From: Candidatus Latescibacterota bacterium
GTDB lineage: Bacteria; Latescibacterota; UBA2968; UBA8231
DNA length: 64,000 bases
Assembly: GCA_965261395.1 (NCBI GenBank)
Contig: OZ253462.1
Coordinates: 4,672,001-4,736,000 of the forward strand
Direction of reading: 5' to 3'
Position numbers and translations under genes: made by a program. Shown piece by piece: positions 1 to 64,000 of the stretch (its first letter is position 1; the number at the start of each line of letters is the position of its first letter). Below the pieces are notes generated by a model. That model was given only the letters and a program-made list of their open reading frames with translations, ran no database searches and was not told the origin of the DNA.

Positions 1-832
1 AGGCAAAGCGCCGCTCCCAGTACGCCGCAGCCAGCTCGCGGGCGAGCGCTTCGGCCTTGGCAAAGTCGCCGTCGGCAATGACCAGCCCGCCGCTGCCCAT
101 GCCAGCAAAATCGAGATAGGGATGCACCAAGATAGCACTCGTCGAGAGGATGCCGTCGCGGTGCTCACCGGCCTTGGCCAAGGCCATCACTTGCGCGAAG
201 GGATCGTCGTCCTCGGTCGAGCCGTGAATGGCCCCGGTGAGCACCGGCACCTTGGCCATGGCCATCGCGGGTTTGCACGCACCGGCGAGCGTGTCGCATA
301 GCAGACGCGCCCCGCGCTCGCCCGTGGAAAAGGCGTCGCGATGCGGATAGGTTTCCCAAGCTACCAAGCCGTCGGCAGCACGCATCATCTGCGCGGAAAT
401 ATGGGCGTGCAAATCGAGCGTGGCGATAATGGGCACGGCGTCGCCGACCACCGCCCGCACCGCAGCCAGCAAATCCCCTTCCAAATCGACTCCGCCCTCC
501 ACCGCCGCCGCCCCGTGCAGCGGCATGAGGACTCCATCTACCGGGAGCGCCTCGTTGAGCCGCGCCAAAAGCTCTTCCTTGAGCGGGTCGTAACAAGCCC
601 GCGTCAGCGGCCCGCCAGGGCAGGTGCTGGCAAACAACAAGGGCGCGACTTCCACGCCGCGCGCCGCCAGCACGCTGAGCATACCGCCGGCCACTCCGTC
701 TTCGGCTGCGAGCACCTCGCGCCCGCGCCGCAGTTCATAGCGCTCAAACCACGGCAGATCAATCGGCTCGCCGCCGAATTGATTGCACTCCGTAAAAATG
801 GCCCCTAGGGCTACGCGATGCTTGTCGGTCAT
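1..832 (-). CDS. M81 family metallopeptidase (MlrC-like), runs off the left edge (3' partial)
   Basis: Read by hand from ATG at 832: MTDKHRVALGAIFTECNQFGG...GVLMPLHGA...LEGDLL...TLDLHAH...YPHRD...ELAAAYWERRFA. These are typical MlrC/M81 motifs. No stop inside the window, so it is absent from the ORF track. Confidence 0.85.
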   Translation of the reverse strand, partial: MTDKHRVALGAIFTECNQFGGEPIDLPWFERYELRRGREVLAAEDGVAGGMLSVLAARGVEVAPLLFASTCPGGPLTRACYDPLKEELLARLNEALPVDGVLMPLHGAAAVEGGVDLEGDLLAAVRAVVGDAVPIIATLDLHAHISAQMMRAADGLVAWETYPHRDAFSTGERGARLLCDTLAGACKPAMAMAKVPVLTGAIHGSTEDDDPFAQVMALAKAGEHRDGILSTSAILVHPYLDFAGMGSGGLVIADGDFAKAEALARELAAAYWERRFA

Positions 833-910
833 TGTGATTAGTTGGTTAGTGGAATGGAGTTGTGAAACCGCTTCTAATATAGCCAGACTAGAAATGACCG
901 GCGAATTGGC

Positions 911-939
911 TTGCGTCTGTCTCTCCTAGGGGCTACAAT
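911..939 (+). promoter_or_regulatory. putative sigma70 promoter TTGCGT-17-TACAAT
   Basis: TTGCGT at 911-916, 17-nt spacer, TACAAT at 934-939; ATG follows at 949 (near-leaderless). Confidence 0.55.
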
Positions 940-948
940 CGGCGGGCA

Positions 949-1143
949 ATGGATATTGTTTGGGAGTACCTCACCGACCTCCAAGGCCGCGGTTCGGCCT
1001 ACGCTATCGCCGCGTTGCTCGCCCTCGTCTGGTGGGTGGGCCGGAGTTTCGTCCGCCTCTACCACCAAGCGACCAGCGGGGCCAGCCGCTTAGAACGCCC
1101 CAAAGAAGAGGAACGCCCGCGTCGGCGCTTGCCGCTCGATTAA
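949..1143 (+). CDS. small single-pass membrane protein (64 aa)
   Basis: Hydrophobic stretch AYAIAALLALVWWVG followed by a charged tail; promoter directly upstream; stop 2 nt before the next ATG. Confidence 0.6.
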   Translation: MDIVWEYLTDLQGRGSAYAIAALLALVWWVGRSFVRLYHQATSGASRLERPKEEERPRRRLPLD

Positions 1144-1145
1144 AC

Positions 1146-2321
1146 ATGCAGCCAGACCACTTCGCCGCCTGGCACGACGAGGATCTCGTCCGCGCCCTCA
1201 CCCTAGAACGCGCCAACTATCAAGACCCCTACCTAGCCAGCGTCGCCGCCGAACTGGCACGCCGCAACGTCGATCCCCGAGCTTTCATCGACCAAGTCGA
1301 AGTCCGCTACCACGCAGACGCCTCCGCAACCTGCACCATCGCCCAAGCCCTCGCAAAAGCCAGCGAAGAGTTGCCGCTGTGGCATCTGCTGGCCTTTACC
1401 CGCTACTTCGGCGATACCCTCGTCGTCCAGCGCGAGCTGCGCTCCTCGCTGGTGAACGTTTATCGGGGCGAGGAGTATGCCTTCTCTTTCTTCGTCGCCG
1501 AGGGCCAGTCCCTACAAGACCTGCTGCGCCGTTTCCTGACCCTAGCGGATTGGGGTCACCTCGCGGGCACAACCTATCAGCTCGATAGCTGGCAGCCCCT
1601 CCTCCGTACCCGCTCACCCCGCTACGTGCAAAAAATCGCCACGGCCTTAGCCGACGAGGGACTGCTCTTCACCGTCCAGACCCCGGTCTTGAGCCACGAC
1701 CCGCGCGGCCAGCTAACCCTGCTGGTCCCCGATCCCGCCCCGGCGGCCATCGCGGTCCTGCACAAGGTGGAAGACCACCTCAGCACCCTCCGCGACCAAG
1801 CCACTGCCGCCTTTGCGGCAAACGACCGCGACCGCGAGCTTGCCATCTACGCCGAGCTTGTCGCCTACGGGCTAAACAACCCGGCCATCTACTACAACCT
1901 AGCCAGCGCACTCGCCGAAGCCGGGCGCTACGCCGAGGCCGCCACCGCCTTTGTCGAAGCCGCATCCCTGAGCCTTGCCGCGCTCGACGTCCAGGTCCCG
2001 TTCCAGTCCCGCCGGAGCACCGGGGGGCTGGGGGGGACTTTCGGGATGGTGGGGACGTTGATCTCGGCGCTCAAACCGGGCGAGAAGACGCCAACAGATG
2101 AGCAGCGCGAGGTCCCCGATTACATCGAAGACATTGAGCTACAGCTTGCACACCTACTCAAACGCCTACCCCAAGACCTCAACATCCTCCACGCCCTAGC
2201 CGCCATCGCCGCCATCCGCCACGACGTCCCCCGCGCCCGCGAACACTACCGACAAATCACAGAGATCAACCCCGCCGACGAAACGGCTAAGCACTACTTG
2301 GCCGAACAGGCGGGCGAGTAG
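1146..2321 (+). CDS. hypothetical protein with C-terminal TPR-like repeats
   Basis: Start reassigned to ATG 1146 (MQPDHF); TPR-like segments IYYNLASALAEAGRYAEA and AREHYRQITEINP. Confidence 0.7.
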   Translation: MQPDHFAAWHDEDLVRALTLERANYQDPYLASVAAELARRNVDPRAFIDQVEVRYHADASATCTIAQALAKASEELPLWHLLAFTRYFGDTLVVQRELRSSLVNVYRGEEYAFSFFVAEGQSLQDLLRRFLTLADWGHLAGTTYQLDSWQPLLRTRSPRYVQKIATALADEGLLFTVQTPVLSHDPRGQLTLLVPDPAPAAIAVLHKVEDHLSTLRDQATAAFAANDRDRELAIYAELVAYGLNNPAIYYNLASALAEAGRYAEAATAFVEAASLSLAALDVQVPFQSRRSTGGLGGTFGMVGTLISALKPGEKTPTDEQREVPDYIEDIELQLAHLLKRLPQDLNILHALAAIAAIRHDVPRAREHYRQITEINPADETAKHYLAEQAGE

Positions 2322-2408
2322 AATTATAGAAAACTGGAGAAGAAGGATTTTGCAGCGCGAGCACCTGACCTTATCGGGGCTACCTGGACTACTGAATCGT
2401 CCCGCCGC

Positions 2409-3485
2409 TCACCAAGACAATGGCTCGAATCCCATGCGCTGCGTCAGCTTGCGTGCGGCTTGCGCCACCTGCGGATGCGGGTCGTAGAGCGCGGCCTCAA
2501 AGCTGTCGCGATGCGTGCTCGGGTCGAGGCGGTCGAGGAATTTGGCCGCGCTCAGCCGCACGTGCGGCACCGGGTCGGTCAGGCCGCGCCAAAACCACTT
2601 CGGGGCCTCCTCTCCGCCGCGCAGGACCAGCACCTCAATAGCCGCACCGCGCACCGCCTTGTGCTCGCTTGCCGCATACGGAGCTAGCACCTCCGGCTGA
2701 ATGTCCTCGCAACGCCGCATCACCTTGAGGACGCCGACCCCGCTTTGCGGATGGTCCTCGCCGAGCAGCAAGACGCACCACTCAAACAGGTCCGGGTCGG
2801 CTAAGTCGGCCAAAAGCTGTAGGCCGCGCACCTGCCGCTGCGGCTTGTCCGACTCCAAGCAAGCGATGGCCTCTTCCTCGCGGTGATCGACGGGCGCTGC
2901 ACTTGTGAGCCCGGCCTGCAGCGCCTCGGCTTCCCGCGCCACCTTGGGCCAGACCCGCAAGTGCTCAAAGTCGATCTCCACCTCGGCAAAGCGGTCGGGG
3001 ATCCACTGTGCGGCACGGGCGAGCAGCTCCTTCTCGCCGATCCGCGCATGGGGATGGGTCGCTAGCCGGTTATCGATCCAGCGAGCCAAACGCAGGACGC
3101 CTTCGTGGCGAGCGCTGACGCCTTTGTGCGCCTTGACACCCAACACGGCATTGATCCAGCGGGCGATCTCCTCGGCACTTTCCGGGATGCCCAGCCCGTA
3201 GTGGCTGCGCAGCGAAGACGCGGGAATGCCCCCGTTGATCGAGATGACCCCGCCGCTTTCGCGCACCTGCCGACCGCCGTAGCGCCGACGCAAGGTTTCC
3301 AAGTCAACATCTACGGCCAGCACAATGGGGCGATCCCGCGTGTGCTGCGATTTGGCGTGTGCCCGTTGCTTGGCGTAACTCTTGCTCCGCGAAAGCCACA
3401 CCCGCCGCGAGGGCGACCGGGACTGAAAGCCGTCGCGGGCGATCTCACGCGCAGCGCGGCGCGTCGTGCCGTGATAGACGATCAT
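2409..3485 (-). CDS. Tpt1/KptA-like ADP-ribosyltransferase-fold domain fused to HEAT repeats
   Basis: N-terminus YHGT..I...GF....RRVWLS.....A...PIVLAVD...GGV....IP..L; C-terminal HEAT repeats (VRGAAIEVL, DPVPHVRLSAAKFL, DPHPQVAQAA). Confidence 0.65.
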   Translation of the reverse strand: MIVYHGTTRRAAREIARDGFQSRSPSRRVWLSRSKSYAKQRAHAKSQHTRDRPIVLAVDVDLETLRRRYGGRQVRESGGVISINGGIPASSLRSHYGLGIPESAEEIARWINAVLGVKAHKGVSARHEGVLRLARWIDNRLATHPHARIGEKELLARAAQWIPDRFAEVEIDFEHLRVWPKVAREAEALQAGLTSAAPVDHREEEAIACLESDKPQRQVRGLQLLADLADPDLFEWCVLLLGEDHPQSGVGVLKVMRRCEDIQPEVLAPYAASEHKAVRGAAIEVLVLRGGEEAPKWFWRGLTDPVPHVRLSAAKFLDRLDPSTHRDSFEAALYDPHPQVAQAARKLTQRMGFEPLSW

Positions 3486-3542
3486 AATGGAACCTCCTAG
3501 CTATCGCGCCCTACTCGGACGCCTGTGGCCAGAATGGCGTTC

Positions 3543-4439
3543 TCACTTTACAATGTCAAGTTTTTCGTCCGGCCCTCGCGTGCAGCGAACTAAGCAGCGC
3601 AGTTCGGCGAGCGGATCGGTGGGGCAGTTCCTTTGATAATCTCTCACCCGCTCCAGCCACGCGGCCTCCCAATCACCACCCTGATAGCGGTGCAACGTCG
3701 CCAAGGCACCTACGGCTGCGGCTTGGATGGCCCCCGGCTTTTCCGCGCTCCACACGCTAGCATTGCACGCGCTGCGGATGCCGCCTTCAGCCGGGTCCCA
3801 AGCCGCCTCTACGTGTTGGCGTAGGTAGCGACCTGCCAAGGTGATAAGGTGCGTCTCGCCTCGATGGCTAGCCTCGTCCAACACCGCCGTCAGCGCGGCG
3901 AGGGCCGACTCGCTGTGTACATAGGCTCCCCAGTGATCGTCAAAGCGGAAGAAATCGCAGCGGACGGCAAAGAGCAACAGCCCCAAGTCCGGGTGGTAGT
4001 GGTAGTTCAAGATGGCGGCTACGGCGCGGGCAGCCGCTATTTGCAACTCGCGGTCGGCGCGGGCGTGCAAAAGGCGCGTACACACGCTTAGCACCTGCGC
4101 CCAGTCCCCGAGACAGCGCGCTCCCTCGGGCATGGACTCGCCGACGTAATCCTCCGCGTCGCAACGCGCTAGGCTTTGCAGCACAAGCGTCCGCGCCCGT
4201 TTCCAGTATCCACAGGCCGCCAGCCCCTCGGCCAACGCAAGGGAGCCGCAGACCGCAGCCTTGTCGCACTCGCCGCTTCTACTGTCTTCGGCCACCTGCT
4301 CGGCCAGCATCCGGTAGCGCGGCTGATCCCGCAAATGCGCCAGTGCCCACAACAATTGGCCATCTCGGAGCACACTCGTGCCGCTCGCCAACAGTGCCTC
4401 AACGGACTTTGCAGCAGCCTCGGCGATCCGCTCACCCAT
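3543..4439 (-). CDS. hypothetical protein, divergent AGE/N-acylglucosamine-2-epimerase-like alpha/alpha barrel
   Basis: Start at ATG 4439 just after the upstream stop; helical repeats, with RQHVEAAWDPAEGGI...W...K resembling the AGE-family C-terminal region. Confidence 0.45.
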   Translation of the reverse strand: MGERIAEAAAKSVEALLASGTSVLRDGQLLWALAHLRDQPRYRMLAEQVAEDSRSGECDKAAVCGSLALAEGLAACGYWKRARTLVLQSLARCDAEDYVGESMPEGARCLGDWAQVLSVCTRLLHARADRELQIAAARAVAAILNYHYHPDLGLLLFAVRCDFFRFDDHWGAYVHSESALAALTAVLDEASHRGETHLITLAGRYLRQHVEAAWDPAEGGIRSACNASVWSAEKPGAIQAAAVGALATLHRYQGGDWEAAWLERVRDYQRNCPTDPLAELRCLVRCTRGPDEKLDIVK

Positions 4440-4441
4440 TG

Positions 4442-5443
4442 CTAAAACTGCCCACTGCGGGATTCGTATCGGGTCGGCTTGCCCAAGCTCGGGCCGCCGG
4501 CCATGACCCACTCGGCCACCGTGCGTAGCATCTGCTCCGAGCCGACGCGCGGGCGGCCAAATTCCGCGCACAAGCGCTGGCTATTCCCCAAGAGGGCGTC
4601 CGGGGCTTCCGCGCCCGTGAAGCGGGGCGTTTTGCCCATGATCTTCCCTAGTTGTTCGGCTAACTCGCGCACGGATAAGACCTCCGGGCCGGTCAGGTTG
4701 ATGATGTCGGCCGGGCTGTGGCACAAGGGAAAGAAGCGGCACAGATAGGCGTTGGCGTCGCCCTGCCAAATTTGGTTGACGTACCCCATGGTCAGGTCAA
4801 TCGGCTCTTGCTGCCATACCTTATCGGCCAGATCGCGGATAATGCCGTAGCGCGGCTCGGTGGCGTAAAACAGCCGCGCAATCAGCAAGGGCGTCCCCCG
4901 CACCCGCGACGCGTACTGGGCGATCCGCTCGCCGCCCAAGCGCGATTGGGCGTATTCGCCCACCGGACCCAAAGCCCCATCTTCGGCCGATCCCGGTCCC
5001 GGAGCCTTGGCATACGCATACACGTTGCCGGAACTCACATAGACGATCCGCGACTGTGCGTAGCGCGCCATCATCGCGCCGGGCAATGCGGTGTTCATCG
5101 CCCAAGTCGCATCTTCATTGCCAGTGGCCCCAAACTTAAACCCAGCGAGCAAAATGACGTTGGGTGCATCGGGCAGTTCCTTCAGCGCCTCGTCGGCCAG
5201 CAGGTCGCAGGCAATGGTTTGCACACCGACGTCCTCCAAGTAGCGCCGCTTTTCCGCATCCCCAAAGCGCGCCACCCCCACCACCTGCCGCGCCCCGGCC
5301 CGCACCAACAGCTCGGCCAAGGTCGGTCCCATTTTGCCGCTGACCCCCAGCAGCAGGATCGGCCCGTCCAACTGGCGCACGGCCTCCACGACTTCGGGCG
5401 CCGGGGTCGTCATGTCGCCGATAAGCGCGGCTTCGCTGACCAT
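4442..5443 (-). CDS. NAD-dependent epimerase/dehydratase family protein
   Basis: Rossmann motif LGVSGKMG, then AGFKFG, SSGNVY and YAQSR. Confidence 0.85.
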   Translation of the reverse strand: MVSEAALIGDMTTPAPEVVEAVRQLDGPILLLGVSGKMGPTLAELLVRAGARQVVGVARFGDAEKRRYLEDVGVQTIACDLLADEALKELPDAPNVILLAGFKFGATGNEDATWAMNTALPGAMMARYAQSRIVYVSSGNVYAYAKAPGPGSAEDGALGPVGEYAQSRLGGERIAQYASRVRGTPLLIARLFYATEPRYGIIRDLADKVWQQEPIDLTMGYVNQIWQGDANAYLCRFFPLCHSPADIINLTGPEVLSVRELAEQLGKIMGKTPRFTGAEAPDALLGNSQRLCAEFGRPRVGSEQMLRTVAEWVMAGGPSLGKPTRYESRSGQF

Positions 5444-5445
5444 AT

Positions 5446-6399
5446 TCACCTCTCTTTCACGCATTGCACGCCCTCGGCGGCGAGGCCGAGGACCAAAGTT
5501 CGCGCGGCAATCCCTTCTTTAGCCCATGCGTGCTGCATGGCACCGGCCACCTCCGCGCCTTGGCCGCTGACCAACGCCAACGCGGTCGGCCCGGCTCCGC
5601 TCAAGGCCGCACCCAACGCTCCTGCCGCTGTAGCCGCGGCCAACACCGCCTCCATCCCCGGTACCAGGACCGTGCGATAGGGCTGGTGCAACCGATCTTG
5701 CATTCCGGTCCGCAGCAAGCTGTAGTCGCCCTGTTGCAGCGCGACCACCAACAAGCCGACGCGCCCGGCGTTAAATATCGCGTCCCGCCGCTCAACCTGC
5801 TCCGGCAGCACGCTCCGCGACTTAGGAGTGGGCAGGGGAAAATCCGGTATGGCCACGACCGCGGCCAAATCCCTCGGCGGCTCAATCCGCGCCCACGCAA
5901 CCTGATCGCCGTCCAAGGCCGCGATGACAATCCCTCCCAACGCGCAGGGCGCAACATTGTCCGGGTGCCCCTCCTCAGCCACGCCCTCCCGCAAGACCGC
6001 CTCCCGATCCAGCCCCATCCCGCACAACTCGGCTCCGGCGGTCAAGCCAGCGACTAGGGCCGCCGAGCTGCTGCCCAGCCCACTGGCCAGCGGAATCTGG
6101 CTATCGATCGCCAAGCGCAGCCGCCTGGGCGTCTTGCCAGCTCGTGCATAGGCGCGCGCTACCCCTTGATAGACAGCGTTGCGCTCGTCCAAGGGCACGC
6201 TCGCGCTCCCCTCGCCCGTGGCTACGATCTCCAAACCCTCGCCCTCCCTTTCTTCCACCGCCAAATCCATGTACAATTCCAGCGCCAATCCCAAGCAGTC
6301 AAAGCCCGCTCCGAGATTCGCCGACGTGGCGGGTGCGCGCACCCTCACCTGTTTCACTGGCGGCGCGGCTGCCTTGTCCATGGAGGCTCTCTTATCCAT
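5446..6399 (-). CDS. thrB: homoserine kinase
   Basis: PATSANLGAGFD, IPLASGLGSSSAA, EGHPDNVAP, SGAGPT. Confidence 0.95.
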   Translation of the reverse strand: MDKRASMDKAAAPPVKQVRVRAPATSANLGAGFDCLGLALELYMDLAVEEREGEGLEIVATGEGSASVPLDERNAVYQGVARAYARAGKTPRRLRLAIDSQIPLASGLGSSSAALVAGLTAGAELCGMGLDREAVLREGVAEEGHPDNVAPCALGGIVIAALDGDQVAWARIEPPRDLAAVVAIPDFPLPTPKSRSVLPEQVERRDAIFNAGRVGLLVVALQQGDYSLLRTGMQDRLHQPYRTVLVPGMEAVLAAATAAGALGAALSGAGPTALALVSGQGAEVAGAMQHAWAKEGIAARTLVLGLAAEGVQCVKER

Positions 6400-6433
6400 T
6401 TTTACTTAAACCTCATTCCAACCCAATAAAACT

Positions 6434-7276
6434 ATGCGTATCGACTCTCATCTGCACGTCTTCGCTCGCCCCAGCGCCGAGTTCCCGCGCGAGATCACCG
6501 CGAGCATGCCCGCCGAGCGCCAAGCACCCGTCGAGGATCTCTTGGCACACATGGCCGCCCATGCCATCGACAAGGCCGTGCTCGTGCAAACCGGCGGCAC
6601 CAGCCTCGCGCATCACGCCTATTTACAACACTGCCTGCGCACCTATCCCGACCGTTTCTTGGGCATCGGCTTGATACCGCCCGACACACCCGAGCCCGCC
6701 GACCACATGGATCGCCTCGCCGAAGACGGCTCGATCATCGGCTTCCGGCTCCGCTCGCTCGGCGACTTTTCCCAGCCTATATGGGAACACGCCGCCCGCC
6801 AAGACTACGTGCTCTGGCTCTACCTGCGCGCGCCCTCCGCCCCGCTGCTGCCTCAGTTCCTCACCGATTTTCCCCAAGTGCGCGTCGTAATCAATCACCT
6901 CATGGTCTGTCCAAGCGGGGACCGGTTCACGTGGGATGCCAAGGGCCGCCCGCAAATCGACGTGGAGATGCCGCCGCCGACCGGGTTCCTCGGACTCGCG
7001 CCCGACTCCCCCAACGTCTGCGTCCACCTGTCGGGTCAATACGCCACGGGCAAGGCGGCCTATCCCTATCCCGACTTAGCCGCTTGGCACCGCAGCCTGC
7101 TGTCTGCCTTTGGTGCCGAACGCCTGCTGTGGGCTTCGGATTTTCCCTGGATTGTCGCCGATCCCGGCTACGGCGAGTGCGTCGAGGTGCTCGACCACCT
7201 TTTGCCCGATTTGAGCAGCGATCAGCGCCAGCTCATCATGGGCGAGACTGCACGGCGCTTCCTCGGCTTTCGGTGA
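6434..7276 (+). CDS. amidohydrolase family protein (Amidohydro_2)
   Basis: IDSHLH, INHL, RLLWASDFPW. Confidence 0.85.
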   Translation: MRIDSHLHVFARPSAEFPREITASMPAERQAPVEDLLAHMAAHAIDKAVLVQTGGTSLAHHAYLQHCLRTYPDRFLGIGLIPPDTPEPADHMDRLAEDGSIIGFRLRSLGDFSQPIWEHAARQDYVLWLYLRAPSAPLLPQFLTDFPQVRVVINHLMVCPSGDRFTWDAKGRPQIDVEMPPPTGFLGLAPDSPNVCVHLSGQYATGKAAYPYPDLAAWHRSLLSAFGAERLLWASDFPWIVADPGYGECVEVLDHLLPDLSSDQRQLIMGETARRFLGFR

Positions 7277-7287
7277 CGGAAGTGCAC

Positions 7288-7318
7288 AAAAAATTCTTCA
7301 GGATTACCTTGAAGAATT
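7288..7318 (-). terminator. A/T-rich hairpin between convergent genes, possible terminator
   Basis: AATTCTTCA (7292-7300) pairs with TGAAGAATT (7310-7318); the adjacent A-run reads as a U-tract on the minus strand. Confidence 0.4.
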
Positions 7319-7366
7319 GAAAAACAGAATTCAGGGATGCTTGGGGCAGCGGTTCTGCGAAGTCCC

Positions 7367-8383
<1,017 letters not shown>

Positions 8384-9766
8384 CTAATCTTCTTCCGGCT
8401 CCGACCGCCACCCGGGTGCCATTGCATCGTACGTGGCACTTTCCTTGTTCCACATCAAATCCACCGAGCCAACGGGGCCGTTGCGCTGCTTGCCAATGAT
8501 GATCTGGGCACGGCCCTCGAGGCTCTCGCCATCTGGTGACTTGAGCCCGTACATCTCCGGGCGATAGATGAACATCACCACATCGGCGTCCTGCTCCAAG
8601 CTGCCCGACTCCCGCAAGTCCGATAGCTGTGGCCGCCGGTCCGTGCGGCTTTCTACGGCGCGCGACAACTGCGACAAGGCCAAGACCGGCACGTCCAATT
8701 CTTTCGCCATGGCCTTGAGGCCGCGCGAGATATGCGAAATCTCCTGCTCGCGGCTCTGCGTCCTCATGTGCCCGCTCATGAGCTGGAGATAGTCAATCAC
8801 GACCATGCCAACCCCATGCTCGCGCTGCAGGCGCCGCGCCTTGGCTCGCGCTTCGAGCACCGAGATGCCAGGCGTGTCGTCGATGTAGATAGGCGCTCGG
8901 GCCAAGCGGTCGATATTGTGCGTTAGGTGCATCCAGTCTTCGTCGCGCAGCCGCCCGGTGCGGAGCTTGTGCAAATCGACCTTGGTCTCGATGCTGAGCA
9001 GGCGCTGAGCTAGTTGCAGCTTAGACATTTCCAAGCTGAAAATCGCCATCCCGATCCCGGCGTCCACGGCCGCATTGCGCGCCAGCGTCAGCGCGAAGGC
9101 CGTCTTGCCGACGCTGGGCCGCGCCGCGAGAATGATCAGATCGCCCTTCTGAAAACCCGACATCTGGTCGTTGAGATCGGCAAAACCCGTATCCACCCCC
9201 AAGACCGTGCCCGCCCCCGCATGGACGCGCTCGAGGTGCTCGAAGGTTTCGCCCATCACCTTTTCTAGCGGTTCAAAGCCATCGCCGAGTTGGTTTTCGC
9301 TCAGGCTGAAAAGCTCCTGCTCGGCCTTGTCGATTAGAGTCTGGACGTCCTCGTCGGCCGCGTACGCCCGCTCGATGACCCCGCTGGCAGTCTCGATCAA
9401 TTTGCGGCTCAGCGCCTTCTCCAAAACGATCCGCGCGTGAAAGTCGATATTGGCTGTCGTGGCCACTTCAGCCCCCAGCTTGGCCAGATAGACGACCCCG
9501 CCGACGTCGTCGAGTTGGTTGCGGCGCTTGAGTTCCTCGGTCAAGGTTAGCTGATCGACCGGCGTGCCCTGCTCAAAAAGGGTACTCATGGCCGCGAATA
9601 TCCGGCTGTGCGAGGCGTGGTAGAAATAGCTTTCGTCGAGGATTTCAATAGCGCGGACAATGGCCCGCTGCTCTAGCATCATCGCCCCGAGCACGGCCTG
9701 CTCGACTTCTACAGCCTGCGGCGGCATCCGCCCGAGATCCTGCGCTTCCATTGGACTCTGGGTCAT
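8384..9766 (-). CDS. dnaB: replicative DNA helicase
   Basis: PPQAVEVEQAVLG, AARPSVGKT, IDYLQLM, SQLSR, SDLRESGSLEQDAD, KQRNGP; no intein. Confidence 0.97.
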   Translation of the reverse strand: MTQSPMEAQDLGRMPPQAVEVEQAVLGAMMLEQRAIVRAIEILDESYFYHASHSRIFAAMSTLFEQGTPVDQLTLTEELKRRNQLDDVGGVVYLAKLGAEVATTANIDFHARIVLEKALSRKLIETASGVIERAYAADEDVQTLIDKAEQELFSLSENQLGDGFEPLEKVMGETFEHLERVHAGAGTVLGVDTGFADLNDQMSGFQKGDLIILAARPSVGKTAFALTLARNAAVDAGIGMAIFSLEMSKLQLAQRLLSIETKVDLHKLRTGRLRDEDWMHLTHNIDRLARAPIYIDDTPGISVLEARAKARRLQREHGVGMVVIDYLQLMSGHMRTQSREQEISHISRGLKAMAKELDVPVLALSQLSRAVESRTDRRPQLSDLRESGSLEQDADVVMFIYRPEMYGLKSPDGESLEGRAQIIIGKQRNGPVGSVDLMWNKESATYDAMAPGWRSEPEED

Positions 9767-9783
9767 GGTTCAGCTCCAAAAAC

Positions 9784-10467
9784 TTAGAGTTCGACCCCGT
9801 CGTAGAGCTTCCGCACCCGCTTGATGTCCTCCCAAGTCGGGCGCTTCCACTGGGGGTTGCGCAAGAGGGCGGCCGGGTGGTACGTGGCCACCAAGGGGAT
9901 GCCCTCGTAGTGGTGCGACTGGTCGCGCAAGCGGCCCATGGGCTCGCGGCTGCGGAGCAGAGTCTGCGCGGCAAAGCGGCCCAAGGTGCAGATGACGCGG
10001 GGCTGGACGATTTCGATCTGGCGCTTGAGATACGGCTCGCACTGCTCGATTTCGTCGGGCTGGGGGTCGCGGTTATTGGGCGGGCGGCACTTGAGTATGT
10101 TGCAGATATAGACCTCGTCGCGGGATAGGCCCATGGCCTCGATGATCTTGGTCAGCAGTTGACCGGCTTTCCCCACAAAGGGCTGGCCCGCGCGGTCTTC
10201 CTCGGCCCCTGGAGCCTCGCCGATGAACATAATGCCGGCCGCTGGATCGCCGCTGCCAAACACGAACTGCTGCCGCGTCGCGCCCAGCCGACAGCGGGTG
10301 CAATCGCAAATCTGGCGACGAAAGGCCTCCAAGTCCCCGACCGCTGGTTCCTCCGCGCCGGTCGCGGCAACCGACTCCGGTGCGGTGAATTGGGTCCCCT
10401 CAAAGGCCACTAAATCGGACAAGTAGCGCCGGGCCTCGGACAGCGCGTCCTCGTTTCGCTCCTCCAT
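9784..10467 (-). CDS. uracil-DNA glycosylase family 4 (Fe-S)
   Basis: [39 protein letters not shown]. Confidence 0.93.
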
Positions 10468-10491
10468 GACGACATCCTCGCTCAGTACGGG

Positions 10492-11691
10492 TTAAACGGC
10501 CGCTTCCCGCCGCGTCCGCACCCAGTCGAGGATGCGGTCGGCGACCGCGGACTTGCTCAGCAGGGGCAGGGCTTCCTCGTGGCCGGCGACGTCGATCAGG
10601 GTCACGCGATTGGTATCGCCGGCGAAACCAGCTCCCTCGTCATTGAGCATGTTGAGCACGATTAAGTCGCCCCCCTTGCGCGCCAGCTTTTCCCGCGCCC
10701 GCTCCGGCCCCTTTTCCGTCTCCATCGCAAAGACGACCAGCAGCCGCTGGCCCTTGCGCTGACCCAACCCAGCGGCAATGTCTGGGTTTTCGACCAACTC
10801 GACAGAGCGAGACGCTGCATCGCGCTTGATTTTTTGCGCGGCCACCTCCTTGGCGCGGTAGTCGGCCGGGGCTGCCGCCAAAATTGCCCCATCTACTTGC
10901 TCAAACAAGGCTTCGACCGCGCGCTGCATGTCGAGCGTCGAGCGCACCGCCTGCCGCTCTACGCCAGCGGGCGCGGGCAGTGCAGTCGGCCCGGAAACCA
11001 GCCACACGCGCGCTCCGCGAGCAGCGGCTCGATCGGCTAGCGCATAGCCCATCTTGCCCGACGAGCGATTGGAAATAAAGCGCACCGGATCGAGGTCCTC
11101 GACCGTGGGACCGGCCGTTACCAGCAGCTTCAGCCCATCCAAGTCGCCGCTGCAATGCGCCGCGACCGCCGCGACCAACTCCGCTGGCTCGGGCATCCGC
11201 CCGCGGCCAACCGCACCCGACGCCAAAGGCCCTACCCCCGGGTCGAGCAGGTGGAACCCCCGCTGTGCCAAGGTCTGCACATTGGCCTCGACCGCGGCAT
11301 TGGCGAACATGTTCTCCTCCATCGACGGTGCCAGCAGGACGGGCACGTCCGCGCACAACAGCACCGAGGAGAGCAAGTCGTCGGCCAAGCCGCCGGCTAT
11401 GCGCCCCAAGCAGTGCGCCGTAGTCGGGGCCACCAAAATCAAGTCGGCCCACTCGGCTAACCCCACGTGCAGAACGGGAAATTCCGCGTCGCGGCTAAAC
11501 AAGTCGCTGTACACCAAATGGCGGGAAAGCACTTCCAACGTCTTAGGCGCGACGAACTCGCCAGCCGCGCGGGTCAGCACTACCCGTACCTCAGCGCCTT
11601 CAGCCGTCAGCAACCGCACGAGCTCCGGCGTCTTGTACGCGGCAATGCCACCAGTGACCCCGAGTAGGATGTTGCGGCCCTGCAAGCTCAT
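10492..11691 (-). CDS. coaBC: bifunctional phosphopantothenoylcysteine decarboxylase / phosphopantothenate-cysteine ligase
   Basis: Start reassigned to ATG 11691; GVTGGIAAYK, APSME, TAGPT.E.LDPVRFISNRSSGKMG. Confidence 0.95.
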   Translation of the reverse strand: MSLQGRNILLGVTGGIAAYKTPELVRLLTAEGAEVRVVLTRAAGEFVAPKTLEVLSRHLVYSDLFSRDAEFPVLHVGLAEWADLILVAPTTAHCLGRIAGGLADDLLSSVLLCADVPVLLAPSMEENMFANAAVEANVQTLAQRGFHLLDPGVGPLASGAVGRGRMPEPAELVAAVAAHCSGDLDGLKLLVTAGPTVEDLDPVRFISNRSSGKMGYALADRAAARGARVWLVSGPTALPAPAGVERQAVRSTLDMQRAVEALFEQVDGAILAAAPADYRAKEVAAQKIKRDAASRSVELVENPDIAAGLGQRKGQRLLVVFAMETEKGPERAREKLARKGGDLIVLNMLNDEGAGFAGDTNRVTLIDVAGHEEALPLLSKSAVADRILDWVRTRREAAV

Positions 11692-12242
11692 GGCTGATCG
11701 AGACGCGCCAAGATGTGCGCGCAGGCGGCTTGGGGATCGCAGCACTCGGTATCGACGACCAAGTCGTACACCGACAAGTCGCTGATGGCAATTTGGTGAT
11801 GCACAGCGTAGCGCTGGGCCTCGGACTCCTCGCGCTGGCGCGTTTCTGCGAGGGCTTGCGCCAGCGGCTTGCCCTCGCGCTGTCCCACGCGCTCGGCCCG
11901 CACGGCAGGCACCGCTTGGAGCCAGACCTTGAGGGCCGGAAGCTGGTGCCGCTGGGCCATCCAGCCGGTGAGCCTCCCTTCGACGACGACCGGCGCACAC
12001 GCCTGCGCTTGCGCGACCAAGCGCGCGTCGAGCTGGCGGTCGATGCAGCCATCGGCTTCGGCCCGCTGACCAAACTCGGCCAAGCTCACGCCCGCCTCTT
12101 GGGCCAGCTTGCGAAAGACGGCCCCGGCGTTGACATAAGCCCAGCCCAGCCGCGCACACAGCCGGTCGCACACCGTCGTGGTGCCGCTGCCAGCCAAGCC
12201 GCTGATGGTAATGATTTGCACGGGTGCCATGGATGCCGTCAC
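11688..12242 (-). CDS. cmk: cytidylate kinase, short archaeal-type (AAA/NK family)
   Basis: ITISGLAGSGTTT, G.VFR.LA...G, IDRQLD, VVEGRL.GW, R..R...RE, YDLVVDT; 184 aa; GTGA overlap with yicC (alternative ATG at 12230). Confidence 0.75.
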   Translation of the reverse strand: MTASMAPVQIITISGLAGSGTTTVCDRLCARLGWAYVNAGAVFRKLAQEAGVSLAEFGQRAEADGCIDRQLDARLVAQAQACAPVVVEGRLTGWMAQRHQLPALKVWLQAVPAVRAERVGQREGKPLAQALAETRQREESEAQRYAVHHQIAISDLSVYDLVVDTECCDPQAACAHILARLDQP

Positions 12243-13213
12243 GCCAAGTTTTGCACCTGCTCGCGCAGACGCTCAATCTCTTCTTTGATCTCGACTACCC
12301 AATGGGCGATGTCGGCGTCTGCGGCCTTGGCGCTGATGGTGTTGGCTTCGCGGTTCATTTCCTGCAAGAGAAAGTTCAAACGCTTGCCCATTTCGCCGCC
12401 CCGCGCCAAAGTGTCGAGGAACTGGGCATTGTGGCTGCGGAAGCGGACAATTTCCTCGACGATGTCACTGCGCTCGGCGAGCAGGGCGATCTCCGTGGCG
12501 AGGCGATCTTCGGCAACCGCCCCGGGCGCGAGCAGAGCGGCGATCTTTTCCCGCAGCCGTTCGGCCACCTGCCCTCGGGTCACCTGCGTGCGCTCGGCCA
12601 CGCTCTCTAGATGCACCCCCACCGCCTCGACGCGGCCGCGCAAGTCCGCAGCGAGGGTGCGTCCTTCGGCCGTGCGCATCGCCACCAGATCGGCCAGCGC
12701 TTCGTCCAGCCCCGCCCACAGTACCTCTTGTACGACCTCGCTATCCAATTCTGTGTCTTGGACGCGGAAGAGCTTGGGCAGCTTCGTTAGCAGCACCCGC
12801 TCGATCCCCACGTCGAGTTGCTCTAGCCTTTTAACGCGAGCAAAAAACGCCTTCCGCCGCGGCATCGTTGACCGGCTCTCCGCAGCTTCGATCTGGGCCA
12901 ATTCAGCTAGCCGCCGCAACTGGGCCAGATAGTGCTTGGCGGCCTCCTCGTCTAGCTGGGGCAGGGCCTCTGGCTGGCCCTCCCCGGCCCAAGCTAGATG
13001 CGCGCTTATTTTGCCGCGACTGACCTGCGCCTGAATCCGCTCGCGAATGGCCTGCTCAAAGGACTGGAGGTCAGCCGGGCAGCGCACCTGTATATCGAAG
13101 TAGCGGCTATTAACCGATCTCAACTCGACTGCGAGCCGCAAACCCTGCCGCTCGATCGCGGCGTGGCCAAAGCCGGTCATGCTGTGAATGGGGGCTCGCT
13201 CTTGCTCGTTCAT
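12239..13213 (-). CDS. yicC: YicC/YloC family endoribonuclease
   Basis: SMTGFG, ELRSVNSRYFD, DIVEEIVRFRSH, GKRLNFLLQEMNREANTISAK, EIERLREQVQN. Confidence 0.93.
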   Translation of the reverse strand: MNEQERAPIHSMTGFGHAAIERQGLRLAVELRSVNSRYFDIQVRCPADLQSFEQAIRERIQAQVSRGKISAHLAWAGEGQPEALPQLDEEAAKHYLAQLRRLAELAQIEAAESRSTMPRRKAFFARVKRLEQLDVGIERVLLTKLPKLFRVQDTELDSEVVQEVLWAGLDEALADLVAMRTAEGRTLAADLRGRVEAVGVHLESVAERTQVTRGQVAERLREKIAALLAPGAVAEDRLATEIALLAERSDIVEEIVRFRSHNAQFLDTLARGGEMGKRLNFLLQEMNREANTISAKAADADIAHWVVEIKEEIERLREQVQNLA

Positions 13214-13303
13214 AATGAATTCTCGTGGATTGAAGTTACAACGAAGTTACAACTAAGGAAGGTCGCTAAGGAGCAAACCCCATGCAAGAGAGGGCTGGCA
13301 GCC

Positions 13304-14545
13304 TCAGCGGCCTGGATCCACGGCAATGCGGACGATGGACGAAAAGCCGCCGAGCTGCGCTAGGATCTGGCCTTCGGCCGTGAATTTCAACAGCGCGTCG
13401 CTGGTCGCAATCCAAGCCCGCTGCTGCACTGCGTCGAAGGACAGGGCGCTGCCCCTAGGCACGTCGGTCCAATGCTGCTCCAAGGCCCCGTCGGCCGAGA
13501 ACACCGCCAGATCCCGTTCCCCCAGCACCCAGCAGTCGCCGCTCGCACCATCCACGGCCAGCCCCACAGCCGTGGCAAAAGGCAGGTCCACGCCGAGGAC
13601 TGTGCCCCTGCGGTTCAACCGCGTCAAGCTGTGGCCCGCATCGCCCAACAGCCACGCGGTTCTCCCTGCACCCGCCACCAGTGCCTCGGGGGCCGCGAGC
13701 GAGCGGAATTCAGCGGCGCGGGTGCCGTCGGTTCGGTAGAACAGCACTCGGCCTTGGGCTTGGTCGGCGATCCAGCAGCCCCCAGCCTGCGCGGCCAATG
13801 CCACGGGCTGGACAAAGGTGGCATCGACCGGGATGAGGGGGAGCGGATCGGTCGCGGCCAAGGAAAACCAAAAGACCCGCTGTCGCCCCGAGTCAACCAG
13901 CCAGCCAATCCGCGCGCCGGCATCAATGGCCAAGTCCCCGGGTGTCTCCACGGACGCAGCCAGCGAGGCCAACGCACCGTCTTCCGCAATCCGGTACAGC
14001 CCGGCAAACCCCCGGTCGCTGACCCAGCACGAACCATCGGCCACGTCGAGCGCAATCGTCGCCAAGTCGAAAAAGCGCCCCTGGGCAAAATGCGCGCTGC
14101 GCGCATCCGCGCTGATTTTCCACACCAGCCCGGAGTGGCGGTCGGCCACCCAAGCGATTTCCGGGCCGGGCGTAGCAGGCACGGGACGGCCGCTGGGGCG
14201 CTCGGCTTCCCCGGCGACGAACAAGCTGAGTTGGTACTCGTAGTTCATCCCGTTTTGCACCGCGGAGTCCACGTACGCGGTCGCGTTCGACGCCAGCACC
14301 GAGGTGATCGGCTCCCACTCGTCCTCGGGCTGACGGCGGTAGAGTCGGTAGCCTTCGATGTCGAAAAAGTGGGAAAAATCCCACTGCAACTCGACTTGAC
14401 CGTCGAGCGCCAAGGCCGTCAAAGCGCTGAACGACTCGCTCTGCGGGTCGTTGGCTTGCGGGTCGAGGGGATTGCGCCGCGGGCGATCGCTGCAAGCTAA
14501 GACCAGCGCGCCGATGCAGCACCCTATCCAGAGACAACGTCTCAC
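13304..14545 (-). CDS. lipoprotein with FN3-like domain and NHL/beta-propeller repeats
   Basis: Lipobox VLAC; RxNPLDP; V.L.W...GYRLYRR...Y.D..V.NG..Y.Y; repeated CWV.D blades. Confidence 0.7.
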   Translation of the reverse strand: MRRCLWIGCCIGALVLACSDRPRRNPLDPQANDPQSESFSALTALALDGQVELQWDFSHFFDIEGYRLYRRQPEDEWEPITSVLASNATAYVDSAVQNGMNYEYQLSLFVAGEAERPSGRPVPATPGPEIAWVADRHSGLVWKISADARSAHFAQGRFFDLATIALDVADGSCWVSDRGFAGLYRIAEDGALASLAASVETPGDLAIDAGARIGWLVDSGRQRVFWFSLAATDPLPLIPVDATFVQPVALAAQAGGCWIADQAQGRVLFYRTDGTRAAEFRSLAAPEALVAGAGRTAWLLGDAGHSLTRLNRRGTVLGVDLPFATAVGLAVDGASGDCWVLGERDLAVFSADGALEQHWTDVPRGSALSFDAVQQRAWIATSDALLKFTAEGQILAQLGGFSSIVRIAVDPGR

Positions 14546-14973
14546 GACTTAAAACCAAAAAAGAGCAGGTACGAACTGAGCACCAAGCCGACTTCCATGC
14601 CGACAAACGCCGTGCTGGCCACGCGGTCAAAGTCCTTGGCCGCGGCCAATTCTCGCTGCTGACGCTTGGTGCTGGCCGAGCGCAAATAGCGGTCGTACGC
14701 GGCGTCGGCCCGCTCCTTGCTCCAATAGGCCACCGCGCCGGCTCCCACGGCCAAGGCCGCGCTCAAGTAGAGCTTCTTGCGCGAGCGTTTCTCCTTGGGC
14801 GGAGCCTCGGATGTGGTTGATATCGACTGCTGCCTAAGCCTCGGCTGCTCGGCCCATTGTGCCGCTAAGGCCGCTTCCAATTGGACCAGCCGCCGAGGTA
14901 GCTCCAACGGCTCGGCCCATGTCGGAGTACCACTTGCGACCAGCAGCAAGCACCAAGCAATCGTCTTTTTCAT
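14542..14973 (-). CDS. hypothetical exported/membrane protein
   Basis: Signal peptide plus two hydrophobic segments, ADAAYDRY motif; 4-nt overlap with the downstream gene. Confidence 0.65.
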   Translation of the reverse strand: MKKTIAWCLLLVASGTPTWAEPLELPRRLVQLEAALAAQWAEQPRLRQQSISTTSEAPPKEKRSRKKLYLSAALAVGAGAVAYWSKERADAAYDRYLRSASTKRQQRELAAAKDFDRVASTAFVGMEVGLVLSSYLLFFGFKS

Positions 14974-14987
14974 GCCGTTTCCCTCGC

Positions 14988-16049
14988 TTAGTGGTGTCCA
15001 AACACGTAGAGGACCCGCTTCTCAGTGGCGACGGTGATGACCTCCTCACCCAAGGACACCGGCGCCAAAACGGGGCCATCCAATCGGTATTTCCACAACA
15101 AGTGCCCGCCTTGGAGATCCAAGGCATAGAGGTAGCCGTCGCTGGAAGCACCATACGCGGTGTGATCCGTGGCGACCGGACTGCTCCGCACCACGCCCTC
15201 GGTGGCAAACGTCCACCGCACTGCTCCAGTGGCCACGTCTAGCCCATAGAAGTGGCGGTCGGCACAGCCGACCACCAACACGCCTGCAGCCAGCGCCAGC
15301 TCCGCAGTCGGCAACGCGCCCAAGGCTCGCTCCCACACCACCCGGCCAGAGTCGCGGCGTGCGGCTAGTACCCGGCCGGAGGCTGTCGCCGTAACTATTT
15401 GTTCATCAGTGGTTACGGGACGAGACCTTATGGCTTCCCCCAAGCTCGTGCGCCAGCGCTCGTGGCCGGTTTCCGCGCTCAGGGCCACCAAGTCCCCGGA
15501 CGCCGTGCCGGCAACCGCGAGGTCGCCGCTCAGCGCCAGCCCGGTCCGCGATAGCCCGCCCAATTCGGCGCGCCACAGCAAATGCCCGTCGGCGAGCCGC
15601 AGCGCCTGCACTGCTCCTTCATCATCAATCGCGATCAGGGTATCGCCACGCACGACCGGCACCTGACAAAACGCACCCTCATGCCGCCAACGCTCGTCCG
15701 CAGTCCGTCGGTCTAAAACCCGTAAGCTAGGTTTGCGGCCCAGCACCCCCAGCGCGTACAGCGCCCCGGCCAACTGCCCGGGGGCACACGCCATCTTGTC
15801 GTATCCGTGCTTCCCCAATTGGACCCCGTTGCGCCGGTCCAGCGCATAGAGGGTCGGCTCGGTGGTCAATTGTAGGATCAGATCCCCGGCAAAGAGCGCG
15901 CCGCCCAGCGGCGAGCTGTCCATTTTGTGCGTCCACAAAAGTTGCAGCGGCGGCTCAACCCCCACCGCGCCATGCCTCGGCTCGCCGAAGTAGAGCACCT
16001 TTTCGCCACAGGCCGCCAAAAGGCAGAATCCGAGCAGGGCGTAACGCAT
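14988..16049 (-). CDS. PQQ-like beta-propeller lipoprotein (BamB-like)
   Basis: Lipobox LAAC; repeated LYALD..TG...W blades. Confidence 0.8.
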   Translation of the reverse strand: MRYALLGFCLLAACGEKVLYFGEPRHGAVGVEPPLQLLWTHKMDSSPLGGALFAGDLILQLTTEPTLYALDRRNGVQLGKHGYDKMACAPGQLAGALYALGVLGRKPSLRVLDRRTADERWRHEGAFCQVPVVRGDTLIAIDDEGAVQALRLADGHLLWRAELGGLSRTGLALSGDLAVAGTASGDLVALSAETGHERWRTSLGEAIRSRPVTTDEQIVTATASGRVLAARRDSGRVVWERALGALPTAELALAAGVLVVGCADRHFYGLDVATGAVRWTFATEGVVRSSPVATDHTAYGASSDGYLYALDLQGGHLLWKYRLDGPVLAPVSLGEEVITVATEKRVLYVFGHH

Positions 16050-18845
16050 TTAATAGTCCCAACCAAAGAAGAAATCCCAGCGCGTGTCGCCATCTATGGA
16101 CTTGAAGTCCGTGCGCCGCGCCGCATCCACGCGAAAGACGAAAACTCCACCCAAGGCCAAGCGCACCCCCGCACCAAACGCCGCGCGCCATTGGTCGAAA
16201 TCGTCGTTCCACGCATTGCCCGCGTCGAAAAAGAGCGCGCCCCGAAAGGCGCTAAACTCCATGGCCCCAAACGGAAAGTGGAGCAAGAACCGATCGACCA
16301 AGGGGAAGCGCAACTCTTGGTTGTACAGCACCATCTTGCTGCCCCACAGCGAGCGCCAGCGATAGCCCCGCAGCGTCCAACTGCCCCCCAAGGAGGTAAA
16401 TTCGGGCACCGCGCCAGTGGAGCGTCGGCCCATCAGGCGCACGGCTACCGCGCTGCGCTGCGAGAGGCGAAAGTAGTGCCGGTAGTCGCCAAAGAGCGTG
16501 ATATTGAACCGCCGCGAGGTTTTAAAGTCGATCGTCTGCGCCAGCCCAAAGCTATAGCGCCGGCCCTCCAGCGGCCCGGTCGGAATCCACAGGCTGCTGT
16601 CGTGGGTATAGCTGACGTAGTTGTTGGCCAACCATCCCGACAGCCTCCGCCCTTCGAATTGTCGGTCGATTTCAGCGTGGCGCAGCGAGAGCCGGGTGTC
16701 GATGCGGTCGTGCCGGGAAAAGGGATAGCTCAACCCAATGTGGGCACCCAAACGCTCTTCGCGCACAAACCGGCCAAAGCGGCTCGAAAAGCGGTCGTTG
16801 AGCCGGAACGCGCCCCAATACACGTTGATCCGCTGACCGAGGTGGAGGCGCGTAAAGGCCATGTTCAGGCCGTCGAAAAAGCCAGATCGGCTGTCGGCAA
16901 GGTGCGAAAGCACAAAGTGGTACTGGTCGTTACCCAGTACGTCGCTCAGGGCCACTTGGATGCCGCCCGAGGTGCCAAATTCCGGGTCCTGCGAGATCTG
17001 GCCTTGGGCTATGTCGAGGCTCATCTTGCGCTCATAGGGCCGGATGGCGACCTCGCTCTGGCCGTGCAGGCCCGCCAAAGACCACGGCTCGGCCAGTGCC
17101 TCCTCGATAGGCTGGTAGCTGACCTGCGCGCTGTCGGCCCAATCCACGGCGAGCTCGTAAATCTGCAAGCCTCCGCTCTCATATCCGGAAAAGAGCAGGT
17201 GCTGGCCGTCGGCCAAGAGCACCGGATCAAACGCGCCCGTCAACACGTGGGTTAAACGCCGGGTCGCAGTGCGTTCGCCGGCTAGCTGCAAAGCGTAGAT
17301 GTTGTACGCACCAGCGCGGTCAGAGCTAAAGACGATGTGCTCGCCGTCCGGAGACCAGCGCGGCTGCCCGTCGTTGTGCTCACCCTGGCTGAGGGCCGAG
17401 ATCTGCTCGGTCGCCAAATCGTACAGGAACAGATTGTAGTGCCCGCGCCGCCCACCAAGCCAGCGGTCGGAGCTGAAGACGATCCGCTGACCATCCGGAG
17501 ACCAGTCGGGCTCGCGGTCGTGATAGAGGTCACGGCGCAAGGCGCGCAGACTATCGCCTGTCACAGCGACCAGATAAATGTCGGTCCAGCCCCCTTCGTC
17601 GCTGCCGGCAAAGGCCAGCCGCTGCCCGTCGGGCGCAAACGACGGCGATGCCATCGCGACGATCTCGGCAAACGACAGATCCGCCACCGCGCGCTTTTGT
17701 TCCACATCCCAGATGTACAGGTGATCGCGGCCCCGGCTCTTGGCCGCAAACGCCAGCCACTTGCCATCTGGGGAGGCGGCCAGCCGCGTCGAGAGCGGGT
17801 GCAGGGATTCAAAGACCGGCAGGCGCTCGCCTTCGACTATGACCTCCGGCGCACTATCGTCGTCGCGGCGCGCGCGGACGATCTGCGTATAGCCTTGACT
17901 GTTGCGGAAGTGGTAGAACGCGCTGCTATCTCCGGGAACGATTTCGGGCTTGATGTTAAAGCCGCGCTGCGTGCGTGCGGTGGCCAATTCGGACGGGGGA
18001 TCGCGGTCGGCAATCGCCGGCAGGTGGCGCTTGTGCAGGTAGTATTGCCACGCCTGATCGAACTTGTCCAAGCTCTCGCCGGTGGTGATCGCAAAAATTT
18101 CGGCAAAGGTTTCGCCCCGCCACCAGTTGGCAAAGAGCTGTTCGAACACGTCGGCTCCGTGCCGCGCCGCCATAAAGTGGCAGATCGACTCGCCTTCCTT
18201 GTACATCTGATAGGTGCCGTAGATGCGGTACATCTCGGCGATGGGCACCAGCCGCCGCGCAAAGAGCGCATCGCGCACCACCATGTCGCCAAAGCTGGTG
18301 CGCTCGCTGGACCAGTACTCGGCCAGCCCTTCGGAAAACCACAGGGGGGCCGGGCGGAAGTCCAACACCCCGTGCTGCGACAATACCCGCGCGATCCGGT
18401 CAAACGTGAAGACGTGGACTAACTCGTGGTGCAGCACCCGCTCGAATTCGGGCAGGGAGCCGCTCAGCGGCAGCGCGACCCGCCCCTTGAGGTATTCGGT
18501 GAAACCCGCTACCCCTTCGGGCAGGAGATTGGGGATGATGTTCGTCTGTTCAAAGTAGATGTGCGAGGAATAGACCACCAGCGGCACCCGCCGCTGCACG
18601 GTGTGGGCGAACTTTTTTTCCAAGTCGATAAACTGGCGCTCGGCCATTTGCGCGGCATACGCGGCCAACTCGGCCTCTTCGGCAAAGAAGTACACGTCAA
18701 AGTGCGCGGTCTCCATTTTCCGCCACGCAAACTCCGCGTACTGCACCTTGTTGCGGCCAAAGCCCTGGCCGAAGGCGGCCGAGGCCACCAGCACCCAAAC
18801 GAGCGCAACCCATGCCCTGCCGCGCATTGCAATCCTCTCTACCAC
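16050..18845 (-). CDS. peptidase MA-like / PD40 (TolB-like) / Omp85 beta-barrel outer-membrane protein
   Basis: FGRNKVQY, HHELVH...WFSEGLAEY gluzincin motif, repeated PxWSPDG, LGG..TLRGY, ELRFP, LFFDAGNAW, terminal FFFGWDY. Confidence 0.85.
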   Translation of the reverse strand: MVERIAMRGRAWVALVWVLVASAAFGQGFGRNKVQYAEFAWRKMETAHFDVYFFAEEAELAAYAAQMAERQFIDLEKKFAHTVQRRVPLVVYSSHIYFEQTNIIPNLLPEGVAGFTEYLKGRVALPLSGSLPEFERVLHHELVHVFTFDRIARVLSQHGVLDFRPAPLWFSEGLAEYWSSERTSFGDMVVRDALFARRLVPIAEMYRIYGTYQMYKEGESICHFMAARHGADVFEQLFANWWRGETFAEIFAITTGESLDKFDQAWQYYLHKRHLPAIADRDPPSELATARTQRGFNIKPEIVPGDSSAFYHFRNSQGYTQIVRARRDDDSAPEVIVEGERLPVFESLHPLSTRLAASPDGKWLAFAAKSRGRDHLYIWDVEQKRAVADLSFAEIVAMASPSFAPDGQRLAFAGSDEGGWTDIYLVAVTGDSLRALRRDLYHDREPDWSPDGQRIVFSSDRWLGGRRGHYNLFLYDLATEQISALSQGEHNDGQPRWSPDGEHIVFSSDRAGAYNIYALQLAGERTATRRLTHVLTGAFDPVLLADGQHLLFSGYESGGLQIYELAVDWADSAQVSYQPIEEALAEPWSLAGLHGQSEVAIRPYERKMSLDIAQGQISQDPEFGTSGGIQVALSDVLGNDQYHFVLSHLADSRSGFFDGLNMAFTRLHLGQRINVYWGAFRLNDRFSSRFGRFVREERLGAHIGLSYPFSRHDRIDTRLSLRHAEIDRQFEGRRLSGWLANNYVSYTHDSSLWIPTGPLEGRRYSFGLAQTIDFKTSRRFNITLFGDYRHYFRLSQRSAVAVRLMGRRSTGAVPEFTSLGGSWTLRGYRWRSLWGSKMVLYNQELRFPLVDRFLLHFPFGAMEFSAFRGALFFDAGNAWNDDFDQWRAAFGAGVRLALGGVFVFRVDAARRTDFKSIDGDTRWDFFFGWDY

Positions 18846-18852
18846 GCCCCGC

Positions 18853-19722
18853 TCAGTGCAAGTCGCGCAAAAACGACGGGCTGAGCACGCCGTGCGCCAC
18901 TTCGGAGACCGGCCCTTTCATCGTCAGGTCGTAGCTTGCGCTTACGTCGATGTGCAAGGTTCCGCCCGGGGCCTTAACCGCAACTGGACTTTTGACCAAG
19001 CCCAGCCGCACCGCCGCACTCGCAGCCGCACACGCCGACGACCCCGACGCCTGCGTTTCACCCGCACCGCGCTCCCATATCAGGATGTAGATCGCGTGAG
19101 GCCCCACGGGCACGGCGAACTGGACGTTGGTGCGCCGGGGGAAGAGCGGATGATTTTCTAGCTCCGGCCCCAAAGAGCGCAGTTCGTCCTCGGTCCACCG
19201 AGTACCCTGTTCGCGAAAGATGATGCAGTGGGGGTTGCCGACGCTGACGCCGGTAAAGGTCAAGGTCTGCCCGCCGACATCGATCGGCTGCGCGACCAGC
19301 TCTTCGGCTTCCAGCGTGCAGGGCAAGGCTTGCGGCGCAAACGTAGCCCGCCCCATCTGCACCGTGGCGGTGCTGGCGTCGCCATGCTGGTCAATGTGCA
19401 ATTCGATGCTTACTAGGCCGCCCTCCGTTTCGACGGTGAACTGCTGCTTTTGCACCTGGCCGGTGGCGTGCAGATAGCGGGCGAATATCCGCAGGCCATT
19501 GCCCGACTTTTCCGCCTCGCTGCCGTCGGGATTGTAGATCCGCAGGCCAAAGTCGGCCTTTTGCGACGACGCCAGCGCGAGAATGCCGTCGCTGCCCACG
19601 CCCCAATGGCGGTCGCAGATCGTGCGAATATTATCCGGTGTCAGCTCGAAGCTGAGCGCGGCCGGATCGACGGCAATGTAGTCATTGCCGAGGCCGTGCC
19701 CCTTGAAAAATTCGTTGTCCAT
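18853..19722 (-). CDS. dapF: diaminopimelate epimerase
   Basis: KGHGLGNDY, GVGSDG, NPDGSEAEKSGNG, VGNPH, ERGAGETQASGS. Both catalytic positions read Ser rather than Cys. Confidence 0.88.
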   Translation of the reverse strand: MDNEFFKGHGLGNDYIAVDPAALSFELTPDNIRTICDRHWGVGSDGILALASSQKADFGLRIYNPDGSEAEKSGNGLRIFARYLHATGQVQKQQFTVETEGGLVSIELHIDQHGDASTATVQMGRATFAPQALPCTLEAEELVAQPIDVGGQTLTFTGVSVGNPHCIIFREQGTRWTEDELRSLGPELENHPLFPRRTNVQFAVPVGPHAIYILIWERGAGETQASGSSACAAASAAVRLGLVKSPVAVKAPGGTLHIDVSASYDLTMKGPVSEVAHGVLSPSFLRDLH

Positions 19723-19749
19723 ACGTGCCCTTTCTCTTTTGTCTTGCAA

Positions 19750-19778
19750 AACTTAGGCCCCTGCCCAAGCAGGGTCAA
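19750..19778 (-). promoter_or_regulatory. putative sigma70 promoter for the dapF operon (TTGACC-17-TAAGTT)
   Basis: Reverse complement of 19750-19778. Confidence 0.5.
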
Positions 19779-19784
19779 TCCGAG

Positions 19785-19812
19785 TTGCCGAGGGGTATCC
19801 AGCCGGTATATT
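19785..19812 (+). promoter_or_regulatory. putative sigma70 promoter (TTGCCG-16-TATATT), leaderless
   Basis: The -10 element ends 7 nt before ATG 19820 and there is no RBS. Confidence 0.5.
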
Positions 19813-19819
19813 AGCCATC

Positions 19820-20659
19820 ATGTTGTGCTTAGTCGTCGCCCTCGCGGCCGAGGCGCGCCCGCTGTTGGCTCCCCACCGCCTCCAAGGCGTGAGCGGCCAT
19901 CCCTATCGCATCTGCGCGGGTGAGCAGACGCACCTGATCGTCTCCGGCGTCGGCAAAGTGGCTGCCGCGGCCGCCACCGCGTACCTGCGCGCGCTAATCG
20001 GGGATGCGCCAGCGGCTTGGCTCAATATCGGCATCGCCGGCCACGGCAGCCAAGCAGTAGGCACGGCCCTGCTGGCACACAAGGTCGTGGATATAGCCAG
20101 CGGCAAGCTCTTTTACCCCACCTTCACCGCTTCCCCGCCCTGCCGCACCACCCTGCTACATACCGTAGATCGCGTGCAGCCGCCTGCCGGCGACGCCGCG
20201 TACGACATGGAGGCCAGCGGCTTTTGCGAGGCCGCGCAGCGCTTTGCCACCAGTGAGCGAGTCCACTGCCTCAAGGTCGTCTCCGACAACCCGCAATCCT
20301 CCTATCAGGAGCTCAATGCGGAGAAAGTGGAGGCGCTGATAGACGCTCAGCTCGATACGGTCGCCCAAGTTGGCGAACACTTGCGAGCGCTCAGTCAGCA
20401 ACTCCACGCACTGCACGCCGACCCGCCCGGCCTTGCCGAGTTGAATGCCCGCTGGCAATTTACCGCCACGCAGAAGCACCAGTTGCGCGGCTTGCTCGCG
20501 CGCTGGCAGGCGCTGGCACCGGAAACCCCTGCCGTCAACGACGACTTGCTGGTCTTGCAAAGCCGTGACGAGGTGCTAGCCCATCTTCAGCGGCAATTAG
20601 ACGATGTGGAGTTTTTCCTAACTTCAAAAGAGGCGCAAGATGGTCAGACAGAAGCCTAA
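19820..20659 (+). CDS. purine/MTA nucleoside phosphorylase-like protein (PNP_UDP_1 fold)
   Basis: VAL.AEA, SGVGKV.AA.A, NIGIAG, YDMEASGF, KVVSD. Confidence 0.75.
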   Translation: MLCLVVALAAEARPLLAPHRLQGVSGHPYRICAGEQTHLIVSGVGKVAAAAATAYLRALIGDAPAAWLNIGIAGHGSQAVGTALLAHKVVDIASGKLFYPTFTASPPCRTTLLHTVDRVQPPAGDAAYDMEASGFCEAAQRFATSERVHCLKVVSDNPQSSYQELNAEKVEALIDAQLDTVAQVGEHLRALSQQLHALHADPPGLAELNARWQFTATQKHQLRGLLARWQALAPETPAVNDDLLVLQSRDEVLAHLQRQLDDVEFFLTSKEAQDGQTEA

Positions 20660-20669
20660 CGGCGGTAGT

Positions 20670-20702
20670 TCAACCCAAATCTAAAAGGCGATCTAGACGA
20701 CC
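20670..20702 (+). repeat. direct repeat copy 1 (partner at 26949-26981)
   Basis: TCAACCcaaatCTAAAAGGCGATCTaGACGACC; 29/33 identical to copy 2, core 21/22. Confidence 0.85.
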
Positions 20703-20741
20703 TGTACGACGTTTTTTGACTCATTTAGCAAGGGAGGAGCT

Positions 20742-21530
20742 ATGATCAGCGCAGAACAATTAAGGGTCTTTGAGGAGCAGGGTGCTGTCACCATCGACAC
20801 GCCTTTGACGACCAAAGAAATCGCCGCGGCAGCAGCAGCCATCGACGCACTCCTGCCTTTTAAAGCAGCCGAACCGGACCAAGTACCGCGTTTTCGCTAC
20901 GGGGCGACCTGCAATTACTACGAGCCGGCCCTACTGGACCTGATCCAGCATCCCTTCTTTGAAGCGGTCGCCAAGCGAGTGCTGCGAGCCGATGCGATCC
21001 GCTTCTTCCAGACGGCGATTCTGGCCTCTTATCCCCAGCCGGAAAGCGAGTTCAGCTACGACCAGCACACCGATATCCAGTACAGCTTGGAGGATTGGGC
21101 CGCGACGCCACGGCGGGTCGTATGCAGTTTTTTTCTCTGGTTGACCGACGTCAACCAACGGCGTGCGCCGATGATGCACCGGCCAGGCAGCCACCGCCTC
21201 GTAGCCGCCGCGCGTTCGGCCGATCCAGTGCTAAAAGACGCGCTACCGGGGGTCCAGGGCATCAAAATGGTGGACCTGCCGCCGGAATACGACGCGCCGC
21301 AGCCGGTTTTGGCGCAAGCGGGACAGGTGACCGTGCTGACAACGTCGATGGTCCACGGCGGATCAACCAACATAGACAACGAGCCGCGCAAGGTGCTGGT
21401 TATGACCTATACTGCGGCAGGGGTCGCGATCAGCCTACCCGAAAATCAAGCGGCGACCAAGCGAGAATACGACGCTAAACTAAGAGAGCTTCTGCGGCCC
21501 GAACGGGCGCACTTAGTGGATTCGGACTAA
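20742..21530 (+). CDS. phytanoyl-CoA dioxygenase (PhyH) family Fe(II)/2OG dioxygenase
   Basis: QL..FEEQG, HTD, GSHR, AGQV.....VHGG..N....R; RBS GGGAGG. Confidence 0.85.
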   Translation: MISAEQLRVFEEQGAVTIDTPLTTKEIAAAAAAIDALLPFKAAEPDQVPRFRYGATCNYYEPALLDLIQHPFFEAVAKRVLRADAIRFFQTAILASYPQPESEFSYDQHTDIQYSLEDWAATPRRVVCSFFLWLTDVNQRRAPMMHRPGSHRLVAAARSADPVLKDALPGVQGIKMVDLPPEYDAPQPVLAQAGQVTVLTTSMVHGGSTNIDNEPRKVLVMTYTAAGVAISLPENQAATKREYDAKLRELLRPERAHLVDSD

Positions 21531-21547
21531 ACGAACCATATATCGTA

Positions 21548-22453
21548 TTAAGCGAGATCCAAGCCGCGAGCTCGCCGTCGAGCTTGGAATCGCTCGGCAT
21601 ACACCATGCCGAGCACGCCGGCCAAGATCAAAATCCCACCGCCAGTCAGGCTCCAGGTTACTGGTTCCCCCAAGACCCAGTGGGCCAGCGCGATCTGCCC
21701 GATGGGCGTCGTAGCGGTCAGCGTACCGACCAGCACGGCACTGAACCGTTTCATGCCCTCCGAGACCAAAACAAACGCACAGCCAGTGGCCAACACGCCC
21801 AGCACGAGCACCACAATCCACGTGGCCGCCGTCGGCTCCGAGCGCAGTTGGAAATGGGTCGCGGCAAGTGCGCCCGTGACTACCACACCCATCGTCATCA
21901 TGGGGATCAGTATCGCCGCGGTCCCCGCCCGCGGCGCAAGTGCCTTGTTGGCGAGCGCGTATATCCCCCAGCCGATCCCCGCGAACAGCATCAGCACATT
22001 GCCCAGTACATAGCGCGGTGCGAACAGGTGGCCCACATCCTCGCGCACCCCCACAACCACCGCGACTCCGGCCAGCACCAGCGCCATACCCGCTATTTTC
22101 CCCGCGCCCAACCGCTCGCGCAGCACGGCGACGGCCAGCACCGTCAGCGCGACGTATTGCACTTGGACGACCAACGAGCCAGCGCTGGCCGTGGTATAAC
22201 TCAGCGACAACGCATAGAGCGAGAAGTTCAGGCTTATGCCCAGTCCCCCGATCACATGCCACCAAGACCATTGAATGTCCCGCAGGGTATGGCCGCGTGC
22301 GAAAAAGGCGACCGACACAACCGTCGCACCTTGCAGCAACCGGAGGAAGGCGATCGCGAACGGATCGAAAACGGGAAATAGCAGTTTCACCAGCACCGGG
22401 ATGACGCTCCACAACGCGAACACCCCCAGCATACACAGTATCCCGATCCCCAT
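21548..22453 (-). CDS. DMT/EamA family transporter
   Basis: Two EamA repeats with about 10 TM segments; LRERL and LGEPVT. Confidence 0.88.
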   Translation of the reverse strand: MGIGILCMLGVFALWSVIPVLVKLLFPVFDPFAIAFLRLLQGATVVSVAFFARGHTLRDIQWSWWHVIGGLGISLNFSLYALSLSYTTASAGSLVVQVQYVALTVLAVAVLRERLGAGKIAGMALVLAGVAVVVGVREDVGHLFAPRYVLGNVLMLFAGIGWGIYALANKALAPRAGTAAILIPMMTMGVVVTGALAATHFQLRSEPTAATWIVVLVLGVLATGCAFVLVSEGMKRFSAVLVGTLTATTPIGQIALAHWVLGEPVTWSLTGGGILILAGVLGMVYAERFQARRRARGLDLA

Positions 22454-22482
22454 CCTGCCGATCCCTCTCCTATAGGTAGGGG

Positions 22483-23619
22483 CTAGTCCTCGACGTTGAA
22501 TACGCCTCTGGAGAGGTGCCCGACGCGCAGCGCAATATCAAGCTCGCTCCTATAGCGCTTGACCAACCGCAACTCCTGCGCCGTCATCAGCGAAACCGCG
22601 CAGCCCGCTGAGCCTGCCCGGCTGGTCCGGCCGACCCGGTGCAGGTAGTCCTTGCTCTGCGTCGGGATATCAAAATTGAATACGTGCGACACGCCCCTGA
22701 TGTCGAGCCCGCGGGCGGCGATATCGGAGGCAATCAGGACCTTGGCGTCCGCCTGGCGAAAATCGTCAATGGCCTTTTTGCGCCGCGCGTTGTCGTGCGC
22801 GCCGTGCAGGTCAACGACCGCGATCTGGTGATGGGCTAGCTTTGCGGCAAGCACTTCGGCATTGGCGGTGCGGTGCATAAAAACGATAGCGCGCTCAGGG
22901 CGGAGCGCCCGGAGCAGTTTGCGCAATACCTCCGGCTTGTCGCGCTCCTCGCATTCGATATAGAAATGTTCGATCGCGGCATTGACTTGGTCGGCACCGG
23001 CGCGGATCTGCACCAAGCCGGGCGCGAGCGCTGCGGCTTCCTGCGAAGTCTCGGCCCGTTGAGTCGCGGATACGAAAACGAGTCGCCGCTCGCGCAGGGT
23101 CGCCTTGATTATGCCGCGTATCTCCGTCAGGCTCTCCCCGACCAATAGCCGATCTACCTCATCGACTATTATGCTCTTAACCGTATGCGGCTTGACCTTT
23201 CTTATCTCGATCAGCTCGCTTATGCGCCCCGGGGTCCCGACGATGATATGCGGCTTGCTCTTCAGCTTTTCCAACTGCCGCTTGGTCGAAACTCCGCCAA
23301 TAAGCGCTTGTACGCGGATAGGCAATCCGGCTTGCTGTGCCAAATCGCGGCCGACTGCAAAAATCTGCATCGCCAACTCGTGCGTCGGCACCACGATGAT
23401 CACCTGCAGGGCGCGCTGTCCGGGGTCGATCTGGGCAAATAGCGGCAACAGATACGCCAAGGTCTTGCCCGTCCCCGTTTCAGCGCTGAGATAGGCGTTT
23501 TTTCCGGCCAACAGGGCGGGTATCGCTTCGACTTGAATGACCGTGGGCTCGGTGATGCCGTCTGCCGCCAACGCCGATTCAAGCGCCGGTATTATCCCTA
23601 GGTCGCTGAAGCTCATCAT
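22483..23619 (-). CDS. DEAD/DEAH-box RNA helicase (minimal core)
   Basis: Q-motif, TGTGKT, PTHEL, GTPGR, DEVD, SAT, ARGLD, HRVGRTSR. Confidence 0.93.
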   Translation of the reverse strand: MMSFSDLGIIPALESALAADGITEPTVIQVEAIPALLAGKNAYLSAETGTGKTLAYLLPLFAQIDPGQRALQVIIVVPTHELAMQIFAVGRDLAQQAGLPIRVQALIGGVSTKRQLEKLKSKPHIIVGTPGRISELIEIRKVKPHTVKSIIVDEVDRLLVGESLTEIRGIIKATLRERRLVFVSATQRAETSQEAAALAPGLVQIRAGADQVNAAIEHFYIECEERDKPEVLRKLLRALRPERAIVFMHRTANAEVLAAKLAHHQIAVVDLHGAHDNARRKKAIDDFRQADAKVLIASDIAARGLDIRGVSHVFNFDIPTQSKDYLHRVGRTSRAGSAGCAVSLMTAQELRLVKRYRSELDIALRVGHLSRGVFNVED

Positions 23620-23656
23620 CTCGCTATAAACCTTCGCTAGTTATGCCAAAGATTAA

Positions 23657-23756
23657 GAGGCCCTAACAAAACTGGATTCCCGCTTTCGCGGGAATGACAT
23701 GGGTGGGCGGGACGCCCGCGTTCCGAGGATCGCCTAGCAGGTTTTGTTAGAATCTC
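23657..23756. mobile_element. 100-bp MITE with IS5/IS1031-like ends and a TAA target duplication
   Basis: TIRs GAGGCCCTAACAAAAC and (reverse complement) GAGATTCTAACAAAAC match 13/16; TAA on both sides (23654-56, 23757-59); non-coding. Confidence 0.65.
23672..23698. repeat. dRS3-like palindromic repeat CTGGATTCCCGCTTTCGCGGGAATGAC
   Basis: ATTCCC-N8-GGGAAT at 23676-23695 with a perfect 8-bp stem. Confidence 0.8.
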
Positions 23757-23764
23757 TAAGGGCA

Positions 23765-24634
23765 TCACTGCTTCACTCCCGTCAGGCTAATGCCTTCGAC
23801 GAAGTAGCGTTGGGCGGCAAAGAACAGCATCACGATCGGTATCGTCACGGCTATATTCGCGGCCATCAGCAGATTCCACTGCGTCCCGAACACGCTGGCC
23901 TGCGACCCGCGGACGAAGTTTTGCAGCGCGATGGCGAAGGTGAATTTGCTCTCGTCCTCCAGATACAGCAGCGGGGTGAAAAAGTCGTTCCAGGTCCAGA
24001 TGAAGGTAAACACGGCGACGACCATCAGCACTGGCTTGCTCAAGGGGACTACGACCCGGCAGAAAATGCCGATTTCGCTACACCCGTCGATCCGCGCCGC
24101 TTCGATGAGGCTCCCCGGAATGCCTCTAAAAAAACTGTGCAGCAGGAAGATAAAAAATGAGTTGATGGCGAAAAAAGCCGGGACCCAAAGCGGGTAGAGG
24201 GTGTCGTACCAGCCGAAATACTTCACGAAGAGCACAAACGTCGGGATAGAAAGGATGATCGCCGGCAGCATCATCGCGCTCAGCATCACTGCGAATAGCG
24301 GCCTGTTCCAACGGCATTGGTAACGAGCGAATCCCCAAGCGACCAAGGAGCAGGACGTCAGGTTGCCGATGATGTTTAGCAAGGTGACGCTGACCGTGTT
24401 TTTCAAGGCCGGCAGGAAATTGAATGGCCGATAACTCGCCGTCGGGTCAAAGAACGCCCTATAAAAATTCTCGAAATGGAACGACGTCGGGATGAGGGTC
24501 GGCTCGGGCGCATAGACTTCGGGCATGCTCTTGAGCGCAGTGCTGACCATCGCCATCACCGGCATCAGCATCAGCACGCAACCGGCGAGCAGCAACGCGT
24601 AGACGAAGGGCCGGAACGCCTTGGTCTTATTCAT
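23765..24634 (-). CDS. carbohydrate ABC transporter permease (MalG-like)
   Basis: EAARIDG, VVPLSKP, WNDFF.PL. Confidence 0.92.
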   Translation of the reverse strand: MNKTKAFRPFVYALLLAGCVLMLMPVMAMVSTALKSMPEVYAPEPTLIPTSFHFENFYRAFFDPTASYRPFNFLPALKNTVSVTLLNIIGNLTSCSLVAWGFARYQCRWNRPLFAVMLSAMMLPAIILSIPTFVLFVKYFGWYDTLYPLWVPAFFAINSFFIFLLHSFFRGIPGSLIEAARIDGCSEIGIFCRVVVPLSKPVLMVVAVFTFIWTWNDFFTPLLYLEDESKFTFAIALQNFVRGSQASVFGTQWNLLMAANIAVTIPIVMLFFAAQRYFVEGISLTGVKQ

Positions 24635-25529
24635 CGTCCGGTGCCCATCTCTTCTTTAGGTAAAACTGCACGAGGGTCATCATCAATATCGCGACCATCA
24701 GGATCCAGGCCAGGGCGCAGGCGAGCCCGAACCTGCCGTACTGGAAGGCGTTCTCGTAGATATTGAGCACGTAGAAAAACACCGCCTTCTCGTCGATGTT
24801 GGCCCCGCCGATACTGCGAAAGACGAAAGCCTGCGTAAAGACCTGGAACGAAGCGATAATACCGACGACGATATTGAAAAATATGACGGGAAATATGGCG
24901 GGGACCGTCACGTAGCAGAAGCGCTGCCAAGTGTTGGCACCATCAACTGTCGCCGCTTCGCTGAGACTCTTCGGCACTTCCTGTAGCCCCGCGAGGAAGA
25001 TCATCATGGTATTGCCGAAACCCCATACGGCGATCATGACTAGGCACCCCAGCGTATGATCCATGAGCCAGTCGGGGCCGTCGCCGCCGAGAATGGCCGT
25101 GTAGGCCGTGTTGAGATAGCCGTATTTGGGGTTGAAGACGAACGCCCAAGTGATCGTCGTCGCCACCGCCGGCAAGAGCGAGGGCAGGAAGAAAACGGTG
25201 CGGAAGTAGCTCATCCCCTTGATCTTGGGCACGTTGAGCATCAGCGCCGCGAGCAGGGCCACCGACACACCAAGCGGCACCGCGAGCACGCTATAGGCGA
25301 TGGTCACTTTCACGCTATTGTAGAAACTCGGCTCCCAGCCCTTGAAGATCACCGCGTAATTGTCGAGGCCGACCCATCGGGGCGGGTCGCTGATCGAATA
25401 CTTGGTAAACGACAGATAGACCGAGCTGAGCACCGGCCCGAGGATAAACACCGTGAACCCGACCAGCCACGGCGAGATAAAGAGGAAGAAATACCGGGTA
25501 TCCCGACTTTTTTCGTTCAAACTCGCCAC
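24627..25529 (-). CDS. carbohydrate ABC transporter permease (MalF-like)
   Basis: SPWLVGF, WVGLDNY, FLAGLQ.VP..L.EAA.VDGA. Confidence 0.92.
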   Translation of the reverse strand: MASLNEKSRDTRYFFLFISPWLVGFTVFILGPVLSSVYLSFTKYSISDPPRWVGLDNYAVIFKGWEPSFYNSVKVTIAYSVLAVPLGVSVALLAALMLNVPKIKGMSYFRTVFFLPSLLPAVATTITWAFVFNPKYGYLNTAYTAILGGDGPDWLMDHTLGCLVMIAVWGFGNTMMIFLAGLQEVPKSLSEAATVDGANTWQRFCYVTVPAIFPVIFFNIVVGIIASFQVFTQAFVFRSIGGANIDEKAVFFYVLNIYENAFQYGRFGLACALAWILMVAILMMTLVQFYLKKRWAPDDE

Positions 25530-25532
25530 TCC

Positions 25533-26882
25533 TTATCGCCCGGCATAATCGTACTCGGGGTTGGGGCGGTCGATCATTTTCATGGCGTTGGTCACCTCTG
25601 CGGCGATGGCCCTACCACATTCTTCAGCCGTCAATTCGCCGGCGAGCATCGCCGCTACGTACGGCAGGGCGTGACGCTGGGCCAGCGCCGCAAACTCCGG
25701 CAATAGCGACTGGTCGCGCAGCGCTGTTGCGTAGGCGTCGAAGACGATGCCCTTGTTCTGCGGATCCACCGCGTAGCGGCCGTTGACGTCCTTGGTGAAA
25801 AACTCGGCGGCGGCAACCGACTTGCGCACGGGCACATAGCCGGCGGCGCAGAGTTTGCGGTGGCTCTCGTAACTGGCGAAGTACTTGATAAAATCCCAGG
25901 CCAGTTCCCGGTGCGGGCTCTTCTTGTTGATACCCATACCGACCGCAACCCTTTCGCTGCCGCGATTGTTGCTCGGATGCTTGGGCAGGAGCGCGACGTC
26001 CCAGCGAAACTCGGCGTTCTTGCGCAACCCGACCCAGTTTTCGGTATGCCCGCCCCATTCCATCGCCGAATGCTGGTTGACGAACATATACGGCAAGATG
26101 TTTTTGGGCTCCGGGCTTACTTTATGCACGTTGACGAGATCGTTAAAAAACTGCAAAGCCTCAATCGCCGGCGGAGCATCCATCGGGCTGTGGTGCCAAT
26201 CGTCGCCGATGAACTGGCCGCCGGCCTGATGCACATGGCAGAGCCACTCCACCCACCATCCGGCAACGATCGTCGTGCCGTATTTGTCCTCGCCCCGCCC
26301 GCGGTAGAACTGAGTCAATTCCCGCGCCTGCTCCACATAGTCTTCCCAGGTCCAGTCGTTGTTCGGCAGCGCGACACCGGCTGCGGCGAACATATCGATA
26401 TTGTAGTAGAGCAGCGATACATTAAAAAAATAAGGGACGAGGAACAGGTCGCCGGCGAAGCGGCAGCTTTCTATGATATCCGGATAGAAATCGTCGGGTT
26501 GGTGTTCGGCTTGGTCCTTGGCGACCAGATCGTCTAGCGGCAGCATCACGTTTTTGTAGCGATGCAAAGAAAACGTGTTGGTCGAGATAATATCGGGCAG
26601 CTTATTGGCCGCCTCGTAGATCGAAGCCTTTTGGTTGATATCGTCGATCAGCACGATGACGACATCGGGATGCTGCGCTTCGAATTCCCGCTTTACAGCA
26701 TTCCACACCTCGTTGATTTCGGACAGGTTCATTTCGAAGGAAACGCGCAGCACCCGCTTGCCGGCGTGCTGGTCTTCGAGCGAGGTGCCACGGGTCAAAT
26801 TGGCCAGTATAACCACCGACGCGACCAGCAATGCCAGCACGACAAAAGGCCCGTTCAGGGATACGCGTCGTTTATCCGCCAA
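25533..26882 (-). CDS. sugar ABC transporter substrate-binding protein
   Basis: N-terminal membrane anchor; FEAQHPD, LYYN.DMF..AGV..P..DWTWED, AWDFIKY. Confidence 0.88.
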   Translation of the reverse strand: MADKRRVSLNGPFVVLALLVASVVILANLTRGTSLEDQHAGKRVLRVSFEMNLSEINEVWNAVKREFEAQHPDVVIVLIDDINQKASIYEAANKLPDIISTNTFSLHRYKNVMLPLDDLVAKDQAEHQPDDFYPDIIESCRFAGDLFLVPYFFNVSLLYYNIDMFAAAGVALPNNDWTWEDYVEQARELTQFYRGRGEDKYGTTIVAGWWVEWLCHVHQAGGQFIGDDWHHSPMDAPPAIEALQFFNDLVNVHKVSPEPKNILPYMFVNQHSAMEWGGHTENWVGLRKNAEFRWDVALLPKHPSNNRGSERVAVGMGINKKSPHRELAWDFIKYFASYESHRKLCAAGYVPVRKSVAAAEFFTKDVNGRYAVDPQNKGIVFDAYATALRDQSLLPEFAALAQRHALPYVAAMLAGELTAEECGRAIAAEVTNAMKMIDRPNPEYDYAGR

Positions 26883-26948
26883 TGTTCAACTTCTTCATTG
26901 CCAACCTTCCTTTGCGTGAAGGCTTTTTTCCCCGTATGTATAACCTAC

Positions 26949-26981
26949 TCAACCTATAGCTAAAAGGCGATCTGGACGACC
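26949..26981 (+). repeat. direct repeat copy 2 (partner at 20670-20702)
   Basis: TCAACCtatagCTAAAAGGCGATCTgGACGACC, ending 10 nt before ATG 26992. Confidence 0.85.
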
Positions 26982-26991
26982 CTTTCTGAAC

Positions 26992-27999
26992 ATGTTCGAT
27001 TTCATCTACGCCGAAGAGGCCATCCTCGACCACCCGCGCACCCGTGCCCTGCTGACCCGCTTCCCTCGCGCTCAGCTAGTCCCCTGTGCCCGCTACGGGG
27101 AAGTCTTCAACCGCACGGCGCAAAACTTCCGCCTGCAAAAGCGCCGCCCCGCGCTCATCCTCGCCCACAAGGCCGGACGACGCGTCCTCCCCGCACCCGA
27201 CGGCTACGGCATCGGCGGCGAGCGCAATTACTATTTTTCGCATCTACTCAACTGCCCCTACGACTGCCGCTACTGCTTCCTCCAGGGCCTGTATCGTTCG
27301 GCGCACTTGGTCCTCTTTGTCAACTACGAAGACTTCCAGCAGGACATCGCCGCACACATCGCCGCGGACGCACCCGATACGCCCTATTTCTTCTCCGGCT
27401 ACGACTGCGACAGCCTCGCGCTGGAGGGCATTACCCATTTTACAGCCGACTTCCTCCCCTTCTTTGCCGACCATCCGCAGGCGTACTTTGAATTGCGCAC
27501 CAAGAGCGTGCGCAGCAAAACCCTACTCGCCACCGAGCCGCTATCCAACTGCGTCGTCGCCTTCAGCATGACCCCGCCGGCCCTAGCCGATCAATTCGAG
27601 GCCGGCGCGCCTCCAGTCGCCCGGCGCTTGGAGGCCATCGCCGCCCTGCAAGAGCGCGGCTGGCCCATCGGGCTGCGCTTTGATCCGCTGATCTACGACC
27701 ACGCCTACGAAGAGCGATACCGCGACCTGTTCGCCCTCGTGTTCTCCAAGGTTCGTCGCGAGGGCCTGCACTCGGTTAGCTTGGGCCAGTTCCGCCTGCC
27801 GCAGGGCATGTACAAAACCATGCACAAGCTCTACCCGGACGAAAAGCTCCTCGCTTATGGCTTGGAAGAAAAAGACGGCATGGTCTCCTATCGGCCCACC
27901 TTGGCCCAAAAGCTACACGACTTTTGCGCGGATCAATTGCTCCAGTACATTCCCGCCGAGCTTTTCTTCCCCTGTCCCTCCACCACCCTACAGGTCTGA
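26992..27999 (+). CDS. spore photoproduct lyase (SPL) family radical SAM protein
   Basis: NCPYDCRYCFLQG (CxxxCxxC), FVNYED, DCDSLA.E, ELRTKS, RFDPLI. Confidence 0.85.
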   Translation: MFDFIYAEEAILDHPRTRALLTRFPRAQLVPCARYGEVFNRTAQNFRLQKRRPALILAHKAGRRVLPAPDGYGIGGERNYYFSHLLNCPYDCRYCFLQGLYRSAHLVLFVNYEDFQQDIAAHIAADAPDTPYFFSGYDCDSLALEGITHFTADFLPFFADHPQAYFELRTKSVRSKTLLATEPLSNCVVAFSMTPPALADQFEAGAPPVARRLEAIAALQERGWPIGLRFDPLIYDHAYEERYRDLFALVFSKVRREGLHSVSLGQFRLPQGMYKTMHKLYPDEKLLAYGLEEKDGMVSYRPTLAQKLHDFCADQLLQYIPAELFFPCPSTTLQV

Positions 28000-28000
28000 T

Positions 28001-28711
28001 ATGCGCGTCTTAGTCACCGGTGCCAGTTCCGGCATTGGCCGCGCCGTCTGTGAAAGGCTGCTCGCCGACGGCCATAGCGCCATCGGCATTGCCCGCGACT
28101 TCGGCAAATTTCCCTGCGCTGACCACCGCTTCGAGCCACACGCCATCGACCTCGCCGACCTCGACCAACTCCCCGAGCACCTACAGACCCTCGTCGCCGC
28201 CTACCCAGCCCTCGACGCCCTAGTCCTCAACGCCGGCGTCGGCCGCTTCGGCACCCTAGAGCAATTCTCCTACAGCCAAATCCGCGCCCTGATTGATCTC
28301 AACTTCACCAGTCACGTCTTCGTCGCCCGCGCGTTCCTGCCCACGCTCAAAAAGGCCGGGCGCGGGCACTTGGTCTTTATGGGATCGGAGGCCGCGCTCG
28401 CTGGCACCGCCCAAGGCAGCTTGTATTGCGCGGCTAAATTCGCCCTGCGCGGCCTCGCCCAAGCCCTGCGCGCCGAGTGCGCCCGCGCTGGCATCCGCGT
28501 AACCTTGGTCAACCCCGGTATGGTCCAATCCCCCTTTTTCGACGAATTAGACTTTCGGCCCGGCCCGGCCTTTGACAACTACATCCTGCCGGAAGATGTC
28601 GCCGAGGTCATCGTCCAAGCCCTGACAGCGCGCGACGGCACGGTACTCGACGAAATCAACCTCTCGCCGCAAAAAAAAGTGATCGAGTTTGGCGCAAAAA
28701 ATAAAAAGTAG
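28001..28711 (+). CDS. SDR family oxidoreductase
   Basis: Start at ATG 28001; VTGASSGIG, NAG.G, YCAAKF, NPGMV. Confidence 0.92.
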   Translation: MRVLVTGASSGIGRAVCERLLADGHSAIGIARDFGKFPCADHRFEPHAIDLADLDQLPEHLQTLVAAYPALDALVLNAGVGRFGTLEQFSYSQIRALIDLNFTSHVFVARAFLPTLKKAGRGHLVFMGSEAALAGTAQGSLYCAAKFALRGLAQALRAECARAGIRVTLVNPGMVQSPFFDELDFRPGPAFDNYILPEDVAEVIVQALTARDGTVLDEINLSPQKKVIEFGAKNKK

Positions 28712-28766
28712 CGGGCGCTAGCTGTTTGGTGTTTAACCCGTACCCATAGCAAGGAACCCAACGACC

Positions 28767-29666
28767 ATGCCCCAACGCACCCTTATCGTCTTGCTCATCG
28801 CCATCTGTACCCTCTCGTCCGGCTGCGCCACGGTCCGCCATGGACTAGGCCGTGCCCTCGTCCCGGACCAAATCGAATTCCTACTCGGTGCCCAAGTCTC
28901 CGCCCAAATCGAGGAAAACGAGCGCATCCATCCCTCGGCACCTCTCCAAGCCTACGTCCAGCGCGTCACCGAAGGCTTGCTCAAAGCACCCCGTACCGAT
29001 GGCACCGAAGGCAGCGAATACGCACAACGCGACGCCTACTCAACCCAACATGCCCTGCGCGACCGCCCCGGTGTCCGCTACCGAGTGAAGGTCTTAGACG
29101 ATCCTGAGCAGGTAAACGCGTTTGCCGTCCCTGGCGGCTATCTCTACGTCTATAGTGGCCTGCTGCTGATCGCCGAAGATGAGGCCGAACTAGCCGGAGT
29201 TCTAGCCCACGAAATCGGCCACATCGTCGGTCGCCACTCCATCAACCAACTCGTCTCCCAATTGGGCATGGATATCCTCAAGGACCTAGCGTTTGGCGAA
29301 GACCCGCATCAGATCGGCCAAATCGCCTCCCAGCTCGCCAATGCCCGTTTTAGCCGCGACGACGAGCTCGAAGCCGATACCTTCGGCGTCCGCTACGCCA
29401 TCGAGGCCGGGTACGACCCGCGCGGCCTGCTGCGCTTTTTTGAGAAGCTGAAAAAGCTGGAAGCGCATCGGCGCTCCGACCTAGAACAACTCTTCGCCAG
29501 CCACCCGCCTACCGGCGAGCGAATCCGCCGTATCGAGCGCTTGATCGACCAGTACGGAGCCAGCGGGGGGCAGCGCTACCACGCGCGGTTTGTGCGGGAG
29601 ACCACCGTTTTGCGGCGCAAGCGCACCCCTGACACCATCTTTGACCGCCTTCGCCGGCTCGAGTAG
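28767..29666 (+). CDS. M48 family zinc metalloprotease lipoprotein (BepA/LoiP-like)
   Basis: SSGC lipobox, NAFAVPGG, LAHEIGH, E.EAD, SHP....RI. Confidence 0.9.
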   Translation: MPQRTLIVLLIAICTLSSGCATVRHGLGRALVPDQIEFLLGAQVSAQIEENERIHPSAPLQAYVQRVTEGLLKAPRTDGTEGSEYAQRDAYSTQHALRDRPGVRYRVKVLDDPEQVNAFAVPGGYLYVYSGLLLIAEDEAELAGVLAHEIGHIVGRHSINQLVSQLGMDILKDLAFGEDPHQIGQIASQLANARFSRDDELEADTFGVRYAIEAGYDPRGLLRFFEKLKKLEAHRRSDLEQLFASHPPTGERIRRIERLIDQYGASGGQRYHARFVRETTVLRRKRTPDTIFDRLRRLE

Positions 29667-29738
29667 CGCTCCCATTGTCCCGGTTCAATCCAACCCCTAC
29701 CTTCTTGGAAGTTTTTTCACGCCTCCGAGGAAATCTAA

Positions 29739-30749
29739 ATGTCCCCTGTCTTTCTCTTGCTCCTGACCTTGCTGCCCAGCACGCTCCTAGGCCAAGAGCG
29801 TCCGCCGACGCCAGTCATCGTCGCCGAGGTACTCGAACAACCACTCGTCGAAGACCTTTCCTTTGTCGGACGCATCCAGCCCCGACGCTCCAGCCGCGTC
29901 GCCACCGAGACCGAAGGGCGAGTAGTCAGGCGCTTCACAGAAGCCGGCCAAGCCGTGCGCGCTGGCGACCCACTCTTCAAGTTAGCCAACGATCCGCTCC
30001 AAGCCGCGCTAGCCGAAGCACAGGCCGATTTTTCGCTGCGCCAGTTCAACCACGACCGCAGCCGCCAGTTGCGCGCCACCGACGCGGTCTCCGAGCAAGA
30101 CCTGCGCGACAACGCCTACGAACTGGCTCGCGCCCAAGCCAAGCTAGCCGGTCTCCAAGCACAAGCAGAGGACCTCTTCGTCCGCGCCCCCTTCTCCGGG
30201 CACATCATCCAGACCTTTACCGAGGTTGGACAATGGGTCGGGCGCGGCGGCGAGATTGCCCAAGTAATCTCCATCGACACCGTCCGCGTGTACGTCGAGG
30301 TCCCCGAGCGCCACGTGTCGCAGCTCGCCTTGGGCGACCGCGCAGACATCTTCGTTGATGCCCTCGGCGGCGACCCCATCGCCGGCCGCGTGGCCGTCAT
30401 CCTCGCCGAGGGCTATGCCTCCTCCCACACCTTCCCGGTCATCGTCGGGGCCCTCAACCCAGAAGGCCGGATGCGCAGCAATATGTCCGCACGAGTGCGC
30501 TTCCAGATCGCGCAACCCAAGACATCGCTCCTAGTCCACAAAGACGCCTTAGTCTCCGGCCCACAAGGGCAGGTCGTGTACCTCGCCCGCGAAGGCAAAG
30601 CCGTTAGCCGCCCCGTCCAGACCGGACTGGCGCACAAGGGCTACGTGGCCATTACGGGCGACCTCGCACCCGGCGATCTGACCGTGGTGCGCGGCAACGA
30701 GCGGCTGATGGACGGCCAAGCCGTGCGCATCATCCGCCGGCAGCCATAG
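29739..30749 (+). CDS. RND efflux periplasmic adaptor (MFP)
   Basis: Lipoyl halves GQAVRAGDPL and VRAPFSG; coiled hairpin; L.PGD.VV.G...L.DG. Confidence 0.9.
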   Translation: MSPVFLLLLTLLPSTLLGQERPPTPVIVAEVLEQPLVEDLSFVGRIQPRRSSRVATETEGRVVRRFTEAGQAVRAGDPLFKLANDPLQAALAEAQADFSLRQFNHDRSRQLRATDAVSEQDLRDNAYELARAQAKLAGLQAQAEDLFVRAPFSGHIIQTFTEVGQWVGRGGEIAQVISIDTVRVYVEVPERHVSQLALGDRADIFVDALGGDPIAGRVAVILAEGYASSHTFPVIVGALNPEGRMRSNMSARVRFQIAQPKTSLLVHKDALVSGPQGQVVYLAREGKAVSRPVQTGLAHKGYVAITGDLAPGDLTVVRGNERLMDGQAVRIIRRQP

Positions 30750-30753
30750 CCTC

Positions 30754-33892
<3,139 letters not shown>

Positions 33893-33894
<2 letters not shown>

Positions 33895-33922
33895 AAAAAC
33901 CGGCCCCCTCGCAAGGGCCGGT
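33893..33922 (-). terminator. intrinsic terminator
   Basis: ACCGGCCC/GGGCCGGT stem preceded by an A7 run (U-tract on the minus strand), between convergent genes. Confidence 0.7.
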
Positions 33923-33966
33923 CTATCCAGTCAAACACAGGGCCGGCACGGCCCCTCTTGCAGCCG

Positions 33967-34593
33967 CTAAAAAGACAGCTTCAGCCGCAGGGCGGGGACG
34001 GCAGCTTCGCGCCCGGGCAGAGCGCCCAACTCTACGCTCTTGGCCACCATGTTGATAGACTGGACTTGGTCGCGCAGATGGAACAGCGACGCGATCTTGA
34101 TCCACGCCGACAGCGGCACCCAACCGACCGCGGTATCCTCACCGGTCAGAAAAGCCGTCCCCACAGCCGTCACCGTCAAGCCCATGAGCGCGAGTCCCTG
34201 TTTGTGCTCTCCAATGTAGAAATAGCCCGCGCCCGGCACGGGTAGCTCCAACAGGAAGGCCAACAGCCCGGACTTTGACTGTTGGAACGCGGCGCGACGC
34301 GGCTGAATGCGATGCGTCCCCAGCGTGCGCAACGAGCGAAATTCAGCCAGTGCATACGCGGCCTGCCGCTCCTGCAAGGCACCGACGACCTCGACGACCG
34401 CCACCGAATCCGCCTCAATCTCCTCCACGCGCAACGAGCGCACCCGACCATCGGTAAACACGGCTTCGCCCCACGCCTCTTCGGCCTGCATCTTCTCCAG
34501 CAGGCCCCGCACCTGTTCTATCTCCATAGCCGCCTCGGCCCCGTGGGCCACCAGCAGGATCGCCGGCAGCCAAATCCATAGTATCCAACGCAT
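33967..34593 (-). CDS. hypothetical exported/membrane protein
   Basis: Signal peptide; KS.LLAFLL..PVPGAGYFY.GE motif; ends LKLSF. Confidence 0.7.
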   Translation of the reverse strand: MRWILWIWLPAILLVAHGAEAAMEIEQVRGLLEKMQAEEAWGEAVFTDGRVRSLRVEEIEADSVAVVEVVGALQERQAAYALAEFRSLRTLGTHRIQPRRAAFQQSKSGLLAFLLELPVPGAGYFYIGEHKQGLALMGLTVTAVGTAFLTGEDTAVGWVPLSAWIKIASLFHLRDQVQSINMVAKSVELGALPGREAAVPALRLKLSF

Positions 34594-34630
34594 GTTCCAC
34601 CTCGTTTGAAATTGTCAATTCTGCCTTCTC

Positions 34631-34660
34631 AATCTACCCGACGCCTCTTCGTCTTGTCAA
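34631..34660 (-). promoter_or_regulatory. putative sigma70 promoter (TTGACA-18-TAGATT)
   Basis: Reverse complement of 34631-34660, upstream of ATG 34593. Confidence 0.55.
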
Positions 34661-34725
34661 GCTGCCGTGGCCCGGCGCAGCCCATTGCTCCCCCCAACGC
34701 CAACCCCTATTTTCAAATCCTCATT

Positions 34726-35511
34726 ATGCAGGCTCAACTCCAACAAGCCATAGCAGCCACCCGCGAGGCCGGGGCGCTGACCTTGCAGTACTTCGGCGGG
34801 CCACTCAAGGTCGCCTACAAAGACAGAAATGACCCGCTGACTGCGGCGGATCTCCAAGCCGACGCCTATCTCAAAGAAGCTCTGCGGGATCTGCGCCCAG
34901 ACTGCGGCTGGCTCTCCGAAGAGACCATCGATGACCGCCAACGCCTTAAAAAAGATGCCGTGTGGATCGTCGATCCAATAGACGGCACCCGCGAGTTTGT
35001 CGCAGGCATTCCCGAATACGTGGTCGCCGTGGCCTTAGTCGAAGGCGACGAGCCAACCCTCGGGGTTATTTATAACCCCGCACAGGAGCAAGTCTTCGCC
35101 GCCGTGTCCGGCAGCGGCACCTTCCGCAACGGCCAGCGCGTCTTTTGCAGCGAGGTCCAATCCCTCAGCCAAGCCACGGCCGTCGTCAGCCGCAGTGAGA
35201 CCAAACGCAGCGAGATTGATCCCTTTCGCCCGCACCTCGGCGAAATCCGCCCCGTCGGCAGCGTCGCCTACAAGCTGGCCCTAGTCGCTGCAGGGGCCTG
35301 CGACCTCAACTTTAGCGTCCAAGGCAAAAACGAGTGGGATGTTTGCGCTGGCGACCTGTTGGTGCGCGAGGCCGGCGGCCTCATGCACACGTGCAGCCAT
35401 CAAGTGCGGCGTTATAACCAAGCCGATCCCCTTATCCCGGGTGGACTCGCCGCGGGCAACGCGTCGCTGGTGGCGCACATTCTCCACCTGATGCACGAGC
35501 AAAAGCAATGA
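34726..35511 (+). CDS. cysQ: 3'(2'),5'-bisphosphate nucleotidase CysQ / inositol monophosphatase family
   Basis: Start at ATG 34726; P.T.AD, LSEE, WIVDPIDGTREF, SRS, EWD..AG. Confidence 0.8.
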   Translation: MQAQLQQAIAATREAGALTLQYFGGPLKVAYKDRNDPLTAADLQADAYLKEALRDLRPDCGWLSEETIDDRQRLKKDAVWIVDPIDGTREFVAGIPEYVVAVALVEGDEPTLGVIYNPAQEQVFAAVSGSGTFRNGQRVFCSEVQSLSQATAVVSRSETKRSEIDPFRPHLGEIRPVGSVAYKLALVAAGACDLNFSVQGKNEWDVCAGDLLVREAGGLMHTCSHQVRRYNQADPLIPGGLAAGNASLVAHILHLMHEQKQ

Positions 35512-37202
35512 TAACGGCCCGCAACGCAGCAGATTTTGTCGAAGAGTACGCCACCCTCCTCGAACTCAGTGGGGCCTCCCCCTTCCGGGTCCGCGCCTAC
35601 GCCAACGCCGGGCGCGCCCTCGAAACCATAACGTCCCCTCTCGACGAACTCCTCGCCGCCGGGACCCTAACCGAGGTCAAAGGCATCGGCGACAGCGTGG
35701 CCGAGCTGGTCGCCGAGTTCGCCGACACCGGCACGGCCCAAGCCTATGAAAAGCTGCGGGCCGCAACGCCCGAGGGCCTGCTCGACATACTGCGGGTCCC
35801 CGGGTTGGGGCCGCGCAAGATCAACGCCATCCGCAAGGACCTCGGTATTGAGACCCTCGACGCCTTGGAGCAAGCCTGCCGCTCCGGCCAACTCGCCGCC
35901 CTCAAGGGGTTTGGTCCCAAGACCCAAGCAACCATCCTCAAGGGCGTCGAGTACATCCGCGCCCATGCGGGCCACTGCCACGCCGATGCCGCGCACCAAA
36001 GCGCTCACAGCCTGCTCGCAGCCCTGCGCTCCCACGCGCAGCGCCTCGCTGTCGCCGGAGAGTTGCGCCGAGCACGGGAGACGGTCCAACAGCTCGACTT
36101 CGTGCTCAGCACTACCGACGCCGATGCCGCGAGCGCGGCCTTTGCAGCTCACCCGGATATCGCCGCGGTCCTCGAGCCGAATGTAGGCCGGCTGTCCAAC
36201 GGACTGCAAGCCAACCTGCACATAGTCTCAGACGAAGCCTTCCCCGCGGCCCTACACTACTACACAGGCAGCGAGGAACACCGTTCCGCACTGTGCGCCA
36301 AGGCCGCCGAGCACGGGCTAGTCCTCGACGAACGCGGACTCTGGCGCGGCGACGAGCGCATCGAGTGCGCGAATGAAGCGGCTTTGTTCGCCACCTTGGG
36401 ACTCGCCTACATCCCGCCGGAACTGCGCGAGAACCAAGGCGAAGTTGAAGCCGCGGCCGCCGACGCGCTGCCCGAGTTGGTAACAGCCGCCGACATTCGC
36501 GGCATGCTCCACGTGCATTCGACCTATTCGGATGGAGCCGACAGCCTAGAGGCTATGGCCCGCGCCGTGCAAGAACGCGGCTTTGAGTACATGGGCATTG
36601 CCGACCACAGCCAGACCGCAGCCTACGCCGGGGGGCTTCGCGTTGCAGAGGTCCAGCGTCAGTGGGAGGAAATCGACCGGCTCAACGAGGAATTGGCCCC
36701 CTTCCGCATCTTCAAGGGCATCGAGTCGGATATCCTCGGCGACGGCTCGCTTGACTACGACGACGACCTGCTCGCCCAATTCGACTTCGTGGTCATCTCG
36801 GTCCATTCGCAGTTCAACCTGAGCCGCGACGCCATGACCGCCCGCATCGTCCGCGCCATCGAACATCCGGCTGCCACCATCGTCGGCCATCCAACCGGGC
36901 GCTTGCTCCTCAACCGCGAAGGCTACGCCGTCGATACCGAACAAATCATCGAAGCCGCCGCCCGCTGTGGGGTTGCCATTGAAATCAACGCCCATCCGTC
37001 GCGGCTCGACCTCGACTGGCGGCACGTCAAAAAGGCCCGTGACCGCGGCGTCCAAATCGCCGTCAACACCGACGCCCACAGCATCGCCGGCCTGGATCAT
37101 CTCGGCTACGGCATCGGCATCGCCCGCAAGGGCTGGCTCCGCGCCGCCGACATCCCCAACGCACTCGGCCGCGAAGCCATTGCCGCTTGGTTCCAAAGCT
37201 AA
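35508..37202 (+). CDS. polX: DNA polymerase X / PHP 3'-5' exonuclease (non-canonical polymerase site)
   Basis: FRVRAY, HhH motifs (KGIG, PGLGP, KGFG), YYTGS.EH, IPPELRE; PHP motifs HVHSTYSDG, DHS, HPTGR, NTDAH. Confidence 0.93.
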   Translation: MITARNAADFVEEYATLLELSGASPFRVRAYANAGRALETITSPLDELLAAGTLTEVKGIGDSVAELVAEFADTGTAQAYEKLRAATPEGLLDILRVPGLGPRKINAIRKDLGIETLDALEQACRSGQLAALKGFGPKTQATILKGVEYIRAHAGHCHADAAHQSAHSLLAALRSHAQRLAVAGELRRARETVQQLDFVLSTTDADAASAAFAAHPDIAAVLEPNVGRLSNGLQANLHIVSDEAFPAALHYYTGSEEHRSALCAKAAEHGLVLDERGLWRGDERIECANEAALFATLGLAYIPPELRENQGEVEAAAADALPELVTAADIRGMLHVHSTYSDGADSLEAMARAVQERGFEYMGIADHSQTAAYAGGLRVAEVQRQWEEIDRLNEELAPFRIFKGIESDILGDGSLDYDDDLLAQFDFVVISVHSQFNLSRDAMTARIVRAIEHPAATIVGHPTGRLLLNREGYAVDTEQIIEAAARCGVAIEINAHPSRLDLDWRHVKKARDRGVQIAVNTDAHSIAGLDHLGYGIGIARKGWLRAADIPNALGREAIAAWFQS

Positions 37203-37203
37203 A
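37191..37203 (+). repeat. 13-bp direct repeat TTCCAAAGCTAAA, left boundary of the R-M cassette
   Basis: Identical to 39378-39390; contains the polX stop codon. Confidence 0.85.
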
Positions 37204-37204
37204 C

Positions 37205-38368
37205 ATGACCCGTAGCGATTACCTCTCACAGCTTTTTCGGCGACTGCATACATTTCGTCAGGAAGCCCAACTTGAGCCTGAGCAGGTCGAAAGTAACCTT
37301 GTTTTGGGGCCAGGCTGGATCCATGCGTTCGAGAGCGGAGCGGCCCTCCCCGGTCTTGATGTGGTTATGTCTCTGCTCTCACTCTATGGCAAAACCCTGC
37401 GCGACCTTGCAGAAGGCATAGAAGGGAACGCTCCGTCCATAAAACGCTCAATTACCCCAGAAGAAGTCGACAATGATCTCATTCTTCACTTTACCTATGG
37501 TGAATACGACGCTACGTACCGCCTTGAAGGTGTTACCGTGGAGCAGTTCACAGAAATAGTTCTAACGTTGCGAAATGGGCTCGCTCAGCTTGCTAACTCT
37601 GGGATTGAAGACCAGCGAGTCGAGACGATTAAGATGGAAAGTGTGGCCAATGCATTCATGAAAGCCGTTGAACTCTGGCCCCAAGCTAACCCCTCCGATC
37701 TCTGGTGGTTTCTCGTATATCGCGCCTACTGTGACCCATACAACCATCCTGCCCAGTATGCTCGCTTAGACTTTGCGCAAAGCTGGAAACGAACTGCTGG
37801 TTGGGCCTTGGAGTTGGTTCTCGAAAAACATTACGGTGCTACCCTGGCGAAGCAAGGGATCAACATGGTACGTAAAGATTCCGAGCGTAAGGAGAGGATT
37901 CTTCACGGTATCAACGTTGGTCACCGCCTTGAAGCAGACAAAGTGGATATTATGCTAACGGTCGGCGAGGGCGCAAACGAACGGATGATTGGGGTCGTTC
38001 ACGTCAAGGCGAGTTTTGCGGAACGCCGGACAGACGATGTTCCTATGAGTCAAGCACTTGTTGATGCTAGCTACATTTCCCCACTATGGACGATGGACTG
38101 CAAGAGTTTCCCTGGTCCTGAGCCCATCAATCGCGGAGAATTGGGCAAAATCTTCACCGGAGAAGATCAGGATCAAAGGAACGCAAAGAGAAAAGACATA
38201 GAAAATGACGGCTTTTTCTCAGCGTGCTTTTCCTACAATAAGAACACTCATCCGACTCCTCCCGATACCCCCCTAGCAAAGGCACGGATTTATTCATGTG
38301 ACTTCATCGACCCAGACGATGCTTTCACTAGGTTCGTCGTTTCGGAGAGTCGCCGATTTCGGAAATAA
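37205..38368 (+). CDS. putative type II restriction endonuclease (CCGG-family/BsaWI-like PD-(D/E)XK) with N-terminal XRE HTH
   Basis: HTH segment RQEAQL..EQV...L......I..FESG...P.L; nuclease motifs QSWKRTAG.ALE, DKVD, VHVKASFAERRTDD; adjacent to an MTase; A/T-richer than its flanks. Confidence 0.72.
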   Translation: MTRSDYLSQLFRRLHTFRQEAQLEPEQVESNLVLGPGWIHAFESGAALPGLDVVMSLLSLYGKTLRDLAEGIEGNAPSIKRSITPEEVDNDLILHFTYGEYDATYRLEGVTVEQFTEIVLTLRNGLAQLANSGIEDQRVETIKMESVANAFMKAVELWPQANPSDLWWFLVYRAYCDPYNHPAQYARLDFAQSWKRTAGWALELVLEKHYGATLAKQGINMVRKDSERKERILHGINVGHRLEADKVDIMLTVGEGANERMIGVVHVKASFAERRTDDVPMSQALVDASYISPLWTMDCKSFPGPEPINRGELGKIFTGEDQDQRNAKRKDIENDGFFSACFSYNKNTHPTPPDTPLAKARIYSCDFIDPDDAFTRFVVSESRRFRK

Positions 38369-39232
38369 TTCCAAATTTGGCCCTTCGCTTTCCTCCAAGC
38401 GTTTGTTGGAGGCCCGAACTTGCTCAGGGTCAACTTCAAATCCTATGTAGGAACAGCCAAGGGTCAACGCCGCGGTTCCTGTAGTGCCCGAGCCAGAGAA
38501 CGGGTCCAAGATCACGACGTCTTCTCCACAGGTTCCGTACGCCTTAATGCAGCGAATTGGCAATTCCTTTGGAAAGCGTGAGAAATGCTTGAGCCCGTCA
38601 ATTTTCTCGTTTGCGAACTCCCACACGCTCTTAATCGGAGGCGTTACGCGAAAATCATGCCGCTCGCTCTTTGTCAGCAAGTAAATCGATTCGTGTTGAC
38701 GATGCGGGCGTCGGCAACGGCCCTCTGGCATGGCATTTTTTTTTCGCCAGATCACTTCTCCCCGGAACAAGTAGCCCGCGTCGCAAAGAGAAATAATAAG
38801 ACGATATGGGAGCGCCAGAAGATTGCCATACTGAAGCCACGTTTCATCCTTGTCGATAAACGCTTTTCGTCGCGCCCGTGGTTTGGTGTATGCTGAATTG
38901 TCCTCCGAAAAACCTTGTTTTTTCTCACCTAGGGTGCTGAACTTCCACGCTTTTTGATTCCAGTTCACAGGGGTGTTGTAAGCGTCTCCCATATTAATCC
39001 AAAGAATCCCTTCCGGCCTCAACTTCGGTAAAATCTCTACAAAGGCTTTCGTGAGAAACCGTAGATAATCCCTCGGGTCTTTTTCGATACCGATCCCTTC
39101 TGAGTGCCTTTGCCCCCAATAGGGCGGACTTGTCACAACTATATTCACGGACTCGTCTGGAAGTTGCGGAATCAGTTCTAAACAATCGCCTTCGTGGGTC
39201 TTATTGATCGGGAAAGGCCCGATTTGGTTCAT
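38294..39232 (-). CDS. site-specific N4-cytosine DNA methyltransferase, beta class (SmaI/Cfr9I-like)
   Basis: Motif IV VTSPPYWG precedes motif I DPFSGSGTT; also WINMGDAY, IW.K.N.MPE and HE.IYLLTK. Confidence 0.9.
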   Translation of the reverse strand: MNQIGPFPINKTHEGDCLELIPQLPDESVNIVVTSPPYWGQRHSEGIGIEKDPRDYLRFLTKAFVEILPKLRPEGILWINMGDAYNTPVNWNQKAWKFSTLGEKKQGFSEDNSAYTKPRARRKAFIDKDETWLQYGNLLALPYRLIISLCDAGYLFRGEVIWRKKNAMPEGRCRRPHRQHESIYLLTKSERHDFRVTPPIKSVWEFANEKIDGLKHFSRFPKELPIRCIKAYGTCGEDVVILDPFSGSGTTGTAALTLGCSYIGFEVDPEQVRASNKRLEESEGPNLELFPKSATLRNDEPSESIVWVDEVT

Positions 39233-39366
39233 TGGCTCTTCCTTTCTTCATAATTTTTTGAACACCAATGGGAGTGGGAATCGCGTCGGTGGAGGAATTA
39301 CACGCATCGGACCGTTCCCACAACCCTCTCTTTTTGAACTTATAGACGGTATCTTACGAGTCAAGA

Positions 39367-39987
39367 ATGCAGCCCCATTCCAAAGCTAAAGGGCCGCCCC
39401 GCCTCATCGGCTTAGCCGGGCCATCCGGTGCCGGCAAGACCACGCTCGCCCACGCCCTCCAGACTCGCCTACCCGGCTCCGCGACCGTCCTCTCCCTAGA
39501 CGCGTACTACCGCGACTTAGCCGATCTCTCCCCAGTTGAAAGGGCCCGAGTAAACTTCGACGCACCCGAGGCCATGGACCACCAGCGCCTCGCCGCTGAC
39601 CTCCGCCAGCTCGCCGCCGGCCACCGCGTCGAAATTCCCGTGTACGACTTTGCCACCCACACGCGCCAAGCGACCCAACGCCACCTCACCCCCACCGACT
39701 TCCTGCTCGTCGAGGGCCTCTTTGCCCTCTACTGGCCCGACATCAACGCCCTCTACCACCTGCGCCTCTTCGTCGCCGCCGCCGACGCGCTCTGCTTGGA
39801 GCGCCGCCTCGCCCGCGACCGCGTCGAGCGCGACCGTTCCCCCGCCTCAATCCGCGCCCAGTACCAAGAGCAGGTCCGCCCAATGTACCGCCGCCACATC
39901 CAGCCCACCGCCCGCTACGCAGACCTGATCCTCGACGGCAGCACGCCCACCGAAGAACAGGTCGCGGCTGTTCTAGACGCTTTGTAG
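39367..39987 (+). CDS. udk: uridine kinase
   Basis: IGLAGPSGAGKTT, DAYY, NFDAPEA, PVYDF.TH.R, VEG, RR..RD..ER, V.PM....I.P...YAD. Confidence 0.9.
   Translation: MQPHSKAKGPPRLIGLAGPSGAGKTTLAHALQTRLPGSATVLSLDAYYRDLADLSPVERARVNFDAPEAMDHQRLAADLRQLAAGHRVEIPVYDFATHTRQATQRHLTPTDFLLVEGLFALYWPDINALYHLRLFVAAADALCLERRLARDRVERDRSPASIRAQYQEQVRPMYRRHIQPTARYADLILDGSTPTEEQVAAVLDAL
39378..39390 (+). repeat. 13-bp direct repeat TTCCAAAGCTAAA, right boundary of the R-M cassette
   Basis: Identical to 37191-37203; lies within the first codons of udk. Confidence 0.85.
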
Positions 39988-40055
39988 GGGAAAGCCTTGT
40001 GGTTGCCCTCATGTCTGGCAAATAATTGTAGGGGCGACCGGCCGGTCGCCCCTAC
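39984..40055. repeat. two GTAG-type REP elements between convergent genes
   Basis: GTAGGGGAAAGCCTTGTGGTTGCCCT (39984-40009, imperfect) and the perfect 28-bp palindrome GTAGGGGCGACCGGCCGGTCGCCCCTAC (40028-40055). Confidence 0.8.
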
Positions 40056-41992
40056 TAAAACGGCCCGGCGTGGTGCGAAGGCTCGTTGGCGTAGCGCTGG
40101 GTCTCCAGATCGAGGGTGATTTCGCAATGGGGGGGTACAGTGATACTCAGGTGTTTGCCATCAACGGTTATTTGGCGCTCTTCGGTCTCCAAGGGCGGCG
40201 CTGCGTACGTGCCGGCGTAGCCACCCATCCAGCCCGGATACTCGCTGGTGCGGCTTTGATAGGTAGCCCGGCCAAAGCGGTGCTCGCCAAAGGCCCCGCC
40301 CTGAATGACCAGTTCCCGGCCCTCGTTGTGGTTCAAATTGACCAAGCGCACGACCGTGCGGTCCGCGGCGAGCTTTTCCACCAAGGCACCGACGTCTTCG
40401 GGTAGGCCGGGGCGGCGGCGCTGGGCGTCAAAGTAGCGCAGGCGGGCGTGCAGCAGGCCGCCGTTGTAGATAGGCTGTGGGCCGCCCATAGTTAGCTGGA
40501 TGAGCGCTTCAGAGGAGACCGGATTGCCCCATTGCCAGTGGTGTACGTGGTGGCGGGTACCCACGTCTTGGTCGACGCGCATTTGGGCCAAACGGCGGCC
40601 GGCCACTTGGTACGTGGCCTGCAACATTTGCTCTGGGTAGGTCGGGTTGGCTCCGGCCAGAAAGCGCACCCAAGGGGCCTCGTGGCCCGAGTCCTCTTTG
40701 TTGTGGAAGGGGAACACCGCGGCCCAGTCGAACGCTTCTTTTTGCCGAATGGCCTCCATGCGCTCCCAGTCGCCCTCGTCCATGGACAAATTCCACAGCG
40801 TCACCGAGTACACCGGACTCATGGGCTGCCAGTCGAACCAGCCAGCATCGCCGTAGCGGTAGGGCACCAAAAAGGTTTCGCGCTGTTCGCCCATAGCGGC
40901 AAATTGGCTTGCCCAGCGCTCGGCCACGCTCATGTACTGGTCGCGGATATCCTCCATGCGCCCTTGTTCCAAGATGCGGTCCATCTGCTGGCGCGGCAGG
41001 TCGAGATAGGCGCGGTCGCGGGTCAACAGGTAGGCGTTGGCCGCCGCGTCGAGGGTGGCTTTCTGCAAGGTCAAAAATCCGTGCGGAAAGGTCCAGCCGT
41101 AGCGCCCGCCGTACCAGTTGCCAGCGCAGTATTCGCCCACTTGGCCCGACAGGCCAACGTTGTCCGGCAACATGCCGTCGTTAGCCTGTGCCCGCTCCAC
41201 CCAAGCGTCGGTGTATTCTACGACCCAAGCGCGGTATTTTTCGTCGCCGGTGATCAGGAAGGCGTTGGTAGCCAGTGAGGTGACGGCCAAGTTGGTCGGG
41301 GTGTCGCCCTGACGCCAGCGGTCGAACAGGGTCTGCCCCATCAAGCGGGCTTTGGCCGGGTCGGCTAAGTCCTGCACGCAGGTGATGCCAGGCAAGTCGA
41401 AAAAGGGTAGGTTGTACACTTCCATGCTGCCGCCCAACGGATTGTAGCTTTGGTGGTCGCGCTCGGTTAGCGGGGCAAAATAGGGGCCGTGGCTGCCGTT
41501 GAGGCCCGAGCGCAGGATCTTGTGCTCGGGGTCGTAGTTTTGCGCTTCAGGGTCTTCGTTGAGGTAAAAGCCGGCAAAGCGGCGGGCCCGTTCGACGCGC
41601 CGGGGGGCGTTGGGGTGGGCCAAGCACAAATGGTAAAAGCAGATGTCGCTTTCGGCTTGGTGCATCTGGTCTTCGCGGATGCCGTATTCCTTGCTAACAG
41701 TGCCCAAGCGGGTCAGTTGGCGAGTGATGGCCTCCCATTGGCGGTCGGCCAAGTGCAACAGGTGCTCGCCGCCGCCCATCAGATAAACGAGCGGCCAGTT
41801 GAAAAATGGCTCGTAGAAATCGTCGGGGCTACCGCCGCCCCACTCGTCCTGCCAGATGAATTCGCCGTCCTCGCGAGTAAAGTGGTCGAGAAAGGGCTGC
41901 ACCGATTGGTCCAAGGCGTCGAAGAGGCGGCGCTGCCACACGGCCCAATGGGCCGGCGCGTTGAGCGGGGTATTGGCGGTCAAGCTTTTCAT
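40055..41992 (-). CDS. conserved hypothetical protein (645 aa), possible alpha/alpha-barrel carbohydrate-active enzyme
   Basis: Long ORF with host-like codon use and an upstream promoter; Trp/Tyr/Asp-rich helical segments (DDFYE.F.NWP, KYRAWVVEY.DAW). Confidence 0.7.
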   Translation of the reverse strand: MKSLTANTPLNAPAHWAVWQRRLFDALDQSVQPFLDHFTREDGEFIWQDEWGGGSPDDFYEPFFNWPLVYLMGGGEHLLHLADRQWEAITRQLTRLGTVSKEYGIREDQMHQAESDICFYHLCLAHPNAPRRVERARRFAGFYLNEDPEAQNYDPEHKILRSGLNGSHGPYFAPLTERDHQSYNPLGGSMEVYNLPFFDLPGITCVQDLADPAKARLMGQTLFDRWRQGDTPTNLAVTSLATNAFLITGDEKYRAWVVEYTDAWVERAQANDGMLPDNVGLSGQVGEYCAGNWYGGRYGWTFPHGFLTLQKATLDAAANAYLLTRDRAYLDLPRQQMDRILEQGRMEDIRDQYMSVAERWASQFAAMGEQRETFLVPYRYGDAGWFDWQPMSPVYSVTLWNLSMDEGDWERMEAIRQKEAFDWAAVFPFHNKEDSGHEAPWVRFLAGANPTYPEQMLQATYQVAGRRLAQMRVDQDVGTRHHVHHWQWGNPVSSEALIQLTMGGPQPIYNGGLLHARLRYFDAQRRRPGLPEDVGALVEKLAADRTVVRLVNLNHNEGRELVIQGGAFGEHRFGRATYQSRTSEYPGWMGGYAGTYAAPPLETEERQITVDGKHLSITVPPHCEITLDLETQRYANEPSHHAGPF

Positions 41993-42043
41993 GCGGTAGC
42001 GCTCCTGAGTAGTTGCGGCGGGGTTGCCACTTCTGCGCGGGTG

Positions 42044-42072
42044 ATTTTAGGAAGATAAAGAGCGCGTGTAAA
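42044..42072 (-). promoter_or_regulatory. putative sigma70 promoter (TTTACA-17-TAAAAT)
   Basis: Reverse complement of 42044-42072, upstream of ATG 41992. Confidence 0.55.
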
Positions 42073-42167
42073 GCAGCTTGACGGAGCGGAACGAGGCGGT
42101 TTATTTGCGCCTTGCCGAGGTCGTCTTCCGAGTGGGCGACAAAAAACCGCTGATTGGAGAAGGGTGT

Positions 42168-42614
42168 ATGCGCCGCAGTATGGGAATTGCCCTGTGGAGC
42201 GTGGTCCTGTTGGGGGCGGCCGGTTGCACGCCCGACCTGCCCCCAGGACCGCTGCGCATCCAAGTCACCGGAGAAGAGTACATCTGGCAATTCCGCTACC
42301 CAGGCCCCGACGGTGCCTTGCAGACCGACGACGATATCATCAAGCCGGGAAAGGAGTTACATCTACCGCTTGGCATGTCGATTGAACTCGAACTGACCAG
42401 TCGAGACTACATCTACACCTTCGCCCTACCCCATCTCGACCTACATCAGGTCGCCGTGCCCGATTTGACCTTTCCGCTGACTTTCGTCCCACAGGCCACC
42501 GGCGTATTCGCCTTTGTCGGCGACCAAATGTGCGGCTTTGAACACGAGTCGCTCAACGGCCGCGTGGTAGTCGAGTCGCCAGCGGCTTTCGTCGATTGGT
42601 TGGAGAGGCCGTGA
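42168..42614 (+). CDS. cytochrome c oxidase subunit II-like cupredoxin lipoprotein (stand-alone)
   Basis: Start at ATG 42168; lipobox AAGC; I.VTG..Y.W.F.YPGPDG, L.LP.G..I.L.LTS.D, CG..H. Confidence 0.75.
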   Translation: MRRSMGIALWSVVLLGAAGCTPDLPPGPLRIQVTGEEYIWQFRYPGPDGALQTDDDIIKPGKELHLPLGMSIELELTSRDYIYTFALPHLDLHQVAVPDLTFPLTFVPQATGVFAFVGDQMCGFEHESLNGRVVVESPAAFVDWLERP

Positions 42615-42709
42615 TAGGTTTGGGGAAAATTCAGTAACCGTGACGAACAACTACTGTCCGAGTACGTCACAGCGTCGAAGCCTATCGGCAGAGGACGACA
42701 CGAGAAATT

Positions 42710-43315
42710 TTAAGACCGGCGCAGCGTGTCAATGAGCCGTCGCGCATGGCAAGAGGCTTCCACCACTTTACTCGGATCCAAGCATCCAAGAAGGTCAAAC
42801 GAATGCCGACCCTTCCGGTATGTTCCTTTACCTTTAGAGCACGACCTTGTCGCCTGTTTCAGCGCTGGTTCAAGGTCATCTTTTGCGATGGCCTCCACAT
42901 CGTCTCGCGCAGATAACGCGGCGGCGTTGAAATCCTTGCCAAAATAGTCACCCAAAGATTGCCGGTCTGCGACGAACCAGGCTTCCATGCACTGCACCAT
43001 GAGTTGTGCGCTGTCATCCACGGCGGCCGAGGGCTGGGTCCATTTATCGCGTTTCTTTAGGTGCTCCCAGGGGCTATCGCCGGCTGCGACTGCGGCCTCA
43101 CTATCTACCAAGAGAACGATAAAACTGTCGTCTTCGGCTTGACCAATAGCCGTACAAAATTGGTCGTATGCTCTTTGTCGGGAACCGCAAGCGATAACGC
43201 GCGGCATGCGGCCCTCAAGCCCGGCCTTGCTAAAAAACTCCCTGAAACCATTGCGACATTGTCTTCTTAATTGATTAGAGTCTCCACCACCCTCGACATA
43301 TACCTTGATGCTCAC
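42710..43315 (-). CDS. DUF4276-like TOPRIM-fold protein
   Basis: VYVEGGGD, ACGSR, LLVDSE, MVQCMEAWF.AD, Y.KG.HS; GTGA coupling to the upstream ATPase. Confidence 0.75.
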   Translation of the reverse strand: MSIKVYVEGGGDSNQLRRQCRNGFREFFSKAGLEGRMPRVIACGSRQRAYDQFCTAIGQAEDDSFIVLLVDSEAAVAAGDSPWEHLKKRDKWTQPSAAVDDSAQLMVQCMEAWFVADRQSLGDYFGKDFNAAALSARDDVEAIAKDDLEPALKQATRSCSKGKGTYRKGRHSFDLLGCLDPSKVVEASCHARRLIDTLRRS

Positions 43316-44538
43316 CAAGGATTCCCCCCAATCTCGCCACTGCTCCAGAGGTCACCGAGCCGGTAGTTCTCCAACCAAGCGGCCATTTTCTTTTCGTCGA
43401 GACGGCGCATCACAGTCTGCCCGTCGCGCTTTTCACAAACCACGATACTCCACCATTCATTGGTCAGGGCATCGACGAGCATGTCCGAATGGGTCGTTAC
43501 AATTAACTGGCTGCGTTCGGACGCTTCAAGCAACAACTTGCTCACCGTCGGCAGTATGTCCGGATGCAGGCCCAGTTCGGGTTCCTCGATACAGATGAGG
43601 GGCGGCGGTTGCGGGTGGCAGAGCACGGCGAGCAAACAGAGGTACCGCAGCGTACCATCCGAAAGACGAGTAGCCGGTATGACCACGTCGCCTTCCTCTA
43701 AGAACAGTTGGACCGTACTACCCTCAATCTTGACGTGGAAATCGGTTATGCCTTCGTAGAATTTGCTTAAAGCGTCCAGCAGACGCCGCTTTACCGCTGG
43801 CTCGCCTTGGAACCTGTTCAACACCAAGGCTAAGTTTTTCCCGTCTTCTTGCAGGAAATCGTTGGGAAGGTCGGCCTTCTGCGGCAAACGCAGTGGGGAA
43901 TCGCGCCCAAGCGACCACTCGCGATAAATGCGAATGCGGCTCAATACCTCGCCGAGGTACGTCAGTTCGGGGTATTGGTCGGGATCTTTGCGTTGGGACA
44001 GAATGGACTGGTCCGGTTTAATCTCCTCGGGACGAAAGTCGTACCCCAGCCGAGGACGAACATGAGGGAACTTCGCCTTTACGGTAGCCAGTATCTCCGG
44101 ACTCAAGTCATCCTCATCCTTAAAAGTGAGAAACGCCCGCCCGCCCTTCTGATTGTAATAGATATACGGCTCCTCATGTCCTTCATCACTCTGTTCGTTC
44201 TCTATCCGCTCTTCGATCAGTTCAAATCGCTGGCCGCGCTCGGCAAAACCCAGCCGGTATCGCAACGCCTGCGGCCCTTGTGGGTTCTCCACAATGGCCT
44301 CGATATGGGCAGTACCCTCCGGTTTTCCCCGCCAGATCCAATCGTGGATACCCCCGCCCTCACGAATAGGTGCGGCCAAATCTCGCGGAGCCGACCGGAG
44401 GATATCGATGCTCTCTAGAAGATTGGACTTCCCCGAACCATTGGGGCCGATCAATACATTTAGCCGCTTGAGTTCGAGTCCTCTGGAGTCGGGGCCGAAT
44501 GAGAGCAGGTTGGTCTGTTTGATACGACGAATGAGCAT
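43312..44538 (-). CDS. ABC-type ATPase (AAA_21/AAA_15 family)
   Basis: Walker A GPNGSGKS, signature LSDGT, Walker B/D-loop IEEPELGLHP, H-loop TTHS, tail LGDLW.SG.IGG.P. Confidence 0.9.
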   Translation of the reverse strand: MLIRRIKQTNLLSFGPDSRGLELKRLNVLIGPNGSGKSNLLESIDILRSAPRDLAAPIREGGGIHDWIWRGKPEGTAHIEAIVENPQGPQALRYRLGFAERGQRFELIEERIENEQSDEGHEEPYIYYNQKGGRAFLTFKDEDDLSPEILATVKAKFPHVRPRLGYDFRPEEIKPDQSILSQRKDPDQYPELTYLGEVLSRIRIYREWSLGRDSPLRLPQKADLPNDFLQEDGKNLALVLNRFQGEPAVKRRLLDALSKFYEGITDFHVKIEGSTVQLFLEEGDVVIPATRLSDGTLRYLCLLAVLCHPQPPPLICIEEPELGLHPDILPTVSKLLLEASERSQLIVTTHSDMLVDALTNEWWSIVVCEKRDGQTVMRRLDEKKMAAWLENYRLGDLWSSGEIGGNPW

Positions 44539-44563
44539 ATCCTACCTTCACAATCTCCAGTAG

Positions 44564-45214
44564 TTAAGAGCTTTGGCTACTGGGAAAGAACAACCGCTTC
44601 AGCCAATCAGCGAGAACATCTACTTCTGTAACACTGGGATCAAGGAAGCAGGCACTAATGGCCGTCCCGAAAGGCCGTCCCGGCTCTTCCTGCCAAGCAA
44701 GCCAAGTATGGATGACCGCCTTTGGCTCAGCTAGTTGCTTGAAACGCCGCTCGCCTTCAGGGATAGCTGCCACACTGGCCTTAGCATGGTCAAAAAGAAT
44801 ATTAGGTTGCGGAACAAGGAAGTGCAGGAAATCCTCCAAGATTCCACTTGTCTGGTTATTCGGCATAATCCAGACGCCCAATCGCGGTAGATAACTTCCT
44901 GCCGGAGGATCGAGGATCGTTCCGTCCGGGTCTGGTTGATCAGGCACATTTTGGTATCCGAAATCGGTGATTCGATCTCGTATCGACTGCCAACGGGCGC
45001 TTATGTCCGTATCGGCATCAATGACTACCCCAATAGCGTCGCCCTCCTGGATCAATAATGGGAGTCGGACCCCAAGGTTCTCAATGAGTTTTATGTCATT
45101 GCCACAGTTCTCCACTTCGTCGAGATGGGGAATACCGTGATTCCCACAGATATGCTTCAGGACGTGCTCGTCGTCGGTGCCCTCCACCAAGAGGATTTTC
45201 CTCCCATTTGCCAT
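44564..45214 (-). CDS. DUF3226-like TOPRIM-fold protein
   Basis: LLVEGTDD, GVVIDAD, GVWIMPNN..SG.LEDFL, KA.IHTWLAWQ.EPG. Confidence 0.78.
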   Translation of the reverse strand: MANGRKILLVEGTDDEHVLKHICGNHGIPHLDEVENCGNDIKLIENLGVRLPLLIQEGDAIGVVIDADTDISARWQSIRDRITDFGYQNVPDQPDPDGTILDPPAGSYLPRLGVWIMPNNQTSGILEDFLHFLVPQPNILFDHAKASVAAIPEGERRFKQLAEPKAVIHTWLAWQEEPGRPFGTAISACFLDPSVTEVDVLADWLKRLFFPSSQSS

Positions 45215-45215
45215 A

Positions 45216-46328
45216 TCAGCGCACCTCGATTTGGTCGCGGGTTGCTATGGCAAGTTCATCTTCTGATAGCACAGTGGGAATAATGTCCTCACCCCTGCGA
45301 GCCAAGCGTATAAGCACCCCCTCTTCAGGCGCTTCCGCCGCCGCTTTCTGAAACGCCTCGACCGCGTCCCAACTATGGGACGTCGCAAAGACTTGAATAT
45401 CGAGCTTTTGCGCCAACCGGAATATCGTGCGCCACACATCCAACTGCACGGTGTGATGCAGACCGTTTTCAAACTCATCCACCAGCAAAAGTCCCCCGCG
45501 AGCATTGACAAGCGAGAGAATGATTCCAAACAGCCGATTCAGTCCGTCGCCAAACGAGCGCAGTGGAATAGGCCGTGCGATATTGTCTGCTCGTACAATG
45601 GCGGTAAGCTTTCTGCGAGTGCTGCCAACCATGGAAACGGCAGAGATCTGAGGACTGATTATGTGCAACGCTTCAACGACATCCTTTTCCCTATCAGATA
45701 GCGCGATTTTATCCCACAATGGCCCCAACGCTCCTGTGCTTTCTCCGCTGTAGGGACTGACGAAGATACAGGACATCCGGGTTCCATTGGATGCTTCAAA
45801 ACGCGCTCTGTGCATCGGATGAAGGTATCTGCCAAAACGATCAAGCCGATGGGCTTTTTTTGTGTCTTGTGTCTCGACGATCAAAGCAGCTATACCGTCT
45901 GGTTCTAGTTTGCCAAGAGGGACCAACCGATATTGTCCGTCCGAGTCGGATTCCTCTGATAGCCAATCCAAGCATATTGTCATGCTTATTGGGCTCAACT
46001 TGCCACTAGTTGAAATAGCGATCGGCTTAGGGCTCTCTGAAAGCAGAGGGAATCCGTGGAACAGCCCAGAGACCTGAAGCAAGCTATCGGGGTCAGCGGG
46101 GTGTTCTTCTTCCTCTGCTCCCTCAATATTTTCTTCACGGTGTCTGACTATGTCGTAAATCACGTCAGGCGCGGCATTGTTTGCGAGAATACGCAGCCCT
46201 TCAAGAACAGATGATTTTCCGGCGCTGTTCTTTCCTGTAATCAGGTTCACGCGCCCCAAGCCACAGATGGTCAACTCGCGGAATACGCGGAATCGCTCCA
46301 GCGTTATGCTCTCAATTTTGAGGCTCAT
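45216..46328 (-). CDS. ABC-type ATPase (AAA_15/AAA_21 family)
   Basis: NLITGKNSAGKS, signature FGDG, LLVDEFENGLH, FATSHS, ends IEVR. Confidence 0.9.
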   Translation of the reverse strand: MSLKIESITLERFRVFRELTICGLGRVNLITGKNSAGKSSVLEGLRILANNAAPDVIYDIVRHREENIEGAEEEEHPADPDSLLQVSGLFHGFPLLSESPKPIAISTSGKLSPISMTICLDWLSEESDSDGQYRLVPLGKLEPDGIAALIVETQDTKKAHRLDRFGRYLHPMHRARFEASNGTRMSCIFVSPYSGESTGALGPLWDKIALSDREKDVVEALHIISPQISAVSMVGSTRRKLTAIVRADNIARPIPLRSFGDGLNRLFGIILSLVNARGGLLLVDEFENGLHHTVQLDVWRTIFRLAQKLDIQVFATSHSWDAVEAFQKAAAEAPEEGVLIRLARRGEDIIPTVLSEDELAIATRDQIEVR

Positions 46329-46377
46329 TGCATTCCCCTTTCACTAGGGTACTTCGTCCATTTCTTCATCTTGCGAC

Positions 46378-46407
46378 AATATACGCGAACTGCTCGAACT
46401 GCTTCAA
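46378..46407 (-). promoter_or_regulatory. putative promoter of the ATPase/TOPRIM operon (TTGAAG-18-TATATT) with a tandem 9-bp repeat in the spacer
   Basis: CGAACTGCT occurs twice in tandem at 46386-46403, overlapping the spacer and the -35 element. Confidence 0.45.
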
Positions 46408-46463
46408 CCGTCGCCAAGATGGATGCGTTCATCCACTTCCCCGCCCTAGCCGTCACCCTCCCC

Positions 46464-47519
46464 TCAGTCCAGCCGTATCTCCCCGCCCGCTTCTTGGCTC
46501 CGATAGATCCCATCGAGGATTTTCATCACCTGTAAGGATTGTTCCGGCGGCACCGGCGAGGGCCGCCCTTGGGCGATCGCCGCGGCGAACTCCACGCATT
46601 CCTGCGCGTGGGCTTCGAGGCCGTCGTACATCAGCATGAGCTTGCGGTCGTACTGCTGGCGGGTCTCGTTGTTGCTCTCGCAAATCGAGCACTCGGGCCA
46701 ATGCGCCCCGCCGCGAGTGCCGTAGAGCCACATCTGCATGTCCTCGCCTTGGACATTGTGGTGCAAAAGCCAGCTCACCTCCAGCATGAGCGTTGCGCCG
46801 TTGTCAAAGCGCACAAAGGCCGCGGCAAAATCCTCGACATCGTAGTGAGATGGGATCGGCTGGCGGCCCCATTGGCTGAAAGCCCCTTCTTGGTGCGCCA
46901 ATTCAGCGCGGGCCACGCCCGAAATGGCCACCGGCTCGGGATGCCCCATAAACCACAAGGTCAGGTCGAGAATGTGAACCCCAATGTCGATGCAGGGGCC
47001 GCCGCCGCTGTGCTCCTTGAGAATAAACCCGCCGCCGACCGGCGCGCCGGCCCGGCGCAGCATCCAACTGCGGGCGTGGTAGATGTCGCCGAGCGCGCCT
47101 GTGTCCAACTCGGCCTTCAGCGCGCGGGACGAGCCTTGAAAGCGAAAGTGCTGCGCCGTCATCAGCTCCTTGCCCGAGGCATCGCGCGCCGCAATCATCT
47201 GGCGAACGTCCTCGGGCGTGGGGGCCAAAGGCTTTTCGCAGATCACGTGCTTGCCAGCCGACAGCGCGGCAATGGCCAACGGAGCGTGATACATATTGGG
47301 CGTGCAGATGTCGATAATGTCGATATCTGAATCGCTGAACAGCGCCTCCGGGTCGGTGTGCAGCTTGGTGACCCCGTTTTCTGCGCCAAAGTGCTGTAGC
47401 GCGTCCTCGCTAATATCGCTGCCGGCGATCAGTTCGGCCTCGCTAGAAGCCTGCCAGCCGGGGAGATGCGTGCGGGCGATCCCGCCAACGCCGACGATAC
47501 CTACTTTGAGCTTGCTCAT
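46464..47519 (-). CDS. Gfo/Idh/MocA family oxidoreductase
   Basis: GIVGVGGI, ICTPN..H, GKHVICEKP, GGG..IDIGVH.LD. Confidence 0.92.
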   Translation of the reverse strand: MSKLKVGIVGVGGIARTHLPGWQASSEAELIAGSDISEDALQHFGAENGVTKLHTDPEALFSDSDIDIIDICTPNMYHAPLAIAALSAGKHVICEKPLAPTPEDVRQMIAARDASGKELMTAQHFRFQGSSRALKAELDTGALGDIYHARSWMLRRAGAPVGGGFILKEHSGGGPCIDIGVHILDLTLWFMGHPEPVAISGVARAELAHQEGAFSQWGRQPIPSHYDVEDFAAAFVRFDNGATLMLEVSWLLHHNVQGEDMQMWLYGTRGGAHWPECSICESNNETRQQYDRKLMLMYDGLEAHAQECVEFAAAIAQGRPSPVPPEQSLQVMKILDGIYRSQEAGGEIRLD

Positions 47520-47574
47520 GGTTTATCCTTTTTTCGATTGTGGTTTGATATACAGCAAAAAGCTGTGTTTAGGT

Positions 47575-48327
47575 TCATATCCGCGTCAGGGCTTCCGCCG
47601 GCATCCAACCGCCGAGGCCGTTGGCCAGCCGCACCAGCATCCATTCCCCCTCCTGCCGCACCAAGCGCACCTTGGTGCCCTCGTGCGCGACAAAAACTTC
47701 CGTCTGCCCGAGGTCAGGGCCGGAGTGCGCGCGTGCCTCGACAACTGTGACGATGGCTTCGCTCGTCTGCGCCTGATGGCGCAGGCGCGTCCCCAGCCAC
47801 AGCGCGGATCCAACGCTCAGCCCCGCACAGAGCAAAACCCCGACTAGCCACAGCGCCCCGGGGCGCGTCTGCGCAAACAACCAACGCACCCCCAAGACAA
47901 AGACCGCGAAAAACGCCACGGCGAACAGCAGGCTGAGCTGGTTGAACGTAGGCCAAAAATAGGCGGCTACCAGTGCGGCTACCAGCGCGTTGAGGCCATC
48001 CTCGGTTTGTGGGTCGCGGTCCTGCTTCACGAGGTTGGCGAAGCGCAGATTGGCCTCGATGTCCTCGTCGTGCGGTAGCAAGCGCCGCGCCCGCTCATAC
48101 CAGAGAATCGCCTCGCCCAGCTTCCCGGACTTGAAGCAGGCATTGCCCAGATTGTAGTAGATCCGAGCGTCTTGCACCCCGGAATCCACCACCTCCAAGT
48201 AGCTGCGCCGCGCCGCCGCAAAATTCCCGTCCCGATAGAGTGCGTTGGCCTCGTTGTACTGCCCAGCCGTGGCCCCGGCGTGGAGTTGGGTGCCCAACAG
48301 GAGCAACAGCGCCAGTGTGCGCATCAT
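47575..48327 (-). CDS. batE: BatE-like TPR + SH3 protein
   Basis: YYNLGNA.FK.G.LG.AIL.YERA..L.P.D.DI..NL, two TM segments, HEGTKV...W..V.L.NG..GW. Confidence 0.82.
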   Translation of the reverse strand: MMRTLALLLLLGTQLHAGATAGQYNEANALYRDGNFAAARRSYLEVVDSGVQDARIYYNLGNACFKSGKLGEAILWYERARRLLPHDEDIEANLRFANLVKQDRDPQTEDGLNALVAALVAAYFWPTFNQLSLLFAVAFFAVFVLGVRWLFAQTRPGALWLVGVLLCAGLSVGSALWLGTRLRHQAQTSEAIVTVVEARAHSGPDLGQTEVFVAHEGTKVRLVRQEGEWMLVRLANGLGGWMPAEALTRI

Positions 48328-50105
48328 ATGCGTTTCTCCAAACCCGCGATCACCTCCTCGGCCAAGCGCTGTGCGGCCGCCCGGTCCGTCGGCGGGCCGC
48401 CCGCGGGCGCAAAGCGCGCAAAGTCGCAGCGCGTCAGCAGGTCGCGCAACGCCGCAGTCGTCTCGGGCTCGACTTGGCGCGCCGTCAGGGCCTCGGTACA
48501 GACCTCAATGGTCAGGCCGGCGGCGGCGAGGTTGAGGCGGTCGGCCACGAACTCCAGCACCGCGGCGCGGACCTCGCCGTAGAACTCGGCCTCGGTGCCG
48601 GCCTCAAGCAAGTCATCGGCGCGGGCTAGGCGGCGTTCAGCCTCGCCTTTGGCCCGGCGCTGGCGCGCATACGCAACATCGCCCTGCAAGCGCCGCTGGT
48701 GGCGTTGCCACAAAAGCAGGGCCAAGAAGGCGATGGGCAGCACGCCCTGCAAGGTCCAAAACCAATAGCTGTTGTATAACATGGAGGCCGCGCCGAGGAC
48801 CTCGGCGTCGGGCTTGATGTAGCGGATGTCCTCCCCGACGACCTCGATGTCGCGCCGGCTCAACCCGTAGTTCACCCCTTCTTCCTCGGCACTCCCCTCG
48901 CTGTGAACGGTGATGGGCGCGGATTCGAGCACCTCGTAGCGCGCTTGGTGTGGGTCGAAGTATGCAAAGCGCAACGGCGGGATGTTTAGGGTGCCGCCCT
49001 GCTCGGGAATCAAGATGTACTCGAAGAGGCGGCGGCCCCCGTACACGCCGTTGGTGATCCGCTCTTCTTGTTCGACCTTGGGGTCGTAGAGCTTGACGCC
49101 AGCGGCGACATCGACTTGCAGAGGCTGCACCGCGGCCATGTTGCCCTCGCCCTCGATGAGGACTCGCAGCGTCACCGGATCCCCGACCGGAACTTGGGTC
49201 GGCTGGGCCGCGACGCTGAGTTGGAAGCGCCCGACCGCGCCGGTAAATTCCGCAGGGCGGCCCTGCTCTGGCAGCGGCAGGGTCTCGATTTGCAATTCCT
49301 CGCTTTGCAGGAGCACCGAGCGCGAGCGGCCAAAAAACGGATCGCCGGCGAAGAAATCGTCGAGCACTCCGCCGCGACGCGAGCGCTGTTGGGGAATGTC
49401 GCAGGAAACGGCCAACGTGCCGACGGCGTGGGTACCCGCACTGGTGGGGAAAAGGGCCACGCGCCGCAGCGGCGCGACGTTGAAGGACACGCCGCCGCGC
49501 ACCTCCTGATGGGCCTCCAGTTGTTGGGCGACAAAGAGGTCTTCGGTCCAGAACCCGACAAAGGTCGGCAGCTTGTTGAAGCTGACGTTGTGCGGTTGGA
49601 TGCGGTAGAACAGGTCGTAGGATACGGTGACCTGCTGCCCCACATACGCTCGCTCGTGGTCGGCGCGCGCTAATACGAATATGGGGGGGTCGTCTGTCTG
49701 GCCTGCTTGCGAGCGGCTGGTGCCGCGGACGATCTCGACGGTAATGGGCTTGGTCTCATAGCGCTCGTCGCCCATTTCCAGTTGGAGCGGACCGATTGTG
49801 AAGGTACCGGCCTGCTTGGCATAGAGGACGTACGTTAACTCGCGGGTGAAGCTGACGTTGGAGAAGTTGCTCATCTCCACCTGCGTGCTAGTCGCGGGCC
49901 CCTCAACGTGGAAATCCTTTAGGTTGAACGCTGGCGTCACCTGGCCCACTTGCTCGTCGGAGGTGATGCGGAGCGTCAGGCGAATCGGCTCGCCCTGACT
50001 AGCGCGCGTGCGATCGACGGACGCCTCAAACTGAATCGTCGCCGCCGCAACGCTGGATGCCGCAAGCACCCAGAGTACTAGCGGGATAGTCAGACGCGTG
50101 CTCAC
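48324..50105 (-). CDS. batD: BatD family protein
   Basis: ASVDR, YVGQQV, LP.F.GFW, F.GAVG.F, G.GN, YFDP, DIRYIK. Confidence 0.88.
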   Translation of the reverse strand: MSTRLTIPLVLWVLAASSVAAATIQFEASVDRTRASQGEPIRLTLRITSDEQVGQVTPAFNLKDFHVEGPATSTQVEMSNFSNVSFTRELTYVLYAKQAGTFTIGPLQLEMGDERYETKPITVEIVRGTSRSQAGQTDDPPIFVLARADHERAYVGQQVTVSYDLFYRIQPHNVSFNKLPTFVGFWTEDLFVAQQLEAHQEVRGGVSFNVAPLRRVALFPTSAGTHAVGTLAVSCDIPQQRSRRGGVLDDFFAGDPFFGRSRSVLLQSEELQIETLPLPEQGRPAEFTGAVGRFQLSVAAQPTQVPVGDPVTLRVLIEGEGNMAAVQPLQVDVAAGVKLYDPKVEQEERITNGVYGGRRLFEYILIPEQGGTLNIPPLRFAYFDPHQARYEVLESAPITVHSEGSAEEEGVNYGLSRRDIEVVGEDIRYIKPDAEVLGAASMLYNSYWFWTLQGVLPIAFLALLLWQRHQRRLQGDVAYARQRRAKGEAERRLARADDLLEAGTEAEFYGEVRAAVLEFVADRLNLAAAGLTIEVCTEALTARQVEPETTAALRDLLTRCDFARFAPAGGPPTDRAAAQRLAEEVIAGLEKRI

Positions 50106-50836
50106 CAGTCTCTTGCCTGCGCTTTGCCAGTGGCGCGAAACCGGTGCTGCTGAGCTTCCAACTCGCGGTTCTTGAGGGCATCCATAAGCTGCTGCGCTTC
50201 CTCGGGACTAATGGACTGCTGCTCGGTGGGCTGTTCCTGCTGCTGTTGGTCTTGCTCTGAATCCTGCTGTTGATCCTGTTGATTTTGTTGCTGCTGTTGG
50301 TCCTGTTGATCCTGCTCTGAATTGTCCTGCTGTTCCTGTTGCTCTTGCTCCTGCTCCGAATCGTCCTGCTGATCTTGCTGATCCTGTTGCTCTTGCTGCT
50401 GCTGTTGCTGCTCCTGCAATTTCTCCAGCGCCAGCTCCAAGTTCACCTTTGCATCCTCGTCGGCGGCATCTAGCTCCAGCGCCTGCTTATACGCGGCGAC
50501 GGCCTGTTCAAACGCCTGCTGCTGAAAAAAGCTATTGCCCATGTTGTAATGGGCCTGCGCCTGGATTTTTTTCTCCTCGGCGCTGAGCACCCGCTCGAAT
50601 TCCCGCAGAGCTTGGTCGTATTCACCGCGCTTAAAAAGCGCGTCCCCAACGTTGAAGTGCAGCTCGGGCGCGTCGGGCCGGTCGAGGAGAGCGTCGCGGT
50701 AGAGCTGGAGGGCCTGATCGTACTCGCCGCGCTGATAGTGCTCCAAAGCCTCGGCGCTCTTGCTGGCCACGGGATCGCCCACGGTCGCCCCGCAGACGAC
50801 TAGCCAGATCCCCAAGACAACCCATAGTGTACCCAT
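50102..50836 (-). CDS. batC: BatC-like TPR protein with Gln-rich linker
   Basis: Start at ATG 50836 (TAATG coupling); TPRs, NLELA, poly-Q/D tract, EA.QL..AL...E, terminal RDW. Confidence 0.82.
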   Translation of the reverse strand: MGTLWVVLGIWLVVCGATVGDPVASKSAEALEHYQRGEYDQALQLYRDALLDRPDAPELHFNVGDALFKRGEYDQALREFERVLSAEEKKIQAQAHYNMGNSFFQQQAFEQAVAAYKQALELDAADEDAKVNLELALEKLQEQQQQQQEQQDQQDQQDDSEQEQEQQEQQDNSEQDQQDQQQQQNQQDQQQDSEQDQQQQEQPTEQQSISPEEAQQLMDALKNRELEAQQHRFRATGKAQARDW

Positions 50837-51861
50837 TAGGCGAACCGCCCTTTCCACTCGCGGGCCTGTACCCGCGCATCGCCTAAGAAAACCTCGGCGA
50901 AGAAACAGCAAAGAGCTAATAGTAAGGGCCATTGGAAACGCTCCTGATAGCGGGTGAGGCGAGTCGAGCCGATTTCGCGCTGATCCATCTCGGCGATCTG
51001 GTCGTATAAGGCTGCTAACTCCGCGCCTCCCAAAGTGCTGCGAAAGTAATCGCCCCCCGTCTCCAGTGCCATATCCTGCAAAGTGCTCTCGTCGAGCCGG
51101 GTTTTGACGTATTGGCCGCGCTTGTCTTTGTGAAAGCTCACGCCCCCGTCCTCCTCTTCGGTAGGAATGAGTTCGCCGTCGGGCGTCCCCAGCCCCACGG
51201 CAAAAATGCGCACGCCCTGTCCGGCGGCGGCCTGCGCTGCCGCCAGCGGCTGCCCAATGTGATCCTCGCCATCGGTGAAGAGCACGATGGCTTTGTGCTG
51301 GCCCTCGCCTTCCTCAAACGAGCGCGTGGCCAGCCGTACAGCGTCGCCAATAGCCGTCCCCTGGACGGGTACAACCCCGGCGTCCAGTACATCGAGAAAC
51401 AGTTCCACGGCCCCGTAGTCGGTCGTCAGCGGGCATTGGACAAAGGCTTGGCCGGCAAAGACCACCAACCCGACCCGGTCGCCTTGGAGCAAGTCCAACA
51501 GGCTGCGAATTTGGTATTTGGCCCGCGCCAAGCGACTCGGCTTGACGTCCTCGGCCTGCATGCTGCGCGACACGTCGAGTACCAGCATCACGTCCACGCC
51601 CTTGCGCTGGGCCATTTCGAGTTGGGTGCCGAATTGGGGGCCGGTCAGCGCGAGGATCGCAAAGAAGGTTCCCAGTCCCAAGAGGACGTACTTGCCCATC
51701 TGGCGACCCCGGCTCAGGTTGCGGGTCAGCTTCTCGGCCAGAGCGCTACGGGCAAAACGCGCCAAGGCGCGGCGGCGTGCCCAGAGCGCCCAAGCAAAAA
51801 AGGCCGCCAAAAAGGGCAATAGCAACAGCAGCCAAAAATTGTACAAGTTCGCAAAGCGCAT
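50836..51861 (-). CDS. batB: BatB-like VWA domain protein
   Basis: MIDAS motif DVSRSM, D..PSRL, QCPLT.D, QGT, TDGEDH, ERFQWPL. Confidence 0.88.
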   Translation of the reverse strand: MRFANLYNFWLLLLLPFLAAFFAWALWARRRALARFARSALAEKLTRNLSRGRQMGKYVLLGLGTFFAILALTGPQFGTQLEMAQRKGVDVMLVLDVSRSMQAEDVKPSRLARAKYQIRSLLDLLQGDRVGLVVFAGQAFVQCPLTTDYGAVELFLDVLDAGVVPVQGTAIGDAVRLATRSFEEGEGQHKAIVLFTDGEDHIGQPLAAAQAAAGQGVRIFAVGLGTPDGELIPTEEEDGGVSFHKDKRGQYVKTRLDESTLQDMALETGGDYFRSTLGGAELAALYDQIAEMDQREIGSTRLTRYQERFQWPLLLALCCFFAEVFLGDARVQAREWKGRFA

Positions 51862-51867
51862 AAAAAC

Positions 51868-52872
51868 TCAGGGCAGGGAGCGGAAGCGGGTATGGGCCAA
51901 CAGCATCTCCACCAACAGCAGGCCCAAGCCCACGTAAAGAAAATAGGCGAAGCGCTCCGAGTAGTTCAGGTGGATTGAGGATTTGATCTCGGTTGCCTCT
52001 AACTCGCCGATTTCGCTATAGATGGCCTCTAGCTTTTCCTCGCTGGTCGCCCGAAAGTACTGGCCGCCGGTGCGCGCAGCTACCTCTTGTAAGGTCTCCT
52101 CGTCGATCTCCACCTGGACGGTCTGATAGCGGGTGCCGAAAATCCCGCGCACGGGCCGGCGAATCTCCCCGTCGCTGCCCACGCCAATCGTATAGACCCG
52201 AATGCCCACGGCTGCGGCCACCTCGGCCGCGGTCAACGGCTCGACCTCGCCGGCGTTGTTCACGCCATCGGTCAGCAGGATAATCACCCGGCTTTCGGCG
52301 TCCGAGTCGCGCAGGCGATTGCAGGCGTTGATCAGCGCCATGCCAATGGCCGTGCCATCCCATTCCTCGCCGGCGATTTCCACGCCTTCGAGAAACTCCA
52401 ACAGCACTCGATAGTCGAGGGTCAGCGGGCACTGCGTGAAGCTTTCGCCGGCAAAGACGACCATGCCGATGCGGTCGCTGTGACGGCCGGAGATAAAGTC
52501 GGCCACCACTTCCTTGGCCACCTGTAAGCGGTTCTTCTGGCCCTCGGCTAGGTCATTCAGCTCCATGCTCGACGAGATGTCTAAGGTCAGCATGATGTCG
52601 ATGCCCTCGCCCGATATTTCCCGCACCTCGCGCCCGGCTTGCGGGCGGGCCATCGCCGCGATGAGGCAGCCCAAGCCGAGCATCTTCAAAACGAGGAGGC
52701 CGTGCCGGAGCTTGGTCCACAGCGACGCTGTGGCGCGGCGCAACACGCCGAGATCGGAAAACTGCACGCTGCTCTGGCGGCCTCGGTGCGCGCGCACATA
52801 GCTGTAGAGCAGAACGGGCAACAGCAGGAGTAGCAACAGCCACTCGGGGTTCTCAAACCGGATGTTCTGCAT
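51868..52872 (-). CDS. batA: BatA-like VWA domain protein
   Basis: ARPQ, GIDI...DISSSM, NRL..AK, DGTAIG, LLTDGVNNAG, IDE.TL..A..TGG.YFRA. Confidence 0.9.
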   Translation of the reverse strand: MQNIRFENPEWLLLLLLLPVLLYSYVRAHRGRQSSVQFSDLGVLRRATASLWTKLRHGLLVLKMLGLGCLIAAMARPQAGREVREISGEGIDIMLTLDISSSMELNDLAEGQKNRLQVAKEVVADFISGRHSDRIGMVVFAGESFTQCPLTLDYRVLLEFLEGVEIAGEEWDGTAIGMALINACNRLRDSDAESRVIILLTDGVNNAGEVEPLTAAEVAAAVGIRVYTIGVGSDGEIRRPVRGIFGTRYQTVQVEIDEETLQEVAARTGGQYFRATSEEKLEAIYSEIGELEATEIKSSIHLNYSERFAYFLYVGLGLLLVEMLLAHTRFRSLP

Positions 52873-53785
52873 GAGTCTCAGCAGCGCGGGTTGCGATCGC
52901 TTCCTCAATAGCACGCAATATGGCGAGGCCGACATCCGGTGCGCGCCGGGCCGCGTCCAGCGCCGGATGGAAGCGGGCGAACTTCACCAAGTCGGCCTCG
53001 CCCAAATAGTCGAGTATCCGCTGCCTAAGAGCGGCATCGACCTCGGCCTCCCGCAGCGCGTCCGCCAGCTCGGACGTGGTCTGCTCCATCGCCTCAATGG
53101 TCAGGCTCTGCTCCAAGAAGCGGCGCAGATTTTCCGCCAGCAGCGAGTAGTATGTTTTGAACTCACCGCGCTCCAACAGGCCGCTCTCGGCGATGCGCGC
53201 GAATTCAGCCGCGTAGTCTATCGGCTCGGGCGGGGGCGGAGGCTCCAGGGTGCGGGTGCGACGACGCCAGAGCCAAACGCCGCCGAGCGCGCAAAGCACC
53301 AACGCCAGCAGGCCGATTACTACGACCACCCACAACGGCACCCCGCCGACGACGATTACGGGCGGTTTGATGTCGCGCGGTTGGTCCTCCCCTTCGCTCC
53401 GGGCGCTGATGACCTCTATGGCTAAGGGTTGAGTCGCGCGCAGGAGCGTGTCGCCCGCAGCGGTGACAAAGGGCACGGCCACGGCCGGCACCTCGTGTAG
53501 CCCCAGCTCGTAGAGACGCAGTTCGCATTCTTGCGCCAGCTCGAAGCCAGTCGCGACCTCGCGTTGGTTCCAGCCGGCGCAGCGGGGGGCAAAATCCCGG
53601 AGGATCTGGGACAGGTCCGGGGCCTCGGGACGCGCGGTGGCGTCGTGGTGAAGGGTCAACGTCAGGCGGATGGGATCGCCGACCCGAGCCGCCGCGGTGT
53701 CCAAGGTCGCCTCGGCCCGAGGGATTTGGGCGTGCAGCCCCTCGGCGAGAACGACCAGCGCGGCGAACAGACCGCCGATATACAT
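52853..53785 (-). CDS. Bat-operon membrane protein (BatD-related/DUF4381-like)
   Basis: Signal peptide, Ig-like part, DIKPP, TM segment, YYS.L...LR.FLE, E.TT.E, ADLVKFA. Confidence 0.75.
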   Translation of the reverse strand: MYIGGLFAALVVLAEGLHAQIPRAEATLDTAAARVGDPIRLTLTLHHDATARPEAPDLSQILRDFAPRCAGWNQREVATGFELAQECELRLYELGLHEVPAVAVPFVTAAGDTLLRATQPLAIEVISARSEGEDQPRDIKPPVIVVGGVPLWVVVVIGLLALVLCALGGVWLWRRRTRTLEPPPPPEPIDYAAEFARIAESGLLERGEFKTYYSLLAENLRRFLEQSLTIEAMEQTTSELADALREAEVDAALRQRILDYLGEADLVKFARFHPALDAARRAPDVGLAILRAIEEAIATRAAETHAEHPV

Positions 53786-55197
53786 TACGGACTGTCAGCG
53801 CCGCCGTCGTTGGGGTCTTCGCTACTGGCGGCGGGTGCAGCCGGCTTTTTGGGAGCTTGCGCCACGTCGTCTAGGCCCAAATCCAACTCGGCGAGGTCGT
53901 CGACACTCACGACGTACACCGCGTCGTCGCCTTCTTGTTGCAGGTACGAGGTCCCGGCGGCTTGGCTGAAGCGAGCGGTCAGCAGGGCTTGCTCTCCGCC
54001 GCTAAGCTCGATACTAAAGGCGGGCGCGGCCTCGGCAGGTAGCTCGGCGGCAAAACCCTCGACTTCGAGTTGCTCCAAGTCGCTCAGGAGGCTGTTGAGC
54101 TTCCACGATTTGGCGTCGCGCCCCACCGGCTCGGACAAATGCCACACCCCGCTGGTGTCCTTGTCGGCCGCAAACGCGGGCGCAGCTCCGCGAATCAGGA
54201 CGATGTGCTCGACCTGCTCGCGCGCAAAGCGCAAGGGCTTTTTGTCGCGCAGGTCGGAAATGTCCTTGGTAAGCTCTTGCACCAGCGTCGAATCAACCAA
54301 GAAAACTTGCGGCCGGCTGGCGTCGCGCGCGTACCAACGGCCCTGTTGGTCCACGCCGCCAATGGCCAAGCGCTTCTCGGCCCGGTCTTCGCCGACGAGC
54401 AGGGCGATCTCCACCTGCGGAGCGCTCCCCAAGCCATAGGTGGCCAAGGCGTCGGCGTCTGGATCTTCGGCGACAAAAGCCTCGATCTCGGCTTGGTCGA
54501 GTTTGTCGAGTAGGCCGCCCACCGCGTCGGCGTCGGCCCGGGCAGCTACCGGCTCGCGCAATTGCCAGCCAAGCTCGGCCCGCGCCAGCATAGCTGCGCC
54601 GCCCGCACCCCACCGCTGCACCTGCATCACCTCGTCTTTGGCAAAGGCCAGCACCCGGCGGTCGCGTAGGTCAAAAGCGCGCTTGTCGAAGTTGTCGAAG
54701 CGCCAAGCGCGCATCACAAAGATCTCGGGATTGTCGCCTTGTAGTTGGGCGTAGGTGAAGCGGTCGGTGGGGCTGTCCGCTCCGAAAGCCACCACCTGCT
54801 CGGCGCCGTCCTCGGTTTGCAGCCGCACTTTGAGCCTCGGTGCGTCAAGCCCGTATTGGGCAGCTTCCTCGGCGCTCGCCGCCGCGCTATCGACGACCAC
54901 CTTTTCCCGCTCGCACTCGCGCAAATTGCGCAAGTAGCGCTCCACGGCCTCTTGGTCTGCACCGTCGGTCATGGGTGCGCTCAGGTTCCAGCCGCTCGCC
55001 CCCTTGTCCAACGCCAAGGCATCGCTGCCGCGCAACAGCTCGAGCCGCTGTGCGTCGCCGTCTTGGAAGGCGAATAGCTGCTTGGATTTTTCGGCTTCTT
55101 CGCGGCGCTCCTCGCCGCCTTTGATCTCGTAGAAATAGACAAAGGCCAACAGCGCCAAGAAGACTGCACCAATTACGGCATTGGTCTTGAATTTCAT
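53785..55197 (-). CDS. DUF4340 domain protein (three repeats)
   Basis: Start at ATG 55197; repeated W.L..P....AD, YGL..P and LRD motifs; lies next to the GldG-like gene. Confidence 0.8.
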   Translation of the reverse strand: MKFKTNAVIGAVFLALLAFVYFYEIKGGEERREEAEKSKQLFAFQDGDAQRLELLRGSDALALDKGASGWNLSAPMTDGADQEAVERYLRNLRECEREKVVVDSAAASAEEAAQYGLDAPRLKVRLQTEDGAEQVVAFGADSPTDRFTYAQLQGDNPEIFVMRAWRFDNFDKRAFDLRDRRVLAFAKDEVMQVQRWGAGGAAMLARAELGWQLREPVAARADADAVGGLLDKLDQAEIEAFVAEDPDADALATYGLGSAPQVEIALLVGEDRAEKRLAIGGVDQQGRWYARDASRPQVFLVDSTLVQELTKDISDLRDKKPLRFAREQVEHIVLIRGAAPAFAADKDTSGVWHLSEPVGRDAKSWKLNSLLSDLEQLEVEGFAAELPAEAAPAFSIELSGGEQALLTARFSQAAGTSYLQQEGDDAVYVVSVDDLAELDLGLDDVAQAPKKPAAPAASSEDPNDGGADSP

Positions 55198-58100
55198 GCT
55201 AGCTCCTCTTGTACAAAGACCTTTTTGATCCACACGAGAATCGCCGCGTTGACCACGAAGACCGCGGCGTAAAGCAACTGGACCGTCTCGTTGGGAATCA
55301 GCGAGAAACCAAAGCTGGCGCCAGTGAAAATCGTCAGGGCGACCACGCCGGCGCACAACACGGAAAACACCAAGCCGGACTGCCAAGCCCACGCCGCGTG
55401 CCGATAGAGACCGTAGCCAATGGCCGCCGAGGCCAAGGCCGCGATCAATTTGACCTCGCCTTCAAAGATCGTCCCCTCGCTGGTGGCAATGATACCGCTG
55501 ATGAAGAAGAACATCGCATTGCCCCAAAAGATGTACACCAGCCACGAGACAAAGCCGTCGGCATAGGTCTGATAGCCGCGCCGGAGCACCATGACCATGC
55601 CCGACAAAGCGACTGCAAAGGGCAGCATGAACACCGAAACCCAGAGAATGACCGAGCCCTGATTGCCAATCAGGTTAATGGGATTAAAGGCGGGTTGCTT
55701 GTCGGCGATGGCTAGGCGGTCTTCGCCCTCGGTGAGCCAGCCGACGCTGCCGACCAACAACTCGCCATTGGCCTGCTGGGCAAAGTACTGGTTGGAGGCA
55801 AAATCCGCGTCGCCGATAACCACCAGTCGCGTCCGTCCCTCGGACGCCAAGCTGGTATCAGCCGCCGCGGAGACCGCCACGCCCAGCGGCACCGGGCCGC
55901 GCATATCCATTTCCGGGTCGAACTCCACCTCGCCGCCCTCGCCCACTATCGGCGCTAAGTCGGTTTCGCCCCAACTGCTTTTGTGGGTGTACGCCAATGC
56001 GGCGATGTCTGGCTCCTTGAGCCGATGCTCGGTGAGCTGCACCGAGCGCGCCAGCGGGAAGAAGCTCATCGTGCCAGCGGATAGCTTTTGGGTGATCGGA
56101 TGATCGCCGTAGTTGATGACCACCGGCACCGAGACATCCGCGCCAAAGAGCTGGCCCAAGCCGCTCAGATCGACGACAAAGTCCTGCCCTAGCTCAACCG
56201 AGTATTCGTTCAACAGCGCTTCGAGCCCGGTCGGCTGGCCTGGATCGAGCAAAAACAGCGCACTGCCCCCGCCGGCCAAGTATTGCCGCAGCACTTCGGC
56301 GTCGGCCGCAGCAAAGCGCTCCTTTGGCCCCAAAACCACCACTAATGTGGCGTCGTCGGGCACCGGCTCAGCGAGCGTCAGCCCTCCCTCGACCGCGAAG
56401 TTTAGCTCCTTGAGGCGGCCTTTGAGGGTGGAATAACCCTGCTCATCGACTTGGTCCAGCTCGGCCTCGCCGTGGCCGCTGGTGAAATAGGCCCTTAGCT
56501 CGCGGCCTTTGAGCGCCTTGAGAATGGCATTGCTCAACGCCTCTTCGCTCTGGGCGGTAATGCGCTCGCTGCGCACCTGCCCTTCCTCGATCACTTCAAT
56601 AATCGAGGTCCCGCGCTCGCGGATGTTGTTCTGCTCAACGCGCAGCCGGTTCTTCTGCGGGTCCAACAGCTCGTAGTCGAAGTTGGACGACAGATAGCTG
56701 TACTCCTTTAAGAGGTCCTCAAAGCGCACGTTCTCCATCTCGCCCATGAAGGTCTTGACGCTGACGTACTGGCCGTTGTCTTCGAGCGGCGCGAGGAGCC
56801 TGTGGGTGTCGTCGGAGAGGGTAAAGAGCGCGTCGGCGGTCATGTCCTTGCGGAGGTGGTAGCGGTCGCCGAGGAAGTTGACCAGCGCGGCAATGCCGAG
56901 CGAAATCACAATGCCCAACCCGGCCGCGCTCAAGTCGGCCAAGCTCCAGCGCCCCTTGCGCGAGACGACCACAATGCCGACCAAGGCGATCAGCCCCGGA
57001 TAGAGCACCACGCTGAGCCAGAAAATCCACTCGCTGTCGCTCTCGGTCAGGGCGATGGGATTGTGGCCTGGCTCGCGGGGGCGAATCGAGATCAGGGCTT
57101 CGTCCTCGGCCAGCCAGCTCAGGGCATTGAGGGCCAAGTCGCCGTTGCCCTGGACGCCGAAGTATTGGTTGGTGGCAAAGTCCGAATCCCCAAAGACCAC
57201 CAAGCGACCCCCGGCCTCGGTGTCTAGGACGGCGACGGCCAAGGACACCGGCCCGGGCTGATCGACGCCCTCGTCGAGTTTGACCGTCTGATTGCCCTCG
57301 CTGGTGAGCACGCTCAAGTCGGTCTCGGCCCAACCGGCCTCCGATGTCTGGACTAGGGCGGTCCCCTCGCGGCCGCTGCGCTCGTCAAAGCGCACCGAGC
57401 GCCCGAGTTGGAAGAAGGTCATCATGCCTTGGTGCTTGCGCGTGACTGGGTGGTCGCCGTAGGAGAGGGCAACCGGCGTGGTAAAGTCGAGGCCAAAGAG
57501 CGAGCCAATGCCGCTGGTGTCGATGACAAAGTCGTCGCCGACCGCCACGCCCCACTCGCCCAACAGCTCTTCTAGGCCGCTGTCGGCGAGGGGGTCCAAG
57601 AGCAACAGCAGGGCACCGCCTGCTGCTAGGTAGGAGCGGATGGCCTCGACCTCCACCGGGAAGAAAGGCGTGCGCGGGCCAGCTATGACCAGCACGGCGC
57701 AATTTTCGGGCACCACTCCCTCGCGAGCGAGGAACAGCGAATCCTCGACCGCGTAGTCGATTTCCACCAATTGGGCCTGTAGCTGTTCTAGTCCCTCGGG
57801 TTGGTTGACGAGCCGGCGCTCGCCGTGCCCCACCGTCAAGTAGATCCGGTCTTGGCGCTCTCGCGTTAGCTTGAGTAGCGAGTTGACGATCTCGCGCTCT
57901 TCGAGTTCGGTGATTTGCTGTTGTTTGTCGCCGCTTTCCAACACCAGCGTGTCGTAGCGGCGGATGCCGTATTCCTCAGTGCGAAGCGGGTCGCGGTCCG
58001 GGTCGATAAACTCGTAGCTGAAGCGAGTGTTGTACGTCTCCAACTCGGCCAGCAGCAGTTTGAGTCCGGCGTTCTCCCCCCCCTCCATAAAGGCGAGGGC

Positions 58101-58445
58101 GTGGACATCCCTGTCCAAAGCCTTGAGCGTCTCCACCGTCAGGTCGGAGAGGCTGTGTAGCTGGCCCTCGGTCAGGTCGAAGCGCTCGGGATAGCGGTTG
58201 CCCAAAAAATTGATCATGGCCACAATGCCGAAGACCATGATGCCGCCCCAAAAGGCGTTGAGCCAGCGGCCGTACTGGCGGAAGAGCGTCGGGTTGAGCA
58301 GCCCAGCCGCGGCCACCATCAGGGCACCGAGTGCCAAGTTGAAAAGCCCGATTGAGCCGCTTTCGGCGTTGAGCAGATAGGCCGAGCCACCCGCGACCAT
58401 CAGCGCCGCGCCGACCAGCCCCAAGGGAGTGGTATATGCCTTCAT
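55194..58445 (-). CDS. GldG-family ABC auxiliary protein with two tandem modules
   Basis: Each motif appears twice: NFLG.RY..R.D.T, GHGE, LLDP, DFV.D.SG.G.LFG, YGDHP.T, GD.DFA.NQYF. Confidence 0.85.
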   Translation of the reverse strand: MKAYTTPLGLVGAALMVAGGSAYLLNAESGSIGLFNLALGALMVAAAGLLNPTLFRQYGRWLNAFWGGIMVFGIVAMINFLGNRYPERFDLTEGQLHSLSDLTVETLKALDRDVHALAFMEGGENAGLKLLLAELETYNTRFSYEFIDPDRDPLRTEEYGIRRYDTLVLESGDKQQQITELEEREIVNSLLKLTRERQDRIYLTVGHGERRLVNQPEGLEQLQAQLVEIDYAVEDSLFLAREGVVPENCAVLVIAGPRTPFFPVEVEAIRSYLAAGGALLLLLDPLADSGLEELLGEWGVAVGDDFVIDTSGIGSLFGLDFTTPVALSYGDHPVTRKHQGMMTFFQLGRSVRFDERSGREGTALVQTSEAGWAETDLSVLTSEGNQTVKLDEGVDQPGPVSLAVAVLDTEAGGRLVVFGDSDFATNQYFGVQGNGDLALNALSWLAEDEALISIRPREPGHNPIALTESDSEWIFWLSVVLYPGLIALVGIVVVSRKGRWSLADLSAAGLGIVISLGIAALVNFLGDRYHLRKDMTADALFTLSDDTHRLLAPLEDNGQYVSVKTFMGEMENVRFEDLLKEYSYLSSNFDYELLDPQKNRLRVEQNNIRERGTSIIEVIEEGQVRSERITAQSEEALSNAILKALKGRELRAYFTSGHGEAELDQVDEQGYSTLKGRLKELNFAVEGGLTLAEPVPDDATLVVVLGPKERFAAADAEVLRQYLAGGGSALFLLDPGQPTGLEALLNEYSVELGQDFVVDLSGLGQLFGADVSVPVVINYGDHPITQKLSAGTMSFFPLARSVQLTEHRLKEPDIAALAYTHKSSWGETDLAPIVGEGGEVEFDPEMDMRGPVPLGVAVSAAADTSLASEGRTRLVVIGDADFASNQYFAQQANGELLVGSVGWLTEGEDRLAIADKQPAFNPINLIGNQGSVILWVSVFMLPFAVALSGMVMVLRRGYQTYADGFVSWLVYIFWGNAMFFFISGIIATSEGTIFEGEVKLIAALASAAIGYGLYRHAAWAWQSGLVFSVLCAGVVALTIFTGASFGFSLIPNETVQLLYAAVFVVNAAILVWIKKVFVQEELA

Positions 58446-58447
58446 GC

Positions 58448-59230
58448 TCAGCGCCTCCATCTCCGTGATTCAATGACGCGCGTGGTCAAAAACAAGCAGA
58501 AAAAGGTAAAGCTTAGATAAAACACCACGTCCTTGGTGTCGATGACTCCGCGCTGGAAATCTTCGAGGTGATCTATAAAGGAGAGGTACTGCAGGATTTT
58601 GGCGGCCGTCGGGCCGGCAAAGCTAGCCGACCAGTCGATGAGCCAAAAAAGGAGCAACATGCCAAAGGTCAACAGCACGGCGACGATCTGGTTTTCAGTC
58701 AGCGCCGAGGCTAGGATGCCCACGGAGATAAAGGTCGCGCCGAGGAACAAGTAGCCGAGATAGCCGGAAAAAATCGGCCCCCAGTCGGGCGAACCGTACA
58801 CTTCGAGGATGACAAAGTAAATCAGTGTCAGGCTGACGATGATGCAGTAGAGCGAAAAGCAGGCCAAGAACTTGCCCAGCATCACTTCGATGGTGCGCAG
58901 CGGCGAGGTCATCAGCAATTCAATGGTGCCGGATTTCTTCTCCTCGGCAAAGAGCCGCATGGTCAGCATCGGGATGACCAAGAGCCAGATGAAGTCCATG
59001 ACCGCGAAGAATTGGGTGACGACCATCTCGTTGAGATTGAGCGCTGGCATCCCCCCCATGCCCATCTGCGCCCGCTGGCCAAACTGCAAGCACCAGAGGT
59101 TGAACTGCATCAGGATATTGCGAAACAGATAGCCCGAGAGAAACAGGAACACGCCGGCGATCACATAGGCGACCGGCGAAACAAAATAGGAGCGCATCTC
59201 CTTGGTGTACACGGCGGCAAAATTGCGCAT
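58448..59230 (-). CDS. ABC transporter permease (GldF-like)
   Basis: KE.RSYFVSP.AY, P.LTMR.FAEEK..GT.ELL.T.P, S.LTENQI.A. Confidence 0.88.
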   Translation of the reverse strand: MRNFAAVYTKEMRSYFVSPVAYVIAGVFLFLSGYLFRNILMQFNLWCLQFGQRAQMGMGGMPALNLNEMVVTQFFAVMDFIWLLVIPMLTMRLFAEEKKSGTIELLMTSPLRTIEVMLGKFLACFSLYCIIVSLTLIYFVILEVYGSPDWGPIFSGYLGYLFLGATFISVGILASALTENQIVAVLLTFGMLLLFWLIDWSASFAGPTAAKILQYLSFIDHLEDFQRGVIDTKDVVFYLSFTFFCLFLTTRVIESRRWRR

Positions 59231-59231
59231 T

Positions 59232-60164
59232 TTAAGCTGCTACCTCCTCGCTAGTCAGGCTCAGGAAAATGTCTTCGAGGGTCATGTCGAGCGGCCGCAA
59301 TTCGCGGAGGCTGAAGCCGCTTTCCACGACCTTGCGGGTCAGGTCGTCGCGCACGTCGGATCCGGGCGCGCTCGTTACCACGTACGTGCCCTCCTCGCCA
59401 CTGGTTTCCACCTCCAGCACGCCCTCTAGCTGGCCGATCATGCCCAGCACCTGCTCGCTGGGGCCGTCTATGTGGGCGCGCAGCACTTCGCCCTCCTTGA
59501 GCTGGGCCATGAGGCTTTCGGGCGTGCCCTGGCCGGCGATGCGGCCGTTGTGGATGATCGCCAATTGCCCGCAGGTCATGCTGACCTCCGGCAGGATGTG
59601 GGTGCTGAGAATGACCGTGTGGTCGCCCCCCAGCCCCTTGATGACCTCGCGGATCTCGATGATCTGCTTGGGGTCGAGGCCCACAGTCGGCTCGTCGAGG
59701 ATCAGCACCTCCGGCTCGTGGACGAGGGCCTGGGCCAAGCCGACGCGCTGCCGGTAGCCCTTGGACAGGTGGCCGATCACCGTGTGGCGGTGGTCGGCGA
59801 TGCCGGTTTTTTCCATGGTGTCGTCGATCCGGCTGTTGAGCGCCGCGCTGGGCACGCCCTTGATTTTGGCCACGAAGCGCAGATAGGCGTTTATCGTCAT
59901 ATCGTGGTAGAGCGGCGGCTGCTCGGGCAGGTAGCCAATGCGCTTGCGCACCTCCATGGACTCTTCGATGATGTCGAAACCAGCGACTTTGGCTTCGCCC
60001 TGCGAAGGCGGCAAATAACAGGTAAGCATGCGCATCGTCGTGGTCTTGCCCGCGCCATTCGGCCCGAGGAACCCGAGGATGACGCCCTTCTCAACGCTGA
60101 AGGACACATTCTCCACGGCGACTACATCTCCGTAGTGTTTGGACAGTTCGCGTACTTCAATCAC
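59232..60164 (-). CDS. ABC transporter ATP-binding protein (GldA-like)
   Basis: GPNGAGKTT, LSKGYRQRVGLAQA, LILDEPT.GLDP, STHIL.EV. Confidence 0.92.
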   Translation of the reverse strand: MIEVRELSKHYGDVVAVENVSFSVEKGVILGFLGPNGAGKTTTMRMLTCYLPPSQGEAKVAGFDIIEESMEVRKRIGYLPEQPPLYHDMTINAYLRFVAKIKGVPSAALNSRIDDTMEKTGIADHRHTVIGHLSKGYRQRVGLAQALVHEPEVLILDEPTVGLDPKQIIEIREVIKGLGGDHTVILSTHILPEVSMTCGQLAIIHNGRIAGQGTPESLMAQLKEGEVLRAHIDGPSEQVLGMIGQLEGVLEVETSGEEGTYVVTSAPGSDVRDDLTRKVVESGFSLRELRPLDMTLEDIFLSLTSEEVAA

Positions 60165-60176
60165 GGTACTTCCTCC

Positions 60177-61052
60177 TTAGTGTCGCTGCATCCGCGCGCG
60201 AAAAAAGTGAATAAGGGGTTCGACATAAGGGCGCGACAGATCAATCGCGATTTCGTCGACGCCCGCTTTGTGCAATAGAGTACTGCGGCGCTCGGCGGCG
60301 GCCTGTTGTTCGGCAGCGAAAAACGCGCGCACGCCCTCGTGGCCGCTATCGACGAGCACCTGTTGGCCGGTCTCGGCATCTTGTAGGTTGATAAAACCAA
60401 CATCGGGTAGCTCCCACTCGCGCGGGTCGCTCACCACCACGGCGATCAAGTCGTGGCGCTGGCTCAAGTGCCGCAGCGCTGGCTCGTAGCCTTGGTCGAG
60501 AAAGTCGGAGATGACAAAAATCACGCTGCGGCGGTGCAGGACGCGGCTGAGGTATTCCAAGGCCCCGGCGATGGAGGTCTTGCGCCCCTGCGGCTGAAAG
60601 TACAGCAACTCGCGCAGGACGCGTAGCACGTGCTTGCGTCCCTTTTTCGGCGGCACGAAAACTTCGACCTCGTCGGTGAAGATGAGCAGGCCCACTCGGT
60701 CGTTGTTCTCAATCGCGCTAAAGGCCAACAGCGCCGAGACCTCAACCCCAATTTCCCCCTTCATTTGCAGCTGGGAGCCAAAGGCCCCGGACGCGCTGGC
60801 ATCTACTACCAGCACGGCAGTCAGTTCGCGCTCCTCGTCGAATATTTTGATGAACGGCGTGCCCACCCGTGCCGTCACGTTCCAGTCGATGTGGCGCACG
60901 TCGTCGCCGGGCTGATATTCACGCGCCTCGGCAAACTCCATCCCCCGCCCCTTGAACGCCGAGTGGTATTCGCCGGCGAAGAGATTGTTCACCATGCTGC
61001 GGGTGTGGATCTCGATCAGGCGAACTTTGTCGAGTATTTCTTTGGGAATCAC
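60177..61052 (-). CDS. DUF58 domain protein (VWA-like, MoxR-associated)
   Basis: Start at GTG 61052; G.Y.S.FKG.G.EF.E.REYQPGDD.R.IDWNVTAR, EEREL, ISDF. Confidence 0.9.
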   Translation of the reverse strand: MIPKEILDKVRLIEIHTRSMVNNLFAGEYHSAFKGRGMEFAEAREYQPGDDVRHIDWNVTARVGTPFIKIFDEERELTAVLVVDASASGAFGSQLQMKGEIGVEVSALLAFSAIENNDRVGLLIFTDEVEVFVPPKKGRKHVLRVLRELLYFQPQGRKTSIAGALEYLSRVLHRRSVIFVISDFLDQGYEPALRHLSQRHDLIAVVVSDPREWELPDVGFINLQDAETGQQVLVDSGHEGVRAFFAAEQQAAAERRSTLLHKAGVDEIAIDLSRPYVEPLIHFFRARMQRH

Positions 61053-61071
61053 GGCTCGGCTCGCCTTGGCT

Positions 61072-62070
61072 TTAGGGAACTTCGATGTGGTCGAAGAGCT
61101 GCTGCACGATGTGGTCGCTGTCGATTTCCTCGGCCTCGGCCTCGTACGAGGTGATGATCCGATGCCTGAGCACATCGGCTCCCACGGCCTTGACATCTTC
61201 CGGGGTGACGTAGCCGCGCCGCTGGATGAAGGCGTGGGCGCGCGCCGTGCGGACGAGGAAAATAGCAGCCCGCGGCGAGGCCCCGTACTCGATCAGCGGT
61301 GCCATGTCGGCTAGCCCGTAGTCGGCCGGTCGCCGGGTGGCCTGGACGAGATCGACGACGTAATCCTTGATCTTGTCGTCGATATAGACGATCTCCACCA
61401 CCTCGCGCAGGCGGCGTATTTCGTCGATGCTGACGGTTTGCTCCACCTCGATCGGATTGTCGTTGGCCATGCGGTCCAAGATCAGCCGCTCCTCGGCGCG
61501 CGACGGGTAATCGACTTTCACTTTGAGCATGAAGCGATCGACTTGGGCCTCGGGCAGTGGGTAGGTCCCCTCTTGATCAATCGGATTCTGAGTGGCCATG
61601 ACCAAAAACGGGTCGTCGAGTGCATAGGTTTCCTCGCCGATAGTAACCTGCCGCTCCTGCATGCACTCCAAGAGCGCGCTCTGCACTTTGGCTGGTGCTC
61701 GGTTGATCTCGTCAGCCAAAATCAAATGGGCGAAGATCGGGCCTTTTTTGGGTATGAACACCCCTTGGTGCTGGTTGTAGATGGTGGTACCGGTCAGATC
61801 GGCGGGCAAAAGATCGGGGGTAAACTGGATCCGCTTGAAACGAGCGGCCACAATCCTCGCCAGCGTCGCCACCGTCAGGGTTTTGGCTAGTCCGGGCACC
61901 CCTTCGAGGAGGATGTGGCCATTGCACAACAAACCCATCAGGATCCGCTCCACCATGGCGCGTTGGCCGACGATGACCCGGTCCATCTCCTGCAAAATGC
62001 GCTCCACCACCGTGCTCTCGCGCTGCACCTGCTCGCTAATGGCGTGGATGTCTATTGTCGTTTGCGTCAT
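61072..62070 (-). CDS. moxR: MoxR family AAA+ ATPase
   Basis: GHILLEGVPGLAKT, RIQFTPDLLPAD, ADEINRAPAKVQSALLE, ATQNP, EAQ.DRF, GASPRA. Confidence 0.95.
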   Translation of the reverse strand: MTQTTIDIHAISEQVQRESTVVERILQEMDRVIVGQRAMVERILMGLLCNGHILLEGVPGLAKTLTVATLARIVAARFKRIQFTPDLLPADLTGTTIYNQHQGVFIPKKGPIFAHLILADEINRAPAKVQSALLECMQERQVTIGEETYALDDPFLVMATQNPIDQEGTYPLPEAQVDRFMLKVKVDYPSRAEERLILDRMANDNPIEVEQTVSIDEIRRLREVVEIVYIDDKIKDYVVDLVQATRRPADYGLADMAPLIEYGASPRAAIFLVRTARAHAFIQRRGYVTPEDVKAVGADVLRHRIITSYEAEAEEIDSDHIVQQLFDHIEVP

Positions 62071-62107
62071 CGGATGTACTCTCTACATGCTCTGAGCCTC
62101 AGCCAAT

Positions 62108-62136
62108 AAAAAACCGCCCTGCGGATTCGCAAGCGG
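62108..62136 (-). terminator. possible intrinsic terminator upstream of moxR
   Basis: Imperfect CCGC..TGCG/CGCA.GCGG stem preceded by an A6 run (U-tract on the minus strand). Confidence 0.5.
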
Positions 62137-62179
62137 CTGGGGCCATCTGCCTCAAACCTCTATGGCAACTTTTAATGTG

Positions 62180-62671
62180 TTAAGGAGCGGCAACTTCATC
62201 CTGAAATTGAACCCATTCCTGGGGAGTGCGTCCGACATTGGGCAACAGGTGCCGGGCGCTGACCGCGAGTTCGGAATCAGGGTAGTGATCAATTACGCGC
62301 TGATAGGCCCGTCGCGCTTGCTCTAGATCGCGGATGTACTCCTCGTATATAAAGGCGATCATAAATTGGGCTTCGTCGCCGTGCTCGCTAGCGGGATATT
62401 CGGCTAGCACGCGCTCGTAATAACCAATGGCCTCCTGCATCTTCCCTTGCTGTTGGGCCAATCCGGCGAGTTTTCTCAGCGCCTCCGGGGCTTTGGGAGA
62501 TCCGGCAAAGCGCTCGAGAAAGGCCGTAAAATGCGCGACCGCTTGGTCGGCTGTGGCGGGGTCGGCCGCAGCGGCTTCACCGGCCGCGAACAGCGCTTCA
62601 GCACTTTGCTGGCCGCAACCTCCCCACCAAAATCCGGCGACAAAAATTCCTAGTAGTATCCTCGACCACAT
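62180..62671 (-). CDS. TPR lipoprotein (BamD/CpoB-like)
   Basis: GGC lipobox; repeated F/YP.S...A TPR motifs. Confidence 0.75.
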   Translation of the reverse strand: MWSRILLGIFVAGFWWGGCGQQSAEALFAAGEAAAADPATADQAVAHFTAFLERFAGSPKAPEALRKLAGLAQQQGKMQEAIGYYERVLAEYPASEHGDEAQFMIAFIYEEYIRDLEQARRAYQRVIDHYPDSELAVSARHLLPNVGRTPQEWVQFQDEVAAP

Positions 62672-62710
62672 CTATATTTAATTTAACCGCGCATCGCGTG
62701 GGAAAGTTCC

Positions 62711-63007
62711 TCAATCGGCTTTGGCGGTATCCTTTTTGCCGCTGTCCTTTTTGCCGCTGTCCTTTTTGTCGCCCGCCTTGCCGCTGTCTTTGTCGGCCTT
62801 AGCCGCCTTCTGATATCCGTCGCTGCGATAGTCAGTTATGTAAAAACCCGACCCCTTGAAGAGCAGACCACCGCCCGTGCCGATGAGCCGCTTGACCGGG
62901 CCTTTACATTCTACTTCCGGACAGGTCTGGCGCGGCTCGGCCGTGATGCTCTGAAACTCTTCAAATCGGTGGCCGCACTGCTGGCATTCGTATTCGTATG
63001 TGGGCAT
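62711..63007 (-). CDS. FmdB-family zinc-ribbon regulatory protein
   Basis: [26 protein letters not shown], low-complexity Lys/Asp tail. Confidence 0.92.
62730..62768. repeat. 15-bp tandem repeat encoding KKDSG
   Basis: TCCTTTTTGCCGCTG repeated about 2.6 times. Confidence 0.8.
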
Positions 63008-63046
63008 GGCGTTGGCTCTCGTTATAATTAAAAATACAAGCCTGTT

Positions 63047-63075
63047 AATATAAATTCGGTTAGATAGAGGCGCAA
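63047..63075 (-). promoter_or_regulatory. putative sigma70 promoter (TTGCGC-17-TATATT)
   Basis: Reverse complement of 63047-63075, in an A/T-rich intergenic region. Confidence 0.55.
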
Positions 63076-63096
63076 TACTTGGCGACGCGCTGAGGG

Positions 63097-64000
63097 CTAC
63101 TCGGCGACGCCCATTTTCGGGAGATCGCCCGTGCTGAGGGAGCGCACCTTGTCGCGCTCGATTTTGAGCAAGGTCAGCGCGCTATTGGAGCGCACATCCG
63201 GCGACAAGGAGATGACGCCCGAGGCTCCTTGGTAGAAACGGACCGTGGTCAACCACTCGACCAGCGCAGTCGGATCGCGGTGTCCTTGCTCCCATCCGTC
63301 GATGAGCAAGCGGGCACCGTCATAGCCAGCCGCCGCGTAGAGCGGGTCGCGGCGGAATTGTTTGCGAAAGGCGCTGACAAACGACCGCGAAGCCGCGGAC
63401 TCGGCTTGCCGCGCGGAAACAAAAATGACTCCGTCGAAATTCTTGCGCTCGCCCGGGCCCATTTGCTGAATGGCTTCGGGATCCCACCAAAAATCGTTGC
63501 CGAGGACTTGGGTCTGCAAGCGGTGAAAATGCACCTGCGGCGCAATCGTCTTGGCATCCGCAAAGCTCTCGACCACTACCACCACCCCGTCGATGGTGTC
63601 GATAAACATATCCGCTTCTAGCTTTTCCTCGACTACTTCAAGCGTATCTGGGGGGGGCGGCCTCAGCGCAAAACCGGCCTCGCGGATCTCCTCGAAGACG
63701 CGGCGAAAATCCCTCGTCTCGTTGGGGACATACCAATCGCTGTGCGCGATCTGGCCGCCGTTGCGCTCGGCAATGTGGGTAAACTCGCGCGCGAAATCCC
63801 AGCCGTAGTCGCTGAGGGGAGAGATAATCGCTAAGTGCTCCAAACCAAGGACGAGGGTCGCGTACTCGCCCAAGAGACGCGCCTGCGTTTTCGGGACCGT
63901 GTTCAACTGGAAGACGCTGTGGCCGAGCGAATCCAAGCCGCTCTGTTGGGCCAGCGGCACCAGCAGGGGAACGCCGGCGCGCGCGGCGACCGTGGCCGCC
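63097..64000 (-). CDS. periplasmic binding protein type 1 / LpoA-like protein (5' partial)
   Basis: Frame stays open to the window edge (..[10 protein letters not shown]..); D.YG......F, F..AF...F.R.P...AA.GYD, Y.GASG.I. Confidence 0.75.

Follow-up and report, generated by a model that had tools for sequence, protein, structure and literature searches.

The four-gene block

The window, by which we mean the whole 64,000-nucleotide stretch of Candidatus Latescibacterota DNA analysed, carries four minus-strand genes that, as judged by its ORF listing, span positions 42710-46328. In 5'-to-3' order on that strand they encode ATPase-A, a DUF3226 protein, ATPase-B and a DUF4276 protein, and we refer to the genes as A, B, C and D, respectively:

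46407..46378, minus strand: putative sigma-70-like promoter upstream of the ATPase-A gene (9/12 consensus matches)
45216..46328, minus strand: ATPase-A gene, 370 aa; ABC/SMC-type ATPase, AAA_21/AAA_15, PADLOC PDC-M38A, AbiLi-like
44564..45214, minus strand: DUF3226 protein gene, 216 aa; TOPRIM-like candidate nuclease, PADLOC PDC-M38B
43312..44538, minus strand: ATPase-B gene, 408 aa; ABC-type ATPase, PADLOC HEC-01A, distant from MAD3
42710..43315, minus strand: DUF4276 protein gene, 201 aa from GTG; TOPRIM-like, PADLOC HEC-01B, its start overlapping the upstream stop

The junction sequences agree with the spacing given in the original prediction: A and B are joined as TGA-T-ATG on the minus strand (a 1-nt gap), a 25-nt spacer lies between B and C, and C and D share a GTGA overlap (or TTGGTGA). 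The DUF4276 ORF extends over 42710..43318 and would yield 202 aa if initiated at TTG; we favour the GTG at 43315, giving 201 aa, because most full-length homologues begin MSIK. The block is also A/T-richer than its surroundings, as had been noticed, with a G+C content of 0.50-0.56 over 42500-46499 versus 0.62-0.67 in the flanks (39500-41999 and 46500-49499). While the sigma-70-like site proposed as the single promoter is indeed present, such sites are no commoner in the region than in shuffled sequences (2 found versus 2.5 +/- 1.6 expected), and that one promoter serves the block is therefore unproven.

ATPase-A and the DUF3226 protein form a PDC-M38 pair

Searches with Pfam models, a check suggested at the outset, returned AAA_21/AAA_15 for both ATPases and the DUF3226 and DUF4276 families for their partners, as named. 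Against the PADLOC models, ATPase-A matches PDC-M38A at 1.8e-87 (residues 5-370 of 370) and the DUF3226 protein, which matches Pfam DUF3226 at 1.4e-67, corresponds to PDC-M38B at 7.2e-49 (residues 6-209 of 216); both matches are at full length, and the two genes lie side by side on one strand, 1 nt apart. PDC-M38 is one of the guilt-by-embedding candidates of Payne et al. and is catalogued only; it is not named in the paper text searched. The DUF3226 family itself comprises 2,877 cluster representatives, and we found no paper text naming DUF3226.

In ATPase-A, G32-S39 of Walker A, D284-E285 of Walker B and H318 of the H-loop are invariant in 58 orthologues. The DUF3226 protein carries the acidic motifs LLVEG(E11)TDD and D66-A-D68, with E11 invariant and D66 nearly so in an alignment of 135 sequences. 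Its predicted structure is confident (pLDDT 96.4, pTM 0.91), and four of the top five PDB matches of the model are C-terminal TOPRIM regions of OLD proteins, the fifth being retron Eco2. The matches to the OLD regions are weak (probability 0.92-0.98, TM-score 0.41-0.48, E-value 0.008-0.015): no PDB match reached E <= 0.001 and all TM-scores were below 0.5, and a model built from a shallow alignment gave nothing useful in fold matching. In the confident model E11 comes after strand 1 and D66-x-D68 after strand 3, the places expected for a Toprim core. Profile-profile alignment with hhalign puts the VEG and DxD of DUF3226 in register with the VEG and DSE of DUF4276 (E 0.001, probability 21%), and there is a weak match (E 0.14) between the DUF3226 profile and the LLVEG motif in AriB. 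Taken from the model and these alignments, the evidence leans towards a TOPRIM fold for the DUF3226 protein.

Complex prediction supports binding between the two proteins. The pair scored 0.78 and the best of three controls 0.00; among 157 solved complexes, 116 score at least this high, as do 2 of 215 mismatched pairs. At least 96% of the contacts are common to the runs, and the partner pLDDT is at least 86. In the prediction the DUF3226 protein docks on the C-terminal tail of ATPase-A (residues 341-369), and E368 and R370 in this tail are invariant in the alignment of 58 orthologues. For the DUF3226 family these predictions offer the first hypotheses on structure and interaction: that its core is TOPRIM-like and includes E11 and D66-x-D68, and that it docks on the tail of its partner ATPase.

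ATPase-B and the DUF4276 protein form a HEC-01 pair

The second pair, too, matches a catalogued candidate at full length: ATPase-B, also an AAA_21/AAA_15 protein, matches HEC-01A at 1.7e-174, and the DUF4276 protein (Pfam DUF4276, 2.6e-17) matches HEC-01B at 6.1e-81, the genes being side by side with the GTGA overlap. ATPase-B contains GPNGSGKS, LICIEEPE, in which Glu replaces the Walker B Asp, and TTHS, so that both ATPases keep the Walker A, Walker B and H-loop motifs, as originally read; its likeness to ATPase-A is confined to the surroundings of the P-loop. The acidic motifs of the DUF4276 protein, YVEG(E8)GGD and D71-S72-E73, likewise bear out the reading of TOPRIM-type signatures in both partners: D71-S72-E73, E111 and K168 are invariant in an alignment of 38 sequences, and E8 is present in at least 90% of them. 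Together with the family literature, the conserved E8 and D71-S-E73 suggest that the DUF4276 protein is TOPRIM-like.

According to the preprint that describes it, HEC-01 (Hma-embedded candidate 01) is by definition a two-gene unit of an ABC ATPase together with one TOPRIM-like protein, HEC-01B, with a conserved metal site. The same preprint reports one test in E. coli, in which HEC-01 gave zero protection against any phage tried. HEC-01 was found within Hma systems; here it is not, and a scan of the remaining 50 ORFs in the 64-kb window at E <= 1e-12 gave no match to HmaA, HmaB or HmaC.

Relation to characterised ATPase-nuclease systems

In both pairs an ABC-type ATPase is coupled to a small TOPRIM-like partner, which places them, as proposed, in the architectural class of PARIS, OLD and AbiL. 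The view of the block as an uncatalogued system is not supported, as the pairs match PADLOC's PDC-M38 and HEC-01, and the DUF4276 family has a biochemically characterised relative in MAD3-MAD4 of the Pseudomonas aeruginosa system MADS.

MAD3 and MAD4 are likewise a separate ATPase and a DUF4276/TOPRIM-like protein. They are reported to assemble as a 2:2 heterotetramer of ATPase and nuclease, by which plasmid DNA is cleaved, and deletion of either mad3 or mad4 is reported to lower defence in MADS. The acidic pocket of MAD4 (D12, D81, E83, E119, E121 and K164) resembles D12, D71-x-E73, E111 and K168 of the DUF4276 protein, a comparison by pattern between unaligned sequences. The relationship is distant: ATPase-B scores 96.3 bits against the NCBIfam MAD3 equivalog, the cutoff of which is 420, and the other MADS and Hma core genes are absent from the window.

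AbiL of Lactococcus offers the corresponding comparison for the first pair. AbiLi belongs to an abortive-infection system that has been validated, and ATPase-A matches one AbiLi model (PDLC02336) at 3.2e-62 over 2-340 of 340 profile positions. The DUF3226 protein has no AbiLii match at E <= 0.01, its only matches at that threshold being to the two PDC-M38B models; AbiLii is reported to superimpose on the OLD nuclease 6NJV, and related OLD entries head the PDB matches to the DUF3226 model.

In PARIS (AriA/AriB), too, the ABC ATPase is separate from its partner, a small TOPRIM nuclease. AriA models match both ATPases weakly (1.8e-23 for ATPase-A, 1.7e-37 for ATPase-B), far more weakly than those of PDC-M38A and HEC-01A. 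Neither partner matches DUF4435 or AriB at E <= 0.01. OLD and the Gabija protein GajA have the ATPase class and probably a TOPRIM-type nuclease in common with the block, and the C-terminal regions of OLD rank first among the structural matches; in OLD and GajA, however, a single polypeptide combines ATPase and TOPRIM, whereas here the genes are separate and a GajB-like helicase is absent. Only the ATPase parts are matched by GajA and Old models. Because the partners are neither DUF4435/AriB proteins nor fused OLD proteins, we reject PARIS, Gabija and OLD itself as identities of the block.

The HEC-01 pair comes and goes independently of the PDC-M38 pair

Four related genomes, including that of the window, share the locus, which lies downstream of a MocA-family oxidoreductase gene. 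The window and its closest relative, L001, carry A-B-C-D; of two syntenic Latescibacterota genomes, L002 carries A-B only and L003 carries A-B with a remnant of D. Alignment of the syntenic loci (blastn and junction alignment) delimits two features, neither assigned to a strand:

42613..44560: variable segment carrying C-D, present in the window and L001, absent from L002 and L003
46452..46557: 3' end of the MocA-family oxidoreductase gene, duplicated in L002

The remnant in L003 is the 3' end of the DUF4276 gene, next to an intact A-B pair, and indicates a deletion. In L002 the MocA-gene 3' segment forms a 98-nt direct repeat that brackets A-B (copies at 7715-7812 and 9657-9754, 93% identical); this repeat is an insertion footprint. 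C-D has been gained and lost independently of A-B.

The same loci bear on the neighbouring type II restriction-modification cassette. Its REase_II (5.9e-41) and MTase_II (1.5e-53) genes occupy 37187-39232, at a distance of 3.5 kb, just as described originally. A functional link between block and cassette is not borne out, in that L001 has all four genes without the cassette and L002 retains only cassette remnants.

Beyond this lineage, we surveyed 80 genomic loci encoding a DUF3226 relative, 70 of which extend at least 2 kb downstream of B. The coupling of A to B is strict: in 76 of the 80 loci, drawn from more than 10 phyla, the DUF3226 gene has an A-type ATPase gene upstream, with an estimated gap of -8 to +68 nt in 75 of these 76 (1,739 nt in the remaining one, L019). 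Of the other four, three offer no more than 104 nt of sequence upstream, and the fourth, L043, is a degraded fusion. A HEC-01 pair adjoins A-B in one locus of the 80, that of L001. As C-D is so rarely adjacent, and is missing from L002 and L003 where A-B is intact, the block is not one conserved four-gene system.

These counts weigh against the idea that the four genes act as one cooperative system whose two ATPase-nuclease modules depend on each other, like MAD3/4 and MAD7/8 of MADS, which sit in one operon and are both reported to be needed for defence. Such cooperation would suit the tight packing on one strand with only 25 nt between the pairs, and the about equal divergence of the genes (87% for A, 85% for B, 86% for C and 80% for D, against L001). 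Because of this packing and divergence the four genes may be co-transcribed and may cooperate to some extent within the lineage. A second, independent co-location exists at L039, where a HEC-01A-type ATPase gene lies directly upstream of A-B, and 13 longest-contig sizes common to the lists of DUF3226 and DUF4276 homologues, four of them 4.5-7.2 kb, suggest that the block recurs in the lineage, although vertical inheritance of one locus would explain such recurrence. With A-B also standing alone in the four plasmid records inspected of nine matching, and HEC-01 itself defined as a two-gene unit, we regard an obligate four-component system as improbable; of the two arrangements originally offered, stacked modules are favoured.

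Genomic contexts of the PDC-M38 pair

Among 21 sampled neighbourhoods, 13 contain only housekeeping genes or genes of unknown function around A-B, and in three (L039, L047 and L076) the pair lies inside a complete Hma system, with HmaA, HmaB and HmaC all matched at E = 0. A-B fills the same embedding slot of Hma in which HEC-01 was discovered; PDC and HEC candidates are both defined by embedding in known defence systems.

The plasmid records suggest another role. On a 6.4-kb ColE-type plasmid A-B is the sole cargo besides the mobilisation genes, on a 13-kb plasmid it is found beside replication genes, and on another it adjoins a BrnT/BrnA toxin-antitoxin pair. The pairs could be selfish, addiction-type modules that stabilise mobile DNA, with the ATPase restraining the nuclease and loss of the cassette being toxic. 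Most chromosomal copies of A-B are solitary inserts among housekeeping genes, which would suit this, as would the reported lack of protection by HEC-01 in the one test published. The embedding in Hma and the resemblance of ATPase-A to AbiLi argue the other way, and relatives that have cleanly lost C-D show its deletion to be tolerated. We consider the addiction reading unlikely, if the least unlikely of the alternatives, and note that addiction and defence are not mutually exclusive.

A housekeeping function in DNA repair or recombination, in which RecF/Rad50-like ATPases would be paired with a nuclease, is very improbable. While the ATPases have weak N-terminal matches to RecF, Rad50 and SMC models, all of these are far below the curated cutoffs. 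The homologues of A-B are, moreover, scattered patchily across phyla at 40-70% identity, the locus has a low G+C content and an insertion footprint, and presence or absence varies among close relatives.

Probably two stacked modules of one class

We conclude, with a probability of roughly 0.68, that two modules of the same class make up the block, each of two genes and separable from the other, and that they are stacked head-to-tail at a single insertion site. In the most likely mode of action, each ABC/SMC-type ATPase would keep a small, metal-dependent, TOPRIM-like nuclease bound in a complex; the ATPase would sense a phage-derived cue, and this cue would activate or release the nuclease, which would then cut DNA, as do MAD3-MAD4, OLD and GajA, or tRNA, as does AriB of PARIS, and so stop the infection. 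The nuclease activity of the DUF3226 protein, the trigger, the substrate and the anti-phage outcome are inferred. The general picture of ATPase-nuclease defence modules is left unchanged.

A bolder and improbable version is that the HEC-01 pair was captured directly behind PDC-M38 in this lineage and that the two now make up a dual-branch system in which one module might back up or gate the other, much as both modules are required in MADS, with DUF3226 as a previously unrecognised family of TOPRIM nucleases docked on the invariant C-terminal tail of the ATPase. For the stacked-module reading that we prefer, the syntenic loci amount to a natural comparison, in which ATPase-TOPRIM modules appear as exchangeable cassettes piling up at one site.

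Gene order, composition and family identity of the block

The block consists of two separable ATPase plus TOPRIM-like modules, both belonging to catalogued candidate families, which are stacked at one insertion site. It spans window positions 42710-46328 and comprises four ORFs:

45216-46328, minus strand: ATPase-A, 370 aa
44564-45214, minus strand: DUF3226 protein, 216 aa
43312-44538, minus strand: ATPase-B, 408 aa
42710-43315, minus strand: DUF4276 protein, 201/202 aa

Read on the minus strand, the first two genes are 1 nt apart (TGA-T-ATG), 25 nt separate the second from the third, and the last two overlap at GTGA, which bears out the operon-like layout proposed in the original prediction. 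The block is also A/T-richer than its surroundings, as had been claimed, with a G+C content of 0.50-0.56 as compared to 0.62-0.67 in both flanks. Pfam assigns AAA_21/AAA_15 to ATPase-A and ATPase-B alike, DUF3226 to the second protein (1.4e-67) and DUF4276 to the fourth (2.6e-17); the Walker, H-loop and acidic motifs quoted earlier are all present in the sequence and conserved across the homologue alignments. The single putative promoter stands less well: while a sigma-70-like site does exist at 46407..46378, the region is not enriched in such sites relative to shuffled sequence. At 161-165 aa, many database homologues of the DUF4276 protein span 81-82% of the query, the length expected from an internal Met37 start (N-terminal region, window 43207-43318), with which the Glu of the VEG motif would be lost. 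As the likely true start is a GTG/TTG codon overlapping the upstream stop, these shortened homologues are probably start-codon miscalls.

The arrangement had been put forward as uncharacterised, with a PADLOC search suggested as a check. Each pair matches a candidate family of its own in PADLOC-DB: ATPase-A and the DUF3226 protein are PDC-M38A (1.8e-87) and PDC-M38B (7.2e-49), and ATPase-B and the DUF4276 protein are HEC-01A (1.7e-174) and HEC-01B (6.1e-81). Both pairs were therefore catalogued beforehand as candidate systems, and the claim of novelty falls. In the literature, HEC (Hma-embedded candidate) and PDC candidates are defined by their embedding inside known defence systems; HEC-01 is described there as an ABC ATPase paired with a TOPRIM-like protein, and in E. 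coli it gave no protection against the phages tested. DUF4276, to which Mad4 belongs, is called a TOPRIM superfamily member, and MAD3-MAD4 is reported to assemble as a 2:2 heterotetramer that has ATPase activity and cleaves plasmid DNA, with an acidic pocket that holds Mg2+. We found no naming of DUF3226 in the searchable paper text, and no mention of PDC-M38 among the papers listed from it.

ATPase-A additionally matches one AbiLi model of AbiL over its full length (3.2e-62), whereas the AriA (PARIS), GajA, Old and PtuA models give far weaker matches to the ATPase parts only. The likeness between ATPase-A and ATPase-B is confined to the surroundings of the P-loop, and the two are therefore not recent duplicates. 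Alignment of the DUF3226 and DUF4276 families with hhalign (probability 2.3% with shallow alignments; 21%, E 0.001, with a diverse one) is weak and gives only a hint of kinship. Profile searches of PDB sequences returned nothing significant for the DUF3226 or the DUF4276 protein; the top-ranked match, to an engineered repeat protein, was spurious, and AriB came out at E 0.14.

The two pairs are separable

Had the four genes formed one four-component system, as one version of the original prediction had it, their order would be expected to recur. A genome scan with the DUF3226 alignment yielded 588 relatives, and we searched the ORFs of the best 80 loci with the four window proteins. An A-type ATPase lies upstream of the DUF3226 gene in 76 of these best 80 loci; in 75 of the 76 the two genes are an estimated -8 to +68 nt apart, and in L019 1,739 nt. 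In three of the four remaining loci no more than 104 nt of DNA precede the DUF3226 gene, and the fourth, L043, is a degraded fusion. The HEC-01 pair, by comparison, is adjacent in a single locus, L001, the closest to the window, while in 70 of the 80 at least 2 kb of sequence follow the DUF3226 gene; among the 80 loci a profile of 38 DUF4276 homologues matched L001 alone, even at E <= 10. With the HEC-01 pair adjacent in 1/80 loci and missing from the syntenic L002 and L003, whose PDC-M38 pair is intact, a new four-component system is not supported, and the other version of the prediction, two stacked modules, is favoured.

Three of the loci are degraded: in L043 (4903-6597) the first ~68 ATPase residues are fused to the DUF3226 part, in L019 (6272-9630) a truncated ATPase lies 1.7 kb from the DUF3226 gene, and in L077 (8959-9639) the DUF3226 gene is split into two ORFs. 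Nine plasmid records contain a match, and all four of those inspected carry the ATPase and DUF3226 genes alone; neither partner protein had a match in phages, and the DUF4276 protein had none in plasmids either. One such pair (L082, NZ_CP027853.1, 6856-8600), on a 396-kb Plesiomonas shigelloides plasmid, has phage tail genes (tape measure, tail protein X, VgrG/Pvc8-family) ~3.3 kb upstream of it and may be prophage-borne.

Probable insertion and loss among related genomes

Three genomes of Candidatus Latescibacterota, L001, L002 and L003, share synteny with the window, at 84-90% nucleotide identity. The full set of four genes is present in L001. In L002 the PDC-M38 pair precedes a duplicate of the 3' end of the upstream oxidoreductase gene, such that a 98-nt direct repeat (93% identical) brackets a 1.9-kb cassette, an insertion footprint. 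In L003 the pair is fused to the last ~70 nt of the DUF4276 gene, with the DUF3226 protein ending in ...FFPSGPK, and this reads as a deletion of the HEC-01 pair from a four-gene ancestor. The PDC-M38 pair would thus have arrived first; the HEC-01 pair would have inserted later, 4 nt after the DUF3226 stop codon, replacing most of the right-hand repeat, and would later have disappeared from L003. The DUF3226 and DUF4276 homologue lists share thirteen 'longest contig' lengths, which suggests that the block is common within the Latescibacterota lineage of the window; the shared lengths fit a single, vertically inherited locus rather than repeated independent origins. L003 also has two stretches with no counterpart in the window, 10151-12654 (~2.5 kb) and 15809-17809 (~2 kb), positioned at window 42110-42195 and at the restriction-modification (R-M) cassette, respectively; both resemble additional variable inserts at those loci.

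Predicted structure of the DUF3226 protein and its complex

A shallow alignment of 40 sequences, none below 64% identity, gave a DUF3226 model with a pLDDT of 64.9, whose fold search was uninformative; this model was dropped. At E <= 0.001 the family counts 2,877 50%-cluster representatives, and an alignment of 135 sequences drawn from such representatives yielded a model with pLDDT 96.4 and pTM 0.91. Its top PDB matches are OLD nucleases of Xanthomonas and Burkholderia, in their C-terminal TOPRIM regions (6njx, 6njw, 6njv and 6nk8; probability 0.92-0.98, TM 0.41-0.48, E 0.008-0.015), together with retron Eco2 and PH0156. The invariant E11 is placed just after strand 1 and D66-x-D68 just after strand 3. 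While the best matches and the placement of the acidic residues agree with the proposed TOPRIM-type partner, the scores are weak: no PDB match reached E <= 0.001, and the assignment, which leans towards TOPRIM, is therefore not firm.

Complex prediction for ATPase-A with the DUF3226 protein scored 0.78 (best of three controls, 0.00), a mark that 116 of 157 solved complexes attain, as do 2 of 215 mismatched pairs; these counts hold only roughly here because our own alignments were used. At least 96% of contacts are shared between the runs, and the partner pLDDT is at least 86. The predicted interface sets ATPase-A residues 341-369 against residues 35-57 and 108 of the DUF3226 protein; in the ATPase-A tail E368 and R370 do not vary, and I367 and V369 hardly do. 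The prediction supports, rather than demonstrates, binding of the two proteins. For each pair the evidence best supports a PARIS/OLD/MAD3-MAD4-like sensor-nuclease mechanism, with a putative trigger, substrate and anti-phage effect that we infer for both.

Defence context and other genes of the window

We scanned 159 neighbouring ORFs against Pfam in 21 of the 80 loci, a non-random sample picked for long flanks and taxonomic spread. The PDC-M38 pair lies inside complete Hma (helicase-methylase-ATPase) systems in L039, L047 and L076 (PADLOC HmaA, HmaB and HmaC at E = 0). L069 has a HindIII-type R-M system ~2.5-5.5 kb away, and L016, L018, L045 and L055 have PIN, TIR or Uma2 neighbours. Hma embedding in 3/21 loci speaks for an association with defence, and the remaining 13/21, with housekeeping or unknown neighbours only, speak against it. 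In betaproteobacterial L039 (6373-9621) a HEC-01A-type ATPase (6e-155) sits directly upstream of the PDC-M38 pair inside the Hma system, one independent co-location of the two; no DUF4276 partner gene of this orphan was detected at the locus, where HmaB is split into two ORFs. The pair lies between HmaB and HmaC in L047 (495-12418), with a HEC-09 module embedded alongside, and between HmaA and HmaB in L076 (4239-13256), where the HmaB ORF also has an IS200-like Y1_Tnp domain.

The only other defence-like genes in the window form a single cassette:

37187-39232: type II R-M cassette, HTH + REase_II gene and convergent N6_N4 methylase gene, G+C ~0.50

From its proximity to the block (~3.5 kb) a PARIS-like role as backup to R-M had been proposed. 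The cassette is missing from L001 as a clean 2.17-kb indel (L001 15684-15696), and L002 (13431-13476) keeps remnants, namely the 5' ends of both genes plus a piece of 46 nt; the cassette is therefore an islet in its own right, variable and in decay. As it is missing or decayed in relatives that keep the block, a functional tie between the two was rejected.

Between the cassette and the block, a 645-aa ORF (40055-41992, minus strand) is conserved in L001-L003 and matched no Pfam or PADLOC family. The ORF at 59235-60164 (minus strand) gave a partial 'mad3' PADLOC match (4.7e-25, residues 130-206 only); since it adjoins an ABC-transport auxiliary gene, it is most likely a generic ABC ATPase rather than a defence gene.
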